Positions 1 to 61,467 of a stretch of DNA of 61,467 nucleotides are shown in pieces. Made by a program: the position numbers and the translations under genes. The stretch is from a virus (taxonomy: Duplodnaviria; Caudoviricetes): the IMG/VR virus record IMGVR_UViG_3300026125_000002, positions 1-61,467 of that record, one strand, 5' to 3'. Below the pieces are notes generated by a model, which ran no database searches, was not told the DNA's origin, and was given only the letters and a program-made list of their open reading frames with translations. How positions within the stretch are numbered: the first letter of the stretch is position 1; each line of letters starts with the position of its first letter.

Positions 1-1071
1 ACGTGCTTCGTGATAACGCTTTGTAGGTGTTTCTAGGAACAACTCTTCAAATGATTCGTTTACATTTTTCTTAGAGAATTTCATACGATCCTGTTTCTTA
101 ATAGTAGGTAGTAGACGTTTAGCAATCTTATCAACTGCGGCTTGTCTAGCAATAACCTTCTTATCGATAATCATCTTTTCGCCTGCACTTAGCTTATCAT
201 ACTTAGCGCCTTTCTCGCCAGCTACTTTCTTACGTAGAATCTTGATAGCGGCTTTTCTAGCACGACCTTTAATCTGATCACTAGTAGCTAGTTTCTTAGA
301 TGCTTTCTTACGTGCTAGTGCAATCTTACGTGCGTACTTACGCATCACTAAACCACGCTTTCTACGTTGTTGATAGTCTAGTGCTTCACCAAGTAGGTCT
401 TCAGCTTCTAGCTCTTCTGCAATCTTCATACCAGAGCGGACCATATCATAGATTTCTTTTGCGGCTGGTACTAGCTTCTTAGGTAGACCTTTCTTGAATT
501 TTTCGAAGTCGCCTTCAGATGCAAGCTTACGCATGACAGATGCAGACATAGCATCGGCAGTCATAGACTTAGCTTCTTCAGAATCAGGATCAGCACGGTC
601 ACCAGCAGATACCACTTCAATGCTATCGAATGAGTAGTCTTTGCCGTTGTACTTGTTTAGTAGAGTATCAAATTCTTTAATGCGATCAGCACCAACAACA
701 AGAATAATCTTATTGTACTTGGCTTGAAGTTCTGCCATCGCTTGCATGATAGTTTTTGACTTAGACTTATGAATGATATTACCAAATGCTTTTTGGGCTA
801 GCATTACTTTATCATCATAAGATAGGGGATTCTTTTTGGCGTCTTGTGTATGAGTCAAGAACACGTGAGGAGTCGCACCTTGTTTACGTGCAATCTCTTT
901 GATCTTGTTTACAAGCTTTTCGTGACCAGAAGTGATTGGATTCATACGACCCCAACCAATTACAGCGGTGTCGCCTTTTGCTTCTTCTAGCTTAGGATTG
1001 ATCTCAATTGAGTTCTTAACAATAGCTTCTTCGCCAGACTTTTTGCTGGCTTTCTTCTTATCTTTTTCCAT
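1..1071 (-). CDS. HIGH-family nucleotidyltransferase (T4-like phage 'cytidyltransferase') with basic C-terminal region; runs off the window edge
   Basis: Not in the ORF track. Hand translation from ATG 1071 (SD GAGG) gives MEKDKKK...AVIGWGRMNPITSGHEKLV...KNPLSY...LVVGADRIKEF...VSAGDR...MSASVMRKLA, open to position 1. Confidence 0.85.
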   Translation of the reverse strand, partial: MEKDKKKASKKSGEEAIVKNSIEINPKLEEAKGDTAVIGWGRMNPITSGHEKLVNKIKEIARKQGATPHVFLTHTQDAKKNPLSYDDKVMLAQKAFGNIIHKSKSKTIMQAMAELQAKYNKIILVVGADRIKEFDTLLNKYNGKDYSFDSIEVVSAGDRADPDSEEAKSMTADAMSASVMRKLASEGDFEKFKKGLPKKLVPAAKEIYDMVRSGMKIAEELEAEDLLGEALDYQQRRKRGLVMRKYARKIALARKKASKKLATSDQIKGRARKAAIKILRKKVAGEKGAKYDKLSAGEKMIIDKKVIARQAAVDKIAKRLLPTIKKQDRMKFSKKNVNESFEELFLETPTKRYHEAR

Positions 1072-1119
1072 ATTTTCCTCTTAATCGTAGGTTTTCCGTG
1101 GACTTACTACTATTATGTC

Positions 1120-1127
1120 TATTTATA
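1120..1127 (-). promoter_or_regulatory. T4-type late promoter TATAAATA
   Basis: Exact gp55 consensus about 50 nt upstream of the nucleotidyltransferase ATG. Confidence 0.75.
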
Positions 1128-1130
1128 ATA

Positions 1131-1159
1131 TTGACAACCTTTAAGCTATCTGGTATAAT
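1131..1159 (+). promoter_or_regulatory. Consensus sigma70 promoter, antisense to the glycosyltransferase genes
   Basis: TTGACA-17-TATAAT with an extended -10 TG; no credible plus-strand ORF downstream. Confidence 0.6.
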
Positions 1160-1835
1160 ACTTCTTGAAGGAGTCTATAAACTCATAGTTTCGTACAGCA
1201 GATTTACCCCATATGGTTGATTCTCGTATCCATCCTATAGCAGGCGTAGGCGATACGATCTTTAGTGGTAGCTTAGTCTTTCTCTGTTTTCTAAGAAAGT
1301 AAGCATTATCGATACAACCAAGCACACCCCTTTCTTCAATCTCTTCTATCATCATTTGTGCAGTGCGCTTAGTGATTGCGTAGGCATGTGCTCCTTCGTG
1401 ACCATCAATGTCGATTAGTTCTTCTGGTCCACCAGCACTTGTATGATCATATTTAGTTGGGTCTTGTAACTTGTAACCGAGTACAGCAATTACACCATCA
1501 GGTATTTCAATATTTAGATTATGTAGCATGAGTGCATCATGTTCTAAAATGATACCCACATCTTCATTACCTTCTGCGATAGCTTTCCAAATCTTACCGT
1601 GTCCAGCGCTACACAAGTCGCCTTTACTGATACGCTTTTCTTTATCAACTTTCTCTTGACCAAACTTCATGGGTATACCAGTTAGCAACCAAGCGGCTCT
1701 TGCTTTCATATCTTGATAGCCAGCAAAGTATTCCCAGTTCTCGTTTACTCTGTCACAGGAATCAGATGCATCTTTAGCATACTCAATAGAGATCGGATTG
1801 TCGATACGTAGTATGTAGACTTTCTTACTCTGCAT
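1146..1835 (-). CDS. Glycosyltransferase family 25-like protein
   Basis: CSAGHGKIWK, IILEHDA and GAHAYAIT..TA motifs; start MQSKKVYI is coupled to the upstream stop (TAATG). Confidence 0.8.
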   Translation of the reverse strand: MQSKKVYILRIDNPISIEYAKDASDSCDRVNENWEYFAGYQDMKARAAWLLTGIPMKFGQEKVDKEKRISKGDLCSAGHGKIWKAIAEGNEDVGIILEHDALMLHNLNIEIPDGVIAVLGYKLQDPTKYDHTSAGGPEELIDIDGHEGAHAYAITKRTAQMMIEEIEERGVLGCIDNAYFLRKQRKTKLPLKIVSPTPAIGWIRESTIWGKSAVRNYEFIDSFKKYYTR

Positions 1836-2482
1836 TATGCGCCTTCGCTGTAGTCTTTGCCGCCACCAGTCGAACCCCATAGCTGTTCTGCATAGACTTT
1901 GCCATCACCGTTATAGCGTGGTATGCGCTTGTCATAGTGATTAGGAATCAATGTATAAGAAGGCCATATAGTAATGTCTTGTGGATTGTGCTTTGCAATC
2001 ATATTCTTCAACCACTCATTACCGGTAGACTTCCAGACTTGATTGCTTAGCTGTCTAGGTTCAAGTTTATGTAGTTCATCAATAATAGTCTTTAGAAAAG
2101 CATTACCAGGATTCGATGCCATAATAGGCGAAATGAAACCTTTTCGATATTGCTCTTGCTCATACACACTGTAGCAGAAATGTTCTGGAGAGTCAAATAG
2201 TTCATCGGTATTATGTAGACAAATTGCATCAGCAGGTGGCAAGAATCCACCTTCTTCGTAGAGTAGTTCATAGCGTACTAGATCGGCAACACCGTTAAAC
2301 TTTCCTCTGCGATAGTATTCGTCTATTAGGTGTTGATTATGAAACGTGCGATTCTTCAACATTTCGTCTGTGAAGATGTAGTAGTTCCAGTCTGGGTGTT
2401 TTTCTTTCCAAGTGTTCAACCACTTCACTGGTGCAGGTCTTGGGCCAACCCAAATGTGTATCATATTCTTTACAATGTTCAT
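1835..2482 (-). CDS. Glycosyltransferase family 32 (OCH1/DXD sugar-binding)-like protein
   Basis: IHIWVG, TWKEKHPDWNY and ADLVRYELLYEEGG..PADA motifs. Confidence 0.8.
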   Translation of the reverse strand: MNIVKNMIHIWVGPRPAPVKWLNTWKEKHPDWNYYIFTDEMLKNRTFHNQHLIDEYYRRGKFNGVADLVRYELLYEEGGFLPPADAICLHNTDELFDSPEHFCYSVYEQEQYRKGFISPIMASNPGNAFLKTIIDELHKLEPRQLSNQVWKSTGNEWLKNMIAKHNPQDITIWPSYTLIPNHYDKRIPRYNGDGKVYAEQLWGSTGGGKDYSEGA

Positions 2483-2503
2483 TATATGTTACATTCCCTA
2501 GAT

Positions 2504-2534
2504 AAAGAAAAAGGCGAGTCTAAGCCCGCCTTCT
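2504..2534 (-). terminator. Rho-independent terminator
   Basis: GGCGGG-CTTAGA-CTCGCC followed by TTTTTCTTT on the minus strand. Confidence 0.7.
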
Positions 2535-2554
2535 TAATGACTCAATTGTATTTA

Positions 2555-2713
2555 TCACACGTAATACATTGGCCCTTTATTCTGAAGGAACTTCTGTCTA
2601 CGCTCAAGTTCTTCGAGTGAAGACGAAGACGCTAGATATTTTTCTTCCCACTCACGCTGACGCTGTGCGCTAGATTTAAAGATTCCTTTGATAAAACTCT
2701 TTAACGCTTTCAT
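2555..2713 (-). CDS. 52-aa small protein, DUF3563-like
   Basis: Hand translation MKALKSFIKGIFKSSAQRQREWEEKYLASSSSLEELERRQKFLQNKGPMYYV; the E.YLA.S....ELERRQ pattern is recalled from DUF3563; ATGA overlap with the upstream gene. Confidence 0.65.
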   Translation of the reverse strand: MKALKSFIKGIFKSSAQRQREWEEKYLASSSSLEELERRQKFLQNKGPMYYV

Positions 2714-2856
2714 GCTAGTGTACCCTTCTTTAACTGTTCTTCAACATAATCTACTGTTTCGTTTGAGTATTCTACGTGTTGCAGGAGCATGGCAAGCTTT
2801 CTACGTGCTTGTCGTTCTCTTGACTGCATCATAGCTTTTACGATCTTCTTAAACAT
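2710..2856 (-). CDS. 48-aa small basic helical protein
   Basis: Hand translation MFKKIVKAMMQSRERQARRKLAMLLQHVEYSNETVDYVEEQLKKGTLA; SD GAGGG upstream; coupled to the next ORF. Confidence 0.65.
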   Translation of the reverse strand: MFKKIVKAMMQSRERQARRKLAMLLQHVEYSNETVDYVEEQLKKGTLA

Positions 2857-2976
2857 TTTACAGCCCTCTATAATTAACATCCCACATTATACGCATATTT
2901 ATCGAAAAGGTTCTATTTTTTGTCATACTTTAGTATGATATTTTGTAAACCCTGAGTTGCATTTATCTCATGCATT

Positions 2977-3000
2977 AAAAAAGGGGCCGAAGCCCCTTTG
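2977..3000 (-). terminator. Rho-independent terminator
   Basis: GGGGC-TTCG-GCCCC followed by TTTTTT, just after the stop at 3015. Confidence 0.85.
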
Positions 3001-3014
3001 TCAGTGTGAATAGA

Positions 3015-4289
3015 TTATCGTTGTTCTACCCAGTTAATTGTACCATGTGCGGTTTTATTACCAACACTACTAGCAACCTGTAAAGTCCAAATATCGCTTG
3101 CAGTTCCCATATTAGTTCTGCCTAATTGATATGTAGCATGGCCGTTCAGTTCCATGGCACCTGGGTTTGTACCACCTGGAACAAAACCACTATTAATTGC
3201 AGTACCACCAGAAACACCAGTAGCACTTGTGTCATATTCTACAACGCTGTCTGCAATAGAATGTGGTGTCCAAACTGCTCCAGTTAAAGTAGCATTTCGA
3301 GTAAGTCTATAGTGCAAAAGAGTATTATCGGAAGTAGCAATAGCAAAATATGTTGGAATTACAACGGAATTTAATTTATCTGATTGTATTCTTATACTAA
3401 TAACAGGATACCAAGTGTCGGCAACTGACAATGTTTTACCTTCTAATGGAGTAATTACATTTCTGCTAATACCTTGATCCATAGCTTCGCCTTCTTCCAC
3501 TTGAGAGGCACTATATTGTTCCATATACCACGTGCCTGAACCAGCACTAACATTAGTTAGTTCAAGACGTATAGGTAAGAATGGTGTTGCAGACCAAGTG
3601 CTATCGAACATATTACCATGATAAAATTCATGGACTACAATGTAATAGTTTTCAATTACAAATCCAACATTTACTTGCCCGGCTCCATACCATTCATAGT
3701 CTAGAACAATCATTTGAACCTTAGATAGATCCAAAGTTGCTTTAGAAGAGCCAACACCATTAAGTTTATCTCTGTTCCAGTCGCTTTGTCTAACTCTACG
3801 CTCAACAGGCGTACCAGATACACTTGATCTGATAACTGCCCAGAGTTCTGTTCCATCTGACTCAAAAAATACACCATTATTTTCGTCAAAAATGCCTGCT
3901 CTTTTTCTTAATCCTGGAACATGCCCTTTAAAGTTTAAAGCAATAGAAATTTGTGTACCACGACTCGGAGTGTATCGCATAACATTTCTTGTTTGACGAA
4001 TAACTTCATCACCAGTTTCAAATACTCCTAAATGAACGTGTCTACCATCTGGATCCCATTCACCTACACCAGTACCCACAACAGCTTCATCCCAAGCGCT
4101 AGGTGATTTGTCATATTGGAAAGTGCTAAAAAAGTTAGTAGTTATATTACTAACTCTTAATCTATTCTTTTGTGTAAATGTTGGCCTAAATTCAGCGACA
4201 CCACCTCGCTGATTTCCCAACATAACTACTTCCATTCTAGAATCTGTACTACCATCTAATGATAGTAAATCACTTCTAAATTGAGCCAT
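3015..4289 (-). CDS. Beta-rich hypothetical protein, probably virion-associated; paralogue of 4310..5644
   Basis: 424-aa ORF with SD AGGAG; motifs RYTPSRG and LDYEWYGAG are shared with the neighbour. Confidence 0.6.
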   Translation of the reverse strand: MAQFRSDLLSLDGSTDSRMEVVMLGNQRGGVAEFRPTFTQKNRLRVSNITTNFFSTFQYDKSPSAWDEAVVGTGVGEWDPDGRHVHLGVFETGDEVIRQTRNVMRYTPSRGTQISIALNFKGHVPGLRKRAGIFDENNGVFFESDGTELWAVIRSSVSGTPVERRVRQSDWNRDKLNGVGSSKATLDLSKVQMIVLDYEWYGAGQVNVGFVIENYYIVVHEFYHGNMFDSTWSATPFLPIRLELTNVSAGSGTWYMEQYSASQVEEGEAMDQGISRNVITPLEGKTLSVADTWYPVISIRIQSDKLNSVVIPTYFAIATSDNTLLHYRLTRNATLTGAVWTPHSIADSVVEYDTSATGVSGGTAINSGFVPGGTNPGAMELNGHATYQLGRTNMGTASDIWTLQVASSVGNKTAHGTINWVEQR

Positions 4290-4309
4290 AGTCTTATATT
4301 CTCCTTATA

Positions 4310-5644
4310 TTATAACTGTTCCGAGAAGTAAAGCGTAGCGGCATATAATTGCGATGTACTCTGTAGACCAGTGCCAGATATAATTAAGATATCACCGGGT
4401 GTGATAATAAAATCAGAAGTTTTAGAATCATTTGTAACATAAGTCTTTGAGTCTTTAGCACTAAAGGTTGCCAATATTTGCGAGAAACCAGCTTTATCTG
4501 TTTGGAACGCAGTATTAAGAGCTCCAGCAGCATCACCATTTAATTGTAGCATACGTGAGTCTGGTATAGAATTCCAAGTTAATGCATCTACGGTAGGCGC
4601 AGCATAATCACGTGCCACGTAAACTTTAGTCATAGTATCAGCACTAGCACAGAAAACAGCTAATTTATCCATAATTGCGCCACGTGAATTGAACACAGTT
4701 TCACTGTTGTATGTTAAAGTTCTAGGTACTTTTATAGCAAGAACAGCGGTATCAACATCTGCGTTTCCTAGTGCTACTAAATCATTACCAGAATTTATAG
4801 AATTAAATAGCGTAGATTCTTCTTCACCGCCTTCAGATGCTACATCGACACATCCGCAAAGTAATTCAACTTCAGTACCTTCTTCTGTACAAATAGCATC
4901 AAAGTAAACTGGCAAAGCTGGATCATTAATAGAAAGAGATTCTAGTGTACCAGTAAGTTCATCTGTATATACTAGTTCTAAATCGACAAACACATAGTAA
5001 TTACCTACGCCACGCCATTGGAATTGAATGTCGTATACGTGACCTTTGCTTGGGTCAAAATCAGCAGGCAAGAATGGTTTTAAAGATACATCAGTTTGTA
5101 CTACAGTACCCTTGCGTCTTGTGAATCTTAAATCCCAATCAGCGCCGTCACCGATCAATTGAAATTCTACACCATTATGTGCTGTACCAAGACCAAACTC
5201 ACGGATACCAGAGGCTGTCGGATTTGGTAGAATTATCGCAGTACTAAACAACTGACCACGATTAGGCTGATAACGAACAAAGTTCTTAGTTTTAACTACG
5301 TGTCCTGCGCCAGCAGATGTACCAGAAAGAACAGATAACATTCTATCGCTTGATCGAATGTAAGTATTATCAATAGGCTTTTGAACTGGATTATAACCAG
5401 GAGTGTTATCAATATCTACTTGTTCCCAAACACGATTTGGAACGTTAAACGTAAATGTAGCAGAGAACAATGAGTGATCCATCACAGCTTTAGGTCTACC
5501 CCAAGCATCTAATGAGTATCGTGAATGTCCACCTCTGCCTGATCCAGGACCGACGTTACCGTTAGGGTCGCCGATCATTACTGTTTCATAGAGAGTCGTA
5601 TTATTCTCTAAGAATGTTTGATTTTGTCTATTATACTGTGCCAT
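4310..5644 (-). CDS. Beta-rich hypothetical protein, probably virion-associated; paralogue of 3015..4289
   Basis: 444-aa ORF; MAQY start; motifs RYQPNRG and IQFQWRGVG. Confidence 0.6.
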   Translation of the reverse strand: MAQYNRQNQTFLENNTTLYETVMIGDPNGNVGPGSGRGGHSRYSLDAWGRPKAVMDHSLFSATFTFNVPNRVWEQVDIDNTPGYNPVQKPIDNTYIRSSDRMLSVLSGTSAGAGHVVKTKNFVRYQPNRGQLFSTAIILPNPTASGIREFGLGTAHNGVEFQLIGDGADWDLRFTRRKGTVVQTDVSLKPFLPADFDPSKGHVYDIQFQWRGVGNYYVFVDLELVYTDELTGTLESLSINDPALPVYFDAICTEEGTEVELLCGCVDVASEGGEEESTLFNSINSGNDLVALGNADVDTAVLAIKVPRTLTYNSETVFNSRGAIMDKLAVFCASADTMTKVYVARDYAAPTVDALTWNSIPDSRMLQLNGDAAGALNTAFQTDKAGFSQILATFSAKDSKTYVTNDSKTSDFIITPGDILIISGTGLQSTSQLYAATLYFSEQL

Positions 5645-5645
5645 G

Positions 5646-5870
5646 TTACACCTGTGCTAAGTTGTCGTAATAAGTCTTGTCTAGTTCGCCAACAGATGTA
5701 GGTTCAGATATTTTTCTACATTTGATATATGTCTCACGTGTAATACTACCTATTGTATATGTGCGAACGCCTGCCGTTATTGTTCCAGGGCTATCTGGAT
5801 ATGTATCTGATCGAGTAGCAGTATCTTCATACTCCCACTCAGAATTGCCTGGTACTGGTAGCCATGCCAT
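5646..5870 (-). CDS. Small hypothetical protein
   Basis: MAWLPVPGNSEWEYE...; TAATG coupling with the upstream gene. Confidence 0.6.
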   Translation of the reverse strand: MAWLPVPGNSEWEYEDTATRSDTYPDSPGTITAGVRTYTIGSITRETYIKCRKISEPTSVGELDKTYYDNLAQV

Positions 5871-7120
5871 TATCGTTGCCATCCTTTGATTATATCTTGT
5901 GAGAAGTTAGCATTGCTAAATTGTAATCTATCGACAAGCTTAACTGCATTCTTACCCATATGATCAATAGCAACAAAGCCTTCTTGCTCAGTTACTTTAA
6001 AGCCATCAGCAGTCTTTAAGAATGTACCAACGTTTTTAGCTTTGTCAAGCTTCCTTACTATAATCAACTTAGCATCGATGATTAGATTATACAAATCAAA
6101 CAAAGCAACGATTTGAGATTTGGGTACATTAGAGAAGTATGCCATAACCTCTTTACGCTTGGCTTCTTTGCCAGCTTTACCCCTTTCAGTTTTTAGCTTA
6201 TCAATATCTTTCTGATAAACATTATAAATGTAGTCCATCAATTCGTCAACGAATCGACTAGTGTTAATGATCTTTTCACCTTGACGAACTTTAGTGTTAA
6301 CAAACGTCTTCATTCTAGTCTGCAATTCAGAGTTAGCTAGAATACCCTCGAAGGTAGGACGCTTGATTGTATTGAATAGTTTACCTGCATTGGATAGTAC
6401 TTTAGTGATCTGATCAGTCTCTTTTTCAGTGAAAGTAGCATTACCAGATACGTCTTTGTACATTGCATCTACTGACCAGACGCCTGACGTTTCTTTGAGT
6501 TTGCTTGCGATCTCCTTTCCAAAACTCGCAGACATTGATTCAAAACTATCTCCTCGGTATGTTGTGTGCCATACCACACCGATTTCGGATCGTTGAATTC
6601 TTTTTGCAAGTTCACTTTTTGCAGGTATAGCGTAAACAATCGTATTAGGATGGAAAGTAATATATTGCTCTCCATCGATAGTTTCTTTGCGTAAATCTTC
6701 TTTAGAGTAGAGGAAATCACCTTGTACAACTCCTTCAATTCCTAGCGAAGGCAAATGCTTCAGCGCTAGTTTCATCTTCTTGTTTAAATCACCGCTTGCG
6801 ATATCAGCATCAATATCAGCAGGAGTCTTGTATACTTTAGGGTTCTTGTTAAAGATACCCTTCTTAGCAACAAAGAATTTACCGTCAGATGGATCGACAC
6901 CAGCAAATACAGCAGGCGCACCGTCCCATTTAACAGTCACATTAACTTTACTATTTGAGTTACCAGCTAACATATCACGTAGAGAGCGCAGATAGTTGAT
7001 AGCTTGTCTAGCACCGTCTACACCTAGATTCAAGATAGAATCTTCTAGGTGTTCCATGTGAACGTTTTTCTCTTCTGCTAGTAGAGCTTGTTCTGTAATG
7101 AATGAAGTTAGACGTTTCAC
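5870..7120 (-). CDS. Conserved T4-like phage protein (DUF6267-like) with ligase-type nucleotidyltransferase motifs and a capsid-targeting-like N-terminus
   Basis: GTG start; N-terminus (M)KRLTSFITE; motifs TVKWDGAP, VQGDFLY, EGFV and VKLVDR. Confidence 0.7.
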   Translation of the reverse strand: MKRLTSFITEQALLAEEKNVHMEHLEDSILNLGVDGARQAINYLRSLRDMLAGNSNSKVNVTVKWDGAPAVFAGVDPSDGKFFVAKKGIFNKNPKVYKTPADIDADIASGDLNKKMKLALKHLPSLGIEGVVQGDFLYSKEDLRKETIDGEQYITFHPNTIVYAIPAKSELAKRIQRSEIGVVWHTTYRGDSFESMSASFGKEIASKLKETSGVWSVDAMYKDVSGNATFTEKETDQITKVLSNAGKLFNTIKRPTFEGILANSELQTRMKTFVNTKVRQGEKIINTSRFVDELMDYIYNVYQKDIDKLKTERGKAGKEAKRKEVMAYFSNVPKSQIVALFDLYNLIIDAKLIIVRKLDKAKNVGTFLKTADGFKVTEQEGFVAIDHMGKNAVKLVDRLQFSNANFSQDIIKGWQR

Positions 7121-7130
7121 GTATGCTTCC

Positions 7131-8207
7131 TTAAAACTTAATCTTTAGACCAACACGTGTTGAGCCGCTAGACGCACCACCATATGTAGCTAGAACGAAA
7201 CTTGTAAACTTAGGTAGTTCTGGCATTTTTAGAACGTTACCTGAAGACCCACCACCAACGTAGTAAATTTCAAAGTTGTCGTTAGACCTATTGTGAACAA
7301 CAAAGTAATCATCACCACCCTCTTTAAAATGATCGATTATAACTTGACGCATGTGTGCAAGAATGGTAGTGTCGGTGATAGCAAACTCATTAGGCAGTTT
7401 ACCAGATTTAACCACACCTTCATCGCCAGCTAGTCCAATCTTAGGATCACGTGATTTGAAGAAGTCGATAAGCCCAATGAAAGAGCTTTCAAACTTTTCT
7501 CTACGCATTAGATCAGCTACTTTGCCTTCTTTAACTTTCAAGTCTTTTATGTATACGTCTGCAATATCTTCAATGATATCTGGTTTACGACCAGTACGCT
7601 TAACAGACTTGTCAAAGAATGTGATTGGTGCCGATCTATTGTTGGTACCTTTAATCTCAAACTGAGTACGCTTCTTAGCAATCGTCATTTCAAGGTCTGG
7701 TCGAGTGGATCCCGGACGTGCAGTTTTAAACTCAGTCTCTACTTCGATACCTTTACTATATGCGATATCTTTTACGTGTTGAGCAACCATGTCTTGAGTC
7801 TTAGAACCAGCACCAACACGACCCTGACTGTTACCAGCAGGCTTAACTACAGCACTAATCGCCACATACCCATCTGGCTTTTGATCATATCCTTTCAAAG
7901 AGACAGGTGCAAGAACTGATCTACGTGTGATACCAAACTCGCTTGAACGATGTAATGTAGCTGGTAGAGTAAAGAATACACGTTCGCCTTTTTTAAGTTG
8001 CTTTACGATATCACCTTTCTCATTGTACATAGGAGTAGGCTTATCGGTAGTGAATCCTTCTTTGAATTTGTAGTTGTTTAGCTCAGTTGGTACGTATGTA
8101 GTACGTTCACCTGCACCACTAAACTCACGATTGTTACCTACATTAGCAGGAAAGTTTTTAGCAGAGAATGTAGCCACTTCTGTAAGATATCCTTTAAAAG
8201 ATTTCAT
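7131..8207 (-). CDS. Putative internal head protein with PD-(D/E)xK nuclease motif
   Basis: N-terminus MKSFKGYLTE; motif RPDL...QFEIKG; late promoter upstream; alternative start at 8219. Confidence 0.65.
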   Translation of the reverse strand: MKSFKGYLTEVATFSAKNFPANVGNNREFSGAGERTTYVPTELNNYKFKEGFTTDKPTPMYNEKGDIVKQLKKGERVFFTLPATLHRSSEFGITRRSVLAPVSLKGYDQKPDGYVAISAVVKPAGNSQGRVGAGSKTQDMVAQHVKDIAYSKGIEVETEFKTARPGSTRPDLEMTIAKKRTQFEIKGTNNRSAPITFFDKSVKRTGRKPDIIEDIADVYIKDLKVKEGKVADLMRREKFESSFIGLIDFFKSRDPKIGLAGDEGVVKSGKLPNEFAITDTTILAHMRQVIIDHFKEGGDDYFVVHNRSNDNFEIYYVGGGSSGNVLKMPELPKFTSFVLATYGGASSGSTRVGLKIKF

Positions 8208-8243
8208 TGAATTATCCATATTGCTTATTGATAGTAATATACT

Positions 8244-8251
8244 TATTTATA
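8244..8251 (-). promoter_or_regulatory. T4-type late promoter TATAAATA
   Basis: Exact consensus heading the 8207->3015 gene run. Confidence 0.75.
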
Positions 8252-8280
8252 AAAAGCAAGAGGAAGACTAAGCTTCCTCT
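8252..8280 (-). terminator. Probable terminator
   Basis: AGAGGAAG-CTTAGT-CTTCCTCT followed by TGCTTTTT, overlapping the stop of 8268..8654. Confidence 0.5.
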
Positions 8281-8654
8281 GTATTTTCGATAGGCTCTGG
8301 ATCACCAAATAGATCAAACATCGAAGGCGCAGGTTCACCTCTAATGTCACGTGCTACCATCATCAAGCAATTAGGAAAGTTCTGATAGTCATCCTCATTG
8401 TCTATCACTACGTAATTATTCTCTTCTTGCTTACTGTCAGTGATAATAAGATTACCATTGACAAAGAACACGCTAACGTCACGAATCGGGTTCTGATAGT
8501 TTTCAATCTCAGTATTACCCAAATGACCTTGCTCAACCATTTCTTCAATGTAATCATGTAAAGCAAGTATAGTTTCATCATCCTGTATCACGACCTTATG
8601 TGTTTCTTCATCATTCATAAGTGTGAGTACGTCATCATTATAATCAAATATCAT
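8268..8654 (-). CDS. Acidic hypothetical protein
   Basis: 128-aa ORF tiling with its neighbours; no family recognised. Confidence 0.65.
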   Translation of the reverse strand: MIFDYNDDVLTLMNDEETHKVVIQDDETILALHDYIEEMVEQGHLGNTEIENYQNPIRDVSVFFVNGNLIITDSKQEENNYVVIDNEDDYQNFPNCLMMVARDIRGEPAPSMFDLFGDPEPIENTEEA

Positions 8655-8829
8655 ATTTTGTATATCCCTTCATTTCTCGAAATACGTCTTTAACAAAAGA
8701 GTGTGGAGCACCAGACAAACGTTGTGCGGTCAATATAACATTGTCTGTGTTATACTTATCTCTGGCATGTTCCATGATCATAGCTTCTCTAAGCGCATCA
8801 CGGATAGTTCTTTCTAGAGTCTGATCCAT
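8644..8829 (-). CDS. Small hypothetical (early) protein
   Basis: 61-aa ORF with SD GAGGTG and a sigma70 promoter upstream. Confidence 0.65.
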   Translation of the reverse strand: MDQTLERTIRDALREAMIMEHARDKYNTDNVILTAQRLSGAPHSFVKDVFREMKGYTKYDI

Positions 8830-8860
8830 AGTCGTACACCTCTCATTTTACTTTGCAGTA

Positions 8861-8889
8861 AGTATATAGTATTATCCCAAATCTTTCAA
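8861..8889 (-). promoter_or_regulatory. sigma70-type early promoter
   Basis: TTGAAA-17-TATACT with a T-tract UP-like element upstream. Confidence 0.6.
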
Positions 8890-8941
8890 GAAAAAAGTCC
8901 AAAAAAAATTCAAAAAAGTGCGTTTCCGAGGATTTAGTTTG

Positions 8942-8949
8942 TATAAATA
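8942..8949 (+). promoter_or_regulatory. T4-type late promoter on the plus strand
   Basis: Exact TATAAATA in intergenic DNA, facing a structured non-coding stretch. Confidence 0.65.
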
Positions 8950-8954
8950 GTTAC

Positions 8955-9125
8955 GGGTGCGTGAAAGTACGTGTATCTTAATTACGTAAGAGGCAAGTGT
9001 TTGAGAGTATTCAATACTACAACCATAAGGAATAGCAGGTGTCGCATCAAGTATGCCCGTGGGGTTCGGACCTGCCACGTATCAAGCGAATAAAAGGCGG
9101 CTAGCTAAAAACTAGTCGCCTTTTT
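8955..9125 (+). ncRNA. Candidate structured non-coding RNA of about 130-170 nt, family unrecognised
   Basis: Bounded by a late promoter and a terminator; closing stem 8956-8963/9076-9083; internal stems 8968-8973/8983-8988 and 9035-9040/9070-9075; no plus-strand ORF. Confidence 0.6.
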
Positions 9126-9129
9126 CTTT
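9091..9129. terminator. Bidirectional terminator (gp41 on minus, candidate ncRNA on plus)
   Basis: AAAA-GGCGGCTAG-loop-CTAGTCGCC-TTTTTCTTT. Confidence 0.8.
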
Positions 9130-9134
9130 GGGCG

Positions 9135-10556
9135 TTATTTGAAGCCTTCAAACTTCGGCTTCTCTTTCTTTCTAAAACTCACAACACCATCAAAGCCACC
9201 TTTCTCTGAGTTCACACGTTGACCAACTGAACCCTTATCTGCAACTGGACCCGAATCATCCATCAAGTCTTGCGCTGATTCTTCTGCATCGAATAGACGC
9301 ATCTTAGAACGATCAATACCAACTACAAATCGTTTAAGAGTATTGGTGTCACCCCAACGGTTTTTCAACTGCTTAATCATCAACTGTCCTAGATTCTCTA
9401 GCTCTTCTGTTGAGATAAGACCAAACATAAAGTCGGCAGTAGCAGGTAGACCAAACGATTCAGAGGTATCTTCTAGGCCCATATCAGAGTTAGAGTAACC
9501 AGATCGTGTAGTCTGAGTAGCAGACATAATTGGTACGTTAAACTCTACAGCAAGACCACGTAGCTCTTCTGCAATTGCTTTGATCAAAGTGTAAGAGTTC
9601 ACATTTGAACCCATACGCATACGTGAAGATGTACAGATATTCAAGTAATCGATGTAAACGATATCTGGTATAAAGTTCTTCTTCAAACGTAGCTCATTTA
9701 ACAAGTGTCGGAAGTTAGCAGAACCAGCACTTGCAGTAGGGTACTCTTTAATGATCAATTTACCAGTCGTTTTAGACTTAACACGATTCAAGCGCTTCTG
9801 ATATACATCACGTGGAACTTCACGTAGATTATCAAGCGTCATATCTAGTAGGTTAGCATCAATACGTTCAGCAATACGTTCTTCAGCCATCTCCATAGTA
9901 ATGTATAGAACATTCTGACCAGCCATTAGATTAGCAGAGGCGCAGTGAGTCATAAACAATGTCTTACCAACACCAGTGCCAGCTAGTGCAACTGACAGTG
10001 ACTTGCGAGATAGACCACCTTTGGTAATCTTGTTGAGTAGTTCAAGATCGAATGGTACTTTGTCTTCTTTAGTGTGATAGAAAGTGTAACGATCATCAGC
10101 ATTATCTAAGAAGTCGTGACCAATACTGCTATCGAATGATACACCAAGCGCTTTAGACAAAAGTTCTGGAATAGAACCCTTATCTAGCGACTTGTGATTA
10201 CCATCTAGAACCAGAATAGATTCACGGACAGCATTGTATACAGCTTTGTCTTGACAGAACTTTTCAGTCTTATCTACAAGCCAATCGATATCAGTTTTTT
10301 GATCGTAATCAAGACTATCAATAGATTGCATGATAGTCTTGTATTGATCTTCATTGAGGTTGTCTTTTTCACTAATAGCGATACGTAGGGCTTCTCTGGT
10401 GGGAAGCCCATTGTATTGATCTACATAACCTACAATTTCTTTGTAGATTGTCTTGTCACTTTGACTATCAAAATATTCATCTTTTAGAAACGGGAGTACT
10501 TTACGGGTATACTCTTCGTTAAACAACAACCCTGAAAGAATTGTAGATTCAATCAT
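9135..10556 (-). CDS. gp41: Replicative DNA helicase (T4 gp41, DnaB-like)
   Basis: LAGTGVGKT Walker A; YITMEMAEE, IDYLNI, SESFGLPATAD and KQLKNR motifs. Confidence 0.97.
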   Translation of the reverse strand: MIESTILSGLLFNEEYTRKVLPFLKDEYFDSQSDKTIYKEIVGYVDQYNGLPTREALRIAISEKDNLNEDQYKTIMQSIDSLDYDQKTDIDWLVDKTEKFCQDKAVYNAVRESILVLDGNHKSLDKGSIPELLSKALGVSFDSSIGHDFLDNADDRYTFYHTKEDKVPFDLELLNKITKGGLSRKSLSVALAGTGVGKTLFMTHCASANLMAGQNVLYITMEMAEERIAERIDANLLDMTLDNLREVPRDVYQKRLNRVKSKTTGKLIIKEYPTASAGSANFRHLLNELRLKKNFIPDIVYIDYLNICTSSRMRMGSNVNSYTLIKAIAEELRGLAVEFNVPIMSATQTTRSGYSNSDMGLEDTSESFGLPATADFMFGLISTEELENLGQLMIKQLKNRWGDTNTLKRFVVGIDRSKMRLFDAEESAQDLMDDSGPVADKGSVGQRVNSEKGGFDGVVSFRKKEKPKFEGFK

Positions 10557-10563
10557 ATTAGTC

Positions 10564-11625
10564 TTAGGCCTCTTCTACTGTAACATCATCGTCTTCGGAC
10601 ATTAGGGATTTAGTAGCCATAGTATAATTGGCTTTAATGTCTTCCGCAAGCTTAGTTTTGGTAAGCATCATTTTCCAGAAGTCACCATTGTTGGCAATCT
10701 CTTTAGCTCGCATTAGCTTTTCAGATAACACTTCACCAGTCTCTGGATTAAGAGCTTCGTACCAACCAACTTTTGGTTTGTTGATATAACCAAGCTTCTC
10801 TGCTACATCCATCAGACCAGACCACTTAGAGATACCACCTTCAAATGTTACAGTGATTGGAATCTTGCTCTTCTCACGAACATGGCGAGACTTCTCAATA
10901 TTGATTACAAAGTGATAGCCTGCAATCTCAGAACCATCTTTCTCTTGTTGACGACCAATGATCCAGATAGCATCAGCAGAGTAGTAAGAACCTGTACCGC
11001 CAGATACGATATCTTTCGGGAACATACCAATCTCTTTATAAGTGTGATTGACACAAATCAATGGGATATCTTTTAGATTCAAATGCGGTGTTACAATACG
11101 GAAAAGTGATTTCAACTGCTTAGCACGTGACATATCAGCGACAGACTTTTCATTCATAGCATCTTCAACTTCTTTCTTAGAAGCCAAGTTACCAATAGAA
11201 TCGATAACGATTACTACATGATCGCCCTTATCGATTTCATTTAGCTGTTTGGTGATATCAAACTTCAACTGTTCTACATCAGTAATAGGAGTGTGGACAA
11301 CACGATCCATATCAATACCGAAAGACTCAAAGTAAGAAGTCGGTGTACCAAACTCAGAGTCGTAGAATAGTACTACAGCATCATCATACTTTTTCTGATA
11401 CGATGCAGCCATCAACAAAGCAAATGCAGATTTGAAATGCTTAGATGGACCAGCAAGCATCAGAAGACCAGGTACAAGACCACCATCAACACGACCAGAT
11501 AGCGCAACGTTCACCATGGGTACTGGTGTAGTTGCCATATCTTTCTTACCAAAGACTTTTGAGTCCATGATAGGTGCGGTCGCTTTGATAGATGAATTCT
11601 TGACCAATTTTTCAATTAGGGACAT
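10564..11625 (-). CDS. uvsX: RecA-like recombinase UvsX
   Basis: AGPSKHFKS, FYDSEFG and DSIGNLASKKE motifs; start MSLIEKL with SD AGGAG. Confidence 0.96.
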   Translation of the reverse strand: MSLIEKLVKNSSIKATAPIMDSKVFGKKDMATTPVPMVNVALSGRVDGGLVPGLLMLAGPSKHFKSAFALLMAASYQKKYDDAVVLFYDSEFGTPTSYFESFGIDMDRVVHTPITDVEQLKFDITKQLNEIDKGDHVVIVIDSIGNLASKKEVEDAMNEKSVADMSRAKQLKSLFRIVTPHLNLKDIPLICVNHTYKEIGMFPKDIVSGGTGSYYSADAIWIIGRQQEKDGSEIAGYHFVINIEKSRHVREKSKIPITVTFEGGISKWSGLMDVAEKLGYINKPKVGWYEALNPETGEVLSEKLMRAKEIANNGDFWKMMLTKTKLAEDIKANYTMATKSLMSEDDDVTVEEA

Positions 11626-11626
11626 A

Positions 11627-11794
11627 CTATACTCCTGTTTTCTTAATTGCAGTAAACGAATCTTTTGAGTAGCCAGTATATGCACTGGCACCACCATAAA
11701 CCATGTATGCTTGTTTACATGCGCTTTGTGCGCTACTAGCTACCACGTCAACGATATGTTTACCATTCGCATATACTTCATACGTACTAAGCAT
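11627..11794 (-). CDS. Small hypothetical protein
   Basis: 55-aa ORF MLSTYEVYANGKHIVDV... fills the gap; start uncertain because it overlaps a promoter -10. Confidence 0.5.
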   Translation of the reverse strand: MLSTYEVYANGKHIVDVVASSAQSACKQAYMVYGGASAYTGYSKDSFTAIKKTGV

Positions 11795-11821
11795 ATTATC
11801 ACGACCCCTTGTATATGTCAA
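11793..11821 (-). promoter_or_regulatory. sigma70-type promoter upstream of uvsX/gp41
   Basis: TTGACA-17-TAATAT. Confidence 0.5.
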
Positions 11822-12062
11822 GGAGTTTAGTTTCAAATTGTTCAATCTTCTCTGTGCGATTAGGCCAGAGAATGTATTCTTTCTCGGGATTCTTTTTAAG
11901 ATTAGTGAGTAGAGGCATAATTGCATTATACAATGCATCTAGTCTCTCTTGGGTTGAAGTTGCTGTAGTGCTTGCTTCTTGCACTACAGTCTGTGCTTGT
12001 TGTACCGCTTCTAGTTCGTTTTCGTCAACTGCGGTAAAACCAAAGTCAAATATATCGTCCAT
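11799..12062 (-). CDS. Conserved hypothetical phage protein
   Basis: MDDIFDFGFTAVDE...PLLTNLKKNPEKEYILWPNR; SD GAGGA. Confidence 0.7.
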   Translation of the reverse strand: MDDIFDFGFTAVDENELEAVQQAQTVVQEASTTATSTQERLDALYNAIMPLLTNLKKNPEKEYILWPNRTEKIEQFETKLLDIYKGS

Positions 12063-12063
12063 G

Positions 12064-13185
12064 TTAGTCCTCTCGTTTGCCTGTGCCCCAATCAATAACA
12101 ACTGGGAATCGTGGAATGCCATCTGGCGTTAACGCAAAGTAACGTAGTGTTGCCCACTCAGGTTGTACACCACTTTCAAATAGCTCTTTCATCTGTTCAT
12201 ATGTACCACGTACACCAGCATCGAAACCAACACCATGTGCATCGTATAGATGAAAACGCTTAATTGCACCAGACCAGTTACCTTGGCCTTCTGAAACTCC
12301 ACAAACTCCATACTCTTCGGTGATAAACTCTTTGCGTTTGAGGAGATATTTAGATCGCTTATTTTCGTATGATTGATCATCACGAATCATCTGACCTTCA
12401 TAACCAGCCTCTAGATACTGACCATATAAGCGATCAATAGATTCAGTGTCAGTTACAAATGCAGTTTCAACTAAAACAATAGGATCTGATAGTCCTAGAG
12501 ACTCTAGCTCAGTGATACGCTCAAAGAAAGACTTGTCACTGTACATATCATAAACGTGATACTGCACTAGCTCACGTGAAGTTTCAATGTCTGCGGGCTT
12601 AAGCTTAGTCTTGCGTACTGTAGAAGTGATCTTGTTAAAATCATCTTTTAGATCGTGGTTGTATAGCTCCCCATCTAGTATTAGATCAGGGTTTGCTTCA
12701 AAAAGTTCCGCAAGTGCTTCAACAATATGTGGACAAGATACGATCTCTTTGCCAGAGCGAGTCCAGAGTCCGTCAGCACGTGCAATGCAGCGAATACCAT
12801 CTAACTTAGGTTGTGAGTAGATAGCGCCCATCTTGTCTAATGCTTTAACGTTATACTCTTTAGCTAGCATTGGCTTGAACTTAGTGAACTTATCAACATC
12901 TTCTTTGTTGTCAAAGTAACCAGTCTCACGCTTGATAGTGTAGAGCGATTCGATTTCAGAAAAAGCTTGTTCAAGTGCTGTAGTAGCATTTGATCGACCT
13001 ACGTTCTTAGGTTCAGTTACTTTCCACTCAGATGTGACAAGCTTGCCACCATCGATACCAGCAACGGTTCGATGGGCAGCCTCATTGTCAGAGTTGAAAC
13101 CGATCTCCATATTCCAGCGGCGAATCTCACCTTTACTATCACGTTTGTATAGAGGTGAAAACAGTTCAATCTCGTTATAGCTCAT
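12064..13185 (-). CDS. ATP-dependent DNA ligase
   Basis: QPKLDGIR (motif I), LDGELY, EGQMIR, LLKRK and PRFP motifs. Confidence 0.95.
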   Translation of the reverse strand: MSYNEIELFSPLYKRDSKGEIRRWNMEIGFNSDNEAAHRTVAGIDGGKLVTSEWKVTEPKNVGRSNATTALEQAFSEIESLYTIKRETGYFDNKEDVDKFTKFKPMLAKEYNVKALDKMGAIYSQPKLDGIRCIARADGLWTRSGKEIVSCPHIVEALAELFEANPDLILDGELYNHDLKDDFNKITSTVRKTKLKPADIETSRELVQYHVYDMYSDKSFFERITELESLGLSDPIVLVETAFVTDTESIDRLYGQYLEAGYEGQMIRDDQSYENKRSKYLLKRKEFITEEYGVCGVSEGQGNWSGAIKRFHLYDAHGVGFDAGVRGTYEQMKELFESGVQPEWATLRYFALTPDGIPRFPVVIDWGTGKRED

Positions 13186-15668
13186 GCAAAAAAGTCCTCA
13201 AGTGTGCTTACTTTCTCTAGATTCCAGTTGATAGCATCTGACACTAGCTTCAACGGTTCTTTGAAAGTCTTATCAAATTGCATTTCGTAATCAATGTATT
13301 GTTCTAGACCAAACTCTTTTGGCAGAAACTGTGGAAATGATATCACATTTTCCATCAAAGTGTTAGGCTTTTTCAGGTAGCAGAACTTAACTTTTGAACC
13401 GTTCTTGATACCTTCCATAGTCTTGTCTAGACCAACTTCTTTCATCTTCTTATTGAAGACTAGTGCGCCACGTACATGAATTGGACAACCCTTCTTGTAC
13501 ACTGTTGTACGATCTGCCCATTTCTCAAGGTCAGATACGCCACGTGGAAACGATACAGACTCAGCAGGCAGAGACTTAAATTCTTCATAGAAGTCTGCAA
13601 CGAACTTCTGTAGCTCTTCTTCTGTACCATTCAGAATGATCTTGTAAGCTTGCTTGAACTTATCACGTACTACTTGTGGTGTAGAAGACTTGACCGCTTC
13701 GATGCCCATGATCTTTAGTTTAGGTTCTGCGTACTGTACACCTTCGTTGTTGTACACGTTTAGAATGTATCGCTTCTTAGCAGTCCAAACTCCACGGTCA
13801 GCAATAGCTTCACGTGCCATGACCATACGATTAGAGTAAGCATTCATGTGATTAAACAATTCATCGTATGCCTTCTCAAGAACAGGTTCAAACTTCTTCT
13901 GACAAGCTTCATCGATAAACTTGACTGGATCAGATGGGTTGACCATCTTCACTAGTGGTGCCATATCAACATACAGTGAGTCAGTATCAATAGCGATTAC
14001 ATAATCATCATTAGACTTGAGTAGCTTGTTCAAGTAAGCATTGATAGCTTTCTCTGCCCACTTGATTGACAACTGACCAGACAGAGTAATACCTTCTGCC
14101 ATGTCTAGCTCAAAGTAACGGAAGTACTGATTACCTAACGCACCATAAAGAGAGTTGAGCAAGATTTTTACAGCCTGTTGTGTGTTGTTCAATCTATTGA
14201 TTTCACGCTTCAAGTCTTGACTTGGTGCTTTCTCATTCTCTTGTTGAGTCTTAAGCATCTGATCTTTAGTTGTTCTACGTTCATCATACAGACCGATGAT
14301 AATCTCTGGCAATACACCAAGCTTGTCTTTACGATAGCAAGAACCATTAGCGGCTACAGCAAATTCTTCACTAGTCGCTGGGTGGTCTAGATAATGATCA
14401 ACACCGTGCGCTAGACGCATACCCTTAACTAGAGTCTCGGGTGACATATTGTACTGCACAATCAAGTTAGGGTACAGACTGTTCAAGTCGAATGAAGTTA
14501 CCCACTCAGACATACCAACACGTGGCTCTTTCACGAACCCACCTGGATACGGATCTTTACGCTTAGCTTTGTTTGGTGGAATAGCAATCTTACGCTCGTT
14601 CAAGTAGCGATAGATGATAGAGTCCCATATACCAGTAGTACCAAATACGTCTGGATAGTTCACCCCACCTTTGTAGGCAATTACTAGTGCTAAGTCCATC
14701 AGACCAGTTTCTTGATCGATTCGGTCTACTAGATCAACGTCACGAATGTTATAGTCAATGAACTTCTGGTAATCATTCTTGTATAGTGTGTGAAGTGAAC
14801 CATGCTCTTCGTATGATAGTTTACGCTCACCGAGTACAGTGTGTGCAATGTGATCTAGTGAATATGACTCTTGGGTACCGTATGTGTAACCAAACTTCTG
14901 AAACAAGTCAAAGTAGTCCATCTGTGCAATACCGAAGATTTCATATGCATCCATACTCTTGCCTTTGATGCCGATCTGACGGTACTTGTATTGCTTCCAA
15001 GGCGAGAAGAGTTTAGTAGTCTCTTCACCGCAGACTTTCAGAGTACGGTTGATCATGTATGGAATATCAAATAGTCGAATGTTCCAACCTGTTATAATGT
15101 CAGGCGTATTGCTCTGCCAGAAGATGAGGAATTTCTCAATCAAATCTTTCTCATCATTACACTTGCGGTACTGAATCAACGCATCGGTGTCTAGCTCAGT
15201 CTTAGCAGAATCATAGTTACCCATACCCCAAACGTGAAACACGTTAGACTGGTTATCACGATATGCAATAGAGATGATAGGGTGATTCGCTTGCTCTGGA
15301 TGAGGGAAGCCGTCATCAGATGCAACCTCGATATCGATGTTACCAATGCGAATGTACTTTAGATTGTATTTGATTGTGCTAGGATATGCTTCTGCTAGAA
15401 ACTGTGCAACAAAGTTAGCATTACCATACGTCTTGAAGTTATCAACGTCTTCATAGCGTTTAGCGAAGTCTTGTGCTTCTGACATAGACTCAAATTGCAT
15501 AGGCTCGACTGGGATACCGTCAAATGAAGTCCACTCGCTTTTCTTATTAGATGGGAGAAACATCGTAGGTTTGAATGGAACTTTTTTATGAATGCGATGG
15601 CCATGTGAATCGTAGCCACGAAACAGAATCTTGTTACCTAGGCGATGTACAGATGTGTAGAAACTCAA
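13182..15668 (-). CDS. gp43: Family B DNA polymerase (T4 gp43), TTG start
   Basis: DIEV exonuclease I motif; SFDLNSLYP, KILLNSLYG, DTDS and KKRY polymerase motifs. Confidence 0.98.
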   Translation of the reverse strand: MSFYTSVHRLGNKILFRGYDSHGHRIHKKVPFKPTMFLPSNKKSEWTSFDGIPVEPMQFESMSEAQDFAKRYEDVDNFKTYGNANFVAQFLAEAYPSTIKYNLKYIRIGNIDIEVASDDGFPHPEQANHPIISIAYRDNQSNVFHVWGMGNYDSAKTELDTDALIQYRKCNDEKDLIEKFLIFWQSNTPDIITGWNIRLFDIPYMINRTLKVCGEETTKLFSPWKQYKYRQIGIKGKSMDAYEIFGIAQMDYFDLFQKFGYTYGTQESYSLDHIAHTVLGERKLSYEEHGSLHTLYKNDYQKFIDYNIRDVDLVDRIDQETGLMDLALVIAYKGGVNYPDVFGTTGIWDSIIYRYLNERKIAIPPNKAKRKDPYPGGFVKEPRVGMSEWVTSFDLNSLYPNLIVQYNMSPETLVKGMRLAHGVDHYLDHPATSEEFAVAANGSCYRKDKLGVLPEIIIGLYDERRTTKDQMLKTQQENEKAPSQDLKREINRLNNTQQAVKILLNSLYGALGNQYFRYFELDMAEGITLSGQLSIKWAEKAINAYLNKLLKSNDDYVIAIDTDSLYVDMAPLVKMVNPSDPVKFIDEACQKKFEPVLEKAYDELFNHMNAYSNRMVMAREAIADRGVWTAKKRYILNVYNNEGVQYAEPKLKIMGIEAVKSSTPQVVRDKFKQAYKIILNGTEEELQKFVADFYEEFKSLPAESVSFPRGVSDLEKWADRTTVYKKGCPIHVRGALVFNKKMKEVGLDKTMEGIKNGSKVKFCYLKKPNTLMENVISFPQFLPKEFGLEQYIDYEMQFDKTFKEPLKLVSDAINWNLEKVSTLEDFFA

Positions 15669-15702
15669 TTGTCACCTCTTGATTGTCATAAATTACTGGT
15701 GA

Positions 15703-15732
15703 ATTGTACATTATATAGAATGCTTTTGTCAA
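15703..15732 (-). promoter_or_regulatory. sigma70-type promoter for gp43
   Basis: TTGACA-18-TACAAT. Confidence 0.6.
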
Positions 15733-15735
15733 GCG

Positions 15736-15760
15736 AAAAAGGGGTGCTTTCGCACCCCCA
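15736..15760 (-). terminator. Rho-independent terminator
   Basis: GGGGTGC-GAAA-GCACCCC followed by TTTTT. Confidence 0.85.
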
Positions 15761-15763
15761 AAG

Positions 15764-16045
15764 TTAGATAATGATTGAAGAATCTCTAGTAATGATCTTA
15801 CCAAAGACTTTTTGCCACTGCTCTCGCAGGTCCTCGTGCGGTTCAATTACATACATCACAAACTTTGCATCAACACTTAACTTATCAGTTTTAGCGTATG
15901 GGAGGTAAGGGGCTAACCCAATAGAGTTTTGTTGTGTTGGTACAATAAGCGCTAGGTCTTCTAGCGTATATAGATCACCTTCTACACTAACCTTACATAG
16001 CAACTCTTCACCAGTAGATAGGCGAACAATTTTTGGATCACTCAT
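15764..16045 (-). CDS. Small Sm/LSm-like fold phage protein
   Basis: KIVRLSTGEELLC...LAPYLPY...SSIII pattern typical of small T4-like phage Sm-like proteins. Confidence 0.6.
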   Translation of the reverse strand: MSDPKIVRLSTGEELLCKVSVEGDLYTLEDLALIVPTQQNSIGLAPYLPYAKTDKLSVDAKFVMYVIEPHEDLREQWQKVFGKIITRDSSIII

Positions 16046-16046
16046 A

Positions 16047-16565
16047 TTATATTCCTTGTAGTTTATCTAATACATATTCAGGTGCTGATACCTCGTAAGG
16101 ATCAGTTGGGCAGTTGTGCATACGACCATCTTCTGCCCATAGTTTCTTCACTTCAAGATTATCAACAAGCATAGCATAGCGCCAAGAACGTGCACCAAAT
16201 CCTAAGTTACCTTTTTCAACAAGCATACCTAGTCCGTGTGCAAACTCACCGTTACCGTCAGGCAGCATCTTTACATTCTTGATGTTTTGTGACTTTGCCC
16301 ACTGATACATTACAAAAGCATCGTTGACAGATGTACACCAGATTTCATCGATACCTTGTGCAACGAAATCGTCATACAGTTCTTCATAACCCGGAAGTTG
16401 TGAGTTAGAACAAGTTGGTGTGAAAGCGCCAGGCAGACCAAAGATAATGACTTTCTTTTCTGAGAAGATATCTTTAGTTGTCTTGTACACCCACTTGAAT
16501 GGGTTATCACCTTCAATTGATTCGTCACGTTCACGCATGTAAAACATAAAGTCAGGTAGTAGCAT
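16047..16565 (-). CDS. Peroxiredoxin (Prx5/redoxin family)
   Basis: LPGAFTPTCS, SVNDAFVM, PDGNGEF and RSWRYAM motifs. Confidence 0.95.
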   Translation of the reverse strand: MLLPDFMFYMRERDESIEGDNPFKWVYKTTKDIFSEKKVIIFGLPGAFTPTCSNSQLPGYEELYDDFVAQGIDEIWCTSVNDAFVMYQWAKSQNIKNVKMLPDGNGEFAHGLGMLVEKGNLGFGARSWRYAMLVDNLEVKKLWAEDGRMHNCPTDPYEVSAPEYVLDKLQGI

Positions 16566-16593
16566 AAAGTAAATTTCACCTCATATTATAATT

Positions 16594-16623
16594 AAAGTAG
16601 GGCTAAGCATTACACCTAGCCCA
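16594..16623 (-). terminator. Hairpin or weak terminator after hsp20
   Basis: GGGCTAGG-TGTAATG-CTTAGCCC followed by TACTTT. Confidence 0.45.
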
Positions 16624-16646
16624 TTTGCTTGATCGTTGCTTGATTG

Positions 16647-17087
16647 TTACTCAGAAAGAAATTCTGGTTTTGACGTAGAACCACCAATTTGGATAGTACG
16701 TGGCTTTTTCTTTTCTGGGATTACATTTTCAAGTGTAACAGAAAGAATGCCGTTTGTCAAGTCAGCACCAATAACTTCAACGGTGTCAGCAAGCGTAAAC
16801 GTGCGTTTGAAGTCACGTGTACCAATGCCTTTGTGAATGTATGAATCGGGCGATTCATCACGCTTAGATGAACCCTCAACCACTAGTACACCATCTTCTA
16901 CTGAAATAGACAGTTCTTCACGCTCAAAGCCAGCAACTGCTACTTCTACACGATATAGATTTTCATCTGCTTTAATGATGTTGTACGGAGGATAGTTTTG
17001 TTGGTTTTTGTTAATAGAATGCATCTTATCTAGAATGCGATCAAAGCCAACAAAGAAAGGGTCTTGAGGAAGTTGTGTAAATGTCAT
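16647..17087 (-). CDS. hsp20: Small heat-shock protein (Hsp20/IbpA family)
   Basis: FVGFDR, NYPPYNI, EVAVAGF, YIHKGI..R.F.R.F.LA and NGIL motifs. Confidence 0.96.
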   Translation of the reverse strand: MTFTQLPQDPFFVGFDRILDKMHSINKNQQNYPPYNIIKADENLYRVEVAVAGFEREELSISVEDGVLVVEGSSKRDESPDSYIHKGIGTRDFKRTFTLADTVEVIGADLTNGILSVTLENVIPEKKKPRTIQIGGSTSKPEFLSE

Positions 17088-17146
17088 AATTGTATCTCCT
17101 TTAAATTAAGCAAGATTTGCGTGAACCCATCTGGCGTTCACGCTTT
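17088..17146 (-). promoter_or_regulatory. ROSE-like RNA thermometer in the hsp20 5' UTR
   Basis: 5' hairpin GCGTGAAC/GTTCACGC, then AUCUUGCUU pairing with AAGGAGAU (the SD) with a bulged G. Confidence 0.7.
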
Positions 17147-17154
17147 TATTTATA
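17147..17154 (-). promoter_or_regulatory. T4-type late promoter TATAAATA for hsp20
   Basis: Exact consensus immediately 5' of the structured UTR. Confidence 0.7.
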
Positions 17155-17158
17155 TGAC

Positions 17159-17668
17159 TTATAGAATACCAGTGCTACCAAAGCCGCCAGTTCTATTAGT
17201 CTTTTCGACAGGCTCAACGTCTGTCACTTCGATAGAGACTCTTACGTTCTCTACCAGTTCGCCTTGTGCTACTCGCATACCATCTTCGATATCGAATGGC
17301 ACAAACGAATTACTAAACAGCATAACATAAGTTTGCTGTACATAGTCAGCGTCTACTACGCCTTCGCAGTTCGCTACAGTAATACCGCTTTTCAACGATA
17401 GACCAGAGCGAGGATGAATGCGTAGAGACTGAGTTTCATCTAGATCAAAGATTAGTCCCGTAGGCACTAATACCCTGTCACGATGATAGATTGTAACTTT
17501 ACCGCCTACTACTTTGCGTTTAGATTTGACGTTACTCTGATTGTAAACAGTGATTTCATCACCTTCACGTAAGCTAGCTTTTAAGTCAAAGCAGGCAGCC
17601 CAATCACTACCATACTCTGGTAAATGCGCTTCTTCAAATAGTTTATAACATGACAAAGTTTTCTTCAT
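17159..17668 (-). CDS. dut: Trimeric dUTPase
   Basis: ACFDL, LVPTG, PRSGL, GVVDADY, RVAQ and RTGGFGSTG motifs. Confidence 0.96.
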   Translation of the reverse strand: MKKTLSCYKLFEEAHLPEYGSDWAACFDLKASLREGDEITVYNQSNVKSKRKVVGGKVTIYHRDRVLVPTGLIFDLDETQSLRIHPRSGLSLKSGITVANCEGVVDADYVQQTYVMLFSNSFVPFDIEDGMRVAQGELVENVRVSIEVTDVEPVEKTNRTGGFGSTGIL

Positions 17669-17676
17669 TTCAATCC

Positions 17677-18066
17677 TTACTTTTTCTTACCAATGCTGTA
17701 TTTTGCAACTAGCTCCCATTCGTCTTTGTCTTTGAATGGTAGAATCTTGATTTGTGACATAGGCGCCACTGGCTCTTTAATTTTATCAGCTTCTACTAGC
17801 TTTAGCAAGCCCCATTCTTGAAGCAAGTTGACAATTGTGTTTCTACGTGCTTGATCTTCTTCTGAGAAGTCATTAATCTTACCATCAAGCATAAACAGTT
17901 CTTTAAAGTGTACGATGTAGTACTTACCTTGCTTATGTAAGATATGGCACGATTGATATAGTTTTCTATCTTTTTTTGAGGCAATGCCGATGCGGGTTAG
18001 AGTCTCTTTAATCTTTAGGAAACTCTCTTCATTTGGTAGCTCGACCTCCACGAGTTTTTCAATCAT
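17677..18066 (-). CDS. regA: Translational repressor RegA
   Basis: FLKIKETLTRIGIAS..LYQSCHILHKQG.YYIVHFKELF.LDG. Confidence 0.97.
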   Translation of the reverse strand: MIEKLVEVELPNEESFLKIKETLTRIGIASKKDRKLYQSCHILHKQGKYYIVHFKELFMLDGKINDFSEEDQARRNTIVNLLQEWGLLKLVEADKIKEPVAPMSQIKILPFKDKDEWELVAKYSIGKKK

Positions 18067-18458
18067 TTCTGAATACCACCTGTCTCTTGTTGTTCTCTTA
18101 TCATGTTCAATTGTTCACTGGACAACAAAGAAAGATAGTCTTTGCCAATAGTTGGGTTACACTTATAGTATTCGCATACCATTTCCAAGTCTTTGTCACC
18201 AGCATTCTTAACCCATTTTGCATATCGCTTCTTAGGTCTAATACTATTTAGTAAAAACTCATACTGAGGACGATTGTCGAGATCATGGTATTGATTCATT
18301 AAATTAGCATGTAGTATAGTGTCAACGTGGTATGATAACGCATTGTTAACAACCCATGCATTGTAGCCTTTCTCGGCTAGCGTGTCATTCTCACTGTCAC
18401 GCATTAGATTCTTCTTATTCTGTGTGATAGAGTTTACATAATCAAACGGGTTAGCCAC
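18063..18458 (-). CDS. gp62: Clamp loader small subunit (gp62)
   Basis: NPFDYVNSI, YNAWVVNNALS, ANLMN and QYEFL motifs; syntenic position. Confidence 0.9.
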   Translation of the reverse strand: MANPFDYVNSITQNKKNLMRDSENDTLAEKGYNAWVVNNALSYHVDTILHANLMNQYHDLDNRPQYEFLLNSIRPKKRYAKWVKNAGDKDLEMVCEYYKCNPTIGKDYLSLLSSEQLNMIREQQETGGIQK

Positions 18459-18624
18459 TTTCTACCTCACTGTCTTCTTTCAAATATTCTTCTTCACACT
18501 TTTCACACATATATGCTGTACCAACTTGATCGTCAGCATAGCGATACTTGATTTCAGCAGGTCTATCTGACTTAATCTTAGCATCGCACATTAGGCATTT
18601 CTTCTTAGGCTTCAGGAATGGCAT
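18451..18624 (-). CDS. 57-aa putative zinc-binding protein
   Basis: Hand translation MPFLKPKKKCLMCDAKIK...AYMCEKCEEEYLKEDSEVESG; two CxxC; fills the gap between neighbours. Confidence 0.6.
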   Translation of the reverse strand: MPFLKPKKKCLMCDAKIKSDRPAEIKYRYADDQVGTAYMCEKCEEEYLKEDSEVESG

Positions 18625-18883
18625 CGATCAAACTACTCCAAGTTTTTAGCTTTTCTTTCTTGACACCAGAACGCTTGTAAATTGCTTCTTCTGTAATCAA
18701 GCCATAGTCTATCATAAGATCGATCATGCAGTAAACATCACCAACTTCTTCTACTAGCTTGTTCTTCTGCTCTACGCTGATATCACCAAAGTCGTTAAAC
18801 ATGCGAATGGTCTTCATGCAGACTTGAGTAAGTTCGCCACACTCTTCGGCTGTGATTGCCATTAGTTCTTGTAACTTGTTCAT
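18605..18883 (-). CDS. MazG-like nucleotide pyrophosphohydrolase
   Basis: AEECGEL...LVEEVGDV all-alpha NTP-PPase motif; ATGA overlap with the gp44 stop. Confidence 0.75.
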   Translation of the reverse strand: MNKLQELMAITAEECGELTQVCMKTIRMFNDFGDISVEQKNKLVEEVGDVYCMIDLMIDYGLITEEAIYKRSGVKKEKLKTWSSLIDAIPEA

Positions 18884-19821
18884 TTCCAATCAACCTCTGC
18901 CATTAGTGTAGCAAGTGCCGCAACACGATTGATTTCTGAGTTAGCAACAAATGCTTCTTTGTACTGATATTCAGCAAGAATTACGATAGCATCCGCTACG
19001 CTTTGAGTGCTTGAAATCTTAGTCGGTAAAATGTCATATAGTTGACGATACAGTACGGCAGAATCAACATCAGTATTCTCAGCAACCCATTTGCGTACTT
19101 CTGTAAAGTTACGCTCTTTCATTAGATTGATAAGGGTTGTGATATTGTCTGTTGACTTATTAGCTAGTACACCAGCGTCAATGCGACCAGTAGCAGAGTA
19201 ACGCTGTAGTTCATTAAGGACTCGGCGCCAATCAGGAAAGTGGAGTTGCACAAGTTCAGCCACAGTCTTTTGATCATATTCAATACCTTCTTTCTCTAGA
19301 ATGTTACAAGTTCGCTTGAAGAATTGCGAAGCAAGCACAGGCTTTTCAGATTTTGGAATGTTAAACTCAATCACGCTACAACGTGAGTGAAGGGGTTCGA
19401 TGATTCGATTCTTGAAGTTACAAGTAAGAATGAAGCCACAGTTTTTGCTAAACTCTTCCATGAAGTTGCGTAGTGCAGGCTGAGTAGAGTTAGCGTTTAA
19501 GTAGTCGGCCTCATCTAAGATTACATACTTACGACCGCCTGTGAATGATACAGAAGATGCAAAGTTTGCAATCTCAACACGTAGCGTATCGATGTTACCA
19601 TTCATAGACCCGTTGATAATGATGTAATCTGCACCAATCTCTTCAAGCATTGCTTTAGCGATAGTAGTCTTACCTACACCAGCTCGGCCTGATAGAAGTA
19701 GATTAGGTACGTTGTCTTGATCGACAAATTGCTGAAATGTTTGTTTCAGTTCTTTTGGTAGGATAGTATCAGATACTTTGGCTGGACGGTATTTTTCAAC
19801 CCAAAGATAGTTGTCTTGCAT
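18880..19821 (-). CDS. gp44: Clamp loader large subunit (gp44)
   Basis: LWVEKYRP, GRAGVGKTT, ILDEADYL and PLHSRC motifs. Confidence 0.97.
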   Translation of the reverse strand: MQDNYLWVEKYRPAKVSDTILPKELKQTFQQFVDQDNVPNLLLSGRAGVGKTTIAKAMLEEIGADYIIINGSMNGNIDTLRVEIANFASSVSFTGGRKYVILDEADYLNANSTQPALRNFMEEFSKNCGFILTCNFKNRIIEPLHSRCSVIEFNIPKSEKPVLASQFFKRTCNILEKEGIEYDQKTVAELVQLHFPDWRRVLNELQRYSATGRIDAGVLANKSTDNITTLINLMKERNFTEVRKWVAENTDVDSAVLYRQLYDILPTKISSTQSVADAIVILAEYQYKEAFVANSEINRVAALATLMAEVDWK

Positions 19822-19852
19822 GTTCATAACCTCATAATATAATAGTGTAAAG

Positions 19853-19889
19853 ATTGTAGCAAAAAGAAGGGGGCTTTGCAACCCCCTTC
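19853..19889 (-). promoter_or_regulatory. Terminator overlapping a sigma70-type promoter for gp44
   Basis: GAAGGGGG..CCCCCTTC-TTTTT hairpin; TTGCAA-17-TACAAT. Confidence 0.55.
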
Positions 19890-19899
19890 ATAGGTTATG

Positions 19900-20124
19900 T
19901 TATTCTGCGGCTTCTTCTGCAACCTCTTCAGTTGCTTCTGCACCCTCTTCACCTGCTTCACCTTGAGCACTCTGTAGGAATGCAGCAAAGCGATCACGAA
20001 CGGTGCCTACAGCACTCATTTCTTCACCACGAATGGCGCCACGTTGTACACAAGCATCGATTACTTGTAGTGCCGCAGAAATGTCTTGTAGAGTTAGGCC
20101 TTGGTTTTGAACTTGTTCAGTCAT
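19900..20124 (-). CDS. Conserved small hypothetical protein
   Basis: LTLQDI...IDACVQRGAIRGEEMSAVG with an acidic tail; SD AAGGAG. Confidence 0.75.
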   Translation of the reverse strand: MTEQVQNQGLTLQDISAALQVIDACVQRGAIRGEEMSAVGTVRDRFAAFLQSAQGEAGEEGAEATEEVAEEAAE

Positions 20125-20138
20125 AATATTGCTCCTTA

Positions 20139-20789
20139 TTAGCGAGATTCGATTGCAATCCAGTATTGTACTTTGTCAGATTTAAAATGAGCCATACCTT
20201 TAGAAGACAAAGCAACTTCATAATCGGTTGGCATTAGTTTTAGGTTTTCAGTCTTAATGACCATTGAGAAATCTTCTGCATCAACGTCTTCTGCGACAAC
20301 TACGCTATACGTATCAGCAGTTGGATTCTTACTATCAACAGCAGATAGTGTAATAGTATTTTCAGTGCATGTAAAGGCAATTTCAGGTAAATTTAGTACG
20401 CCTGCCGCACGGATAACACCTTCGATATCAGACCAAGAGATATCCATCGTTGCTTCTGGGTTAGGGACAACGATATCTTTGTCTGGTGGAGAAACGATCA
20501 TGTTCTCAGAAGTGTATGTGTACTTGAGACTGCTACGATCACCTTTAATGTTGAATTGATTGTCACCAAACACAACATCTGGGTCATTGAACAGATTCAG
20601 AGTAGCTAGAAAACGTGATACATCATAGACGCCTGCTTGCTTATCAATAGTCTCTGATACAGTAGCGGCTGCCATGACTGTTTTCTGTGGAGAGATAGTG
20701 CGAATAACTTGCCCTGGTTTGAAGATAACACTAGGGTTGATAGCAGAGAAGTTTTTCAAAACACTTAGAGTTTCATTGCTGAATTTCAT
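20139..20789 (-). CDS. gp45: Sliding clamp (gp45)
   Basis: MKFSNETLSVLKNFSAIN; YDVSRFL; ENLKL; YWIAIE. Confidence 0.95.
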   Translation of the reverse strand: MKFSNETLSVLKNFSAINPSVIFKPGQVIRTISPQKTVMAAATVSETIDKQAGVYDVSRFLATLNLFNDPDVVFGDNQFNIKGDRSSLKYTYTSENMIVSPPDKDIVVPNPEATMDISWSDIEGVIRAAGVLNLPEIAFTCTENTITLSAVDSKNPTADTYSVVVAEDVDAEDFSMVIKTENLKLMPTDYEVALSSKGMAHFKSDKVQYWIAIESR

Positions 20790-20808
20790 TATTAAGTCAC
20801 CTTTACAA

Positions 20809-21717
20809 TTAATATAAGCCTTTGAGGCTGTTCAAGTTCGTAGTGTTATTTATACTCGGTTCATTGTCTGTTGTCAAGTAATTTTTTCTATTTGATGATT
20901 TATTTGCACCTGGAGTAGCTTGTATCTGTGCTAGATGAGGCAAACTACCACTAAAGACATATGAACCAATATGCTTAGATTTCATCCAAGGGCACATCCA
21001 TATCTTTAGACCGATCTTACGTGCATACTGACTAAACATATAGTCTTCTGACAAGTAGCGCTTAGACTCTGGATCAATCACACAATCAAAGAATGCTGTA
21101 ATCTCACGTGTACCGTCAAAGTGCTTTGTACGACCGTGGTCTGGTTTGTACTTCAATTCAGGATACGCTTCACTATACTTGATTAGAGCCTTCTTGTCAA
21201 TCATCATAAAGCCAGTTCCACCTTCTGCAATCTCAACTGGCTCATCGACACGAAAGGTTTTGACACCTTTAACAGTATTGAATACGTAGTCACCAACATA
21301 GTTCTCAAGATCGAATGGGTTGTCAACTTTACCTTGCTCAACAGCCATCTTCACTTTCTCCCAAGAGATAGTTTTCTTAGGGTATGGACCAGTGACGATA
21401 TCATAGCCTTTATCACTGTCGCATAGATGTAGCAGAGTCATAACGTTACGTGCATCAAAACCAATATCACTGTCAATAAACAACATATGGGTAGAGTCAC
21501 TACGCAAGAATTCATCTACGCAATAGTTACGTGCTCTTGTGATTAGAGACTCATTAAACAAGAAGTAGTACTTAATGTCAATACCCATCTTACCACAAAG
21601 CAGAGTTAGATCATTTGTTGCTTTAGTATACATACCTGCACACTGACCACCGTACATTGGCGTAGCGACAAACAATCTTTTCTCTTTAAGTTTTTCTAGA
21701 TCGATTTCAATCTTCAT
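20809..21717 (-). CDS. GT-A fold glycosyltransferase-like protein
   Basis: FVATPMYGG, ESLITRARN, LFIDSDIGF (DxD), GTGFMMI and LSEDYMF motifs. Confidence 0.75.
   Translation of the reverse strand: MKIEIDLEKLKEKRLFVATPMYGGQCAGMYTKATNDLTLLCGKMGIDIKYYFLFNESLITRARNYCVDEFLRSDSTHMLFIDSDIGFDARNVMTLLHLCDSDKGYDIVTGPYPKKTISWEKVKMAVEQGKVDNPFDLENYVGDYVFNTVKGVKTFRVDEPVEIAEGGTGFMMIDKKALIKYSEAYPELKYKPDHGRTKHFDGTREITAFFDCVIDPESKRYLSEDYMFSQYARKIGLKIWMCPWMKSKHIGSYVFSGSLPHLAQIQATPGANKSSNRKNYLTTDNEPSINNTTNLNSLKGLY
20847..20877 (-). promoter_or_regulatory. Composite sigma70/late promoter for gp45
   Basis: TTGACA-17-TATAAA in which the -10 is also the late consensus TATAAATA. Confidence 0.6.
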
Positions 21718-22312
21718 TATATTTTCTCTTAGTAGCCTCGAACTTTTCAGCTAGTTCTAGTTGCTCTTTAATCCACTTAGCAGACTGCTTTGCGCTGAAT
21801 GCTTCAGTTGCAACTTTAGGCATACGATCATCTTCACCGATACCACGAATAACAGAAGCGCTCAACATCATAGCTGAAGCCATAATCATACAGACTTGGT
21901 GTAGACCCGAACCATCTGCGCCATCGTCATAGTTATGACCACGTTCAAAGTCATCAATGTGGCGCTTAAGACTATCGATCATCTGTTGCCAAGGAAGACC
22001 TTTCTCCCAGTTACGATCTGCATACTTCTTAGCACCATACTCTAGTGAGGCAGCGCCAGCAGCAAGAGCTTCTAGCGGTAGTTGACGAAAGTATGGTACA
22101 CCAAGAGCTTCACGCTGAGCACCAGTCTTAGATGCATTGTATTTAGGTATTTCATTCATCCAATGATCTGGATCAACTTTATCAGTATCGTCATAAAACG
22201 CTCTGGGAACACCTGGTTCATGGTCATCAGCTAATCGATTGTAATATGCTCTAGCCACTGAGGACCACTCTTCGGGTTTGGCGTCATCAATACTTTTGAT
22301 TCTATCACTCAT
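21707..22312 (-). CDS. dATP/dGTP diphosphohydrolase-domain protein (DUF5664-like)
   Basis: YGAKKYADRNWEKG, SLKRH and SGLH motifs. Confidence 0.8.
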   Translation of the reverse strand: MSDRIKSIDDAKPEEWSSVARAYYNRLADDHEPGVPRAFYDDTDKVDPDHWMNEIPKYNASKTGAQREALGVPYFRQLPLEALAAGAASLEYGAKKYADRNWEKGLPWQQMIDSLKRHIDDFERGHNYDDGADGSGLHQVCMIMASAMMLSASVIRGIGEDDRMPKVATEAFSAKQSAKWIKEQLELAEKFEATKRKYNED

Positions 22313-22944
22313 TATCTTTCAACCTGTTCTAAATCATTCTCGGCACGACAAATAGCTTGAAGTCTTAAGATATCTGCGGCAACATCGTGTGTACTATCGT
22401 GACCTACAAATGCTTCTTTCCAATATGCTTCATCTGCAACTGGGACAAAGCCACTTCGTGTGCTGAAGTCAAATTTAGCATCGATGTATGTGCGAATGTC
22501 ACGTATGCGCCACCACTTCAAGTATTCATTCATAAGAAGATGTTGATCAAGCTGGTTCATCACACGTTCAAGCAAAACTGGATCAAACGAGTTACCACGT
22601 GACCACCAGTAATTGATCTTACCCACACTTCTTAGATAAGAGAATATATTAGCAGAAAACTCTTCTATTGTCAAGTCATCTGGTTTAGGTAATATCTTTT
22701 TCTTAGCTTCTTTTGATTGCTTTCCCCACCAAGCTAGATCATCTTTAGTATATGAACAACCACGTGCAACTTGATCAGCAACAGAAAGTTTATCTGTCTG
22801 TACTTGTGCGGTAAGTTCTTCAAAAGAGTAAGGATCACTAGTAAAGCGATCCCAGTCAAACGCTACATACGCAACGTCAATGATAGGGCATTTCATAACG
22901 TTCTGCCCTATCGTTTCAAAGTCAAGAATAAAATCTTGATTCAT
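22312..22944 (-). CDS. dexA: DexA-like 3'-5' exonuclease (DEDDh)
   Basis: DFILDFET, WSRGNSFD, RDIRT and HDSTHDVAADIL motifs. Confidence 0.85.
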   Translation of the reverse strand: MNQDFILDFETIGQNVMKCPIIDVAYVAFDWDRFTSDPYSFEELTAQVQTDKLSVADQVARGCSYTKDDLAWWGKQSKEAKKKILPKPDDLTIEEFSANIFSYLRSVGKINYWWSRGNSFDPVLLERVMNQLDQHLLMNEYLKWWRIRDIRTYIDAKFDFSTRSGFVPVADEAYWKEAFVGHDSTHDVAADILRLQAICRAENDLEQVER

Positions 22945-24332
22945 GCAGCCTCCAAAGACTCAAGGAATTGTTTCTTATATTCATGTGCATTCATATCTTG
23001 CATACGACGGTTGTGCTCTGCACTAATTACAACCAAGTTACTGTAGTCAGTTTTACCACCTTTTGAGTGAGGTATAATGTGACCACCTTGTGCGTCTTTC
23101 ATAGTCAAAGGCTCACCAGATACCCAACAAGTGTAGTCTTGCTCCATAAGCTTTAGTTCAATGTCTTTTCGATTGAAAGTACGGTTCTTATCAAGCCCAA
23201 TAACAGTAGCTTCTGTCAAGTCCATGTATTCTAGCATCCACTTGATAGTGTTGTCAAACTTGAATTGGGTATTGTGCTCACCCAAGTGCTGATTGAATGC
23301 TTCAACAATGGTTCGTGTGTCATCGTACACATCAATCTTCAAACGCTTTGGATTTCGTGGATTGAATAGCTGAAACACACGATCAAATTCACGGGCAAAA
23401 GCATCATAGTCATTCACTCGGAAGTCACCATTTGTTTCTTTAAAGTAGAAGAACAAACGATAGAGCATGACATATCGACCTTTAGTGATACCTTTGTTCA
23501 CTACTGACTTATAGCTCTGTGAACATTTCAAAATGAAATCTAGGCACTCTTTAAGCTTCTTGCCAATTTTGTTAACTTCTTTCTGATCTAGATTTGCATC
23601 TTCATACATTTCTACAAGCTTTTTGTTTGGTGAAACGATAGCTTTTTCACCTTTGTAAATCATGTATGTAATACGTGATACAGTTTCTTCAATAGCTAGT
23701 CGATCATTGTTGAAGTCAAGGTTGATCAAAGCTTTCTTCTTACTACGACCACTTTCTTCAAATAGAGCATGTGGAGTTGTTGCAGTCTGCGGAATGATGC
23801 GAACAGCTTCACGAATCAGGTTAGCGATTGGCATATCACCGTATGAGTTTAGAGTCTCTTGGAAGTTGACTTCAGTGATATTGTTGACTTCACGAAATAT
23901 TTCACCTTTCTGCTGATTAGTCAATGGACCATAGATAACAAATCGCATTGGGTAATTCAACAACCATTCACGCTCTTCTTTAGTCAATTCATTGACGTAC
24001 TTCTCACCTACAATAGAAGATTTGTGTGTTGGAAAGTCGCCATTCAAGAAGCCAATTATTGTACGCTTACGATTACCACCATCAATTGATTCATACTCGT
24101 ATCGACCTTCAGGCTCTTCACAAATACGAATCTCACCTATATCACGACCACGCAAGATACAATCGATGATACTCTGCTGTTTAGATGGCTCAGATGCGCC
24201 TATTGGATTCGGGGAAACGTCTGGTCGCTGAGTGACTGGATTACAGTCAATGCTCAAACGCATAGCCCAGAACTCACGAATGTTCATTTGCTTGAGTGTC
24301 CAAGTAGGTGCTTTAGGCGGTGGTAGTATCAT
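22941..24332 (-). CDS. DUF262 (ParB/Srx-like) + HNH protein, GmrSD-like architecture
   Basis: QR, IDGGNR and IFREVN DUF262 motifs; C-terminal GHIIPHSKGGKT..NLVV...HN. Confidence 0.8.
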   Translation of the reverse strand: MILPPPKAPTWTLKQMNIREFWAMRLSIDCNPVTQRPDVSPNPIGASEPSKQQSIIDCILRGRDIGEIRICEEPEGRYEYESIDGGNRKRTIIGFLNGDFPTHKSSIVGEKYVNELTKEEREWLLNYPMRFVIYGPLTNQQKGEIFREVNNITEVNFQETLNSYGDMPIANLIREAVRIIPQTATTPHALFEESGRSKKKALINLDFNNDRLAIEETVSRITYMIYKGEKAIVSPNKKLVEMYEDANLDQKEVNKIGKKLKECLDFILKCSQSYKSVVNKGITKGRYVMLYRLFFYFKETNGDFRVNDYDAFAREFDRVFQLFNPRNPKRLKIDVYDDTRTIVEAFNQHLGEHNTQFKFDNTIKWMLEYMDLTEATVIGLDKNRTFNRKDIELKLMEQDYTCWVSGEPLTMKDAQGGHIIPHSKGGKTDYSNLVVISAEHNRRMQDMNAHEYKKQFLESLEAA

Positions 24333-24366
24333 AACGTATCTCTCTCAATTATCAACTTACTTTACT

Positions 24367-24395
24367 AATGTAACTTAGTAGTGTGTTAATGTCAA
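24367..24395 (-). promoter_or_regulatory. sigma70-type promoter for the DUF262-HNH operon
   Basis: TTGACA-17-TACATT. Confidence 0.65.
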
Positions 24396-24400
24396 GGGTT

Positions 24401-24646
24401 TTATGCAAGATTTAGATTTGCGATTCGACCACGTAGAATTCGATGAACATGCTCAATGATTGCACGAACACGAATAGCAGTTATCTCAAACTCTTCTGCG
24501 ATTCTAGCGTATGGCATATCATATGCATAATGAGCAACAAATATCTCGATGTTGCGCTCTACTTTTTCAGCGTCTTCTTTTTTAGCTTTACGTAGGTATG
24601 CTTCAAAAAGTTTTTCGATGATCATTTTGTTTTCAGCGATATGCAT
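24401..24646 (-). CDS. Stand-alone sigma70 region-4-like HTH protein
   Basis: RNIEIFVAHY..DMPYARIAEEFEITAIRVRAIIEHVHRILR. Confidence 0.65.
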   Translation of the reverse strand: MHIAENKMIIEKLFEAYLRKAKKEDAEKVERNIEIFVAHYAYDMPYARIAEEFEITAIRVRAIIEHVHRILRGRIANLNLA

Positions 24647-24677
24647 AATTAATCTCTCTTCTCAACACTACAAAGAC

Positions 24678-24706
24678 ATAGTAATCGATAAGAAGAGAGA
24701 TTGCAA
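24678..24706 (-). promoter_or_regulatory. sigma70-type promoter
   Basis: TTGCAA-17-TACTAT. Confidence 0.55.
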
Positions 24707-24720
24707 GGGCTTAAACAAAA

Positions 24721-25431
24721 TTATTTTATGGCAATTGCACCAACAAACAAGTGATTCTGCCAGAAGGTTTGAACTGAATTGAAGCCCGCTGTTGATAGCA
24801 TTTCGTTCAACTCACTCCAAGTATTTGGTTTGAGCATACTACGTAGATCACGCTCTTTGTCCATAATATCTTCTACAGTGAAGTTCTCACGTTTAAAGTC
24901 GTAATACATGAATGTTAGCATATCTTGAACCTTAGGACTGCAAGAATATGTCTTCTCGGCAAAAACAAATGCACCACCAGTATTAAGACCTTTATAGATT
25001 TTATTAAGAACATCTTGCCTATCTTTGTGTGGCATAAACTGTAGTGTAAAGATAGATGTTATCATAGAACAATTAGCGAAATCAAACTCACGTACATCAG
25101 CTTGTCTAAGATCGATTTCGGGATACTGGCTCATTCTTTTTTTCATGTCATCAACAAAACCATCTGCATAGTCGATACCTCGATATCGTGCCTTTGGTGC
25201 AAAATGATGATTCTGGTCATACATAGCGGCAAGAGTCTTACCAGTAGAACAACCGATATCGACAACATTAGTATCATTCTCTACGAAGTACTTCGACATT
25301 TTAACAATATCGTCATGGAGAGAGGAGTAGTGTCTAATGCTCATATCGATATGATTATCAAAACCCTCTTGGCGGTGTGCAAATGTGAAATCGTTTGCAC
25401 TAGCAACAGTAGACTTTTCACGATCTTTCAT
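24721..25431 (-). CDS. cmoA: CmoA-like carboxy-S-adenosylmethionine synthase
   Basis: FDNHIDMSIRHY, DIGCSTG, FTLQF, LNTGGAFVFAEK, YDFKR and FWQ follow the CmoA motif order. Confidence 0.85.
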   Translation of the reverse strand: MKDREKSTVASANDFTFAHRQEGFDNHIDMSIRHYSSLHDDIVKMSKYFVENDTNVVDIGCSTGKTLAAMYDQNHHFAPKARYRGIDYADGFVDDMKKRMSQYPEIDLRQADVREFDFANCSMITSIFTLQFMPHKDRQDVLNKIYKGLNTGGAFVFAEKTYSCSPKVQDMLTFMYYDFKRENFTVEDIMDKERDLRSMLKPNTWSELNEMLSTAGFNSVQTFWQNHLFVGAIAIK

Positions 25432-25435
25432 AATA

Positions 25436-26662
25436 TTAGCCCTTTAGTTCATTGTATGGTTTCAACACATTCTGATATATCGACTTAGCAACTTCAGCCA
25501 TCATCTTAGGCGCAACCATGCGACCAATGCGCTCGGCTTGCTGATCAAATGTACCAGTTAGCTTATAGTCATCAGGTAGCGACATTATAACCTTTAGCTC
25601 TTGTATTGTCAACTTACGATTTTCAGCGTAGTGGAATACACCAGATAGACCACGCTTCTGACCTTGTTGAGTCAAAGTTGGACTAGGTAGATGTGGTGCA
25701 GGTCTGATCATGTTGAAGCAAGAACCTTTTGGATTCCAACTGCGAAACTCTGGATCACTTGGTTTAGTATGCTTGAGTGGTCGAAACGGTAGCGGGTCTA
25801 GAAACTTCTTCTGAAACGAATTCTCGTAGAAGTCACGTAGCATCTGCACTTCTTCAGGATCATTCTCAATATCTTCAATAGCTGATTCAAGACTGACTGG
25901 TTGTGCGACAGTCTTAGCAGGAAAGATACCGTTTAGATTTAGAACATTTAGACCAATAGCATCACAAACATCTTCACGAACACAAATAAAGATAGTACGC
26001 TCACGTGCTTGTGGAGTACCATAATCTGCGGCATTTAGAACTTGATACGTTACTTGATACCCAATAGCTTCGAATGACTTGATGAACTCAAACAGCTTCT
26101 TCTGGGCTTCACCAAACGTAATGCCTTTGACATTCTCTGCAACGATAACCTTGGGTTTAATGTCTTTAGCTACACGAATGAACTCTAAGAACAAGTCCTC
26201 AATACCTTCCTGAGTCTTACCGTCAGAGTACTTCTTGATACCCTCTTTAATCTTTAACTCACCTTCTTGAACGATGTTACCGTCTTCATCAAAGTAAGTT
26301 TTGCGAGTATCTTCAGCATAGCCAGCCCAACCCTTTTCACGCTTACCCGCTACAGAGAATGCGGAACATGGTGGAGAGCCGTCTAGAATATCTAGCTCTC
26401 CCACCTTAAGGTTTGCCATCTTTAAGAAGTCTTCACCAGAGTACTTTTTGATATCATCAACTAATACAGGAGTGTCTGGGTAGTTCTCCTTATAAGATGC
26501 AATAGCTTCTTCTACAAACTCATTAATGAGTAGTATATTACCGCCAGCGAGGCGATAGCCAGTGGAGCTACCTCCACCTCCGGCGAAACAACTAACGACT
26601 GAAAATAATTTTTTATTCGATTCATTTTTAACATCTTCGACTGTATACTTTTGGTATTTCAT
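25436..26662 (-). CDS. C5-cytosine DNA methyltransferase-family enzyme, predicted carboxymethyltransferase
   Basis: FAGGGG (motif I), GSPPCSAFS (IV), ENV (VI), QARER (VIII); motif X reads IGRMV instead of GN(A/S)V. Confidence 0.88.
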   Translation of the reverse strand: MKYQKYTVEDVKNESNKKLFSVVSCFAGGGGSSTGYRLAGGNILLINEFVEEAIASYKENYPDTPVLVDDIKKYSGEDFLKMANLKVGELDILDGSPPCSAFSVAGKREKGWAGYAEDTRKTYFDEDGNIVQEGELKIKEGIKKYSDGKTQEGIEDLFLEFIRVAKDIKPKVIVAENVKGITFGEAQKKLFEFIKSFEAIGYQVTYQVLNAADYGTPQARERTIFICVREDVCDAIGLNVLNLNGIFPAKTVAQPVSLESAIEDIENDPEEVQMLRDFYENSFQKKFLDPLPFRPLKHTKPSDPEFRSWNPKGSCFNMIRPAPHLPSPTLTQQGQKRGLSGVFHYAENRKLTIQELKVIMSLPDDYKLTGTFDQQAERIGRMVAPKMMAEVAKSIYQNVLKPYNELKG

Positions 26663-26670
26663 CTTTGCCC

Positions 26671-27480
26671 TCAAAATAAAGTTGGACCTACGTCTTGCCA
26701 GTCTCGGACTAGATCCATGACTCTTTGCCTATTATATAGGTTTATGCTTTTGTTGTCAAGCAACTTTTCAAAGTAGTCAGGAATACCCGCAACTAATTGT
26801 AGGTTCTCATGTTTGCGTCTCTTGATCTGTTTAATCTCTGAGAACGCTTCATGTATGGGCGCCTTTTGGGATGGTTTATTGAAAAAGTCCCAGTCGTGTT
26901 GCATCATCCAATCAGCAACTTCAGGTTCAAGATATGGTGCGATTAATTTCATACCATACTCTTCTGCTAGTTGCCTTTGCTGTAGAACACCCGCTGGATT
27001 CTCTGCCCCGAAGTAGTCTGTGCGGAACTTATCGAAAAGCTCTTTAGTGTGTTTGAAATGAATGTTAGCACGTTTAGAAACACCGTACCAACCATCAGCC
27101 GCTACACCAGACAATACTACTTTCTGTTCAATCTTTGGATACACATACAAGAATGGAAATGTGCATTCAACTTGGGTCTTCTTCTTACAACCGTACCTAT
27201 TTATAAGAGTAAAGAAGTCATCGGCTATATTATCTACGGGTACATTAACGCCAACGAAGTCCCAACCAAAATGCTCTGCAACGTCTTTAGCACCTAGACT
27301 ATCACTAGTCTGTTTACCGTTAACGTACATGCTATACCCAGTAACTTTCTTACCGAGTCTATGTGCGGCTAGCGCACACGTGATACTATCTGTTCCTGCC
27401 GATAAAAGAACGGCAACCTCATCAATACCTTGAGATTGCCTTTCTACAATATCGACAATGATATCGTCAATATTTTTCAT
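26671..27480 (-). CDS. Asparagine-synthetase-like ATP-dependent amide ligase (synthetase domain only)
   Basis: LLSAGTDS PP-loop; VLSGVAADGWYG; APYL; no N-terminal glutaminase domain. Confidence 0.8.
   Translation of the reverse strand: MKNIDDIIVDIVERQSQGIDEVAVLLSAGTDSITCALAAHRLGKKVTGYSMYVNGKQTSDSLGAKDVAEHFGWDFVGVNVPVDNIADDFFTLINRYGCKKKTQVECTFPFLYVYPKIEQKVVLSGVAADGWYGVSKRANIHFKHTKELFDKFRTDYFGAENPAGVLQQRQLAEEYGMKLIAPYLEPEVADWMMQHDWDFFNKPSQKAPIHEAFSEIKQIKRRKHENLQLVAGIPDYFEKLLDNKSINLYNRQRVMDLVRDWQDVGPTLF
26731..26759 (-). promoter_or_regulatory. Consensus sigma70 promoter for the MTase-cmoA pair, inside the upstream gene
   Basis: TTGACA-17-TATAAT. Confidence 0.7.
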
Positions 27481-29189
27481 TATGCTGCCATTCTACTAAA
27501 GTTCTTCACTTTCTCAAATCTTACTACATGATCAAACTTCTCATACAATTGATCACCTTTATGACTAATTATAAAGATGTTTGAGTCTGCTGTCAACTCA
27601 TTTATGATCTTAAGAAATTCATCAGTACCAGAGGTGTCTAATGAAGAATCCATAATCTCATCCATAATGAGTAGGTTAGTCGATACTGAGTTTCTTAGTT
27701 TACTAACGGCTCGCCACGTGAATAGTAGGGCAAGGTCAATACGTAGCTTCTCGCCTTCGGAGAAAGAAGCATAAGAAAACACATCACGAAAACGGCTCTT
27801 AATAGTCTCATTGAAGTTTTCATCCAATTCAAATTGCACAAAGAAGTCCATAGCGGCTAGGTACTTGTTAATGAGTTTGTTCATAACAGGTACGTACTGC
27901 TTAATGATTCGAGTCTTGATACCACCATCTTTCAACATAGATGATACAATACCCAAAGTCTCTTTATCTTCAAACAACTGATTTTGCTTGTTATGATAAG
28001 TTACTAGATCATCTTCAAGTTTAGCAATAGAAGTAGTATCGATAGCTTCTACCTGCTGTTCTGCATTTGTCAACTCTTCTTTGATTGCTTTGCAAGTATT
28101 CATTGCAATCTTGTAGTTTGCGTTATGCTCAGACATTTCTAGGTTCTTAGCTGAGATTGTAGATTCAACACCATCAATCTCTTCTAGTCGAGTCTCTACA
28201 CTATTAAATCGATCTTGCAATTGTTCTCTTGCTGATTCGACTTCTGAGATTTTGGTTGTGGTTCCTTCGATCTCTTGTGTTTTGAACTCATGTTCGATAC
28301 CTTGTCTACAGGTTGGACAATCATCGTGTTCCCTATAGAATTCGATATCTTTTCGTAGTTTCGATAGTTTATTGGAAAGTTGACCATCAATTTTCTGTAG
28401 CTCCTGTAGCTTCTTCTTCATAGAAGCTTTGTCAGATACGCTCTGGGTTAGTTCTGTAACTTCATCCATTAGCGTCTGTACAGCTTCCTGCTCTGCTTCA
28501 ATAATACTTATCTGTTCCTTGAGTTTAGCTTTAAGCTTGGCTACTTCACCCTCTCGCAACTGACGAATAGATTCGTTATGCTCTTTAGCGCTATCAATCT
28601 TATTCTCAAGTAAATCGATCTGGTACTTGATTTCTTGAATCTCTTCTTTATTACTAGATACACGCTCTTTCAATAGTGTATTCATCACAGTAAAGATTTG
28701 AATATCAAGTAGGTCTTCGATTACTTCACGGCGATCTTTTGCGCTCAACTGCATGAACGGTACAAACGTACTAGAACCAAGAACAACTACTTGACCAAAG
28801 GACTTGTAGTTCATCTTCAAGATGTTTTCTTCTAGATATGCTTGATAGTCACGTACTGCGGCATCTTGATTGACTAGTTCACCATTGCACCAAATCTCAA
28901 AGATGTTGGGTTTGATACCACGCTTAATGTTGTACTTCTTCTTACCAATCTCAAAGTCTAACTCTACTCGCAAGTCTTTCTTGTTGATAGAGTTTAGCAA
29001 CTGTGGCTTCTTAATGTTACGAAACGCTTTACCGTACAATGCAAAAGCAATGGCGTCAAGCATAGTAGACTTGCCTGCACCATTGTCACCAACGATAAGC
29101 GTAGACTTGTTACGATCTAGCTCAATCGTAGTCCACGCATTACCAGTTGAAAGAATGTTCTTAAAGCGTACTTCTTTGAATAGAATCAT
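27480..29189 (-). CDS. gp46: Recombination nuclease ATPase subunit (gp46, Rad50/SbcC-like)
   Basis: GDNGAGKST; CPTC zinc hook; FSEGEK; LIMDE; ISH. Confidence 0.97.
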   Translation of the reverse strand: MILFKEVRFKNILSTGNAWTTIELDRNKSTLIVGDNGAGKSTMLDAIAFALYGKAFRNIKKPQLLNSINKKDLRVELDFEIGKKKYNIKRGIKPNIFEIWCNGELVNQDAAVRDYQAYLEENILKMNYKSFGQVVVLGSSTFVPFMQLSAKDRREVIEDLLDIQIFTVMNTLLKERVSSNKEEIQEIKYQIDLLENKIDSAKEHNESIRQLREGEVAKLKAKLKEQISIIEAEQEAVQTLMDEVTELTQSVSDKASMKKKLQELQKIDGQLSNKLSKLRKDIEFYREHDDCPTCRQGIEHEFKTQEIEGTTTKISEVESAREQLQDRFNSVETRLEEIDGVESTISAKNLEMSEHNANYKIAMNTCKAIKEELTNAEQQVEAIDTTSIAKLEDDLVTYHNKQNQLFEDKETLGIVSSMLKDGGIKTRIIKQYVPVMNKLINKYLAAMDFFVQFELDENFNETIKSRFRDVFSYASFSEGEKLRIDLALLFTWRAVSKLRNSVSTNLLIMDEIMDSSLDTSGTDEFLKIINELTADSNIFIISHKGDQLYEKFDHVVRFEKVKNFSRMAA

Positions 29190-30253
29190 AGGCTCATTGC
29201 CTCTTGATATAGCTCATTCAAGAACTTCTGAATCTTCACTTTATCACCCTTAATCTCTAAGTTATCAACGTATTGACGCAAGATGGTCATAGTGTCTTGC
29301 GCCTCATCGATAAGCTCATCTTCATTAATTACGTCAAGATTTTGATGATCCTCAACAACTTTGATATCAGCAGGTGCCGCTTTCTGCAAGCGGTCTAAGA
29401 ATAGATCAAAGATGTAAGGATTCTCTTTCTTGCTTACTATAACTTTAATGAAAGTATTTGTCAATGGAGAAGTGTCAAGATTTGCAACATCTTCAATAGT
29501 CATATCAGCATCATCATACGTGATCTTGTGGAACAAACGTAGAGGATTGCGTACATATGTCATTTTACGTGTTGATGTGTCAAACACACTAAAGCCACGC
29601 TTCTGGTCATAGTCAGACCACGTTAGCTCATATTGGGCACCTAGATATGTAATGTTACCATGTGAAGATGGTTGATGAAAGTGACCAGAGTACACTGCAT
29701 CGAACTTAGAGAACACATTACGGTCCATACCGTGATCGCAGATATGACCCTTGTCCATTTCATAACCAACAATCTCGAAGTGACCCATTAGAATCTGCGC
29801 TTTAGTCTCAGCCATAGCTTTCATAGAGGCATCGTGATTCTCAGCACAAATCCACGGAGCAAGCATAATCTTACAGCCGTCCATGTCTAGCTCTACTGGT
29901 TCTTCCCAGAATAGATGTAGATTATCATAGCTTGAGTTGCCATACAGTTGACGTAGACTGTTTACGTCATTAGTATTCTTGAAGTAAGTGTCGTGGTTAC
30001 CTGCGATCATGTATAGCTGAATACCCTCTTCAGCGCACACTCGCATAAACTGCTCTTCAAGATTCTTTGCTGTTACAAAGTTAATGTACTTGCGTCTATC
30101 TGTAACATCGCCTAAGTGAAAGATCGTCTTGATATCGTTTTCACGTAAGTATGGAAAGAACACCTCACGATAGAACTGGTGTTGGTGCTCTGCAATAGCC
30201 GCATTGTCATTACGTGCTCCAAAATGTGTATCGTTTAATATAGCTATACGCAT
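29186..30253 (-). CDS. gp47: Recombination nuclease subunit (gp47, Mre11/SbcD-like)
   Basis: DTHFG, HLGD, GNHD and SGHFH motifs. Confidence 0.97.
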   Translation of the reverse strand: MRIAILNDTHFGARNDNAAIAEHQHQFYREVFFPYLRENDIKTIFHLGDVTDRRKYINFVTAKNLEEQFMRVCAEEGIQLYMIAGNHDTYFKNTNDVNSLRQLYGNSSYDNLHLFWEEPVELDMDGCKIMLAPWICAENHDASMKAMAETKAQILMGHFEIVGYEMDKGHICDHGMDRNVFSKFDAVYSGHFHQPSSHGNITYLGAQYELTWSDYDQKRGFSVFDTSTRKMTYVRNPLRLFHKITYDDADMTIEDVANLDTSPLTNTFIKVIVSKKENPYIFDLFLDRLQKAAPADIKVVEDHQNLDVINEDELIDEAQDTMTILRQYVDNLEIKGDKVKIQKFLNELYQEAMSL

Positions 30254-30266
30254 ATATTCCTCATAA

Positions 30267-31106
30267 TTAACTTGGTAATGAATCGATGTAGCGCTTAGCT
30301 TCTGATTTACTAAACAGACCTACACGTACCATTCTCTCAATTAGTGGTATTGCATCTTGCTTAGATACAGGTACCAATTCGCCTACATTGTAACAGTAAT
30401 TTGCTACTGTGTCAACCAATTCTTGCTCTGTCATAACTCCATCCTTTCCAACACGAAATGCTGGGTCGATTCCATTAGCATAGAACTTTTTGTACAAGTG
30501 CTTACTAATACCAGTAGCTTCTTTGAAATCATTCCAACCTAGATATGTTTCGCCATTGTACTCTATTCTTAATGCAGTCTTTTCTTTAGACTTTTGTGCA
30601 CCGCTCTTAGAACGTTCTCTTTGTTCTTTTAGATACTGGTCGTAGTTTTCTTTGCGCTTAGCGTTTAGATCGTTCATTCGCTCAGACTGCGCTTCTCTAC
30701 GCTCTACTGCATCTTCCCACTGTTTATAAACACCCTCAGTTACTTTAGTTATCCACTCAGGGTTTTGTTTAGAAGGGTGATTCTCTTTTAAAAAGTTAGA
30801 CCAAGCAATTCTAAATGCATTGTACTGTCTAGAGTTTAGTGGTTCAGTTTTACCGTGAACAATTCTATGTAATGCCCATTGCATCTTATAGTAATCATTA
30901 CCTTCTGTGAACTTAACTAACAGTCTATGTGCTATGTAATGCTCTCTTGCTGTTAGATTGACTAGATTCTCAGGGTCGTCTGAGCCACCAAGACTTCTAG
31001 GAAGAATATGGTGACTCTCGCAGTAGCATTCATTTTTGTCTAGTTGATCAACCTTGCGCTTATTGATTAGCTTATCGTAGATTCTTTTGTATTTGTTATC
31101 TATCAT
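30267..31106 (-). mobile_element. Free-standing HNH homing endonuclease gene
   Basis: ESHHILPRSLGGSDDPENLVNLTAREHYIAHRLL; inserted between gp55 and gp47; alternative GTG start at 31118. Confidence 0.85.
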
Positions 31107-31147
31107 TACGTACCCCACGTTACTCGGTGTCTGTAATGATATTTATA
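31101..31147 (-). promoter_or_regulatory. Late promoter plus start-codon-sequestering hairpin of the HNH gene
   Basis: TATAAATA at 31140-31147; 9-bp inverted repeat 31133-31141/31101-31109 covering ATG 31106. Confidence 0.6.
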
Positions 31148-31152
31148 CAAAA

Positions 31153-31731
31153 CTATTCCTCGGGAGGCGGGTTTTCCTCAACTATTTCATCATCATCCAT
31201 GAACTTCTCTAGTCCACGTTTAGTCTTACTCTGTTGCTTCTTCTTAGACTCCATACGCTTTTCATATGTAGCAACAAAGTCATTCATATAGTCATTGTCT
31301 AAATCGATATAGTTAGGATCACCCACATCATTGTCACCATCACGCTCTACAGCGGTATCGTGAATGACTGAGTTTTCGATAACCTTATGTCGAATATACA
31401 GTTGTTTCTTCTCTTTGTCAATACGTCTTAAGAATGCATACCAGATGATCTGTGTGAAGTATGCAAACGGATTACTAGACTTAGTTGGATCAAAGTTGCC
31501 TAGTGCTTGTACAGCATTTTCTAGACCATCGCTGATCATTTCGTCTTTATACGTGTAACCCGAAAAGTTAGGCTTAGTAGCTAGTCTAGTAGCAATCTGA
31601 TAAAGACATTCGCCAATGTAGTTAGGAATACGTGGCTCTGGCTTGCCTTCGGCAATCGCTGTCGCACACTGATTCTTATACTCAACAATAGCTGCTAAGA
31701 ATTCTGGATTGTTAACATAATTTCTGGACAT
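31153..31731 (-). CDS. gp55: Late-transcription sigma factor (gp55)
   Basis: YVNN.EFL, YIGEC..IA..L...PNF.GYTYK.EMI.DG and NPFAYFTQI..YAFLRRI motifs. Confidence 0.97.
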   Translation of the reverse strand: MSRNYVNNPEFLAAIVEYKNQCATAIAEGKPEPRIPNYIGECLYQIATRLATKPNFSGYTYKDEMISDGLENAVQALGNFDPTKSSNPFAYFTQIIWYAFLRRIDKEKKQLYIRHKVIENSVIHDTAVERDGDNDVGDPNYIDLDNDYMNDFVATYEKRMESKKKQQSKTKRGLEKFMDDDEIVEENPPPEE

Positions 31732-31756
31732 CATCACCTCATATAATTTTTTACAT

Positions 31757-31786
31757 AATATAGCAGATGTAGTGGTGGGTTGTCAA
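31757..31786 (-). promoter_or_regulatory. sigma70-type promoter for gp55
   Basis: TTGACA-18-TATATT with an extended -10 TG. Confidence 0.6.
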
Positions 31787-31820
31787 GGGCGTCTTTTTTG
31801 ATTATTTTTATAAGATACCC

Positions 31821-31849
31821 TTGACAGGTATTGGTAGGCTCTGTATAAT
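31821..31849 (+). promoter_or_regulatory. Consensus sigma70 promoter, antisense to the uvsY-uvsW operon
   Basis: TTGACA-17-TATAAT with an AT-rich upstream element; no credible plus-strand ORF downstream. Confidence 0.6.
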
Positions 31850-31874
31850 GGCTTCTAAGCCCTATAAGATAACT

Positions 31875-32246
31875 TTAATGCTTTGTAGATAGATATGCTT
31901 CTTCTAATGATGAAAGTATCTCTTCGACTTCGGAATCATTGTATTCTTTCTGAGGTGCTTCGTCAAGACCTTCACTGTTGTCGAATTGATGCATTCGCTC
32001 AAGAAACGATTCATAGTAGTTGATTGCTTTATCATTAGCAATATTTATGTAGTGAGAATCGGAACGATAAAAGACGGCAGTCTTTTCAGTAGAGAGCATC
32101 ATCCATGTCTTAGCATACAATCCATCTTTAGGATCGAATCCAAACTCTACTGGGTTCACTAGCACTACAAAGTCTTCACCCGTATCTTGTAAAACACCAA
32201 CAACGTCTTGGCCTGTTTTGAGCTTTACATTTAGGTACTCTGCCAT
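31875..32246 (-). CDS. Conserved protein downstream of uvsW (Sm-like N-terminus)
   Basis: NVKLKTGQDVVG...NPV...WM; SD AAGGAG. Confidence 0.65.
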   Translation of the reverse strand: MAEYLNVKLKTGQDVVGVLQDTGEDFVVLVNPVEFGFDPKDGLYAKTWMMLSTEKTAVFYRSDSHYINIANDKAINYYESFLERMHQFDNSEGLDEAPQKEYNDSEVEEILSSLEEAYLSTKH

Positions 32247-32257
32247 TGTTTGCTCCT

Positions 32258-33709
32258 TCACTTCATGTCAATATTATATATACGAAACTCAAAACCCTCA
32301 TTGCTGTAAATCTTTACACGCTCTTTGAAGTGCCTTACAGCGAAGTTTTCTTTTGCTTTCCACTGTAGATCGTCTACAATATCATACAGTGTTGCTTTCT
32401 CTTTACCGTTTCCTTTACGTAGTACACGACCAATTGATTGCAGATTTCTTATCTTAGATTTAGAAGGGGAAGCAAAGATAACATTGTCAAGGCGCTTAAT
32501 ATTGACACCAGTAGAAAAAGTGCCATAACTGGCAAGTATAATGTTATCACTACTGGACTCAGCAATGTGCCTAACCGCTTCCCTATCTTCTGCGTTAACA
32601 CCACCATGAATGAAGTGTACGGCTTTTTCATCATGCTCAAGCATAGGCGCCAGAATACGACCGTGTTTGTCAACAAATTGAAATAGTATGAGTGTATTCC
32701 CTTTGAGTGACCAAGCCAAGTTTCTAATGAACTTGTTTCTTGCTTCGTTTTGTACAATCCAATTAATCTCTTCTTGATACGACTTATTTTTATTTATCTT
32801 TCTAATTTCAGGGCTATATTGAAGAACAAGTGCCTTGATATCGAATGTAGCAAGTGTCTTCTCTTCAATAAGTTTCTTAGTCTCAGTAACTTGAAATACT
32901 GGACCAAACAGACCTTCTAGTACTAGTTTATGTGTCTGTGATTCGTCTAGTGTACCAGTGAAGCCATAACGATACTTAACGTGAGGAGTCTTCTCCATAA
33001 CTTTAGTCAGAGACTTAGCTTTGAACAAGTGCGCTTCGTCACCAATCACAACGTCAAACTTTTCGTACCACTGCTTAGGCAGCTTGTAGATAGACTGCCA
33101 TGTTGTTATTGTGTAGTCAGCATCTACATTCTTATCTACGCCACCCATGATTCTGTGAATATCAAGTGGACGCTTTTTGTTGTAGTCGAGAAAGTCTGTA
33201 GCCATCTGTGATACGAGTGAAGTAGTTGGTACTACAACTAGAACTTTTCGACCTTGCTCTACGTGATAACGTGCCGTTAAGTAAATGATGTATGACTTAC
33301 CAGATGCAGTTGGTGATAGAAAAAGACCACGATTCATGCGTAGTGCATGTGCTACAGCATTATTTTGATAGTCACGTGGATCAAATGCACAGTCAAACTC
33401 TTTAGCTAGATTGTAACCTGCATTAGCGTCAAACTCTTCTGGTATAGCTAAGCGTGGATCAACTTCTACTTCGTAGTCACGGGCTTTACAAAACTTTAGT
33501 ACGTACTGATACAGACCAGCGTAAACAAGACCAGTCATTGAATTGAATAGTCGAACTTTACCATCCCACATACGATTCTTGTATGCGGGCATGAACTTGT
33601 AGCCAGGCACGAAAAACTCAAAGTATTCGCTAAGCGCCATTTTGATTGAAGGCTCAGCGTGAATACGTATGTTGATTTCGTCTACCTTTTCAATACGCAC
33701 TAGTTCCAT
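32258..33709 (-). CDS. uvsW: SF2 helicase UvsW
   Basis: WDGKVRLF, SPTASGKS, GDEAH, GFTGT and QSIGRVLR motifs. Confidence 0.97.
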   Translation of the reverse strand: MELVRIEKVDEINIRIHAEPSIKMALSEYFEFFVPGYKFMPAYKNRMWDGKVRLFNSMTGLVYAGLYQYVLKFCKARDYEVEVDPRLAIPEEFDANAGYNLAKEFDCAFDPRDYQNNAVAHALRMNRGLFLSPTASGKSYIIYLTARYHVEQGRKVLVVVPTTSLVSQMATDFLDYNKKRPLDIHRIMGGVDKNVDADYTITTWQSIYKLPKQWYEKFDVVIGDEAHLFKAKSLTKVMEKTPHVKYRYGFTGTLDESQTHKLVLEGLFGPVFQVTETKKLIEEKTLATFDIKALVLQYSPEIRKINKNKSYQEEINWIVQNEARNKFIRNLAWSLKGNTLILFQFVDKHGRILAPMLEHDEKAVHFIHGGVNAEDREAVRHIAESSSDNIILASYGTFSTGVNIKRLDNVIFASPSKSKIRNLQSIGRVLRKGNGKEKATLYDIVDDLQWKAKENFAVRHFKERVKIYSNEGFEFRIYNIDMK

Positions 33710-33715
33710 AAAATA

Positions 33716-34153
33716 TTACATTGCTCCAGTTCTAAAGCGCTCCCAGTCTACGATAGTCTTCAACTGAAAGCCTCTATTGTTTATCATTTTTATAATAGAT
33801 TCTAGATAACTTACTTTCTCTTCTTGCATACCGATACGTAGTGATAGCTTGATAACATCATCGTCTGCTTCGATATAAGAAGGTACATCTGACTTGAGTA
33901 TTTTTAGAGGTTGAGGTTCCCAGCCATATTCTTTCAACTCTTCAATATCTAGTTCACCACGATAGTATTCGCCTTTGAGCTTAACGAGTTTCTTGTAATC
34001 TGCTTTAAGCTTCTTTAGACGTAAGCCTTCGTCAACGTAGACACGGAAGTATTTGTTGTGTAGCTTGGGTATGTTAGCTGATTCGCTAGAGATATTTGTT
34101 TGATCAATCTCACTGTCATTCGCCCACATTTCATAGATTTCTTCAATATTCAT
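33716..34153 (-). CDS. uvsY: Recombination mediator UvsY
   Basis: ESANIPKLHNKY, YYRG, YIEAD and INNRGFQLK motifs. Confidence 0.92.
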   Translation of the reverse strand: MNIEEIYEMWANDSEIDQTNISSESANIPKLHNKYFRVYVDEGLRLKKLKADYKKLVKLKGEYYRGELDIEELKEYGWEPQPLKILKSDVPSYIEADDDVIKLSLRIGMQEEKVSYLESIIKMINNRGFQLKTIVDWERFRTGAM

Positions 34154-34192
34154 AATCACCTCATTTCAAAAAACATCACGTTACAGTACTAT

Positions 34193-34687
34193 TTATGCTC
34201 CTTTCACAGAGATATCGTAAGACGAATACTTAAACGATAGCGATACTGTTGGTGGTGCAATATCTGTTTGCGATGTAGACAGATCAATGTTACCTACACT
34301 AATTGGGAACAAGTCTTTAAACGTAACTTCGATATTAGCGTTTTTGTTGCTATTCATAATAGTAAGAGTAGCGTCTGAGTATAGACCTTGATCGCTTGTA
34401 GATAGCTGGTTGTATTGTTCAAAGCCTTCTGGTTTAGTTAGCGCAATCAACCAACGCCATACATCAAGATAAGAAGTCATATCTTCATCTACAACAATAG
34501 TCATCTGTAGATCACCAAACTCTACTTTATCGCCATGATGATAGATCGTTTTAAATGGTGTAAATTGTGTAGTGTAACCAGAAGAGATATCAGGCAAAGT
34601 AACACCTTGAATGTAAAACTCTACATTCGGTAGTCGTTGAATAGTAAAGCGAAACTCTACTGGATTGATAAAATTAAAGTTTGTCAT
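34193..34687 (-). CDS. gp3: Tail tube terminator (gp3-like)
   Basis: F.F.I.RLPNVEF, GDKVEFGDL..IVVDEDM and DLFP motifs; syntenic position. Confidence 0.85.
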   Translation of the reverse strand: MTNFNFINPVEFRFTIQRLPNVEFYIQGVTLPDISSGYTTQFTPFKTIYHHGDKVEFGDLQMTIVVDEDMTSYLDVWRWLIALTKPEGFEQYNQLSTSDQGLYSDATLTIMNSNKNANIEVTFKDLFPISVGNIDLSTSQTDIAPPTVSLSFKYSSYDISVKGA

Positions 34688-34729
34688 GTTGACCTCTCTT
34701 ATGATCTGTATTACTATTTATGCAGACAT

Positions 34730-34757
34730 AAAAAAAGGGAGTCTCGAAAGACTCCCC
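34730..34757 (-). terminator. Rho-independent terminator after gp23
   Basis: GGGAGTCT-TTCG-AGACTCCC followed by TTTTTTT. Confidence 0.9.
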
Positions 34758-34786
34758 AAAACGTTCGGTTAACCGACTTCTTATTA

Positions 34787-36013
34787 TTAGAGTAGGTTAG
34801 TTACCGCAGTACGACGGTAGTAAACGTTAGTGTTAGCCGCTAGTGCACCTTGGTTAGCGTCAGAAGCGCCACGTGCAAATGGGTTAGCAACCATGCCGTA
34901 GCGAGTCTTGAAGCCAAGCTTAGACTGGAAGCTGTTTTCACCAACTGCACGAACCATTTGTAGAGGTACGTATGGGCAGTAGAAGATACCAGCGTCAAAT
35001 GCAGATGCACCTTTGTAGCCAACTACTAGGTAGTTAGAACCAGCATATGGGTCGATGTATACACGGAAACGACCGTTTAGTACACCAGCGAAAGTGTTGC
35101 CAGTGTCATCTGGGTTTAGGTTGTTAGCATTTAGAGCAGGAGTGTAATCTAGAACACCAGCCATTTGTAGAGCAGATGCAACATCAGATGAACATAGGAT
35201 GATGTTACCTTTACCACGGCGAGTATCTTTAGCGATTTGGTTTGCTTCTTTCTCGATCTGGAACATTAGACCTTTGAATTTCTCAACAGACCAACGACCG
35301 TTAGCGTCAACGTCTAGATCGAAAGTACCAGCAGAGGCAGTATCTTGTGAACCTGCAACAGCGTTAGTGCGAACAGTGTTCACTACTTCACGGTTGATCT
35401 CAGCTAGTAGTTCAGCAGAAAGCATGTTAGCTAGCTCAGTTTCAGCGTCAAGACCGTGGATTGCTTTAAGGTCTTGAGCAAGTTCAGTAGTGTACTCTGC
35501 TTTCAATGCACGTGATTGAGCAGTTACAGATACTTTATCGATGCTGAAAGACATTTCAGCGAATTCATCACCTACACCATCACCTAGAGCTTCAGCATCA
35601 CCAGTTGCCATAGCACCAGAGAAGGTTGAATCAGCTTCACCGTAGAAAGCTTCATCGCCAGCAGTAGTAGCACCACGAGTAGTTGCGTACTTAGAACGCA
35701 TTGCAAAGATTAGACCAGTAGGACCAGTCATTGGCTGTACGCCAGCAATGTCGTATGCAACTAGGTTAGGCATAGCACGGCGAACGAGAGAGATAAGTAC
35801 TGGATCGTAGTTATCAACGTTAGCAGTGTTGTTAGCAGGTGCCGCTTCTGATAGGAAAGAAGACGGTGAGTAAGACTGACCTTCTTTGAGAGCAGTTTCA
35901 GTGTTTTCAAGCAAAGTTGCAGTTACAGCTTGACGATGCTTGTCTTTGATACCTGGAAGCGCCTCATGCTCAAGGATAGGCCCCCACTTTTTCATTAGTT
36001 CTTCGTTTCTCAT
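34787..36013 (-). CDS. gp23: Major capsid protein (gp23)
   Basis: KKWGPILEH, GVQPMTGPTGLIFAMR, SRALKAEYT.ELAQDLKAIHGLDAE and FYCPYVPL motifs; start MRNEEL with SD AAGGAG. Confidence 0.98.
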   Translation of the reverse strand: MRNEELMKKWGPILEHEALPGIKDKHRQAVTATLLENTETALKEGQSYSPSSFLSEAAPANNTANVDNYDPVLISLVRRAMPNLVAYDIAGVQPMTGPTGLIFAMRSKYATTRGATTAGDEAFYGEADSTFSGAMATGDAEALGDGVGDEFAEMSFSIDKVSVTAQSRALKAEYTTELAQDLKAIHGLDAETELANMLSAELLAEINREVVNTVRTNAVAGSQDTASAGTFDLDVDANGRWSVEKFKGLMFQIEKEANQIAKDTRRGKGNIILCSSDVASALQMAGVLDYTPALNANNLNPDDTGNTFAGVLNGRFRVYIDPYAGSNYLVVGYKGASAFDAGIFYCPYVPLQMVRAVGENSFQSKLGFKTRYGMVANPFARGASDANQGALAANTNVYYRRTAVTNLL

Positions 36014-36047
36014 TTGATTTTCTCCTTTTTGAGATGTATTCAAGTAC

Positions 36048-36055
36048 TATTTATA
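36048..36055 (-). promoter_or_regulatory. T4-type late promoter TATAAATA for gp23
   Basis: Exact consensus 35 nt upstream of the ATG. Confidence 0.85.
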
Positions 36056-36061
36056 AATTTT

Positions 36062-36991
36062 TTACTTTACAAAACGAGAGATGCTATCCACATAGGCGGC
36101 AACAGCAGGATCGATTGCAGGCGCCTTTGCTTCTTCTACAACTTCTTCTTCGAGATATTCAGTCGCATCTTCCTGTGCAACAGCAGACTCGGCAAAGTAG
36201 CTTTCTTTGATAGCAACTAGCTTCTTAGCGTAATCTTCAACAGAATCGAAAGAAACGCCTTCAGCTAGCACACCAAGTTTGTCAGCTTGAGTCTCAGTAA
36301 GACCTTCAGCGACAGTGCGGAAAGTAGCAGCTAGTTCTAGCTGTTCTTTCTCTTCACGTAGAGCCATCATCTGTTCTACAACTTCATTGTATTTAGTAGT
36401 AGATTCTTCAAGCTTAGTTTCCATTTCAGCAACAGCATCTACAGTTTCTTCATCGATCTGTAGGTTGTGCTCAGAGACTAGGCCTTTGATGCCGTCAAAT
36501 AGTGACTCAGCAACTTGTACCTTGATGTTGCTTTCTAGTGCAACTTCGTTAGCTTCCATCCAGTGCTCAACTACGTAGTCGAGGTAAGAGTCAACTTTTT
36601 CTACGATATCGTCAATAGCAGTAGAAACTTGCTCTTGTAGATCAGCTTCAAACTGTTCTGCTAGAGCTTCTTTTTCAGCTAGTACTTTCTCATGTACAGC
36701 GGCTTCAAATACTGCTACTGTTTTAGATTTAAATTCTTCAGAAACTTCCTGACCTTCAAAGAGACCAACGAATGCTTCAGCTAGAGCTGGCTCCTCAGCA
36801 ACTTCTTCTTCAGAAATTTCTTCTTCTTCTTCTTTAACTGCTTCTGGAGCAGATTTTTTATCGGCCTTGCGCTTCTTGTCGTTGCCGCCTTCAGGTGTTA
36901 CTGCATCAGCAGATTCAGAATCTTCACCTGTAGCTTTGGCTTCGTCAAGTTCTAAGTCAAGATCCTTTTTCATTTCTAGTTCTTCACTCAT
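36062..36991 (-). CDS. gp22: Prohead core scaffold (gp22)
   Basis: Acidic coiled coil; SEEFKSK..VFEAAV, VDSYLDYVVE.W and IKESYF motifs. Confidence 0.93.
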   Translation of the reverse strand: MSEELEMKKDLDLELDEAKATGEDSESADAVTPEGGNDKKRKADKKSAPEAVKEEEEEISEEEVAEEPALAEAFVGLFEGQEVSEEFKSKTVAVFEAAVHEKVLAEKEALAEQFEADLQEQVSTAIDDIVEKVDSYLDYVVEHWMEANEVALESNIKVQVAESLFDGIKGLVSEHNLQIDEETVDAVAEMETKLEESTTKYNEVVEQMMALREEKEQLELAATFRTVAEGLTETQADKLGVLAEGVSFDSVEDYAKKLVAIKESYFAESAVAQEDATEYLEEEVVEEAKAPAIDPAVAAYVDSISRFVK

Positions 36992-37040
36992 TTGACTTCT
37001 CCTTAGTTTAAAAGTATTGCTACCTTATTATTTATATGAA

Positions 37041-37736
37041 TTACGATTTAGACAAAGATTTCAAGAATTTCTCGAAAATTACAGCCGCTTTCTCTTCAAG
37101 TTGTTGCTTAGAGTAACGACCAGTAGCTTTGATCTCTTCTTCAATCTCGTCAAAGGCATTAGCCATCGTCCAAGAAGATGAGGCAACATCGTAAACCCAG
37201 TCAACACCTTCCATAACACCTTTAACAAATGCATCTGGTGCAGATGGGTCAGCAACGATATCACCAGCCGTAGCTAGCATGAAGTCATTTTGCACTTCCA
37301 TGATACCGCTTTCGTTTTTCTTGATAGAACCCATACCACGTGAAGAGATACCTAGATTTGCGCCTTCATCAATTAGATTCTTTACGATTTTACCCATCGG
37401 CGTATCCATGATTTTAGCACGACCGACTACGTTAGAACCATCTTCACGTAGCTCAGTGAACATATGAGATACACGATCTAGATTAATAGTTGGACCTGCT
37501 GGATGACCAAGTTCACCGTATGCACGATTCTTAGTCACATAGTTCTCATTGTAGCGAGCAGTTTCACGCATAAGAACTTCTTTAGGATATACACGACCAT
37601 TTCTATTCTTGATATCACCTTGCATGATGATACCTTCGATGAAGTAATTCTTGCCTTTAGCGTTGCCTTCTTCATCAAGAATATCTTCTGAAATGTATTG
37701 AACTTCTTCTACAAGTTCTTTAATTAATAGTGACAT
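37041..37736 (-). CDS. gp21: Prohead protease (gp21)
   Basis: NRNGRVYP, GELGHP, GISSRGMGS and DIVADPSAPDAFV motifs. Confidence 0.97.
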   Translation of the reverse strand: MSLLIKELVEEVQYISEDILDEEGNAKGKNYFIEGIIMQGDIKNRNGRVYPKEVLMRETARYNENYVTKNRAYGELGHPAGPTINLDRVSHMFTELREDGSNVVGRAKIMDTPMGKIVKNLIDEGANLGISSRGMGSIKKNESGIMEVQNDFMLATAGDIVADPSAPDAFVKGVMEGVDWVYDVASSSWTMANAFDEIEEEIKATGRYSKQQLEEKAAVIFEKFLKSLSKS

Positions 37737-38353
37737 TACATTGCCTCCTTAGCGAATTTTACAATTTGCTCAAAGCCTTTCTTGTCACCAGTCATAACTT
37801 CTTGCATCTTTTTCTTATTTGCAGAGTTTAGACTTTTAAATAATTCTGAAACGGCATCAGCGTCTTCTTTTGAAAGCTTTACCATGCTACCGTCGTTTAG
37901 CTTCATGCTACCAGCTTTAACAGCTTCCATTAGCTCGACTTCTTCTTTCATAGCCATCTTGGTTGCAGTGGCATACATTACCTTTTCAGCGTCTTCACCA
38001 TACTTGTCTTTGAAATCACCGATCTTTTTCTTCATCGACTTAATGATTTCTTCACGCTTTTTGTACTGCTTCTCAGACATTTTCTCTTCATCAAAAGAGC
38101 ATTCGTGGTCTTCACCACGCTTGTATGACTTACCGCAGTCAGGGCATTCGATAGACTCAGCTTCTTCATATACAGCTTCGTCATCTTCGTGATCCGCTTT
38201 GCGCTTAGCTTTTTTAGCTTTAGCTACAAACTGATCTTCTTCTGACTCTGGATGATCTTGTTTGTCTACAATGTGTTTGTCTGCAAAACGCTTTTCGTCA
38301 GGTGATTTAATCTTATCGACAGTTTCACCTAGCATTTCTTTAAAACTTTTCAT
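37736..38353 (-). CDS. Prohead core protein (gp68 position) with capsid-targeting-like N-terminus
   Basis: MKSFKEMLGE; highly charged; VMYATATKMA; lies between the gp67-like gene and gp21. Confidence 0.7.
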   Translation of the reverse strand: MKSFKEMLGETVDKIKSPDEKRFADKHIVDKQDHPESEEDQFVAKAKKAKRKADHEDDEAVYEEAESIECPDCGKSYKRGEDHECSFDEEKMSEKQYKKREEIIKSMKKKIGDFKDKYGEDAEKVMYATATKMAMKEEVELMEAVKAGSMKLNDGSMVKLSKEDADAVSELFKSLNSANKKKMQEVMTGDKKGFEQIVKFAKEAM

Positions 38354-38365
38354 GGCTCAACCTTA

Positions 38366-38572
38366 TTATTCTACTTCTGAATCTACTTCAGCGGAAGCTT
38401 CGACTTCAGCAGGAGCTTCTGCTACTTGATCTTCTACACTGCCACTGTACATAGAGTCGTACTTTGCAGCAACAGCAGTTTCTACTTTACCAGCCATAAC
38501 AGAATCAAAAGCTTTTTCAAACTCACTAGCATCTTTAGAAAGTGCGCTGTGAATCATATCTTTAATGCTCAT
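38366..38572 (-). CDS. Prohead core protein (gp67-like)
   Basis: Small acidic protein directly downstream of the portal gene. Confidence 0.65.
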   Translation of the reverse strand: MSIKDMIHSALSKDASEFEKAFDSVMAGKVETAVAAKYDSMYSGSVEDQVAEAPAEVEASAEVDSEVE

Positions 38573-38626
38573 AATAATACCTCTCTTTATATTTGATATA
38601 ACTATTTATCATTTTGTAATATTCGA

Positions 38627-40168
38627 TTAAAACTCTTGATCAAACTCATCGTTAGGGTCTGGTTCTTCTTCTTTTTCTTTTTCAATCTGTTTACTAATCT
38701 CTTCAATGTCTGTATCATTCATGTATAGAACGTTACGCTGAATCCATTGTTTAGAGTAGTAGCGACCAGTGTAGTCATCAATATCACGTAGTAGCTGTAA
38801 ACGATTCTGTAGAATCTCAGATTGCTTCAACTCTTCAAAATGGTTGTCTTGCATAAAGTCATAACGTAGTGCAGACTGAATGGCTGGCCACTCTTCTGGG
38901 GTGATCACGCCTTTTAGAATTAGTTGCTTCTCTAGTACTTTATCGAATAGAATAGAGAATCTAGCACGTAGTCTGCGAATAAACTTACCAAACTTAATTT
39001 CGTCACGACTAATCTCAGATGCACGACCTAAGGAGAATCCAGCATCAGCTTCCATACGTGATAGCGGTACGTTCAGTGATTTAAACAAACGTTTTTGGAA
39101 ATACAATACGTCTTCCATTTCACCTAGATTCTGACCACCAGGTAGAGTAGTGATTTCTGTACCTCTACCACCCTCACGGCGTGGGAGCCAGAAATCATCT
39201 GTCATGCTCATGTGTCTGCGATCATCACGAACTTCGCCTGAGTTCATATCGTACACTAAGCGATTTTTATGCTTAGCCATCATATCACGTAGATATTGCT
39301 CAGCTTTCATCTTAGGTAAGTTACCTACATCGATGTAGAATACTCTGCGCTCAGGCGCACGTGATATACGATAGATTACTACAGCATCTTCCATCATACG
39401 CAATTGATTCAAAGGCTTGATTGCTTTGTGAAGATGTGATAAAACTAGTGTATTGTTTTCGTTTAGTACGCCTGAGTTACAATTTACAATAGAGTCTTTA
39501 GCGATACGTAGACCGCTTGCATTTACATTGCTACCTTCAAACCCTTGCTGAATGCTTGACGCATTCTGCATGTGGAAGCCTCTTTCGCTGTAAATGTAGT
39601 ACTCATTCTTAATACGCTTCATAAAACCAGCATTACCATCAGTATTGGTACGCTGTTTTTCATACTCACGTACTTTACGAATTTTACGTGGGTCGATATA
39701 TCTTAGCTCTTGAATACCTTTTCGTGGTTGCTTTTCGTCAATCATTACGTGATAGTTCAAACGACCATCTACGTACCACTTCTGAAAGATATCATAGCCT
39801 TGATTAGAAAAGTCTAATAGATTAAGAATCTGATCAAACTCTTCACGAATTCTTTCTTTGATGTTATCAGATAGTTCTAGATCATCTGTAACACACTCAA
39901 CAACTTTTTCAGACTCAGAGATAACAATAGCTTCGTTAACGATATCGTCAACGGCCTGTTGAACTTCTGGTTGCTGTAACATACCACGGTATTTTTGAAC
40001 GAGTTCGGCCTCTGACTTAGCAGTACCCTCTAAGTCAATAAAGCTACTCATTGCTCCGCCAGCGGCAGCTACCGATACGGCACCATCATCCTTTTGCGGC
40101 TCAGCAAAAGACTTGATGTTCTTATTCTCTTCTTTTTTACGTGTTATCTCAAATCCGAATAGTTCCAT
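38627..40168 (-). CDS. gp20: Portal protein (gp20)
   Basis: WYVDGRL, YRISRAPERRVFYIDVGNLPK and DFWLPRREGGRGTEITTLPGG motifs. Confidence 0.98.
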   Translation of the reverse strand: MELFGFEITRKKEENKNIKSFAEPQKDDGAVSVAAAGGAMSSFIDLEGTAKSEAELVQKYRGMLQQPEVQQAVDDIVNEAIVISESEKVVECVTDDLELSDNIKERIREEFDQILNLLDFSNQGYDIFQKWYVDGRLNYHVMIDEKQPRKGIQELRYIDPRKIRKVREYEKQRTNTDGNAGFMKRIKNEYYIYSERGFHMQNASSIQQGFEGSNVNASGLRIAKDSIVNCNSGVLNENNTLVLSHLHKAIKPLNQLRMMEDAVVIYRISRAPERRVFYIDVGNLPKMKAEQYLRDMMAKHKNRLVYDMNSGEVRDDRRHMSMTDDFWLPRREGGRGTEITTLPGGQNLGEMEDVLYFQKRLFKSLNVPLSRMEADAGFSLGRASEISRDEIKFGKFIRRLRARFSILFDKVLEKQLILKGVITPEEWPAIQSALRYDFMQDNHFEELKQSEILQNRLQLLRDIDDYTGRYYSKQWIQRNVLYMNDTDIEEISKQIEKEKEEEPDPNDEFDQEF

Positions 40169-40184
40169 ACTTTATTCCTTAACT

Positions 40185-40208
40185 GAAGGGAGGACAATGC
40201 CTCCCTTC
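40185..40208 (-). other. Intergenic hairpin between gp19 and gp20
   Basis: GAAGGGAGG-CATTGT-CCTCCCTTC with no U-tract; could be a stability element or weak terminator. Confidence 0.5.
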
Positions 40209-40233
40209 TCTACTTTAATTACTAAAGTATTTA

Positions 40234-40788
40234 TTAAGCGTTTGTACCGCCATTTCCAGTAACACCACCAGTAACGTCCCAGTAGTCATACTGGAATGTA
40301 ACCTGGAAAGTCTCAATTGCATCAGTAGTACCCCAATCCATTTCAATAGAAGAAATAGTAGTTGGGAACAAACCGTTGAATGAGTAAGTTCTTAGCGGTG
40401 TGCCAGTCTTAGAGTACTGCGTAATCTGAGCCTGAGCCTTGTACTGGTTAGGTGAAGCGCTTGCTAGTGGGCGAATATTACCTTGATGGGTATTGATATT
40501 AGCCATCCACTGTTCCATTGCATTACGCACTAGAAAGTCTTCATCGTTGATAATAGTAACTGTCCATTCAGCGAAAGTACGGTCACCAGCGATTTTTACC
40601 TTACGGCCAAAGTAGGGCACTTCAATAGTGCCCAAAGTAGCCTCTGGAATTGAAGCCGCTTGAACCATGAATGGTACTTTAAGATCGGCGATTCCATTGA
40701 TCGGGTTAGTGATCTGTACTTGGAATAGCGATGCTTTTGCACCACCGAAGGTCAGTTGGCTCTTGATTTCATTAATGTTGAAAGCCAT
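40234..40788 (-). CDS. gp19: Tail tube protein (gp19)
   Basis: VPYFGRKVKIAGDRTF.EWTVTI.NDEDF; F.VTFQYDYW. Confidence 0.96.
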   Translation of the reverse strand: MAFNINEIKSQLTFGGAKASLFQVQITNPINGIADLKVPFMVQAASIPEATLGTIEVPYFGRKVKIAGDRTFAEWTVTIINDEDFLVRNAMEQWMANINTHQGNIRPLASASPNQYKAQAQITQYSKTGTPLRTYSFNGLFPTTISSIEMDWGTTDAIETFQVTFQYDYWDVTGGVTGNGGTNA

Positions 40789-40820
40789 GTTGCTTTTCTC
40801 CTTTTAACTCTATCTATTTA

Positions 40821-42764
40821 TTAAAACTGACCAACGATTTCACTAAACTCTACACCAGTTCTAACTGCAACAAAGTTGAGTTGAATGAAGTTGATTGAGC
40901 GAGCAGGCTTGATGTAGATATCACCTACAAAACGATTGCTGTCAATTACTTCACCAGTGTTATTAGTTTCATCACACACGACTCGGAAATCGTAGATACC
41001 ACGACGGCCTTGTACGTCACGTAGGAACGGTTCAACTAGATTTCTAAACTGCGCTCTAGTGAATTCATCGTTGAATTCGAATAGAGTGTACTTAGATGCA
41101 CGTGCGATAGCTTTCTCAAGAACGATAAACAAGCGGCGAACGTTAATACGATCAAATGCGCTTGGCTTAGCTTGAAGAGTCTTATCACCGAACAATACAG
41201 TACCTTCGCCAGCTTGAGTAATTACTGGGTTGATACCTTTCTTGTACAACTGATCACGGAAAGCTTTAGATGGGTTCCAAGCTAGTTTAACAACGTTCTT
41301 AACTTGACCACGGTTGTAGCCTGCAGGCGAGAACCAAGGATCACGAACATCATCAGTGCGTACACATAGACCAGCAATGTCACCATTGAGTGGAGTGTAT
41401 ACGTAGCGATCATTGTACTTGTCGTAGCGGTATTTGTAACCACTGTCCATCACACCGTAAGAAGATGATGTAACGCCAGCACGGAACGCAACTACGTTAT
41501 CTGTAGCAGTAGACTGGCTAGATACACCAACAACATCTTCACGCTTAGGTGAGATAAATGCGATACAGTCTTTGCGTACTTCACATACGTTTTGGATGAT
41601 GTAGTTCGCTAGTTCGTAACCGTTTTCGCCGATTGCTTTACCTTGTAGAACAAGTGATATGTCAACTTCTTCTGAGTTAGCAAACTCATCATAAGCCATT
41701 GAAACGCCACCTAGAACTTCTGGTGCAGTTTCGTCAAAACCGTCTACACCATTTTCTAGCTGTTCGATGCCGGTAGTAGCAGAAGGTACAATAGTAGCTG
41801 CAATGTAAGCAGAACGTTGTTCTAGAACGTCTAATACGTAATTGTTAGTGCCGTCTTCTTTACGAGCACCTTCAAGTGAAGAAACGTTTTCGTAAACCTC
41901 TACTACAGAACCTTCAACACCAGTGAAAGAACCAGAAACGTCTACTACAACAATGTGCATATGTGAAGCATCTGGTGCATCATCAAAGATGGCTTTCGCA
42001 TCAGTAGAAGCTACGTCCCAGTTTGCTGGGGTAATTACTTCTACACCTAGACTGTCACCGAGTGCACCAGGATACTTAGCAGAAATACCAGAAGTTGTGT
42101 TAGATGCTGCGCTAGCACCACTTTCTGCACGTACAACATATAGCTTGTTACCGTAAGCTAGGAAATCAGCAGCGGTAAACCAAGTCTCTACGTTAGACCA
42201 TGCGCTAGTAGTGTAAGAGTCTGCAACACCTTGAGTGCGAGTAGTAGCACCTTGTACAAAGTCGGTAGATGATCCTGTGTACGCTAGAGTAACATCGAAG
42301 TCTAGAACGTTACCAGCTTCAACGTATTTAACTTCTAGAACACCAGAAGTATTTACCGCTTGAATATTCGTTACGCCTGCAGCCTCGATTGCAGTCTGTA
42401 ATGCTGCCGCTAGATCATCTACAGTACCGAACCCATTGGCTTGACCTGCTTGTGCAGTAGTGAAGTCTACGCCACCAATGGTCAATGTGTATGTATCCGT
42501 AGTATCGTTATTATCAGAGGCGAGTACTAGATTGTCGAATGAGATAGTTTCGACTGTACCCTGTACTAGAGTGGTAGTGCTTGTAGAGTGTGGACGACCG
42601 AATCTTTTTACTAGATCGTCTTCAGAGCTTACAAGTACCCTTTCACCAACAGGACCCCAACGGAAAACGCCTGCGATGGCACCTTCTGTAGTGGAGACTG
42701 CTGGCACAACTGTAGTAAGATCGATCTCACTAACATTTACACCTGGACTTACTTGAAATGCCAT
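40821..42764 (-). CDS. gp18: Tail sheath protein (gp18)
   Basis: SPGVNVSEIDLT, PWFSPAG.NRG, FDRINVRRLF and KPARSINFI motifs. Confidence 0.98.
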   Translation of the reverse strand: MAFQVSPGVNVSEIDLTTVVPAVSTTEGAIAGVFRWGPVGERVLVSSEDDLVKRFGRPHSTSTTTLVQGTVETISFDNLVLASDNNDTTDTYTLTIGGVDFTTAQAGQANGFGTVDDLAAALQTAIEAAGVTNIQAVNTSGVLEVKYVEAGNVLDFDVTLAYTGSSTDFVQGATTRTQGVADSYTTSAWSNVETWFTAADFLAYGNKLYVVRAESGASAASNTTSGISAKYPGALGDSLGVEVITPANWDVASTDAKAIFDDAPDASHMHIVVVDVSGSFTGVEGSVVEVYENVSSLEGARKEDGTNNYVLDVLEQRSAYIAATIVPSATTGIEQLENGVDGFDETAPEVLGGVSMAYDEFANSEEVDISLVLQGKAIGENGYELANYIIQNVCEVRKDCIAFISPKREDVVGVSSQSTATDNVVAFRAGVTSSSYGVMDSGYKYRYDKYNDRYVYTPLNGDIAGLCVRTDDVRDPWFSPAGYNRGQVKNVVKLAWNPSKAFRDQLYKKGINPVITQAGEGTVLFGDKTLQAKPSAFDRINVRRLFIVLEKAIARASKYTLFEFNDEFTRAQFRNLVEPFLRDVQGRRGIYDFRVVCDETNNTGEVIDSNRFVGDIYIKPARSINFIQLNFVAVRTGVEFSEIVGQF

Positions 42765-42819
42765 TTCATTTCTCCTTGTTATTGTGAGTTATTAGATTTC
42801 AATAATCTTCTTGTCTTTA

Positions 42820-42827
42820 TATTTATA
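42820..42827 (-). promoter_or_regulatory. T4-type late promoter TATAAATA for gp18
   Basis: Exact consensus in the gp17-gp18 gap. Confidence 0.8.
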
Positions 42828-42838
42828 AAAAGAGCGAT

Positions 42839-44458
42839 CTAGTAGTTGAAGAAAGAACTTCCGAAACCACCGTTCATGTTCTCAGATTCTTCAAGATCGT
42901 AGTCATTGAAACCTAATGGGAGTAGATTATCCATCATTTCGTCTTCATTTCTTTGTCTTAATGCGGCCATTGTATTTATGTCAGTCATGTCTCTAAAGAA
43001 TGTCTGATCACTTAACCACCCAAATAAGACAAGACACATTACCAAGTCATCATGGCAGCCAGATTCAGCCTCATATGATACGCCCTTTCTAGAGAAAGTT
43101 GACAATTCATTAATAGTATCAAAGTCATTGACAACCAATTGATCTTGCTCTATCATCATTTTGAGCATATTACAACCGATTGCTTTTACGCTTTTAGTTG
43201 TGCGAATACCTTTGTCAACGTTCTTACCGAAACCAGCAGAGATTCGCTTACCTGATCTACCAGCAGATTCAGTGAATAGTAGTGTTTCCACTTCATAATC
43301 AAAGTGCAAGATTTGCGATACTTGCTCTCCGATATCATTGATTTCGATTAGAGCATACGCTTCATTATATCCCTTCAATGTTCTATATATAACTTCAGCG
43401 TAATCAATAGGGGTAACCATATTGTCTCTGTATGAAGCAACTTGCTTGTATGGCATCTTGCTTACATCTAGAACTTGAAAAGCAGAGTAGTCTAATCCCT
43501 TGCCACGAGACACGTCCACTGTTACAATATACGTATTACCTTTAATCGGTCTTTCGTATACTTTTAGCCCTTGTACATCAGACAGTGGATCACGAATCAC
43601 AAGAGCTTTGAGTTTATTACCCTCAATCAGAGTACCAGAGCTACCTAAGAACTGACATTCAAATTCTTGTGCGAACTTCTGATAGTCATGGTCCATTGCT
43701 TGTAGCGTTTCTTCTTTCCACTTTTCATCACGACCAGGCACATCATACCACATCACTTCTAAGAACTGATAACCGTTCTTGCCTTCTCTTGCGCCTTCAC
43801 AAGTCTTGTAGAAGTGATTCAGACCGTTTGGTGTACTAGTAAAGAGAATCTTAGTTGTATTACCAGATGAAATAGTCGGGAATACAGAAGCAAAGAATTC
43901 ATCCCAGTTTTCTACGAAAGCCGTTTCATCGATATACAGAAACGATATAGACTTACCTCGGATAGCAGAACTTGATGTAGCTCCTGCAATGATTTTACAA
44001 CCGTTTTCAAATTCAACACTCCCCTTGTTCCATTCGATCACGCCTTGCTGCAACCACTTGGGTAGTGCTTCGTATGCAATCTTGATACGATCAAGAATCT
44101 CACGTGCGGCATCACCTTTGTTTGCAAGTAGTGCAACAGTCTTATGATCGTGAAATAGAACATAGTGAAGAATAACAGCAACAGCAGTAGTAGTCTTGCC
44201 AGCTTGTCGTGAAGTGTTCACAGCCATACGTCTATGTGCTGTAATAGTTCTAATAATAGTCTTTTGATATTCGTACAAACGAATAGGAATCAGACCGTGG
44301 TCAACGTGTACGATCTGAATGTATTTCTCTGCAAAGTAGATAGGATCTTTAGCACACTTGACATACTCTTGAATCATTTCAGGAGTAAATTCGATAGGTA
44401 GTCCTTTGCGCTTTAGATTAACGTTACCGTTATATCCTTTATCAATCAGTTGGGTCAT
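42839..44458 (-). CDS. gp17: Terminase large subunit (gp17)
   Basis: SRQAGKTT, LYIDE, STPNG.NHFY, DVSRG.G.DYS and HDDLVM motifs. Confidence 0.98.
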   Translation of the reverse strand: MTQLIDKGYNGNVNLKRKGLPIEFTPEMIQEYVKCAKDPIYFAEKYIQIVHVDHGLIPIRLYEYQKTIIRTITAHRRMAVNTSRQAGKTTTAVAVILHYVLFHDHKTVALLANKGDAAREILDRIKIAYEALPKWLQQGVIEWNKGSVEFENGCKIIAGATSSSAIRGKSISFLYIDETAFVENWDEFFASVFPTISSGNTTKILFTSTPNGLNHFYKTCEGAREGKNGYQFLEVMWYDVPGRDEKWKEETLQAMDHDYQKFAQEFECQFLGSSGTLIEGNKLKALVIRDPLSDVQGLKVYERPIKGNTYIVTVDVSRGKGLDYSAFQVLDVSKMPYKQVASYRDNMVTPIDYAEVIYRTLKGYNEAYALIEINDIGEQVSQILHFDYEVETLLFTESAGRSGKRISAGFGKNVDKGIRTTKSVKAIGCNMLKMMIEQDQLVVNDFDTINELSTFSRKGVSYEAESGCHDDLVMCLVLFGWLSDQTFFRDMTDINTMAALRQRNEDEMMDNLLPLGFNDYDLEESENMNGGFGSSFFNY

Positions 44459-44867
44459 CGTTACGCATATCCTTCAATAATTGCTGTAGCTCAGCAGTAG
44501 AGCCAACAAACAGATTATTATTCGTCACATTCTTTCCATCTTGCGTTTCTTGCTTGCTGTCCTTTTCTTTCTTCTCGCTCATAGCAACTAAGTCTTTGTT
44601 AGCGTCTACAAGCGTTTTCATAATCGTAGAAACGACTTCATAAGCACGTGGATGCTCAGATGCTTTTGCAAGATCAAGCATGTCTTCTAGTGCTTGAGAT
44701 CCCTTTTCAATCACGTTGTAAAAATTAGTACGTGCGTATTCATAGTCTGCTTCAGACTTAGAATCTGGATCGTTACTAATCGTTACAGGTCTAGCTTCAA
44801 CTATTTCACCCATAGAAGGCTTTTCGATTGGAGCTATTCCCAAAGCATCAGCAATATCATCTTTCAT
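44442..44867 (-). CDS. gp16: Terminase small subunit (gp16)
   Basis: DYEYAR, SEHPRAYEV and NNLFVGSTAELQ motifs. Confidence 0.95.
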   Translation of the reverse strand: MKDDIADALGIAPIEKPSMGEIVEARPVTISNDPDSKSEADYEYARTNFYNVIEKGSQALEDMLDLAKASEHPRAYEVVSTIMKTLVDANKDLVAMSEKKEKDSKQETQDGKNVTNNNLFVGSTAELQQLLKDMRNDDPTD

Positions 44868-45673
44868 TACTGAATATCCTCAATATCTTGGACAGTTACG
44901 ATATATGCCCAATTATCATTAATGTCTATATCTGCATAATCTACAGTATCATCTAGTGAAGTTGTTGGTTCATTATTAGCAGTAAGACCAGGTTGTACAT
45001 TAACTTTGATATCTGGGTATGTGATATCATCATTAGTCGTAACTTTAGCTTCAGAAAACTTAATCACTTTCTTATTGCTAGTAGGTCCGAAGTAGTAACC
45101 TTTAAGTGTGAAAGATAGCGTCCAGATCAAAGCACGGCGCTCTTCAAAAGAACCTTCGTATACGTCTTCAGTGCTAACAGAATTCAATACAACTGGAATA
45201 TCAACATACAAATCTAGTTCATCTAGTATCTTAACAGATACAGTAAAATCAGGCTTGAAGAAAGGTAGAATCTGTTCTAGAATCTTTGTTCCATCTTCAT
45301 TATATTTAGTCATAATGTTCAATTGAAACTCAATGTCATATGGAGCAGGTGTATACTGAGTTTGCAGTGAGTTTGTAATAGCCGCACCAGCACGAATCAT
45401 ATTGTTTCGTGGTAGATTGCGCTCAGCACTATAGGTCATACCAGTGATCTCAAAAGAGATGCGTGGTAGAGTCATTGCTGGAGCATCTAGATTAGGGTCT
45501 TGCTCAAGTCTAGCAAGAATCTTTTGCATAGGCGCATAGTTAACTGGCACCTTCATTGTTTGACTATACGAGCCATCATTATTAGTACGCACAATGCTTA
45601 TATCATTGAACAGCGTACCAAATACTGCTACATATCGTCTCGTAGTCTCATTGTAAAAGTCTCTACCAAACAT
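44867..45673 (-). CDS. gp15: Tail sheath stabiliser/terminator (gp15)
   Basis: FGTLFNDI, LPRISFE, EQILPFF.P and IWTLSF motifs. Confidence 0.94.
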   Translation of the reverse strand: MFGRDFYNETTRRYVAVFGTLFNDISIVRTNNDGSYSQTMKVPVNYAPMQKILARLEQDPNLDAPAMTLPRISFEITGMTYSAERNLPRNNMIRAGAAITNSLQTQYTPAPYDIEFQLNIMTKYNEDGTKILEQILPFFKPDFTVSVKILDELDLYVDIPVVLNSVSTEDVYEGSFEERRALIWTLSFTLKGYYFGPTSNKKVIKFSEAKVTTNDDITYPDIKVNVQPGLTANNEPTTSLDDTVDYADIDINDNWAYIVTVQDIEDIQ

Positions 45674-46740
45674 TAGAAGTTATCCTCTCCAAATGGGTTC
45701 TCCGCTGAAAAGTCTAGAATGTTGTCAGCGATTGATTCAATTTCTGCGTTATCTGCAAGTGGATCTGTTACGTCTACATCGTAAGTTAGATCGTCAATCA
45801 CAATCTCATATCCCATCCAACGTTCAGATACGGGTGATACTGACTCATAGTAGTAAGTACCTTTGAATTGTGGTGTGAAGATAACTTTGGCACCTGGTTG
45901 TCCTGGTGTACCAATGTACTCAAGATTTTCGTCTAGCACTTCACCACCTTGACTGATTAGCTTGTCTGTTACGCTAAGAATAGTGAAGCCATCTTCAGTG
46001 TTTGTAGACAGTGACGGATCACTCAAATCAAACGTAATCGGAACACCAAGCTGCCCATTAACAACTGGCGCTTCTTTGCCATCTAGATAGAATGCTCTTG
46101 CTTGTTCAAAATTTGGCTCATCGAACATATCAGCGTATGGGTGATTCTCTGTTTTAGAATCAACAGTAACAAAGAAAGTGAAGTCGTCACTACCGATAAA
46201 TGTGCGATATTGCTCAAAGTAATCGTCAATAAAGTCTTGACCTGTTTCAAATCTTTCGTTACTATATTCAAATAATTCGCAACGTAGGTCATAAGTTTGT
46301 AGAGATCCCATCTGATAGAAGATGGCTTCATGCTCTACGTGCATTACTTTAAAGAACTTGTTATTGAGTGGGAAGTAGATTAGATCGCCTTCCATCGGTC
46401 TTGTTGTATCGTCATGTGTACGATATGCGCCTACTTCTTGATCATAGGTGCGAATCGCAACAGTCAATGTCATACTGTCACGAATCTGTAGACCAAACTT
46501 AGATAGGAAGTCACCTTCGCCCTCAAAACCATCAACACTCTTGACATACATTTCTACCATGTATGCATCTTTAAAGATAGGCATATCGTCTTCATTTAGA
46601 AGTTCATCTTTTGCGCCTATTGTGCGTGGCATGTACCACGTATCTACACCGTATATACGAATAGATTCAATTACCAAATCTTCAATTAGATTTTGCTCCA
46701 TCGAAGCTTGGTAGTTTTCAAAGTAGAAGTTACGAGCCAT
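45673..46740 (-). CDS. gp14: Neck protein (gp14) with an inserted domain
   Basis: EQNLIEDLVIESI..YG, FLSKFG, RPMEGDLIYFP, CELFEYS and DFSAENPFG motifs. Confidence 0.92.
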   Translation of the reverse strand: MARNFYFENYQASMEQNLIEDLVIESIRIYGVDTWYMPRTIGAKDELLNEDDMPIFKDAYMVEMYVKSVDGFEGEGDFLSKFGLQIRDSMTLTVAIRTYDQEVGAYRTHDDTTRPMEGDLIYFPLNNKFFKVMHVEHEAIFYQMGSLQTYDLRCELFEYSNERFETGQDFIDDYFEQYRTFIGSDDFTFFVTVDSKTENHPYADMFDEPNFEQARAFYLDGKEAPVVNGQLGVPITFDLSDPSLSTNTEDGFTILSVTDKLISQGGEVLDENLEYIGTPGQPGAKVIFTPQFKGTYYYESVSPVSERWMGYEIVIDDLTYDVDVTDPLADNAEIESIADNILDFSAENPFGEDNF

Positions 46741-46746
46741 GAGTAA

Positions 46747-47490
46747 TTAGCCTATCATATCTGATACTGGTAGAGAGTAAGAAGTAATCATTTCATCTTC
46801 TAGTCGTTGAATCTCTTCTCTAGCATCACTTAGAATTTGTTCACCGTTAAACTGTAAACCACCTGGTAGTTGCATACCTGAGAACTTAGTCAAGTTGCTA
46901 CCCCATTGATATTTAATCTTAGCAGTTGCATAGTTTTGTAGCCAGCGATCTTTCCAAACATCAATGTAAATAGCGGGATCGACAACTTCATAGCACTCAG
47001 CTACAATGTAATCGCCTACGTTTAGATTTGACCACTTAGTATCAACGTGCAATCTGTTAACGTGTCGATTGTAGCGAATAGGTTGCATACCAGTTAGCAT
47101 TTCTTCCATCATCTGTAAATGAGCCATTGACAAATAGAAGTTAGTCAAGTTATAATCAGTTATCTCATGTAAATGATTCAAAAGAAACTGATACTGTGCG
47201 CTAAACATATTGTTACTAAATGCGGCAGAAGACGATAGATTGAAAATGTTTACAACACCAATCACGTTTTCTGGTACTGGTATCCAGCCGTTCTGAATAT
47301 CAGGCTCAGTGATAACATGCTTTAGAAAAGTCTTCTGTGCACCATCAAAGTGATAGTCCCAGTAGTACGATAGCGCTTCATCAATGCGATCATCCACCTG
47401 ATCATCATCTACGTTAATTTCAATAACAGGCTTCCCTAGTTTACGCAAGCACCATTCTTTGAATTCTTTCTTTGTAGTTGGTTGTGCCAT
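46747..47490 (-). CDS. gp13: Neck protein (gp13)
   Basis: LRKLGKPVIEINV.DDQV.DRIDEAL; QWGSNLTKF.G.QLPGG. Confidence 0.95.
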   Translation of the reverse strand: MAQPTTKKEFKEWCLRKLGKPVIEINVDDDQVDDRIDEALSYYWDYHFDGAQKTFLKHVITEPDIQNGWIPVPENVIGVVNIFNLSSSAAFSNNMFSAQYQFLLNHLHEITDYNLTNFYLSMAHLQMMEEMLTGMQPIRYNRHVNRLHVDTKWSNLNVGDYIVAECYEVVDPAIYIDVWKDRWLQNYATAKIKYQWGSNLTKFSGMQLPGGLQFNGEQILSDAREEIQRLEDEMITSYSLPVSDMIG

Positions 47491-47500
47491 GTCTTACTCC

Positions 47501-48334
47501 TTAACCAAGTGCTATTGCGTATGCGATCATTGCTTCTGCGTCTGCTCCACCGCCGCCACCACTTGCAGCAGCTATAATTTCTGAAGCGTGTAGTCCGTCT
47601 AGTTTATCTGCATCAAGACCTGAACCGCCACCATCATTACCTGAGTGCCATAGATTGTACGTACCGCCACCTGTAGTTATTGTACCATTAGCTCTAAGAT
47701 AATGAGTACCACCGATGTTTGAGCCAATGTAGACGCCATAGCTAGGGTTCCAACCGATAGAGTCTGTCATAGCATTACTTGTGATCCAAGTACCAGTCTG
47801 AGAACCGAAACTCAAGTCACCAGTCATGGTACCACCTGAAGTAGGCAAGAATCCTGCATCGCCCGATAGAGTTGTGCTGATAGCAATGTTACCACTACCA
47901 TCGAAGTTTGCATTACCTGATACTGCGCCACTAAGGGCAATGTTTCGTGGTGTGGCAAGCTTAGTAGCAGTATCAGCGTTACCTTTGAACCCACCAGATG
48001 CGCTAATAGTACCATCAATTTGAAGCTTATCAGTACCGTTATCTGTGCTAGTACCAATCAGAACACGACCATAGTACTCAGCAATACGAACTTCGCCAGT
48101 ATCATCAACTTCAATAGAAGGAATACCTGAAACATCGTTTACAGAGAAGATGGTGCCTGTTAGATCGTCACTGATAGAGAACAACTGACCAGCAGAGCCT
48201 TCAAAAGAAAGTGTACCATCATCAAGAACAGTCAATGAAACTGTATTATTATCTGCGCCAGTAAACTCAATCTTAGGATATGCAGTTTGCCCCTTATTGG
48301 GAGTGATTAAAATATTTTTATCTGTGTTTGCCAT
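47501..48334 (-). CDS. Short fibre-like virion structural protein
   Basis: LSFEGSAGQLFSI.D, GNADTATKLATPRNI.LSG, WHSGNDG.GSGLDADKLDG and IAYAIALG fibre motifs. Confidence 0.75.
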   Translation of the reverse strand: MANTDKNILITPNKGQTAYPKIEFTGADNNTVSLTVLDDGTLSFEGSAGQLFSISDDLTGTIFSVNDVSGIPSIEVDDTGEVRIAEYYGRVLIGTSTDNGTDKLQIDGTISASGGFKGNADTATKLATPRNIALSGAVSGNANFDGSGNIAISTTLSGDAGFLPTSGGTMTGDLSFGSQTGTWITSNAMTDSIGWNPSYGVYIGSNIGGTHYLRANGTITTGGGTYNLWHSGNDGGGSGLDADKLDGLHASEIIAAASGGGGGADAEAMIAYAIALG

Positions 48335-48354
48335 TGACTAGTCTACCTTAAATG

Positions 48355-48888
48355 TTAGGTCCATTTGCTATTATTTATACTCAGCTTATCTATAGCAGTC
48401 TGTCTTGTTTCTTCATCAGCAAAGAGAAGTGCAACGGTGATTCGATTACCTATCGATACTACTCTATGCCAATCTTGTTCATTCTTAAATTGATTAGTCT
48501 TGTATGACCATCCTATAATATCATAGTGTTTTTTGTCTTGACATTCAAAGTAACTCCAGTTAGAATCTGAGTAAGTCAGTATCAAGTTATATCCATTTAC
48601 TTTAGAGTTAGTGTGCCATCCCAAGAAGTCTCCTTCTTTGTATAGGGTTGTCATCATAACAATACCGTTTAACTTATTTTGCAATTCATATACAAAGTCA
48701 AACTGATACTTACCTGATATGTCGTAAAGAGCATAGTTTTTAGATACGTTAGAATCACCATCTATCATATCTTCTTTTAGTGAACCACGTTCTAGTCGTG
48801 TGAGAGTGATATCTTCCGACTCACTCAGCACACGATCCGAGAACTTATTTAGAAAGTCATTATGCACATAGCGATGAATGTCTATCAT
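48355..48888 (-). CDS. 2OG-Fe(II) oxygenase-like protein
   Basis: YKEGDFLGWHTN...WHRV...RITVA jelly-roll motif pattern. Confidence 0.65.
   Translation of the reverse strand: MIDIHRYVHNDFLNKFSDRVLSESEDITLTRLERGSLKEDMIDGDSNVSKNYALYDISGKYQFDFVYELQNKLNGIVMMTTLYKEGDFLGWHTNSKVNGYNLILTYSDSNWSYFECQDKKHYDIIGWSYKTNQFKNEQDWHRVVSIGNRITVALLFADEETRQTAIDKLSINNSKWT
48372..48379 (-). promoter_or_regulatory. T4-type late promoter TATAAATA for the fibre-gp13 operon
   Basis: Exact consensus 38 nt upstream of ATG 48334. Confidence 0.7.
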
Positions 48889-51800
48889 GGCAAGTCAACA
48901 CCTAGTAAAACATTTCCATTCTGACCTGTATTGAAGCTTCGACACGGTATGTACACCCATTTGTTGTTATAAGCAAATGTTGGCCCAGATGATTGTGTGT
49001 AATCAGCCGCAATAGTCTCAGCTCCAACATAACTTGCGTTAGCTAGATCACCGTCAATGAGTTTATATTGATGAACTTTAATTGCCTGAAGCATCACATC
49101 AAGCTCTTTCACTAACAATATAGAGCCAGTTGGATCTACTGCAATACCGTATATTTCCTTTCCTAAATCTAGAGTTTGTTCAGGATCTATAGCTATTGGA
49201 CATATGTGTTCCAATCCTTCTCTCAATCCAGCTCTAATTCTAGCAATAAAAGTTCTTAGATAAGTGCTATCATTCACAATAACATACCAATACCCATTTA
49301 CTAGTTCAGCACCCAAAGTCGAAATACTTAGACCAGTCGAGTATACATACGAAGAATCGCCAAGTCGTTTGTATGCTGGTAACTTAGCTAGGTCAGAATA
49401 TGATTTACTCATAACTTCTCTTGTAGAATATGGACTCATTTGTATATCTAAACCATTAGATAGATCAAACGGCGTATCAGTTTTACCTAAAAAGAACCTA
49501 CCATTCTGTGAATCGCTATGAATGTATAACGGTCCATCGCCTTCGAGTACTCTAAGGATATTGGCGTGAGTACAAACAATTCTACCTTTACCATCGTCCC
49601 CTAATATATAATTTGCCTGATACGGTACTCCTGCATCAGTTGATTTAATAAACCATCGTGCATTTGTAGTGCTAGACATAGGCGAATCAGGAGTTATCGT
49701 TGTATTTGGTGCAGATCCACCGCTAATTCCAAACGGGTCACCATCAGTAGCACGGAAACTATAGATTCTACCGTCAATCGAAATTGCGCCGCCGTTTTGA
49801 TAGTAATAATATTCGCTAGCAAAACTTGATGTGAATGATGCTGAAATATCAGCAAAGGCATGTAAAATACTATTGATATAAAGCGCTCTGCGCCCATTGG
49901 GTAATAGATAGAATGTTATACGATATGTTGTTCCAGTGTTGAATGTGTAGCCACCACCAGTTATAGTTGTCACTCCACCTTTACTCCAATATATATGCCC
50001 AACCCCAGTTAATGCGAACCAATCTGAAGTTCCTGGTATACGTATCTCAAATATTCTATCACTATTTGTTGGCGTTGTATCGAAACGTATTTCAAAATCA
50101 TACGTTACTGCATCGTTAGGCGCATGAGCAGTATTTCCATTGTTTAGCTTGAAGCTAGAATATGTTACACCGCCTGGCAATTCGAGAGCACCATTTTGAA
50201 TACTCATATTCGATAACTCTAACGAATAGTCATTGATAATTTCGTTTAAAGTATATCTCGGTGAAACTACGTCAAGAGTGCTAGAGTTTGTCATGTTTTT
50301 AAAATGAAACGCTTGAACGTCGCCAGATGTAGTGACACCCAATCCAATCTGTGCATCTACAGATGCATATTGAATATATGTAGTTGAAGTGCTGAATCCG
50401 CTTGGTGCGCTTCCTGGTGAACCATAATACCCTGCGGTCCAATCATCAATGTTATCGCTTATAGTTCTTAAATCGTAGGGTCTATCAAGAGAAAAAGCTT
50501 TAAAGTTAAAATTCGAGTCGCAACAGGTCCATGTAGACCCATCATGGTTAAACCCAGAATATGTTTTACGATTAAAATTACCGACATTTGGTGTGTATAC
50601 TTTAGTAAAATCTAATGTAGTTACATCATATTGAGTTGTCATAGGCACTTGTCTTGGTAGACCGTCAAAGACTCCAAAAAATATCATAAAGTCAGCCGTA
50701 GCTGCAATTAGATAATCATATCCACCAGCAGTATCAGTAGTTACCAAAGTAGCTGTTGATAAGTCAAACGGCGTTGTTAAATCATATTGAGATATTGTAC
50801 CATTACCCACTAAATCAAGAATATACAAATGCTCACCGTTTGGTGTAAATGCCGCAGTCCTATCATAAGTTTCTGGTAGCGCCATCGTTCCCTTTTCAGT
50901 AAAGCTTTTTAGATTGCTTACTACATTACTATAATCTGAGTATGTTCCGAATTGGGATGCCAATCCAGCAAAATCGCCATTAGGCAATACACATTCAAGA
51001 CGGGAAATTGCACCATTTTGCTCGAATCCTGGAGTAGCCACGGTTGGTCCAGCAGTAGCGGTAGATATATCATACTCGCTAGATAGGGTAAATTCACGTA
51101 CATAATCTCCTCTATAAATGAAAGCTTTTGAGCCATCATTATTGAACATCATACCCCTATCGCCTTCACTCGGGCCTAAACGATAGTCATCCAAGTTGGT
51201 ATTTTTTTGAGAAGCCGTAGTTAGATCGATATCATAATAAAGCTTACTTATTTGATTTTTCTTAGCACCAACAAGATAAAGTACGTCATGTTCAGTCGCA
51301 ATCTGCGAAGACTTGAGTGCTATATTAACGCTAGGTGATGATGTGCTAAGCACACGCCTCACACCTTGTGATACTCGAATATTTGAAACCCAACCATTAA
51401 ATCCATTTCCAGATGAAGTAGTCTCGCCTCCACCTATACGAACTTTTGTGTATGTACCATTTGTTTTAGTAGATGCTATATCGGTAGATGTTGTAGCAGA
51501 ATAAATTGATCCAGCTTCATCTACTTCACCTACCATCCAAAATGTTGTACCTGCTCCAGCAGTCGAAGAATACGCAACGTATTTCCACCCAGATGGGTCT
51601 GGCCCAAGATCGACAGAAGATTGGCCTATAAATTGACCATAACTACCTAGCCAAGCAGTACATTTAATTTTAGGTACGCTTTTATTACCTTCTAGCGAAA
51701 ATTCTAATCGACCGTCAGTAGTGTCCTTTACTGACAATATAACGGCTCCGTTACCGTAGTTATTGTTAGCAAATGTGTCAACCTTAAACATAAACTCAAT

Positions 51801-54494
51801 TGTGTATGGTTGAGTCGTATCAATTGGAGTGCTAAATGGAATATCTAATCTAGATCCTATGTTTTCGGCTGTTAATTTGCTCGCATCGTAATTGTCACGA
51901 ATATATATTGACTTAACTGATTTATTTGGACCACTCTCAAGTGTCATATTATGTGGCAGGAATATTTCATTACCGCTCACATTATCATATAAACCGATAT
52001 CTTTTGTTAGTTCATACTCAGGTTTAATTGCATTCGGATCTATCCAGTCTGGCGACATATCAAAAGAATACAGTGAACCAGAGTTTGTAATGCCACTGAC
52101 CTCAGAATATGGTGCACCTACCCATAATTTACCACCAGTACTAGCATCAGTTAAAAATGCATACGACTCACCGAAGTTGTCATATGTATCACCAGGGTTG
52201 TCTAGTCTTTGTACAAACTCATATGTTTCACCATCAATTTTATAGAAGAACATCGCCCCTTGTTCGGTTGGATTAGTTTTCCAATTCTGAGAATTTATTA
52301 TGAGTGTATCACCTATGCGATATACGTAGTCTTCCGTAGTTGTGAGTCGTTCAAATCCAGTGAGAGTTGTTATATTCGTTAAACCAGTCTCAGTAGCATT
52401 TACTTTCTTCACTTGCACACTAGGACCGCTACTAATTATATAAATGTGATCGTTATACATAGTAACGGAATCAGTTAGTACACCAGGTAAACTGAATTTA
52501 GGTGTAGTAACTTGATTTAATAGATCAGATATTTTGTAGAAGTATACCGTTCCTGTATTATATCCAGCAGTATCGTCCTGACTTGCAGTTACAATTGCCC
52601 ACTCATCACCTAGAAAACACCCAGAACCAAATCTATCATAATTATTGGGTATTGGGTTAGGAATAGTTACTATATGTTTGCCCGTTATCGTGAACAATTT
52701 TGCAATACCAGCATCGGTCGCACCAAGATCACTACTGCGGTCACCTGTTAGTATGTATTTACCCATGCCACCTATGTCAAATGGACCATATGTAGTATAC
52801 ACCCCACCAATTTTCTCTTTAGTGTCTAAATTGAAAACATGAATTGGTTTTAAAAATGGGTTAAAAAATGTTCCAGGAACATGGTTACCTATTCCTGCAA
52901 TATTACCGTCCATTTTTAGATGGACTGTATATGCACCGTCACCGTAATCCCTTAAGTCAAGAGTTGAATCTTCGTTGTCAATAAGCTCATCCTTAAACGA
53001 GCCAGTTCTAGTATATTTGTTGAATAGTCTGTATATATTTGTAACATTAGAATTATGATTAGTGCTAGATATTCTTGTTTTATTAGATGCCGCCTGATAT
53101 CTGAAAGCTGTGCCTTGATTAACTGAACCGTGTACAGTTTGAACACTACTAGGATCAAACATAAACGGATCTTTAATTATAACCGTTACATTTTCTTGTA
53201 GAGGTATATGATCGCTTGTATACCCAGATGTTGGCATGTTACCATCTAGCTTACTAAAATACGATTTGTGTGCGCTGTGATTTAACTGAATTTCAGAAGC
53301 ATCTAATGCACCATCATAAACAAAGAACTTATCGAAGTATCCATACCAACTTTGTGCGTATAGATATGCGGATGAGCCAGTTGCACGGCCTATCGCATTG
53401 GGTTGAAAGTAGTCGTGTTGACCTGCAGAATTTATTAAAGATCCAGACCAGAATTGTTCACCGTTCTTATACCAAGTCACTGTAGCAGTAACGTTATCAA
53501 AAACGATTGCGTAATGCTCCCAGACTTGATTGACTTGATTTGCACCAGACGATCCAAAACTAAACCCGTTTTGGCGCACCGCTTCTGTTCTGAAGTTAGG
53601 TGGATTGTTTTCAAGATGGTTGATTGTACCTGATCCAAAAAGCAATGATCTACGTGTCAAGTCTAAGCTGTATTGCCACCAAGTATATGTAACCCCAGTT
53701 GGTCTAGTTGCTGGGTTCGTTGTAGCGAGACTTGATGGTATACCGATGTACGAACCAGTTGGTGATCCGTCAGTTTCACCTGTACCATCAAAGAATACAT
53801 AAGCACCGTCAGCAGAAACACCAGCAGTACTTAAGTTTAGATTAGTATCACCGATGATAGATTTCATACTAGTGATAACTCTTTCAGAAGATGCATTGTA
53901 AGGTGTAGGTACAGTAATTTCTGGTGGAACAACTTCTACTTGAAAGTTAACAGCAAAACAACTAATAGCACTATTAGTCCACTCAGACGCAGAGTATGGT
54001 TCGATACGTGAACTAGTTACAATTCTATCTGCACCAGATGTATTAGTCCATCTGAACCAGATTCTAGTCCATTCTTCTGAAGGTATATTGTGTGTAGCAG
54101 AACCACCACCTATACCTAGATTAGTATTAAAATCAACAACGTTTAGTTGACAGTTAAATCTATTTGAAGGCGAAAGCGGATAAACGTAACAACTAACAAC
54201 AACGTTCCAGTTTTGTGGTACTTTAAGATCATTACCAGTGTTGAATAAATCAACCCAGTTGCTAGTAGTTACGACTTTAGATGGCTTATATGCGAATGGA
54301 GTTAATTTCTTTAGACCATCTCGATCTGGTAGCTCAGACTCAGATATAAATGTACCTTGTGTGCCGATGCTACTATACGCTAAGTTTTCGCTCGCAAAGC
54401 TAGGAGTCGTGGGTAGCTTACCTCTGTTTGTCGAATCATATGCAAACAAAAGCTTTTTATCTTTAAAAACAATCTTAGGACCTGAAGTAGCCAT
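48885..54494 (-). CDS. 1869-aa multidomain virion/adhesin protein (LamG-like domains, FG-GAP-like and other beta-propeller repeats)
   Basis: WEHYAIVFD..WYKNG and YTIEFMFK LamG motifs; FG.....LWVGAPY; Y.LTTPFDLST repeats. Confidence 0.75.
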   Translation of the reverse strand: MATSGPKIVFKDKKLLFAYDSTNRGKLPTTPSFASENLAYSSIGTQGTFISESELPDRDGLKKLTPFAYKPSKVVTTSNWVDLFNTGNDLKVPQNWNVVVSCYVYPLSPSNRFNCQLNVVDFNTNLGIGGGSATHNIPSEEWTRIWFRWTNTSGADRIVTSSRIEPYSASEWTNSAISCFAVNFQVEVVPPEITVPTPYNASSERVITSMKSIIGDTNLNLSTAGVSADGAYVFFDGTGETDGSPTGSYIGIPSSLATTNPATRPTGVTYTWWQYSLDLTRRSLLFGSGTINHLENNPPNFRTEAVRQNGFSFGSSGANQVNQVWEHYAIVFDNVTATVTWYKNGEQFWSGSLINSAGQHDYFQPNAIGRATGSSAYLYAQSWYGYFDKFFVYDGALDASEIQLNHSAHKSYFSKLDGNMPTSGYTSDHIPLQENVTVIIKDPFMFDPSSVQTVHGSVNQGTAFRYQAASNKTRISSTNHNSNVTNIYRLFNKYTRTGSFKDELIDNEDSTLDLRDYGDGAYTVHLKMDGNIAGIGNHVPGTFFNPFLKPIHVFNLDTKEKIGGVYTTYGPFDIGGMGKYILTGDRSSDLGATDAGIAKLFTITGKHIVTIPNPIPNNYDRFGSGCFLGDEWAIVTASQDDTAGYNTGTVYFYKISDLLNQVTTPKFSLPGVLTDSVTMYNDHIYIISSGPSVQVKKVNATETGLTNITTLTGFERLTTTEDYVYRIGDTLIINSQNWKTNPTEQGAMFFYKIDGETYEFVQRLDNPGDTYDNFGESYAFLTDASTGGKLWVGAPYSEVSGITNSGSLYSFDMSPDWIDPNAIKPEYELTKDIGLYDNVSGNEIFLPHNMTLESGPNKSVKSIYIRDNYDASKLTAENIGSRLDIPFSTPIDTTQPYTIEFMFKVDTFANNNYGNGAVILSVKDTTDGRLEFSLEGNKSVPKIKCTAWLGSYGQFIGQSSVDLGPDPSGWKYVAYSSTAGAGTTFWMVGEVDEAGSIYSATTSTDIASTKTNGTYTKVRIGGGETTSSGNGFNGWVSNIRVSQGVRRVLSTSSPSVNIALKSSQIATEHDVLYLVGAKKNQISKLYYDIDLTTASQKNTNLDDYRLGPSEGDRGMMFNNDGSKAFIYRGDYVREFTLSSEYDISTATAGPTVATPGFEQNGAISRLECVLPNGDFAGLASQFGTYSDYSNVVSNLKSFTEKGTMALPETYDRTAAFTPNGEHLYILDLVGNGTISQYDLTTPFDLSTATLVTTDTAGGYDYLIAATADFMIFFGVFDGLPRQVPMTTQYDVTTLDFTKVYTPNVGNFNRKTYSGFNHDGSTWTCCDSNFNFKAFSLDRPYDLRTISDNIDDWTAGYYGSPGSAPSGFSTSTTYIQYASVDAQIGLGVTTSGDVQAFHFKNMTNSSTLDVVSPRYTLNEIINDYSLELSNMSIQNGALELPGGVTYSSFKLNNGNTAHAPNDAVTYDFEIRFDTTPTNSDRIFEIRIPGTSDWFALTGVGHIYWSKGGVTTITGGGYTFNTGTTYRITFYLLPNGRRALYINSILHAFADISASFTSSFASEYYYYQNGGAISIDGRIYSFRATDGDPFGISGGSAPNTTITPDSPMSSTTNARWFIKSTDAGVPYQANYILGDDGKGRIVCTHANILRVLEGDGPLYIHSDSQNGRFFLGKTDTPFDLSNGLDIQMSPYSTREVMSKSYSDLAKLPAYKRLGDSSYVYSTGLSISTLGAELVNGYWYVIVNDSTYLRTFIARIRAGLREGLEHICPIAIDPEQTLDLGKEIYGIAVDPTGSILLVKELDVMLQAIKVHQYKLIDGDLANASYVGAETIAADYTQSSGPTFAYNNKWVYIPCRSFNTGQNGNVLLGVDLP

Positions 54495-55870
54495 TAGTGT
54501 CCAAATCTCCCTTTCAATGCGTTATAATTCTGCTTAATCTCTTTTGCTGAAAGCGCTCTATCGTATGCACGAAATACGTTGTAATCGCCATCTATCTTTC
54601 TTGGGTTTGGAAAATTACCGTAACCAAGTGTGTCTATGATTAGACCTGCATATGCTGAATTCCAAACATATGATACATGATCTCCACCTTCGGCTTCACC
54701 GTTCAAATACATTTGATATCGTGTGCCGTCATCGTAGCACACTAAAACAGCTTGGTAGTATTGACCTGCTTGAAGAGTTGTGCTACCATACTTCCATATG
54801 CCTGGGCTTCTATTCCAGAGTGCTAACTTATTATTTAGAACAGACCAATACCAGCTATTGTGAGTGATAGAAGAAGCCCCTATAAAATTAGCAGGACTTC
54901 TATCACCACCGTCATATGCACCAGCAACAGAATCAAATTTAACCCAACTTTCTACAGTCCATCCACCGCTTGACTTTATTGTTCTATTATCACCTTCTGT
55001 ATCAATATAGATTCTGGAATTGAGGCTTGGGGTAAGTTTGAAATTAGCTGGATATAATCCGTAACGTGGTTCCCATGTTGCATATTCAAGTTGAAGGGCA
55101 CGACTTGAACTATAACTACGTATAGAGAAATTTGCACCAACACCGTTTAACAAGTCTTGTAGCGTAGGTTCATTACCGTCACATACGTCAACACGTGGGT
55201 GCCACCACTGTTGATTTGTGCTTGTATCTGTGCTATAATAGAGATAAGTTCTATGAATAGCTTGAGTTGTCCCATCAAGCCAGACCATATCACGATTTTC
55301 GTTTACAATCTTGTTACCGTTCATGTCCCAAATACCGCTGTCTGGATGGGCAGATGCTTCTACACCAGTACCGTACGGATGAACGTGACCTACGAATAGA
55401 TACCAGTCGTTAGCAACACCAGGCCAGCCTCTTGCTGTGAAATATGGGTTAGTAGTTGTGTTTGTTGAAGTTAACCATCTCACACCTATGTTGCTGCCAG
55501 CAGAGTTCTTACCATAAGTCCCTAGATACACACTCCCGTTACCTATAGTTCTACGTCTTATCCAAACAGAAAAACGATACATCTTACTCTGATCAACAGG
55601 AAAGTTGCTAGAATTCCAACCACCGTCAGCATTCGATGTAGCATCCTGATTCGACACATCCCAAACCATAGAAGCTCCAAATGGTCCTATAGATTGTTTT
55701 CTCGAATTTCCGTCACCGTTTTGACCGTAGAAAGTTTCGCTACCTGAACCTGTGTACCATGGATATGGTGCAAGAAGGTTAGTAGTAGGGTAGGTGGCAG
55801 AGGTGCGTTCTGCATCTATATCAACAACTAGATTTTCACGTACTATTCCAGTAGAATGAGCTAATGCCAT
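54494..55870 (-). CDS. LamG/concanavalin-like domain virion protein
   Basis: WTVESWVK, MYLNG and YDRALSAKEIKQNYNALKGRFG motifs. Confidence 0.8.
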   Translation of the reverse strand: MALAHSTGIVRENLVVDIDAERTSATYPTTNLLAPYPWYTGSGSETFYGQNGDGNSRKQSIGPFGASMVWDVSNQDATSNADGGWNSSNFPVDQSKMYRFSVWIRRRTIGNGSVYLGTYGKNSAGSNIGVRWLTSTNTTTNPYFTARGWPGVANDWYLFVGHVHPYGTGVEASAHPDSGIWDMNGNKIVNENRDMVWLDGTTQAIHRTYLYYSTDTSTNQQWWHPRVDVCDGNEPTLQDLLNGVGANFSIRSYSSSRALQLEYATWEPRYGLYPANFKLTPSLNSRIYIDTEGDNRTIKSSGGWTVESWVKFDSVAGAYDGGDRSPANFIGASSITHNSWYWSVLNNKLALWNRSPGIWKYGSTTLQAGQYYQAVLVCYDDGTRYQMYLNGEAEGGDHVSYVWNSAYAGLIIDTLGYGNFPNPRKIDGDYNVFRAYDRALSAKEIKQNYNALKGRFGH

Positions 55871-55873
55871 GTG

Positions 55874-56554
55874 TTATACTCCAAATCTAACTCTTGACGC
55901 ATTAAAATTTTGATATACTTCATCGTCTGATAATGCTGAATTGTATATTCTAATAACTGCAATTCCACCAGAAAATTGACGACCAGTACTTTCCATACCG
56001 ATCTCAACACTTGTTCCAGTTGGCGAGTCGCCAGTTATATTAGAGACTACTGATTTAACACCATCTGTAAATTGATTGAGTTGTGATCCTGTCCAAACAC
56101 TACAAATATGATGCCATTGATATCTTTGCATAGCTGCACCGCTTTCGTGATATCCCTCACTGTTTCTTTGATACCAATAGTTACTTAACTTTTGATTAGA
56201 TTTATTCCAACTCATATATGCGGCTGATCCACCCCACATACGAATGATCGTACCTCTATCACCTGACGAAACTTCGTTCTCTGGATATATCCAAGCTTCC
56301 ATAGTAAGCTTTTCGCTAGGCTGTACTGTTAAAACTGAACTTTCAAAGTATTGACTGGTACTTGTAAATCTATATGCTTTAGCACCCCCTACGATTTCCA
56401 CCGTAGGGGATCCATTTTTAAATACACCAGTGCCGATATTATCTGGTATATTGTACCAGTACACACCGTCACCAACACTCTTACCATTTGCTGCATCTAC
56501 TGCAAATATTAAGTTGTCAGTGACGATCTTAGGGTTACCATATCCAATGCTCAT
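55874..56554 (-). CDS. LamG/concanavalin-like domain virion protein
   Basis: IVTDNLIFAVDAAN, TMEAWIYP, WHHIC and IYNSALSDDEVYQNFNA motifs. Confidence 0.8.
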   Translation of the reverse strand: MSIGYGNPKIVTDNLIFAVDAANGKSVGDGVYWYNIPDNIGTGVFKNGSPTVEIVGGAKAYRFTSTSQYFESSVLTVQPSEKLTMEAWIYPENEVSSGDRGTIIRMWGGSAAYMSWNKSNQKLSNYWYQRNSEGYHESGAAMQRYQWHHICSVWTGSQLNQFTDGVKSVVSNITGDSPTGTSVEIGMESTGRQFSGGIAVIRIYNSALSDDEVYQNFNASRVRFGV

Positions 56555-59500
56555 TAAACTTCAAACTCCACAGTTAGTTTGTCAACATCTTTACGCTCGC
56601 CGTACACTACGTAGAAGCAATCAGTGTTGTTAGAGAACCAAGAACCGTTACCAACGATAACTTTGTTGTCTTTGATATCTTTAACGTATAGCTTCTGGAA
56701 TCGACCATTTGCTGTTAGTTGTACAGTGATCGAATCTTCGTGTACTAGACCAACCCAGTAATCAGGTAGTTCAATTACGTTAGTACCTTGTAGACGACCA
56801 CGCACATATACACCGTTCTCAGGACCCTCAAGAGAGCCGTAACGTAGTTTGTAACCTTCTTTAGTCGGGTGATCAATTGTAAACGACTTCTGGGTAGCAG
56901 TTAGTAGTCCAGCAAAGTTTGCATCACCAGACCCACCGTAGATTTCAACTTTTGGAGCGGATGTAAAGTCTCTCATACGTATTACATCATTCCAGACTTC
57001 AACAGTAGTACCCACTTCAAGCTTACCAACTCCTACTGTATTCGTAGTAGTATTACCACGAGTAGTAACAGTATCTAATGTATCGCTTTCTGCAACAGAG
57101 GTAATATCGCTTAGTAGTGCTACTGTACCAGAAGCATCTGGAAGTGTAATTGTACGATTAGCAGTTGGATTAGCAGCATCAATAGTGGTGTCATAAGACG
57201 CACCTTTAATTTTTATCGTACCATTAATGGAAAGACTGTTATTTGTAAAGGTACCTACAGTAGAGCCATTAACCCACACATCTAGATTAGCTAAGTTTGT
57301 TTGAATAGCAAAACTAGAAGGATTGCTTCTACCATAACTTAAGCCACCGATCCACGTAGTTTGATCACTCTCATATACATTGATCTCAGCAATACCGATA
57401 GGAGTATCTTGTGTATAAACTTTTAACTGATTCCAGTTAGCTGAAGAGTTAACCAATTCACCAATATTAGTAGCGGTAATATTACCCCCATTAACTATCA
57501 GGTCTTGACCTATAGTCATATTACCGGTAGAATCTATGAGCGTTGTTTCTCTATTTAAACCACTTGTAAGGTTATCCGAAGATGCGTAAACCTTAACGCC
57601 ACCCTCGCCAGCTAAACGAATAATTTCATCGTTAAATGAAGCTTCAGACATAACCGAATCGGCTTCGCCTGTTGTAATAGTCAAATCTTGATCTGTACGG
57701 CAATTAATTTGATCTACAAACAATTTACCATTAACGGTAAAGTCACCATCAGAGTGATTATGATTGTGACTATCGTTACCGACAACAGTCGGAATACTTA
57801 CTGTCCAGTTTCCGCTACCGTCTACTGAAGCGTTTCCTGAACCAGTTACATCACCAGTAAGAGTTACCGTGTTAGTTCTAGCCGTTGTCCACTTGTCAGC
57901 GTTAGGGTGATACCCGTCATGGAATACTTTGTTTAAACTACCTAGGGTTTCCCCTCCCGCAAAAATTTCACCCAAAACGTTTAGTGATATATCACCTGTA
58001 GAAGGATGCTGAACATTAGTTGAGGAAGGGCCTAATACAAGACCATACCCCGCTAAATTTAATTCAGCATCAAATTCATTAAATGTGAGTGCAAGACCTT
58101 GGTTGTTATCTGTATCAAACTCTATAGAAGGATAATTTCCTGTAGTTGTATTAGGCTCATAAAGTCTTATTCTAGGATTTGTTTTAGAAATTACTAAATC
58201 GCCAGTTAATGTACCACCTGCTAATGGTAGATGCCCCACTTGAGAATAGGTATAAGCTGTATCCCAGTTAGAAATTGTTGATCCGTTAATGGTTCCGATA
58301 TTAGTTAAATTACGATTTGAGTCTATAACGGTTGTGCCACTAACGCTTATACTGCCATCAACGTCCAACGCTGTAGCGGGGGCACTAGTACCAATACCAA
58401 AGTTGTTGTTGACCCAGACGTTACCTGTGTCGGCTACTACAAGAGATGCTGCATTAGTATTATTAGAATTAGTGCCGAACGAGATACCATTATTATTATA
58501 ATATCTCGTAATATCTGAGCCAAGAATAAACCCAACGTTACCAAATGCTTCTGTCCCATAATCAAAGTAGTGAGCGCCATCGTCATTATATGTTACACAC
58601 GCCTTACCAGCAGTGATTGCCTTAGTAGAGTTAATGTAGTTAATTGTGCTTTTTACAAAGATTCTACCAGTGTCTCTCAACAAGAACATAGGGTCATCGT
58701 CTTTGACGCTAACGCTATTGGAAGGCAATGCAGTGTCAAGATTGAGATCGCCACCAACAACAACCCTACCACCAGTTTCTACCCAAAGTGAGATATAAGC
58801 GGCAGAGGCATTATTAGGTCTTTCTGCGATTGTCAAGTTGCCTTCAGTGATAAAGGAAGAACCTTGCTCTACGTAGTTTTGACCATAAAGCGTTACGTTA
58901 GCATAACCGGACCACACTGATCCTTGACGCATTAGCAAATTAACTTCTTCGATTGCGCCCGAGTTCTGATAGAAGTATGATTCGTATAGTTCTACTTTCC
59001 ATCGACCTAATCTTGTGCCAGACATGTATTTCGCACTATGAATAATCGAACCTAAACATATTAGTCTGTTTCTGGCGCCATTGAAATTATCAAGTCGAAC
59101 ATGTTGACAAGAATGGAATTGTAGATTGTCACCAATAGTAGTGTCTTCCCAAGTGGCTCCAAGACCAATGAGATACAATGTTGACTCTACGTTCTGGAAT
59201 CTAACTTGATCAGTGACATGAGTTTGCGCTTGAAGTAGAATACCTATCTGAGTGGGTAGATTTGCACCGAAATACGTGTTTTCATCTATTCCAGCAACAG
59301 CATGAGTGTTGACCCACTCTGCGGCTTCAGATAGTGTTGTGAACCATAAGTCATAAGTATTGGCTGCAGGTTGAGTATCACCAACGTTTATGATAAAGGC
59401 ATTATCTCCAAGATAACCCGTTGCAGACCAAGTTAAGTTTGGATCAACAGTAGTTTTTGGCACTACACCGATACCGTTGATTGTAGTAGCGTTTACTGTT

Positions 59501-61467
59501 GTAGCATTAACAGTTGTGATATTACCAGTTGTAGCATTTAGGGTAGTAGTGTTTGCTGTCGATGTAGTTACTGTATTAGACGAAATGTTATTAGCAGTTA
59601 CGTCAAACTTAAAGACAGCGGGTGCCCAAAAATCAAATGAACCATTTGTGCCTGAATTAAGAAACTCAAGAGTGTCTGTATTATAGTCATACTGAATCGT
59701 GGCTGCACTACCTTGAAAAGATAGCACCGCATAATCAGTATCGTTAGCAATATTGATTTCACCAGACGTTAGCAGATAGCCGTAGTTGCTGATTTCACCT
59801 TCTGTAGTATAATCACCAGTCTGGTATGTGGCACCTTTGATATTTCCATAGAAAATTACATCTTTATTAAAAGCCCACGAGTCGTAAGTAGCATCATATG
59901 TGATAGATGCGTTTGCTCCATCAACAGTAATACCCGCACCATTTGCGGCAGCAGAATCAACGGCACCCTTAGCAAGGGTAATGTTTAGATCGTCAATGTC
60001 AAGCGTAGTTGAGTTTAGTGTAGTTGTAGTACCGTCAACTTGCAAGTTACCTTTAATGACAACAGTACCGCCTGCATCACCAGCGGCTGGTGCAGGGTCA
60101 ATCCAAATAGTTTGGTTACCTTCAATGACAGAGATTGCATTTGCATCGCCAGTATCGCTACCTAGAATAATCTTAGAAATCTGAGATCCAGATGAGCTAT
60201 CATTACGCATTAATTTTAATGCAGTTCCGGCGTTACCAACGATGAATGACATAGTACCACTGGTACCATCAGAGCCGCTAATGTACGTTGGGAATGTTGT
60301 ACCAAAGTAAATATTTTGACCACTATCTATTTCAAGATCACCACCTTGAATATATGCAGAAGTGCCTACACCACCGTTACCCTGTACTACTAAAGTTTTG
60401 AATGTACCACGACCACCAGCAACAATGTTTTTAGCTACACCAATGCCACCAAGAGTAATAATAGAGCCAGTTGTTGTAGTTGTAGAATCTGTAGTTGATC
60501 CCACACGAAGAGTTTTAGCTACACCAACACCACCCTTAACTACTAGCGCTCCGTTAGATGTTCCTGTGCTATCTGTAGTTGGCTGAATAGTAAAAGCTGT
60601 ATTACTTGCAGTAAACGACTCAACCGCAGTGCCGTTAGACGCACTAGATGTTCTAACAGCAAATGTACCGTCAGTGTTAATAAAGTCAACAATCTTAGCA
60701 ACAGATCCAGTGCCACCAGCACTTGTTCTCATACCAAATGCTACACTGTCAGATGTTGTGTTTGTGTTCTTAAGTGTTAGAAGATTAGAGTAACCAGTTG
60801 GGTATGCAAGAGAATAATCGTACTCAATTGTAGATTGCTTACCTGCGTAAATCGCACCAGTAACACCTAGACCACCATTAACAGTCAATGCGCCAGTCGA
60901 AGTGCTAGTTGAAGCTGTCGTATTTGTTATGCTAATGGCTGAAGAAGTTGAAGCTCCACGTCCAGTTACGGTTGCTAAAGTATCGCTCTCGGCAGTTAAG
61001 AATCCACCGTAGTTACCTAAATCGTTGTTGAATGCAGATAGCTTAATCTCATTGATCGACTTACGTGAAGCCGCTGTAGCGTCACCATCTTGTACGATAA
61101 TTTCTGTATTCGATGTAACATCAGCGATCATATCAGTCAATTCTGTAAAGTCGAGACTGAAATCAGTACCAGATAGAGCTAGACCATTACCAGCAGTGTA
61201 AGTAGTGTCAGTAGAAGAAATTACAATCTGATTTCCAGCTTGTTGCTGTACATTTACATTAGTTCCTGCTACAATAGAAACATCATCAACAGATGTATCT
61301 CCGCCAGACGCACTAAGACGAATGTAAGCAGTGCCAGCAGTACCAGAGTCTACAGCACTTAGATCGTAGTTTACGATTTCTGAGGTAAGAGCAATTGTAC
61401 CTGAACCACTAAGATCAAGAATGGTATCTTCGGTCGGTTGAATTACGTTGATAGTTACAAACTTGCC
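56554..61467 (-). CDS. Long tail fibre protein, 5' end outside the window, with a C-terminal chaperone-like domain
   Basis: Frame stays open from 61140 to the window edge; STSTGAL.V.GG.GV repeats; two ESDTL.TVT.RG repeats; C-terminal KSFTIDHP...SLEGPE.GVY.RG...GERKD. Confidence 0.85.
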   Translation of the reverse strand, partial: GKFVTINVIQPTEDTILDLSGSGTIALTSEIVNYDLSAVDSGTAGTAYIRLSASGGDTSVDDVSIVAGTNVNVQQQAGNQIVISSTDTTYTAGNGLALSGTDFSLDFTELTDMIADVTSNTEIIVQDGDATAASRKSINEIKLSAFNNDLGNYGGFLTAESDTLATVTGRGASTSSAISITNTTASTSTSTGALTVNGGLGVTGAIYAGKQSTIEYDYSLAYPTGYSNLLTLKNTNTTSDSVAFGMRTSAGGTGSVAKIVDFINTDGTFAVRTSSASNGTAVESFTASNTAFTIQPTTDSTGTSNGALVVKGGVGVAKTLRVGSTTDSTTTTTGSIITLGGIGVAKNIVAGGRGTFKTLVVQGNGGVGTSAYIQGGDLEIDSGQNIYFGTTFPTYISGSDGTSGTMSFIVGNAGTALKLMRNDSSSGSQISKIILGSDTGDANAISVIEGNQTIWIDPAPAAGDAGGTVVIKGNLQVDGTTTTLNSTTLDIDDLNITLAKGAVDSAAANGAGITVDGANASITYDATYDSWAFNKDVIFYGNIKGATYQTGDYTTEGEISNYGYLLTSGEINIANDTDYAVLSFQGSAATIQYDYNTDTLEFLNSGTNGSFDFWAPAVFKFDVTANNISSNTVTTSTANTTTLNATTGNITTVNATTVNATTINGIGVVPKTTVDPNLTWSATGYLGDNAFIINVGDTQPAANTYDLWFTTLSEAAEWVNTHAVAGIDENTYFGANLPTQIGILLQAQTHVTDQVRFQNVESTLYLIGLGATWEDTTIGDNLQFHSCQHVRLDNFNGARNRLICLGSIIHSAKYMSGTRLGRWKVELYESYFYQNSGAIEEVNLLMRQGSVWSGYANVTLYGQNYVEQGSSFITEGNLTIAERPNNASAAYISLWVETGGRVVVGGDLNLDTALPSNSVSVKDDDPMFLLRDTGRIFVKSTINYINSTKAITAGKACVTYNDDGAHYFDYGTEAFGNVGFILGSDITRYYNNNGISFGTNSNNTNAASLVVADTGNVWVNNNFGIGTSAPATALDVDGSISVSGTTVIDSNRNLTNIGTINGSTISNWDTAYTYSQVGHLPLAGGTLTGDLVISKTNPRIRLYEPNTTTGNYPSIEFDTDNNQGLALTFNEFDAELNLAGYGLVLGPSSTNVQHPSTGDISLNVLGEIFAGGETLGSLNKVFHDGYHPNADKWTTARTNTVTLTGDVTGSGNASVDGSGNWTVSIPTVVGNDSHNHNHSDGDFTVNGKLFVDQINCRTDQDLTITTGEADSVMSEASFNDEIIRLAGEGGVKVYASSDNLTSGLNRETTLIDSTGNMTIGQDLIVNGGNITATNIGELVNSSANWNQLKVYTQDTPIGIAEINVYESDQTTWIGGLSYGRSNPSSFAIQTNLANLDVWVNGSTVGTFTNNSLSINGTIKIKGASYDTTIDAANPTANRTITLPDASGTVALLSDITSVAESDTLDTVTTRGNTTTNTVGVGKLEVGTTVEVWNDVIRMRDFTSAPKVEIYGGSGDANFAGLLTATQKSFTIDHPTKEGYKLRYGSLEGPENGVYVRGRLQGTNVIELPDYWVGLVHEDSITVQLTANGRFQKLYVKDIKDNKVIVGNGSWFSNNTDCFYVVYGERKDVDKLTVEFEV

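Follow-up and report, generated by a model that had tools for sequence, protein, structure and literature searches.

The window analysed here is the whole of one IMG/VR record, a stretch of 61,467 bases with an estimated completeness of 34%, and is a T4-like myovirus contig. Its minus strand carries 56 of the 57 non-nested ORFs of at least 70 aa. The window encodes T4-type replication and transcription proteins (UvsX, a gp41-type DnaB helicase, a family-B DNA polymerase, the clamp, the clamp loader, RegA, a gp55-like sigma factor, UvsW and UvsY) together with T4-type virion proteins (gp23, scaffold, prohead protease, portal, tail tube, sheath and terminase). A Sigma70_r2 protein is encoded at 31153-31737 and a gp45 homologue at 20139-20789. 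The helicase is at most about 60% identical, and the polymerase at most about 55% identical, to those in any phage record searched, the nearest being Kyanoviridae-type phages. The locus under study lies just downstream of the helicase gene, where the following features were read:

8830-9134, region between the gp41 stop and a small minus-strand ORF (8644-8829)
9135-10556, minus strand, gp41-type DnaB helicase gene, convergent with the RNA (Pfam DnaB_C, 2.9e-18)
8861-8889, minus strand, sigma-70-like promoter candidate by consensus (TTGAAA, 17-nt spacer, TATACT), matching at 10 of 12 positions
8942-8949, plus strand, T4-type late promoter box TATAAATA, exact match
8955-9085, plus strand, core of the structured RNA, a predicted four-way junction of P1-P4 with two hairpins on P4; 110.2 bits with covariance model R1 and 101 bits with R2
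8955-8957, plus strand, 5' GGG, invariant in the alignments of the main clade and, from its spacing to the late box, the probable transcript start region
8958-8963, plus strand, P1 5' strand UGCGUG, pairing with CACGUA at 9076-9081 (6 bp) and closing the fold
8968-8972, plus strand, P2 5' strand UACGU, pairing with 8984-8988
8984-8988, plus strand, P2 3' strand ACGUA
8989-8997, plus strand, J2/3, unpaired AGAGGCAAG, family-wide A-G-N-G-G-C-A-M-G
8998-9026, plus strand, P3 arm, of no fixed length or sequence; its probable form in this subclade is UUGA 9001-9004 with UCAA 9011-9014
9027-9034, plus strand, J3/4, unpaired AAGGAAUA, family-wide GGAAUAG, whose last G starts P4
9035-9040, plus strand, P4 5' strand GCAGGU, pairing with 9070-9075 (6 bp)
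9044-9056, plus strand, P4a hairpin, GCAU-loop-AUGC (9044-9047 with 9053-9056), optional
9057-9069, plus strand, P4b hairpin, CCG/CGG stem of 3 bp (9057-9059 with 9067-9069) and 7-nt loop UGGGGUU (9060-9066)
9070-9075, plus strand, P4 3' strand ACCUGC
9076-9081, plus strand, P1 3' strand CACGUA
9096-9125, plus strand, intrinsic terminator with a 9-bp stem (9096-9104 with 9112-9120), a 7-nt loop and a U-tract at 9121-9125

The sigma-70-like promoter candidate faces the next minus-strand genes and is divergent from the RNA gene. Among the proteins encoded nearby, those of 61, 128 and 362 aa had no Pfam or PHROG match, and the 362-aa protein and a DUF6267 protein had no sequence relative in the PDB.

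Homologues of this RNA are present in well over 100 IMG/VR contigs. In a starting set of 80 loci around gp41 relatives from IMG/VR, blastn with the intergenic region returned nine homologues, 68-78% identical and on the strand opposite gp41. Their MAFFT alignment contains evident compensatory changes together with invariant TATAAATA, GGGUGCGUG, AAGAGGCAAGUGU, AAGGAAUAG and UGGGGUU. A first covariance model (R1), built from ten sequences, re-found these nine and added 12 weaker but significant matches (24-58 bits) that lie on the gp41 strand in more distant loci; E-values throughout come from briefly calibrated models. Scanning IMG/VR with a pattern of two conserved blocks gave at least 119 stretches, and a model search on 71 of 80 scan loci found a full-length match in 70 of the 71, with E below 1e-13. 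A scan for a minimal variant of 95-105 nt added at least 45 contigs, and all 41 of those searched with the model matched it. A broader model, R2, was applied to 81 sources, made up of the window and the 80 gp41 loci, and in 22 of them it placed the RNA next to gp41 (E below 1e-9), a fraction that is a lower bound because some of these loci end soon after gp41.

The RNA occurs as a single copy in all five large contigs, two of which are at least 98% complete. The photosynthesis gene psbA is absent from these two genomes; as all T4-like cyanophages known to us carry it, the hosts of the RNA-carrying phages are probably not cyanobacteria. Searches among named phages and prokaryote genomes gave nothing convincing. 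The window locus and two distant variants had no blastn match in 50,697 phage records, and the covariance models gave only weak matches in the records of S-SM2, Melnitz-1, Syn30, C48C1, DLP_6 and T4. Those in S-SM2 (19.1 bits, E 0.012, and 14.2-14.4 bits) and the best one in T4 (R2, 10.7 bits, E 1.96, at 128387-128480) were set aside on score alone; the Syn30 match, which sits between small genes near gp23, was rejected on reading, as the motif is missing. Two pattern scans over 185,579 prokaryote species, at one genome per species, gave 0 and 10 matches, and the ten loci were discarded, with a best model match below 17 bits and, in four of them, no match up to an E-value of 1.

The signals that flank the RNA are those of a late phage transcript. 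The promoter box claimed in the original prediction is indeed exact and on the plus strand, and it is the single plus-strand copy among the 11 occurrences of TATAAATA in the window. Shuffled windows contain 4.9 copies on average, and none of 100 reached 11. Of the ten copies on the minus strand, nine are placed, by a reading of coordinates, no more than about 60 nt 5' of an ORF start; gp23, scaffold and sheath are among these ORFs, and with this placement the box behaves as a late promoter of the phage. A box of the NNTAAATA type is found no more than 45 nt upstream of the RNA in all 62 distinct homologues compared, as TATAAATA in 55, ACTAAATA in four, AATAAATA in two and GCTAAATA in one, the last being a member that the script pattern had missed. 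The distance from the end of the box to the first G of the RNA, taken as the first position of the model, is 5-9 nt in 56 of the 62. A TATAAATA-type box near the start, along with genes for a gp55-like sigma factor and a gp45 clamp, is what characterizes T4-type late units, and the RNA gene is predicted from these signals to be such a unit.

At the other end, the terminator expected on the plus strand is also there, a 9-bp hairpin followed by UUUUU, even though a simple consensus terminator scan did not list it. All 62 homologues have a hairpin and a run of at least four Ts downstream of P1, at a median of about 29 nt, and the terminator stems covary in the alignment. Since the terminator is A-rich on its 5' side, it could also end the convergent gp41 transcript. 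That all 62 homologues conserve a late box and a terminator, both on one strand, bears out the proposal of an independent plus-strand unit. We infer late transcription, and the exact ends of the RNA, from these conserved signals.

The arrangement of neighbouring genes points in the same direction. At most loci both neighbours are antisense to the RNA, which faces a convergent gp41 either directly or with one or two small ORFs in between. In 65 of 96 contexts a gp41 homologue is among the two nearest ORFs, convergent and downstream in 61 and co-oriented and upstream in four. A minor clade has the RNA and gp41 in the same orientation. Among the 26 distinct loci of a minimal clade, also co-oriented, most contain a second box of the late type between the terminator of the RNA and the next gene, mostly TATAAATA itself with a few variants such as CCTAAATA or GGATAAATA. 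This second box indicates that the RNA is not the leader of that gene. Taken together, its own promoter and terminator, the change of orientation between clades and the single copy suggest an independent gene whose product most likely acts in trans. No RNA-binding gene was found to co-occur in the flanks. In one locus, L077, a gene for an Rnl1-type RNA ligase directly follows the RNA; it is the only such match in the window and the loci collected, so an association with RNA ligase was rejected as confined to that locus, and the DUF6267 protein has no similarity to this ligase.

The predicted fold goes beyond chance, with its support coming from comparison rather than from energy. The folding energy of the core (8955-9085) is no better than that of shuffled sequences (z -0.67), and that of the core plus terminator gives a z of -2.33. 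In the 62 distinct homologues, 95.4% of the pair cells hold standard pairs against 77.0% in shuffles, a percentage that, like others from the alignments fitted to the model (A3-A5; A2 was not fitted), is somewhat inflated. Two-sided changes occur in 27 of the 29 pairs, a number that none of 500 shuffles reached, and control structures slid along the same sequences were paired in 24-51% of cells. The MAFFT alignment, which is not fitted to the model, gives 97.2% of cells paired against 84.1% when shuffled, with two-sided changes in 14 of 29 pairs; again, none of 500 shuffles was as good, and slid controls were paired in 27-49% of cells. The covariation among homologues that had been put forward as a check is very marked. 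The sense of the fold can also be read from the alignment of homologues, where 82 G.U cells are found against 14 A.C cells; this excess identifies the folded strand as the one that bears the late box and the U-tract.

RNAalifold and a structure set by hand give the same layout of P1-P4, and every helix of the closed multibranch structure first described from the window alone is present. Its P1, given as GGUGCGUG/CACGUAUC, has UGCGUG/CACGUA as its conserved core, with 93.8% of cells paired and two-sided changes in five of its six pairs (alignment A4, 62 sequences). In the same 62 sequences, the corresponding values are 96.7% and four of five pairs for P2, 86.9% and five of five for P3 as modelled, 98.4% and six of six for P4, 99.1% and four of four for P4a, and 99.5% and three of three for P4b. 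The minimal clade on its own has two-sided changes in five of six pairs of P1 and in all five pairs of both P2 and P3. Not all parts of the structure are constant. The P3 arm is shorter in other clades, and the UUGA/UCAA pairing, read from the alignments with its pairs uncounted, appears to be the form that this arm takes in the present subclade. P4a is missing in 25 of the 26 distinct minimal-clade sequences, which have a bulge of 3-5 nt instead. Sequence conservation is concentrated in the 5' GGG, J2/3, J3/4 and the loop UGGGGUU: J2/3 is invariant in the main alignments and kept in distant clades too, and the loop is identical in 62 of 62 sequences.

Two details of the original prediction did not fare as well. 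The alternative pairing of 8968-8973 with 9076-9081, which would join the 5' strand of P2 to the 3' strand of P1, can be formed in the window; across homologues it reaches 76.2% against 74.7% in shuffles (29/500), which is the level expected from composition, and it therefore lacks comparative support. The stretch GGUUCGGAC, likened to a T-loop, instead begins within the UGGGGUU loop, whose 3' part it covers, continues along the 3' strand of P4b and ends just inside the 3' strand of P4.

We compared the RNA with known classes. Rfam 15 (4227 models) at gathering cut-offs gave no match in the whole window or in 11 distant homologue loci. When E-values up to 10 were allowed, six matches appeared between 8700 and 9300, at 9.6-16.6 bits and all far under the cut-offs. 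Most of these six fall on the terminator or outside the core of the RNA. The family search that had been proposed as a test of novelty therefore leaves the RNA uncatalogued. ARAGORN found no tRNA or tmRNA genes in the window and no Rfam tRNA family matched, in agreement with the view that this is neither a tRNA nor a tmRNA; no known ribozyme model of Rfam matched either, as had also been anticipated. An identity as tRNA was discarded on structural grounds too: J2/3 and J3/4 are about 10 nt each, and the 7-nt loop is UGGGGUU rather than UUCRANY. These linkers and this loop, unlike those of a tRNA T-arm, together with the ARAGORN and Rfam results, speak against the suggestion that the RNA is a tRNA-like species. 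Membership of the riboswitch class is not supported either, as most loci have no co-oriented downstream gene and, where there is one, it mostly has its own late-type box.

The statement that the RNA contains no ORF is not literally correct, given that mechanical ORFs of 40 aa (plus strand, 8971-9093) and 68 aa (minus strand, 8872-9078) overlap it. Neither has a Pfam match. A small protein gene was considered and rejected: open frames number 41 on each of the two strands and are spread over all frames, and the lengths of the core across homologues fall into the three classes modulo 3 in the proportions 22/18/22, with no frame conserved. Searches of the full-text literature yielded no description of this RNA. 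Of the proposal of a novel stable phage RNA, the part that stands is an uncatalogued structured RNA on the plus strand behind a late promoter, as conservation, covariation and the G.U excess indicate; the tRNA-like part does not, and a decoy or a packaged RNA would be conceivable. That the locus encodes a real, uncatalogued, independently transcribed RNA of this kind is well supported, its expression being predicted from the signals around it.

How could such an RNA work? In the mechanism that we propose, the late transcription machinery would start at TATAAATA (8942-8949), with the GGG at 8955 about 6 nt downstream, and would stop at the U-tract (9121-9125) to give an RNA of about 170 nt. The first 130 nt or so would fold into the four-way junction, in which the sequences of P1-P4 could change freely provided that pairing holds. 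Three elements would then stand out as near-constant: AGAGGCAAG and AAGGAAUAG, which are junction strands rich in purines, and UGGGGUU, the loop of a hairpin. It would be this folded core, and not a long seed for base pairing, through which the RNA acts in trans. During the late phase of infection, junction and loop would present a surface to which a protein binds, be it an RNP partner or a factor of host or phage that is thereby sequestered. Constant junctions and loops set in covarying helices are typical of RNAs that act via a three-dimensional binding surface, and the finding of a near-invariant junction and loop within helices that covary freely and are partly dispensable favours a protein-binding or RNP role. 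We lean towards this reading, a stand-alone late RNA gene whose folded core would act in trans and bind a putative protein partner, as somewhat better than an even chance. The purine-rich junction strands could equally be a seed for host targets or the pocket for a ligand.

The first of these two options for the junction strands leads to the alternative that we regard as the leading rival, if an unlikely one, in which the RNA is a base-pairing sRNA. Exposed AAGAGGCAAG and/or AAGGAAUAG would pair late in infection with host mRNAs, with phage mRNAs outside our view or with rRNA, and the folded body and U-tail would serve stability and the binding of a chaperone. The layout is the usual one for trans sRNAs: a pair of single-stranded stretches, invariant and 9-10 nt long, stands next to a hairpin terminator that has a U-tail, and to a linker rich in A and U. 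However, sites complementary to the three conserved single-stranded elements number 5, 4 and 4 in the 61-kb window against 4.0, 3.9 and 4.4 expected, and in each of the three counts one match is the RNA locus itself. Complementary sites are thus at chance level, which argues against a seed for phage mRNAs. Moreover, a covarying four-way junction with an invariant distal loop exceeds what an sRNA of the seed type usually needs.

The ligand pocket corresponds to a riboswitch-like sensor, to which we give slightly lower odds than to the sRNA. Here the junction would be an aptamer for a metabolite or ion, and its occupancy would decide between stopping and reading on at the terminator; read-on would produce RNA antisense to gp41 and uvsX in the main clade, whereas in the co-oriented clade the transcript would extend in sense orientation into the gene that follows. 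A conserved junction and distal loop amid freely covarying helices is a pattern typical of aptamers, and all members have a terminator some 10-15 nt beyond P1. The genomic context fits this poorly, as most loci offer no co-oriented gene downstream to be controlled, and the co-oriented downstream genes that exist mostly have their own late-type box after the terminator. As to a switching mechanism, the single candidate for an alternative pairing is at composition level and no conserved antiterminator was found by eye; nor does any Rfam riboswitch match.

Some narrower uses of the conserved elements were considered by eye and rejected, as no conserved complement was seen: a pRNA-like loop-loop contact of UGGGGUU with itself, a mimic of an anticodon loop, and a reading of the junction strands as an SD or anti-SD decoy.

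A catalytic or processed RNA seems to us a good deal less probable, whether as a ribozyme that cleaves itself or as a tRNA-like molecule, substrate or mimic, that undergoes cutting, ligation or modification. A four-way junction with conserved residues in the junction, and an Rnl1-family RNA ligase gene right behind the RNA in L077, would fit it. Against it, the hammerhead, twister, twister-sister, hatchet, pistol, HDV-like and hairpin models do not match, neither Rfam nor ARAGORN recognises a tRNA or tmRNA, the ligase is a neighbour in one locus only, and the RNA has long junction linkers and no CCA-like 3' end. Finally, a DNA-level element, for example a replication or recombination site beside the helicase gene that folds in single-stranded form, would account for the steady position next to gp41 and uvsX, but we consider it highly improbable because the late box and U-tract terminator are conserved on one strand in 62 of 62 homologues, the terminator stems covary, and the signals move along with the element when its orientation flips.

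In a further-reaching view, the RNA could represent a new class of phage RNP or sensor RNA, made late and at a high level, in which the junction and UGGGGUU capture a host factor or a small molecule. We put this forward tentatively, as a possibility with the odds against it; the carriers would be uncultured T4-like phages, a large group whose hosts are probably heterotrophic bacteria. If true, the candidates for the captured factor would be a translation, RNA-decay or defence protein, and the RNA would control the late phase or disarm the host response, a role for which we know of no T4-type phage RNA. Binding of a host factor would be a new way for abundant aquatic phages to manage the late phase. 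Irrespective of function, the gene is conserved, single-copy and clearly selected for its fold, and it is found in well over 100 environmental phage contigs, two of them at least 98% complete. The RNA marks a phage clade, and can thereby help in annotation, and is a candidate for a new Rfam family. Being compact (about 100-130 nt), it can be synthesised directly and is suited to ligand screens, pull-downs and structure determination.

Among the nearest known systems are two RNAs of T4 itself. The T4 RNAs rnaC and rnaD (species 1 and 2 RNA), for which we know of no function, are likewise small RNAs of a T4-type phage, about 120-140 nt long and not tRNAs. They differ in position, lying within the T4 tRNA cluster beside tRNA-Arg according to the T4 annotation, whereas the window has no tRNA genes, and in origin, as they are processed from tRNA transcripts and are not known to have a late promoter of their own. 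Model R2 gave no match in the T4 record at rnaC/rnaD (70908-71171). The pRNA of phi29-type phages is comparable as a phage-encoded structured RNA of several helices and similar size, and it works in trans within a protein machine late in infection. In contrast to it, the new RNA has no Rfam match, its UGGGGUU has no invariant partner in the alignments and there is no conserved ring-forming pair of loops. Also, T4-type packaging motors need no RNA as far as we know, and the window encodes a T4-type terminase and portal.

A further comparison is with RNAs found by computational screens. A screen of IMG/VR listed 8495 candidate structured RNAs, 1241 of them with terminators (Fremin, Bhatt and Kyrpides 2023, PMC10690425). 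The main text of that paper does not contain the terms 'helicase', 'T4-like', 'DnaB' or 'late promoter', and the present motif may be among the unnamed candidates of its supplementary lists (PMC10690425), uncharacterised. The RNAs known from T4-like cyanophages (manA, wcaG, the glutamine riboswitch, PhotoRC-II and CfrI) resemble ours in being conserved motifs of marine T4-like phages, as two papers describe, and manA and wcaG are placed there in potential 5' UTRs of genes (PMC2864571, PMC9964418). The new RNA differs from all of these in being free-standing, and none of their families matches it even at Rfam E-values up to 10. CfrI, for its part, is an antisense RNA. We rate the RNA described here, which matches no Rfam family, as a new family within a broad class that is already known, that of small structured RNAs encoded by phages. 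To our knowledge, no free-standing regulatory or structural RNA with a late promoter is known from T4-like phages, which rank among the most thoroughly studied viruses, and it is its dedicated late-promoter transcription unit that makes this RNA unusual among phages of the T4 type.

On our reading of the data, the gene of the structured RNA is the only plus-strand unit in the window to combine a late promoter box with a terminator, because 56 of the 57 non-nested ORFs of at least 70 aa in the whole window (1-61467) lie on the minus strand, and the remaining one is opposite minus-strand ORFs. This ORF and the other genes considered here are as follows:

5870-7120, minus strand, DUF6267 protein (1.5e-114)
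7131-8219, minus strand, 362-aa protein without a family match
11809-12132, plus strand, the single plus-strand ORF of at least 70 aa
16047-17087, minus strand, peroxiredoxin (Redoxin, 4.4e-23) and small heat-shock protein (Hsp20, 1.6e-20)
17677-18066, minus strand, RegA, translational repressor (3.8e-43)
22312-22944, minus strand, 3'-5' exoribonuclease of the Rv2179c-like family (4e-16)
24721-26674, minus strand, C-5 cytosine DNA methylase (5.7e-51) and an adjoining SAM-dependent methyltransferase-domain protein
26671-27480, asparagine-synthase-like protein, next after the methylase/methyltransferase pair
48885-54494, minus strand, very large ORF of 1869 aa, no Pfam match
56554-61140, minus strand, very large ORF of 1528 aa, no Pfam match

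Judged by position, the two very large ORFs probably encode baseplate or fibre proteins. The exoribonuclease and RegA are RNA-related proteins encoded away from the RNA locus, and the peroxiredoxin and Hsp20 genes are of an auxiliary type.

The minus strand of the window carries ten TATAAATA boxes (among them 8244-8251, 36048-36055, 37029-37036 and 42820-42827), and for nine of them, as we read the coordinates, an ORF begins no more than about 60 nt downstream. The genes behind these nine include gp23, the scaffold, the sheath, a gp45 homologue, the 362-aa gene and Hsp20, the last with its box 60 nt upstream. Only 4 nt separate the box at 36048-36055 from the start of gp23 as set by its longest ORF, and this start has therefore probably been placed too far upstream.

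The terminator of the RNA gene (9092-9125) looks bidirectional, because its 5' side is A-rich and its 3' side U-rich, and it probably also ends the convergent transcript of gp41, the DnaB-type helicase gene. The form AAAGGC...GCCUUUU is common to many homologues of the RNA. In the clade in which RNA and gp41 are co-oriented, gp41 is followed by a small ORF and a late box, then by the RNA with its terminator, a second late-type box and the next gene. This layout is found in L024, L022, L018, L023 and L026 and in the majority of the 26 loci of the minimal clade, whose RNA mostly lacks the P4a hairpin. With the second box standing between the terminator and the next gene, this arrangement gives two late units back to back.

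As to what follows the RNA, in the homologous locus L077 the RNA and its terminator are directly followed by an Rnl1-family RNA ligase gene (3602-4525, plus strand; PF09511, 1.1e-32), a neighbour seen in L077 only among the window and the loci compared. In the window, the RNA region is followed by the genes of the 362-aa and DUF6267 proteins, neither of which has a sequence relative in the PDB, and in L018 a DUF6267 protein (5113-6336) is encoded two genes after the RNA. The named phage Melnitz-1 lacks the RNA but has ORFs of similar size after gp41.

Follow-up and report, generated by a model that had tools for sequence, protein, structure and literature searches.

The window, a stretch of 61,467 nucleotides that constitutes the IMG/VR virus record IMGVR_UViG_3300026125_000002, contains three adjacent minus-strand genes that, judged by homology, very probably form a CmoY–CmoX–CmoA cassette for DNA hypermodification, by which cytosine would be carboxymethylated and the new carboxylate converted to an amide. 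The cassette stems from an uncultivated T4-like phage, of whose genome the record covers ~34%. Its chemistry is already known. The homologous trio of Synechococcus phage S-B43 has been characterized biochemically and structurally (Yang et al., Nat Commun 17:281, Dec 2025; PMC12783734); what was reported for it comprises the activity of each enzyme, the function of the arginine described below, a GpC target and resistance to HhaI, and IMG/VR was already surveyed in the same work, with 5,615 CmoX candidates counted. The locus adds a further member to a described system. It does place the cassette in a T4-like lineage with its nearest cultured relatives on heterotrophic proteobacteria, at an address that is fixed beside gp46/gp47, and it points to a CmoY clade with an unusual PP-loop as a sensible place to seek a different amine adduct. 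A literature search on CmoX gave one relevant paper, the S-B43 study, among the matches listed.

An earlier note, made from the DNA sequence alone, had proposed a carboxy-SAM synthase, an arginine-switched C5-methyltransferase and an amide ligase, and had pointed to a comparable trio from a Synechococcus phage. That trio is the one of S-B43, and the proposal agrees with the activities demonstrated there for homologs with 53, 49 and 46% identity to CmoA, CmoX and CmoY of the window.

Organization of the locus

The three ORFs together fill positions 24721-27480 exactly, with neighbors that overlap by 4 nt or lie 4 nt apart. The order given in the earlier note, with AsnB-like, C5-methyltransferase and CmoA-like genes adjacent to each other after gp46, is borne out: gp46 abuts the trio, and the first base of the CmoY ORF coincides with the final base of the gp46-like ORF (27480-29189). 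The features of the locus are as follows.

27480-30253, minus strand: gp46/gp47-like recombination nuclease genes; tblastn matches are annotated as recombination endonuclease subunits
26671-27480, minus strand: CmoY-like ATP-dependent amide ligase (predicted), 269 aa; AsnB-type synthetase domain, homology to S-B43 CmoY
25436-26674, minus strand: CmoX-like DNA cytosine C5-carboxymethyltransferase (predicted), 412 aa from TTG; homology to SpCmoX, the S-B43 protein
24721-25431, minus strand: CmoA-like carboxy-SAM synthase (predicted), 236 aa; homology to S-B43 CmoA
22941-24332, minus strand: ParB/DUF262-like plus HNH nuclease, an accessory neighbor, 463 aa; HNH Pfam matches

For CmoX, an alternative ATG at 26662 is preceded by a GAGG Shine–Dalgarno sequence and is better than the TTG at 26674; translation probably starts at this ATG, giving 408 aa. 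The CmoX homolog of Melnitz begins at the residue aligned to M5 of the window protein. A megablast search with the locus sequence in a collection of 50,697 records from cultured phages returned no match, so the locus has no close relative among these cultured phages. The window contains no Rfam match at the gathering threshold and no tRNA in a tRNA scan.

CmoX and the arginine of motif X

CmoX belongs to the DNA_methylase family (Pfam PF00145, E 5.7e-51) and aligns with SpCmoX over the full length at 49% identity (BLASTP, E 1e-124); against the SpCmoX structure (PDB 8YF3), residues 9-405 are covered with an E-value of 6.7e-106. The E-values for the domains of the trio and for the CmoX alignments are far beyond chance. 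The methyltransferase motifs comprise FAGGGG (I), GSPPC (IV, with Cys103), ENV (VI, with Glu180), QARER (VIII) and IGRMV (X, with Arg385), and the key residues are Cys103, Glu180, Arg224/Arg226 and Arg385. The earlier note had described the catalytic motifs as intact and motif X as altered to G-R-M-V, and had made its reading depend on the alignment of the arginine with the motif X asparagine; both points hold. The HMMER alignment to M.HaeIII (1DCT) stacks i-g-R-m-v over i-g-N-a-v and thus puts Arg385 at the position of the motif X Asn, and in a pairwise alignment Arg385 lies opposite Arg350 of SpCmoX, with Cys103 opposite Cys98.

Arg350 of SpCmoX binds the carboxylate of carboxy-SAM (Cx-SAM) and occupies the position of HhaI Asn304; the wild-type enzyme uses Cx-SAM only, and the R350N variant accepts neither cofactor (PMC12783734). 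The contacts to the adenine and ribose of Cx-SAM are kept as well, with F30/E52/F53/D74 in the window protein corresponding to F25/E47/F48/D69 in SpCmoX. Both published hallmarks of CmoX, the SPPC motif and an equivalent of Arg350, are found in the window protein, and its estimated EFI alignment score with SpCmoX is ~101, above the published threshold of 70. In a set of 82 CmoX homologs, made up of those from the window, from S-B43 and from 80 IMG/VR loci, every sequence has GSPPC and ENV, and all 81 that reach motif X have the arginine. The homolog of Melnitz (37% identity), which served as a negative control, has a Leu at this position.

The target-recognition region is only 37% identical to that of SpCmoX, although it is well conserved among the 82 relatives, with a mean column conservation of 0.72, and the loop after motif IV contains 19 residues more than in SpCmoX. 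By analogy with S-B43, GpC would be the target of the window CmoX; because of the low identity of the target region and the longer loop, this target is not assured.

CmoA, a probable carboxy-SAM synthase

CmoA contains SAM-methyltransferase domains (Pfam), and its two top NCBIfam matches (E 1.9e-36 and 2.1e-30) belong to CmoA equivalog models, the best being TIGR00740. With this model the window protein scores 125.9 bits and the proven SpCmoA 115.6 bits, both below the cut-off of 193.3. The window protein is 53% identical to S-B43 CmoA over the full length (BLASTP, E 8e-88), and the structure of Escherichia coli CmoA (4GEK) is matched with an E-value of 2e-28 in a full-length alignment. Arg199 of E. 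coli CmoA is a residue to which the structure papers reportedly give a role. At this site the placement of the window sequence is ambiguous: the ungapped HMMER alignment puts a Glu opposite Arg199 and an Arg one residue on, and the other register gives an exact R-S-M-L match. The surrounding segment, LR[SD]MLKPNTW, is common to the window protein and the active SpCmoA.

It appears highly improbable that the middle gene is an ordinary 5mC methylase and that CmoA serves host tRNA cmo5U formation or drains SAM, with no joint DNA pathway. Such a reading could draw on the database names, as Pfam and NCBIfam call the middle gene simply a C5 DNA methylase and the CmoA family is listed in PHROGs as 'tRNA methyltransferase', and on SAM depletion having been raised as a possible side effect in PMC12783734; yet SpCmoX uses Cx-SAM only, and the window CmoX has the same arginine and the same Cx-SAM contacts. 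Moreover, in all 41 loci that are well flanked (3 kb or more on either side), an Arg-type CmoX has CmoA as its neighbor. A profile search detected no CmoB (PF08003) in the window, which represents ~34% of the genome. The Leu-type homolog speaks in the same direction, as no CmoA match was found in the complete 141-kb Melnitz genome.

CmoY, a predicted ligase without a glutaminase domain

CmoY matches Asn_synthase (PF00733, E 2.4e-14) over residues 4-139, which is the synthetase part only, and is 46% identical to S-B43 CmoY over 265 residues (BLASTP, E 7e-81). The PDB folds most similar to its AlphaFold model (pLDDT 91.5) are those of β-lactam synthetase (1MC1, TMq 0.76) and of asparagine synthetases, the match being confined to the C-terminal half of AsnB or β-lactam synthetase (TMt about 0.4). 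According to the model, CmoY is a synthetase domain without an N-terminal glutaminase domain, as the earlier note had stated. At the sequence level, a search against PDB sequences gave only spurious designed-repeat matches and an NAD synthetase at E 0.028, and the protein stays below the NCBIfam equivalog cut-offs. Its EFI-type alignment score with SpCmoY is ~65, compared with a published cluster threshold of 56, so that by this score it would fall in the SpCmoY cluster. Of 28 columns conserved to at least 95% in 64 CmoYs, 27 show the same residue in SpCmoY.

The PP-loop reads SAGTDS in the window, compared with SGGVDS in S-B43 and the canonical SGGxDS. The second Gly is replaced by Ala in all seven sequences of the window clade and is retained in all 53 other full-length CmoYs; this conservation within the clade argues for a functional protein.

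Proposed pathway and the coupled amine

We infer that the window enzymes do what their S-B43 homologs do. CmoA would convert SAM and host prephenate to Cx-SAM. Cys103 of CmoX would attack C6 of a flipped-out cytosine, and the carboxymethyl group of Cx-SAM would be transferred to C5 while Arg385 holds the carboxylate of the cofactor, giving 5-carboxymethylcytosine in duplex DNA after replication. CmoY would then adenylate the carboxylate of this base with ATP and couple an amine, most probably glycine, giving 5-glycyl-carboxymethylcytosine (5gcxmC). The modified phage DNA would be expected to resist host restriction endonucleases. Complete replacement of cytosine may occur in the phage, the record being ~34% of its genome; within the window there is no gene of the thymidylate synthase/dCMP hydroxymethylase family (PF00303).

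Glycine is, on balance, the favored substrate of the window CmoY. The product of SpCmoY is 5gcxmC, with a nucleoside m/z of 343.1 compared with 286.1 for 5cxmdC, i.e. +57 Da, and the SpCmoY cluster retains the residues that bind the carboxylate of glycine (PMC12783734). The near-invariant basic residues K136, R153, K206, R251 and R253 are common to the window CmoY and SpCmoY.

A smaller but appreciable chance is given to the same pathway with another amine, such as a different amino acid, a small amine or a polyamine, which would yield an undescribed cytosine adduct. In the CmoY tree the window protein lies in a separate five-row clade (support 100/100, stem 0.47), and SpCmoY, with its 46% identity, is on a long branch. 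Private to the clade are G28A, which falls in the PP-loop, and the exchanges S34T, K177M and H207A, and amines other than glycine are regarded in PMC12783734 as the probable substrates of several ligase clusters. It is possible that these changes reflect a different amine or an altered activity, but clade-specific changes at otherwise conserved columns number only six, and the basic residues common to SpCmoY again count against a new substrate.

Free ammonia as the donor, which would give 5-carbamoylmethylcytosine, is improbable. AsnB-type synthetase domains can use ammonia, an NH3-dependent NAD synthetase is among the weak CmoY matches, and free NH3 needs no glutaminase domain; yet the only glutaminase-less member characterized in PMC12783734 uses glycine as its amine and depends on it in vitro, and the ammonia-transfer candidates published there fall into a cluster of their own, marked by a glutaminase domain. 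Of the end products offered in the earlier note, 5-carbamoylmethylcytosine is hence the less likely, as the homolog ligates glycine, and its hedge of another amine conjugate covers 5gcxmC.

Comparison with known systems

The closest system is that of S-B43, likewise a T4-like phage with three adjacent genes on one strand from the same three families. Common to both are SPPC, the carboxylate-binding arginine, the Cx-SAM contacts and a ligase without glutaminase domain. The differences concern arrangement and detail. The gene order is Y-X-A in the window and A-Y-X in S-B43, and the window cassette directly follows gp46, whereas that of S-B43 follows a primase-helicase/pyrophosphatase group. The two also diverge in the CmoX loop and target region and in the PP-loop of CmoY, as described above. 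Perfect σ70 sites precede each gene of the window cassette, whereas the S-B43 locus yielded none. By gp46 comparison, the nearest cultured phages of the window infect Stenotrophomonas and Sinorhizobium, not cyanobacteria. The words 'promoter', 'T4-like' and 'HNH' do not occur in the text of PMC12783734.

The M.MpeI variant N374K, cited in the earlier note as a carboxymethyltransferase and named as such in PMC12783734, likewise shows that a basic residue in place of the motif X Asn lets a C5-methyltransferase use Cx-SAM. In contrast to CmoX, it is an engineered Lys variant on a methyltransferase scaffold with a CpG target and a distant relative (structures 4DKJ/8C56 match the window CmoX with E about 5e-6). 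A natural DNA methyltransferase with reported cytosine carboxymethylation is M.MedI from Mycoplasmopsis edwardii (Chem Sci 2025, PMC12015181). According to the abstract of that report, it differs in being bacterial and acting at CG sites, with no dedicated CmoA or ligase partners.

With the bacterial CmoA/CmoB pathway to cmo5U, the cassette has the chemistry of CmoA in common, i.e. SAM and prephenate giving Cx-SAM. It differs in lacking CmoB within the window and in its predicted acceptor, which would be DNA cytosine and not tRNA ho5U34; in addition, the phage CmoA clade, including the proven SpCmoA, lies under the NCBIfam equivalog cut-off. CmoY resembles AsnB and the β-lactam and carbapenam synthetases in its PP-loop ATP-pyrophosphatase fold (TMq 0.66-0.76) and in the predicted adenylation of a carboxylate followed by amide formation. 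It deviates from them by the missing N-terminal Ntn glutaminase, a length of 269 aa compared with about 500, a sequence identity of 14-17% and a carboxylate that would sit on a DNA base.

The gp46 address and possible exchange of cassettes

Of the 41 well-flanked loci, 39 have gp46 on the upstream side of the cassette, all have CmoA next to CmoX, and 36 have CmoY there as well. In other relatives the slot next to gp46 holds a glycosyltransferase cassette; in one of them, with a 92% identical gp46, it is occupied by TET-associated glycosyltransferase genes. Such a cassette in the same slot of a near relative suggests a hotspot for the swapping of DNA-modification systems. A cytidylyltransferase-like gene was considered as specific to the glycosyltransferase cassette and was rejected, as the 10 Cmo-type relatives with both gp46 and CmoY carry it between these two genes too; it is absent from the window.

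The neighboring nuclease

The 463-aa protein encoded beyond CmoA shows HNH Pfam matches with E-values of 1.4e-4 and 6.6e-4. In its homologs a DGG[HN]R.R motif and H418/N432/N441 are invariant. The motif resembles the DGQQR motif of GmrSD/DUF262-type N termini (PMC4619093), and Atlas neighbors of the nuclease carry GmrSD_N (PF03235) and HNH. The best PDB fold is BrxU, an enzyme of the GmrSD family, as a weak match (E 1e-3, TM 0.22). The PF03235 and ParB_N (PF02195) models gave no match in the whole window at E<=1, and HNH-type domains were the only matches both in a Pfam search to E=10 and in a search of PDB sequences with a profile of nine homologs. A tblastn search against the 50,697 cultured phage records returned no match at E<=1e-8. 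As a core fourth component of the cassette the DUF262–HNH gene was rejected, since no more than 10 of the 80 CmoX loci contain it.

A speculative and rather unlikely reading regards the slot between gp46 and the nuclease as an exchangeable self-marking locus, in which each modification cassette is paired with its own branch of GmrSD-like nucleases that reads the modification state. If so, the nuclease would spare marked self DNA and cut host or rival-phage DNA, as a phage-borne counterpart of a restriction–modification pair based on 5gcxmC. One clade unites the window nuclease with 11 of 12 Cmo-linked nucleases of related loci. Cmo-type loci carry nucleases with 40-57% identity to that of the window, even where gp46 identity is 49%; for glycosyltransferase-type loci the values are 33-35%, even where gp46 identity is 92%. 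Wholesale replacement downstream of gp46 can, however, explain this correlation of nuclease and cassette and counts against self-marking. Many homologs of the nuclease are located among replication genes in the manner of free-standing homing-type endonucleases, an observation that also counts against it, as does the occurrence of the nuclease in just 10 of the 80 CmoX loci. No phage-encoded nuclease tied to the modification made by this cassette type appeared in titles or abstracts among the matches listed in the literature search.

Promoter-like sites

Each gene of the cassette is preceded by a perfect TTGACA-N17-TATAAT site.

27568-27596, minus strand: 88 nt upstream of the CmoY start, inside the gp46 CDS
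26731-26759, minus strand: 57 nt upstream of the CmoX TTG (69 nt of the ATG), inside the CmoY CDS
25584-25612, minus strand: 153 nt upstream of the CmoA start, inside the CmoX CDS

One predicted strong host-type promoter per gene suggests that the cassette would be expressed early in infection. Upstream of CmoX, a σ70-like site with at most one mismatch occurs in 49 of 79 relatives, and a comparable site is located upstream of CmoA in 24 of 77.

Architecture of the Cmo cassette

The Cmo cassette lies inside a T4-like replication/recombination module on the (−) strand. This module runs in the order UvsW, gp55-like sigma factor, HNH endonuclease, gp47, gp46, and the Cmo trio, which is followed by an 81-aa HTH protein, a 463-aa nuclease, a DexA-like exonuclease, and a MazG-like dNTP pyrophosphatase, and then by gp45, gp44, gp43, ligase, UvsX, and gp41.

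Genes of the Cmo locus and its surroundings
30267–31118, (−), free-standing HNH endonuclease gene, 283 aa, between gp47 and the gp55-like sigma gene
29186–30253, (−), gp47-like gene, preceding the gp46-like gene
27480–29189, (−), gp46-like gene, its last base being the CmoY ORF start
27480–26671, (−), CmoY ORF, 269 aa
26674–25436, (−), CmoX ORF, 412 aa counted from a TTG start
25431–24721, (−), CmoA ORF, 236 aa
22941–24332, (−), 463-aa nuclease with a C-terminal HNH motif
21707–22312, dNTP pyrophosphatase (PF18909)

A free-standing HNH gene in such a position is typical of the homing endonucleases of T4-like phages. Judged by gp46 identity, the closest cultured phages are those of Stenotrophomonas (53.5%), Sinorhizobium (51%), and Methylophilales (48%); cyanophage gp46 reaches 47%. 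A dNTP pyrophosphatase gene is found a few genes from the cassette both here and in Synechococcus phage S-B43 (annotated as "pyrophosphatase", L001:4675–5082).

The three ORFs are tightly packed, with a 4-nt overlap between CmoY and CmoX and a 4-nt gap between CmoX and CmoA. For CmoX, the ATG at 26662, with GAGG upstream, is a more likely start than the TTG; the homolog of the cultured Methylophilales phage Melnitz starts at the residue aligned to this Met. CmoY matches Asn_synthase (PF00733, E 2.4e-14) within its N-terminal 139 residues, CmoX matches the C5 DNA methylase family (PF00145, E 5.7e-51), and CmoA contains SAM-methyltransferase domains with two CmoA equivalogs as best NCBIfam matches (TIGR00740, E 1.9e-36). 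CmoX carries motifs I (FAGGGG), IV (GSPPC), VI (ENV), VIII (QARER), and X (IGRMV), and the Arg of motif X is placed by HMMER opposite the Asn of IGNAV in M.HaeIII. The earlier note had described adjacent AsnB-like, C5-methyltransferase, and CmoA-like genes after gp46, the methyltransferase having intact catalytic motifs and Arg at the motif-X Asn position; ORFs, family matches, motifs, and alignment therefore confirm this observation in every particular.

Relation to the S-B43 system

The comparable trio that the note mentions for a Synechococcus phage is the S-B43 system (Yang et al., Nat Commun 17:281, December 2025; PMC12783734). As described there, S-B43 CmoA produces carboxy-SAM (Cx-SAM), and the methyltransferase homolog CmoX uses Cx-SAM as its only cofactor to form 5-carboxymethylcytosine at GC motifs. 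Arg350 of SpCmoX touches the carboxymethyl group of the cofactor (structure 8YF3), and the R350N variant has no activity. The AsnB-like CmoY couples glycine, yielding 5gcxmC, which is contained in the virion DNA (PMC12783734). The chemistry is already in print. The accompanying survey of IMG/VR v4, UniProt, and MGnify gathered 5,615 candidate CmoX sequences with 4,257 CmoA, 2,251 ligases, and 1,660 ParBc proteins alongside (PMC12783734), thus taking in the source collection of the window, which is a linear IMG/VR record of 61,467 bases from a virus, ~34% complete.

Over their whole length, the CmoX, CmoA, and CmoY of the window are 49, 53, and 46% identical to the S-B43 proteins (BLASTP), and CmoX matches 8YF3 with E 6.7e-106. 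Counted on the BLASTP alignment, Arg385 corresponds to SpCmoX Arg350 and Cys103 to Cys98; F30, E52, F53, and D74 correspond to F25, E47, F48, and D69, which are named as Cx-SAM contacts (PMC12783734). CmoA scores 125.9 bits, under the NCBIfam equivalog cut-off of 193.3; this cut-off is no bar to the phage CmoA clade because the experimentally proven SpCmoA scores even lower (115.6 bits). The AlphaFold model of CmoY (pLDDT 91.5, built on 22 sequences) aligns with just the synthetase halves (TMt ~0.4) of beta-lactam synthetase (TMq 0.76), asparagine synthetases, and carbapenam synthetase. The model thus presents CmoY as a synthetase domain that stands alone and, as the note had it, lacks a glutaminase domain. 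The cassette order differs, being A-Y-X in S-B43 and Y-X-A in the window. Taken together, the finding is real, and these sequence comparisons support both the membership of the locus in the CmoY–CmoX–CmoA system and its first interpretation as Cx-SAM synthase, Arg-switched methyltransferase, and amide ligase.

Conservation among relatives

From 108 IMG/VR loci with CmoX homologs, 80 were kept (61–83% identity) and scored by tblastn, which matched CmoA in 77, CmoY in 64, gp46 in 61, and gp47 in 51. Where CmoX is flanked by ≥3 kb on each side (41 loci), CmoA is always present, CmoY is present in 36, and gp46 lies upstream of the cassette in 39. The order is Y-X-A in 26 of these 41 (followed by the nuclease gene in six), X-Y-A in nine, X-A in five, and X-nuclease-Y-A in one.

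GSPPC and ENV occur in all 82 aligned CmoX sequences (the 80 loci, the window, and S-B43). The motif-X Arg is found in 81/81 sequences reaching the motif, the remaining one ending at a contig edge; the preceding residue is Ala or Cys instead of Gly in three. The Melnitz homolog (Melnitz-3, L163 3510–4727) is 37% identical to the CmoX of the window and has Leu at this position, neither Arg nor Asn, and its complete circular genome contains no match to the CmoA of the window. Melnitz is herein a natural negative control.

CmoY-like ligases (37–39% identical) also turn up in jumbo phages of Erwinia, Dickeya, and Yersinia (e.g., MZ443772, 16303–17115), 43 of the records being from Erwinia phages and a few from others. 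None of these phages is among the CmoX matches at E ≤ 1e-40, so the substrate of their ligases may be another carboxylate.

The neighboring nuclease and a cassette slot

The 463-aa nuclease contains an invariant DGG[HN]R.R motif near its N terminus, which resembles the DGQQR described for the ParB-like domain of GmrS/DUF262 (PMC4619093). Its ESM Atlas neighbors include bacterial clusters with GmrSD_N and HNH in 98–100% of members, and the best PDB fold for its AlphaFold model (pLDDT 84.6) is the GmrSD-family protein BrxU, a weak match (E 1e-3, TM 0.22). Neither of the Pfam HMMs ParB_N and GmrSD_N gives a match to it; therefore, the N-terminal ParB-like assignment, as part of a phage-borne GmrSD-like nuclease, is only probable. 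Among 50,697 cultured phage records no homolog was found at E ≤ 1e-8, and IMG/VR holds at least 116.

The nuclease is ruled out as a core part of the cassette because its gene occurs in just 10 of the 80 CmoX loci. In a reverse search of 80 loci with nuclease homologs, 12 have it beside a Cmo cassette and ~18 beside TET-associated glycosyltransferase genes (PF20691, E 4.4e-40); its neighbors in the remainder are gp45, gp44, RNase H, DNA polymerase, or RtcB genes. In several of those ~18, the glycosyltransferase cassette fills the slot between gp46 and the nuclease.

Alternative cassettes replacing the Cmo trio (slot corresponding to window 24721–27480)
L158:4867–7893, IMG/VR relative
L133:4231–7138, IMG/VR relative

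These cassettes comprise PF20691 genes and a weak RXYLT1-like match; a cytidylyltransferase-like gene beside them is shared with Cmo-type relatives. The gp46 of such relatives is 70–92% identical to that of the window, and since close relatives carry a different cassette here, the slot seems to be a place where phages exchange DNA-modification cassettes. In L158, gp46 is 92% identical and the nuclease just 35%. In a FastTree phylogeny of 66 nucleases, that of the window and 11 of 12 other Cmo-linked ones fall into one clade. This pattern is compatible with a link between nuclease and DNA modification, an improbable reading; it fits equally if everything downstream of gp46 was replaced as one block, or if the nuclease is a mobile, homing-type gene.

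Promoter-like sites

A consensus scan of the whole window found 14 sites with ≤1 mismatch versus 0.99 expected, and 0 of 100 shuffles reached 14. Five are perfect, three of which precede Cmo genes on the coding strand.

Perfect TTGACA-N17-TATAAT sites
27568–27596, (−), 88 nt 5′ of the CmoY start, inside the gp46-like gene
26731–26759, (−), 57 nt 5′ of the CmoX TTG start, inside the CmoY gene
25584–25612, (−), 153 nt 5′ of the CmoA start, inside the CmoX gene
1131–1159, (+), no obvious ORF downstream
31821–31849, (+), no obvious ORF downstream

The two (+) sites are directed away from the mostly (−) genes of the window. Among relatives whose upstream sequence is long enough, such a ≤1-mismatch site lies ≤260 nt upstream of the start of CmoX in 49/79, CmoA in 24/77, and CmoY in 3/59, the background being 0.34 such sites per kb. 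The same scan found none in the S-B43 locus, and promoters are not mentioned in PMC12783734. These putative promoters, defined by pattern matching, suggest a cassette read by the RNA polymerase of the host, which would fit early expression.

Amine and target specificity

Glycine is somewhat favored as the amine coupled by the CmoY of the window. Another amine is unlikely, though it draws on the CmoY tree, where the window falls into a well-supported five-row clade and S-B43 CmoY sits on a long branch. Furthermore, among 60 full-length CmoYs the PP-loop SAGTDS, with Ala as residue 28, is confined to the window and its six closest relatives, the other 53 having SGGxDS, and three more changes at conserved columns are private to this clade. 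Against this, the window equals SpCmoY at 27 of 28 highly conserved columns. An EFI-style alignment score to SpCmoY was calculated from the BLAST bit score. Its value, ~65, exceeds the threshold of 56 used in PMC12783734. Use of ammonia is more doubtful still.

The recognition region of CmoX is 37% identical to SpCmoX versus 54–62% in the catalytic parts, and the loop between motif IV and YSDGK (residues ~113–147) is 19 residues longer. CmoX relatives occur in short (~380–385 aa) and long (405–420 aa) forms. The window contains 2,657 GpC dinucleotides (observed/expected 1.10); if GpC is the target, 5,314 of its 24,459 cytosines on both strands (~22%) would be affected.
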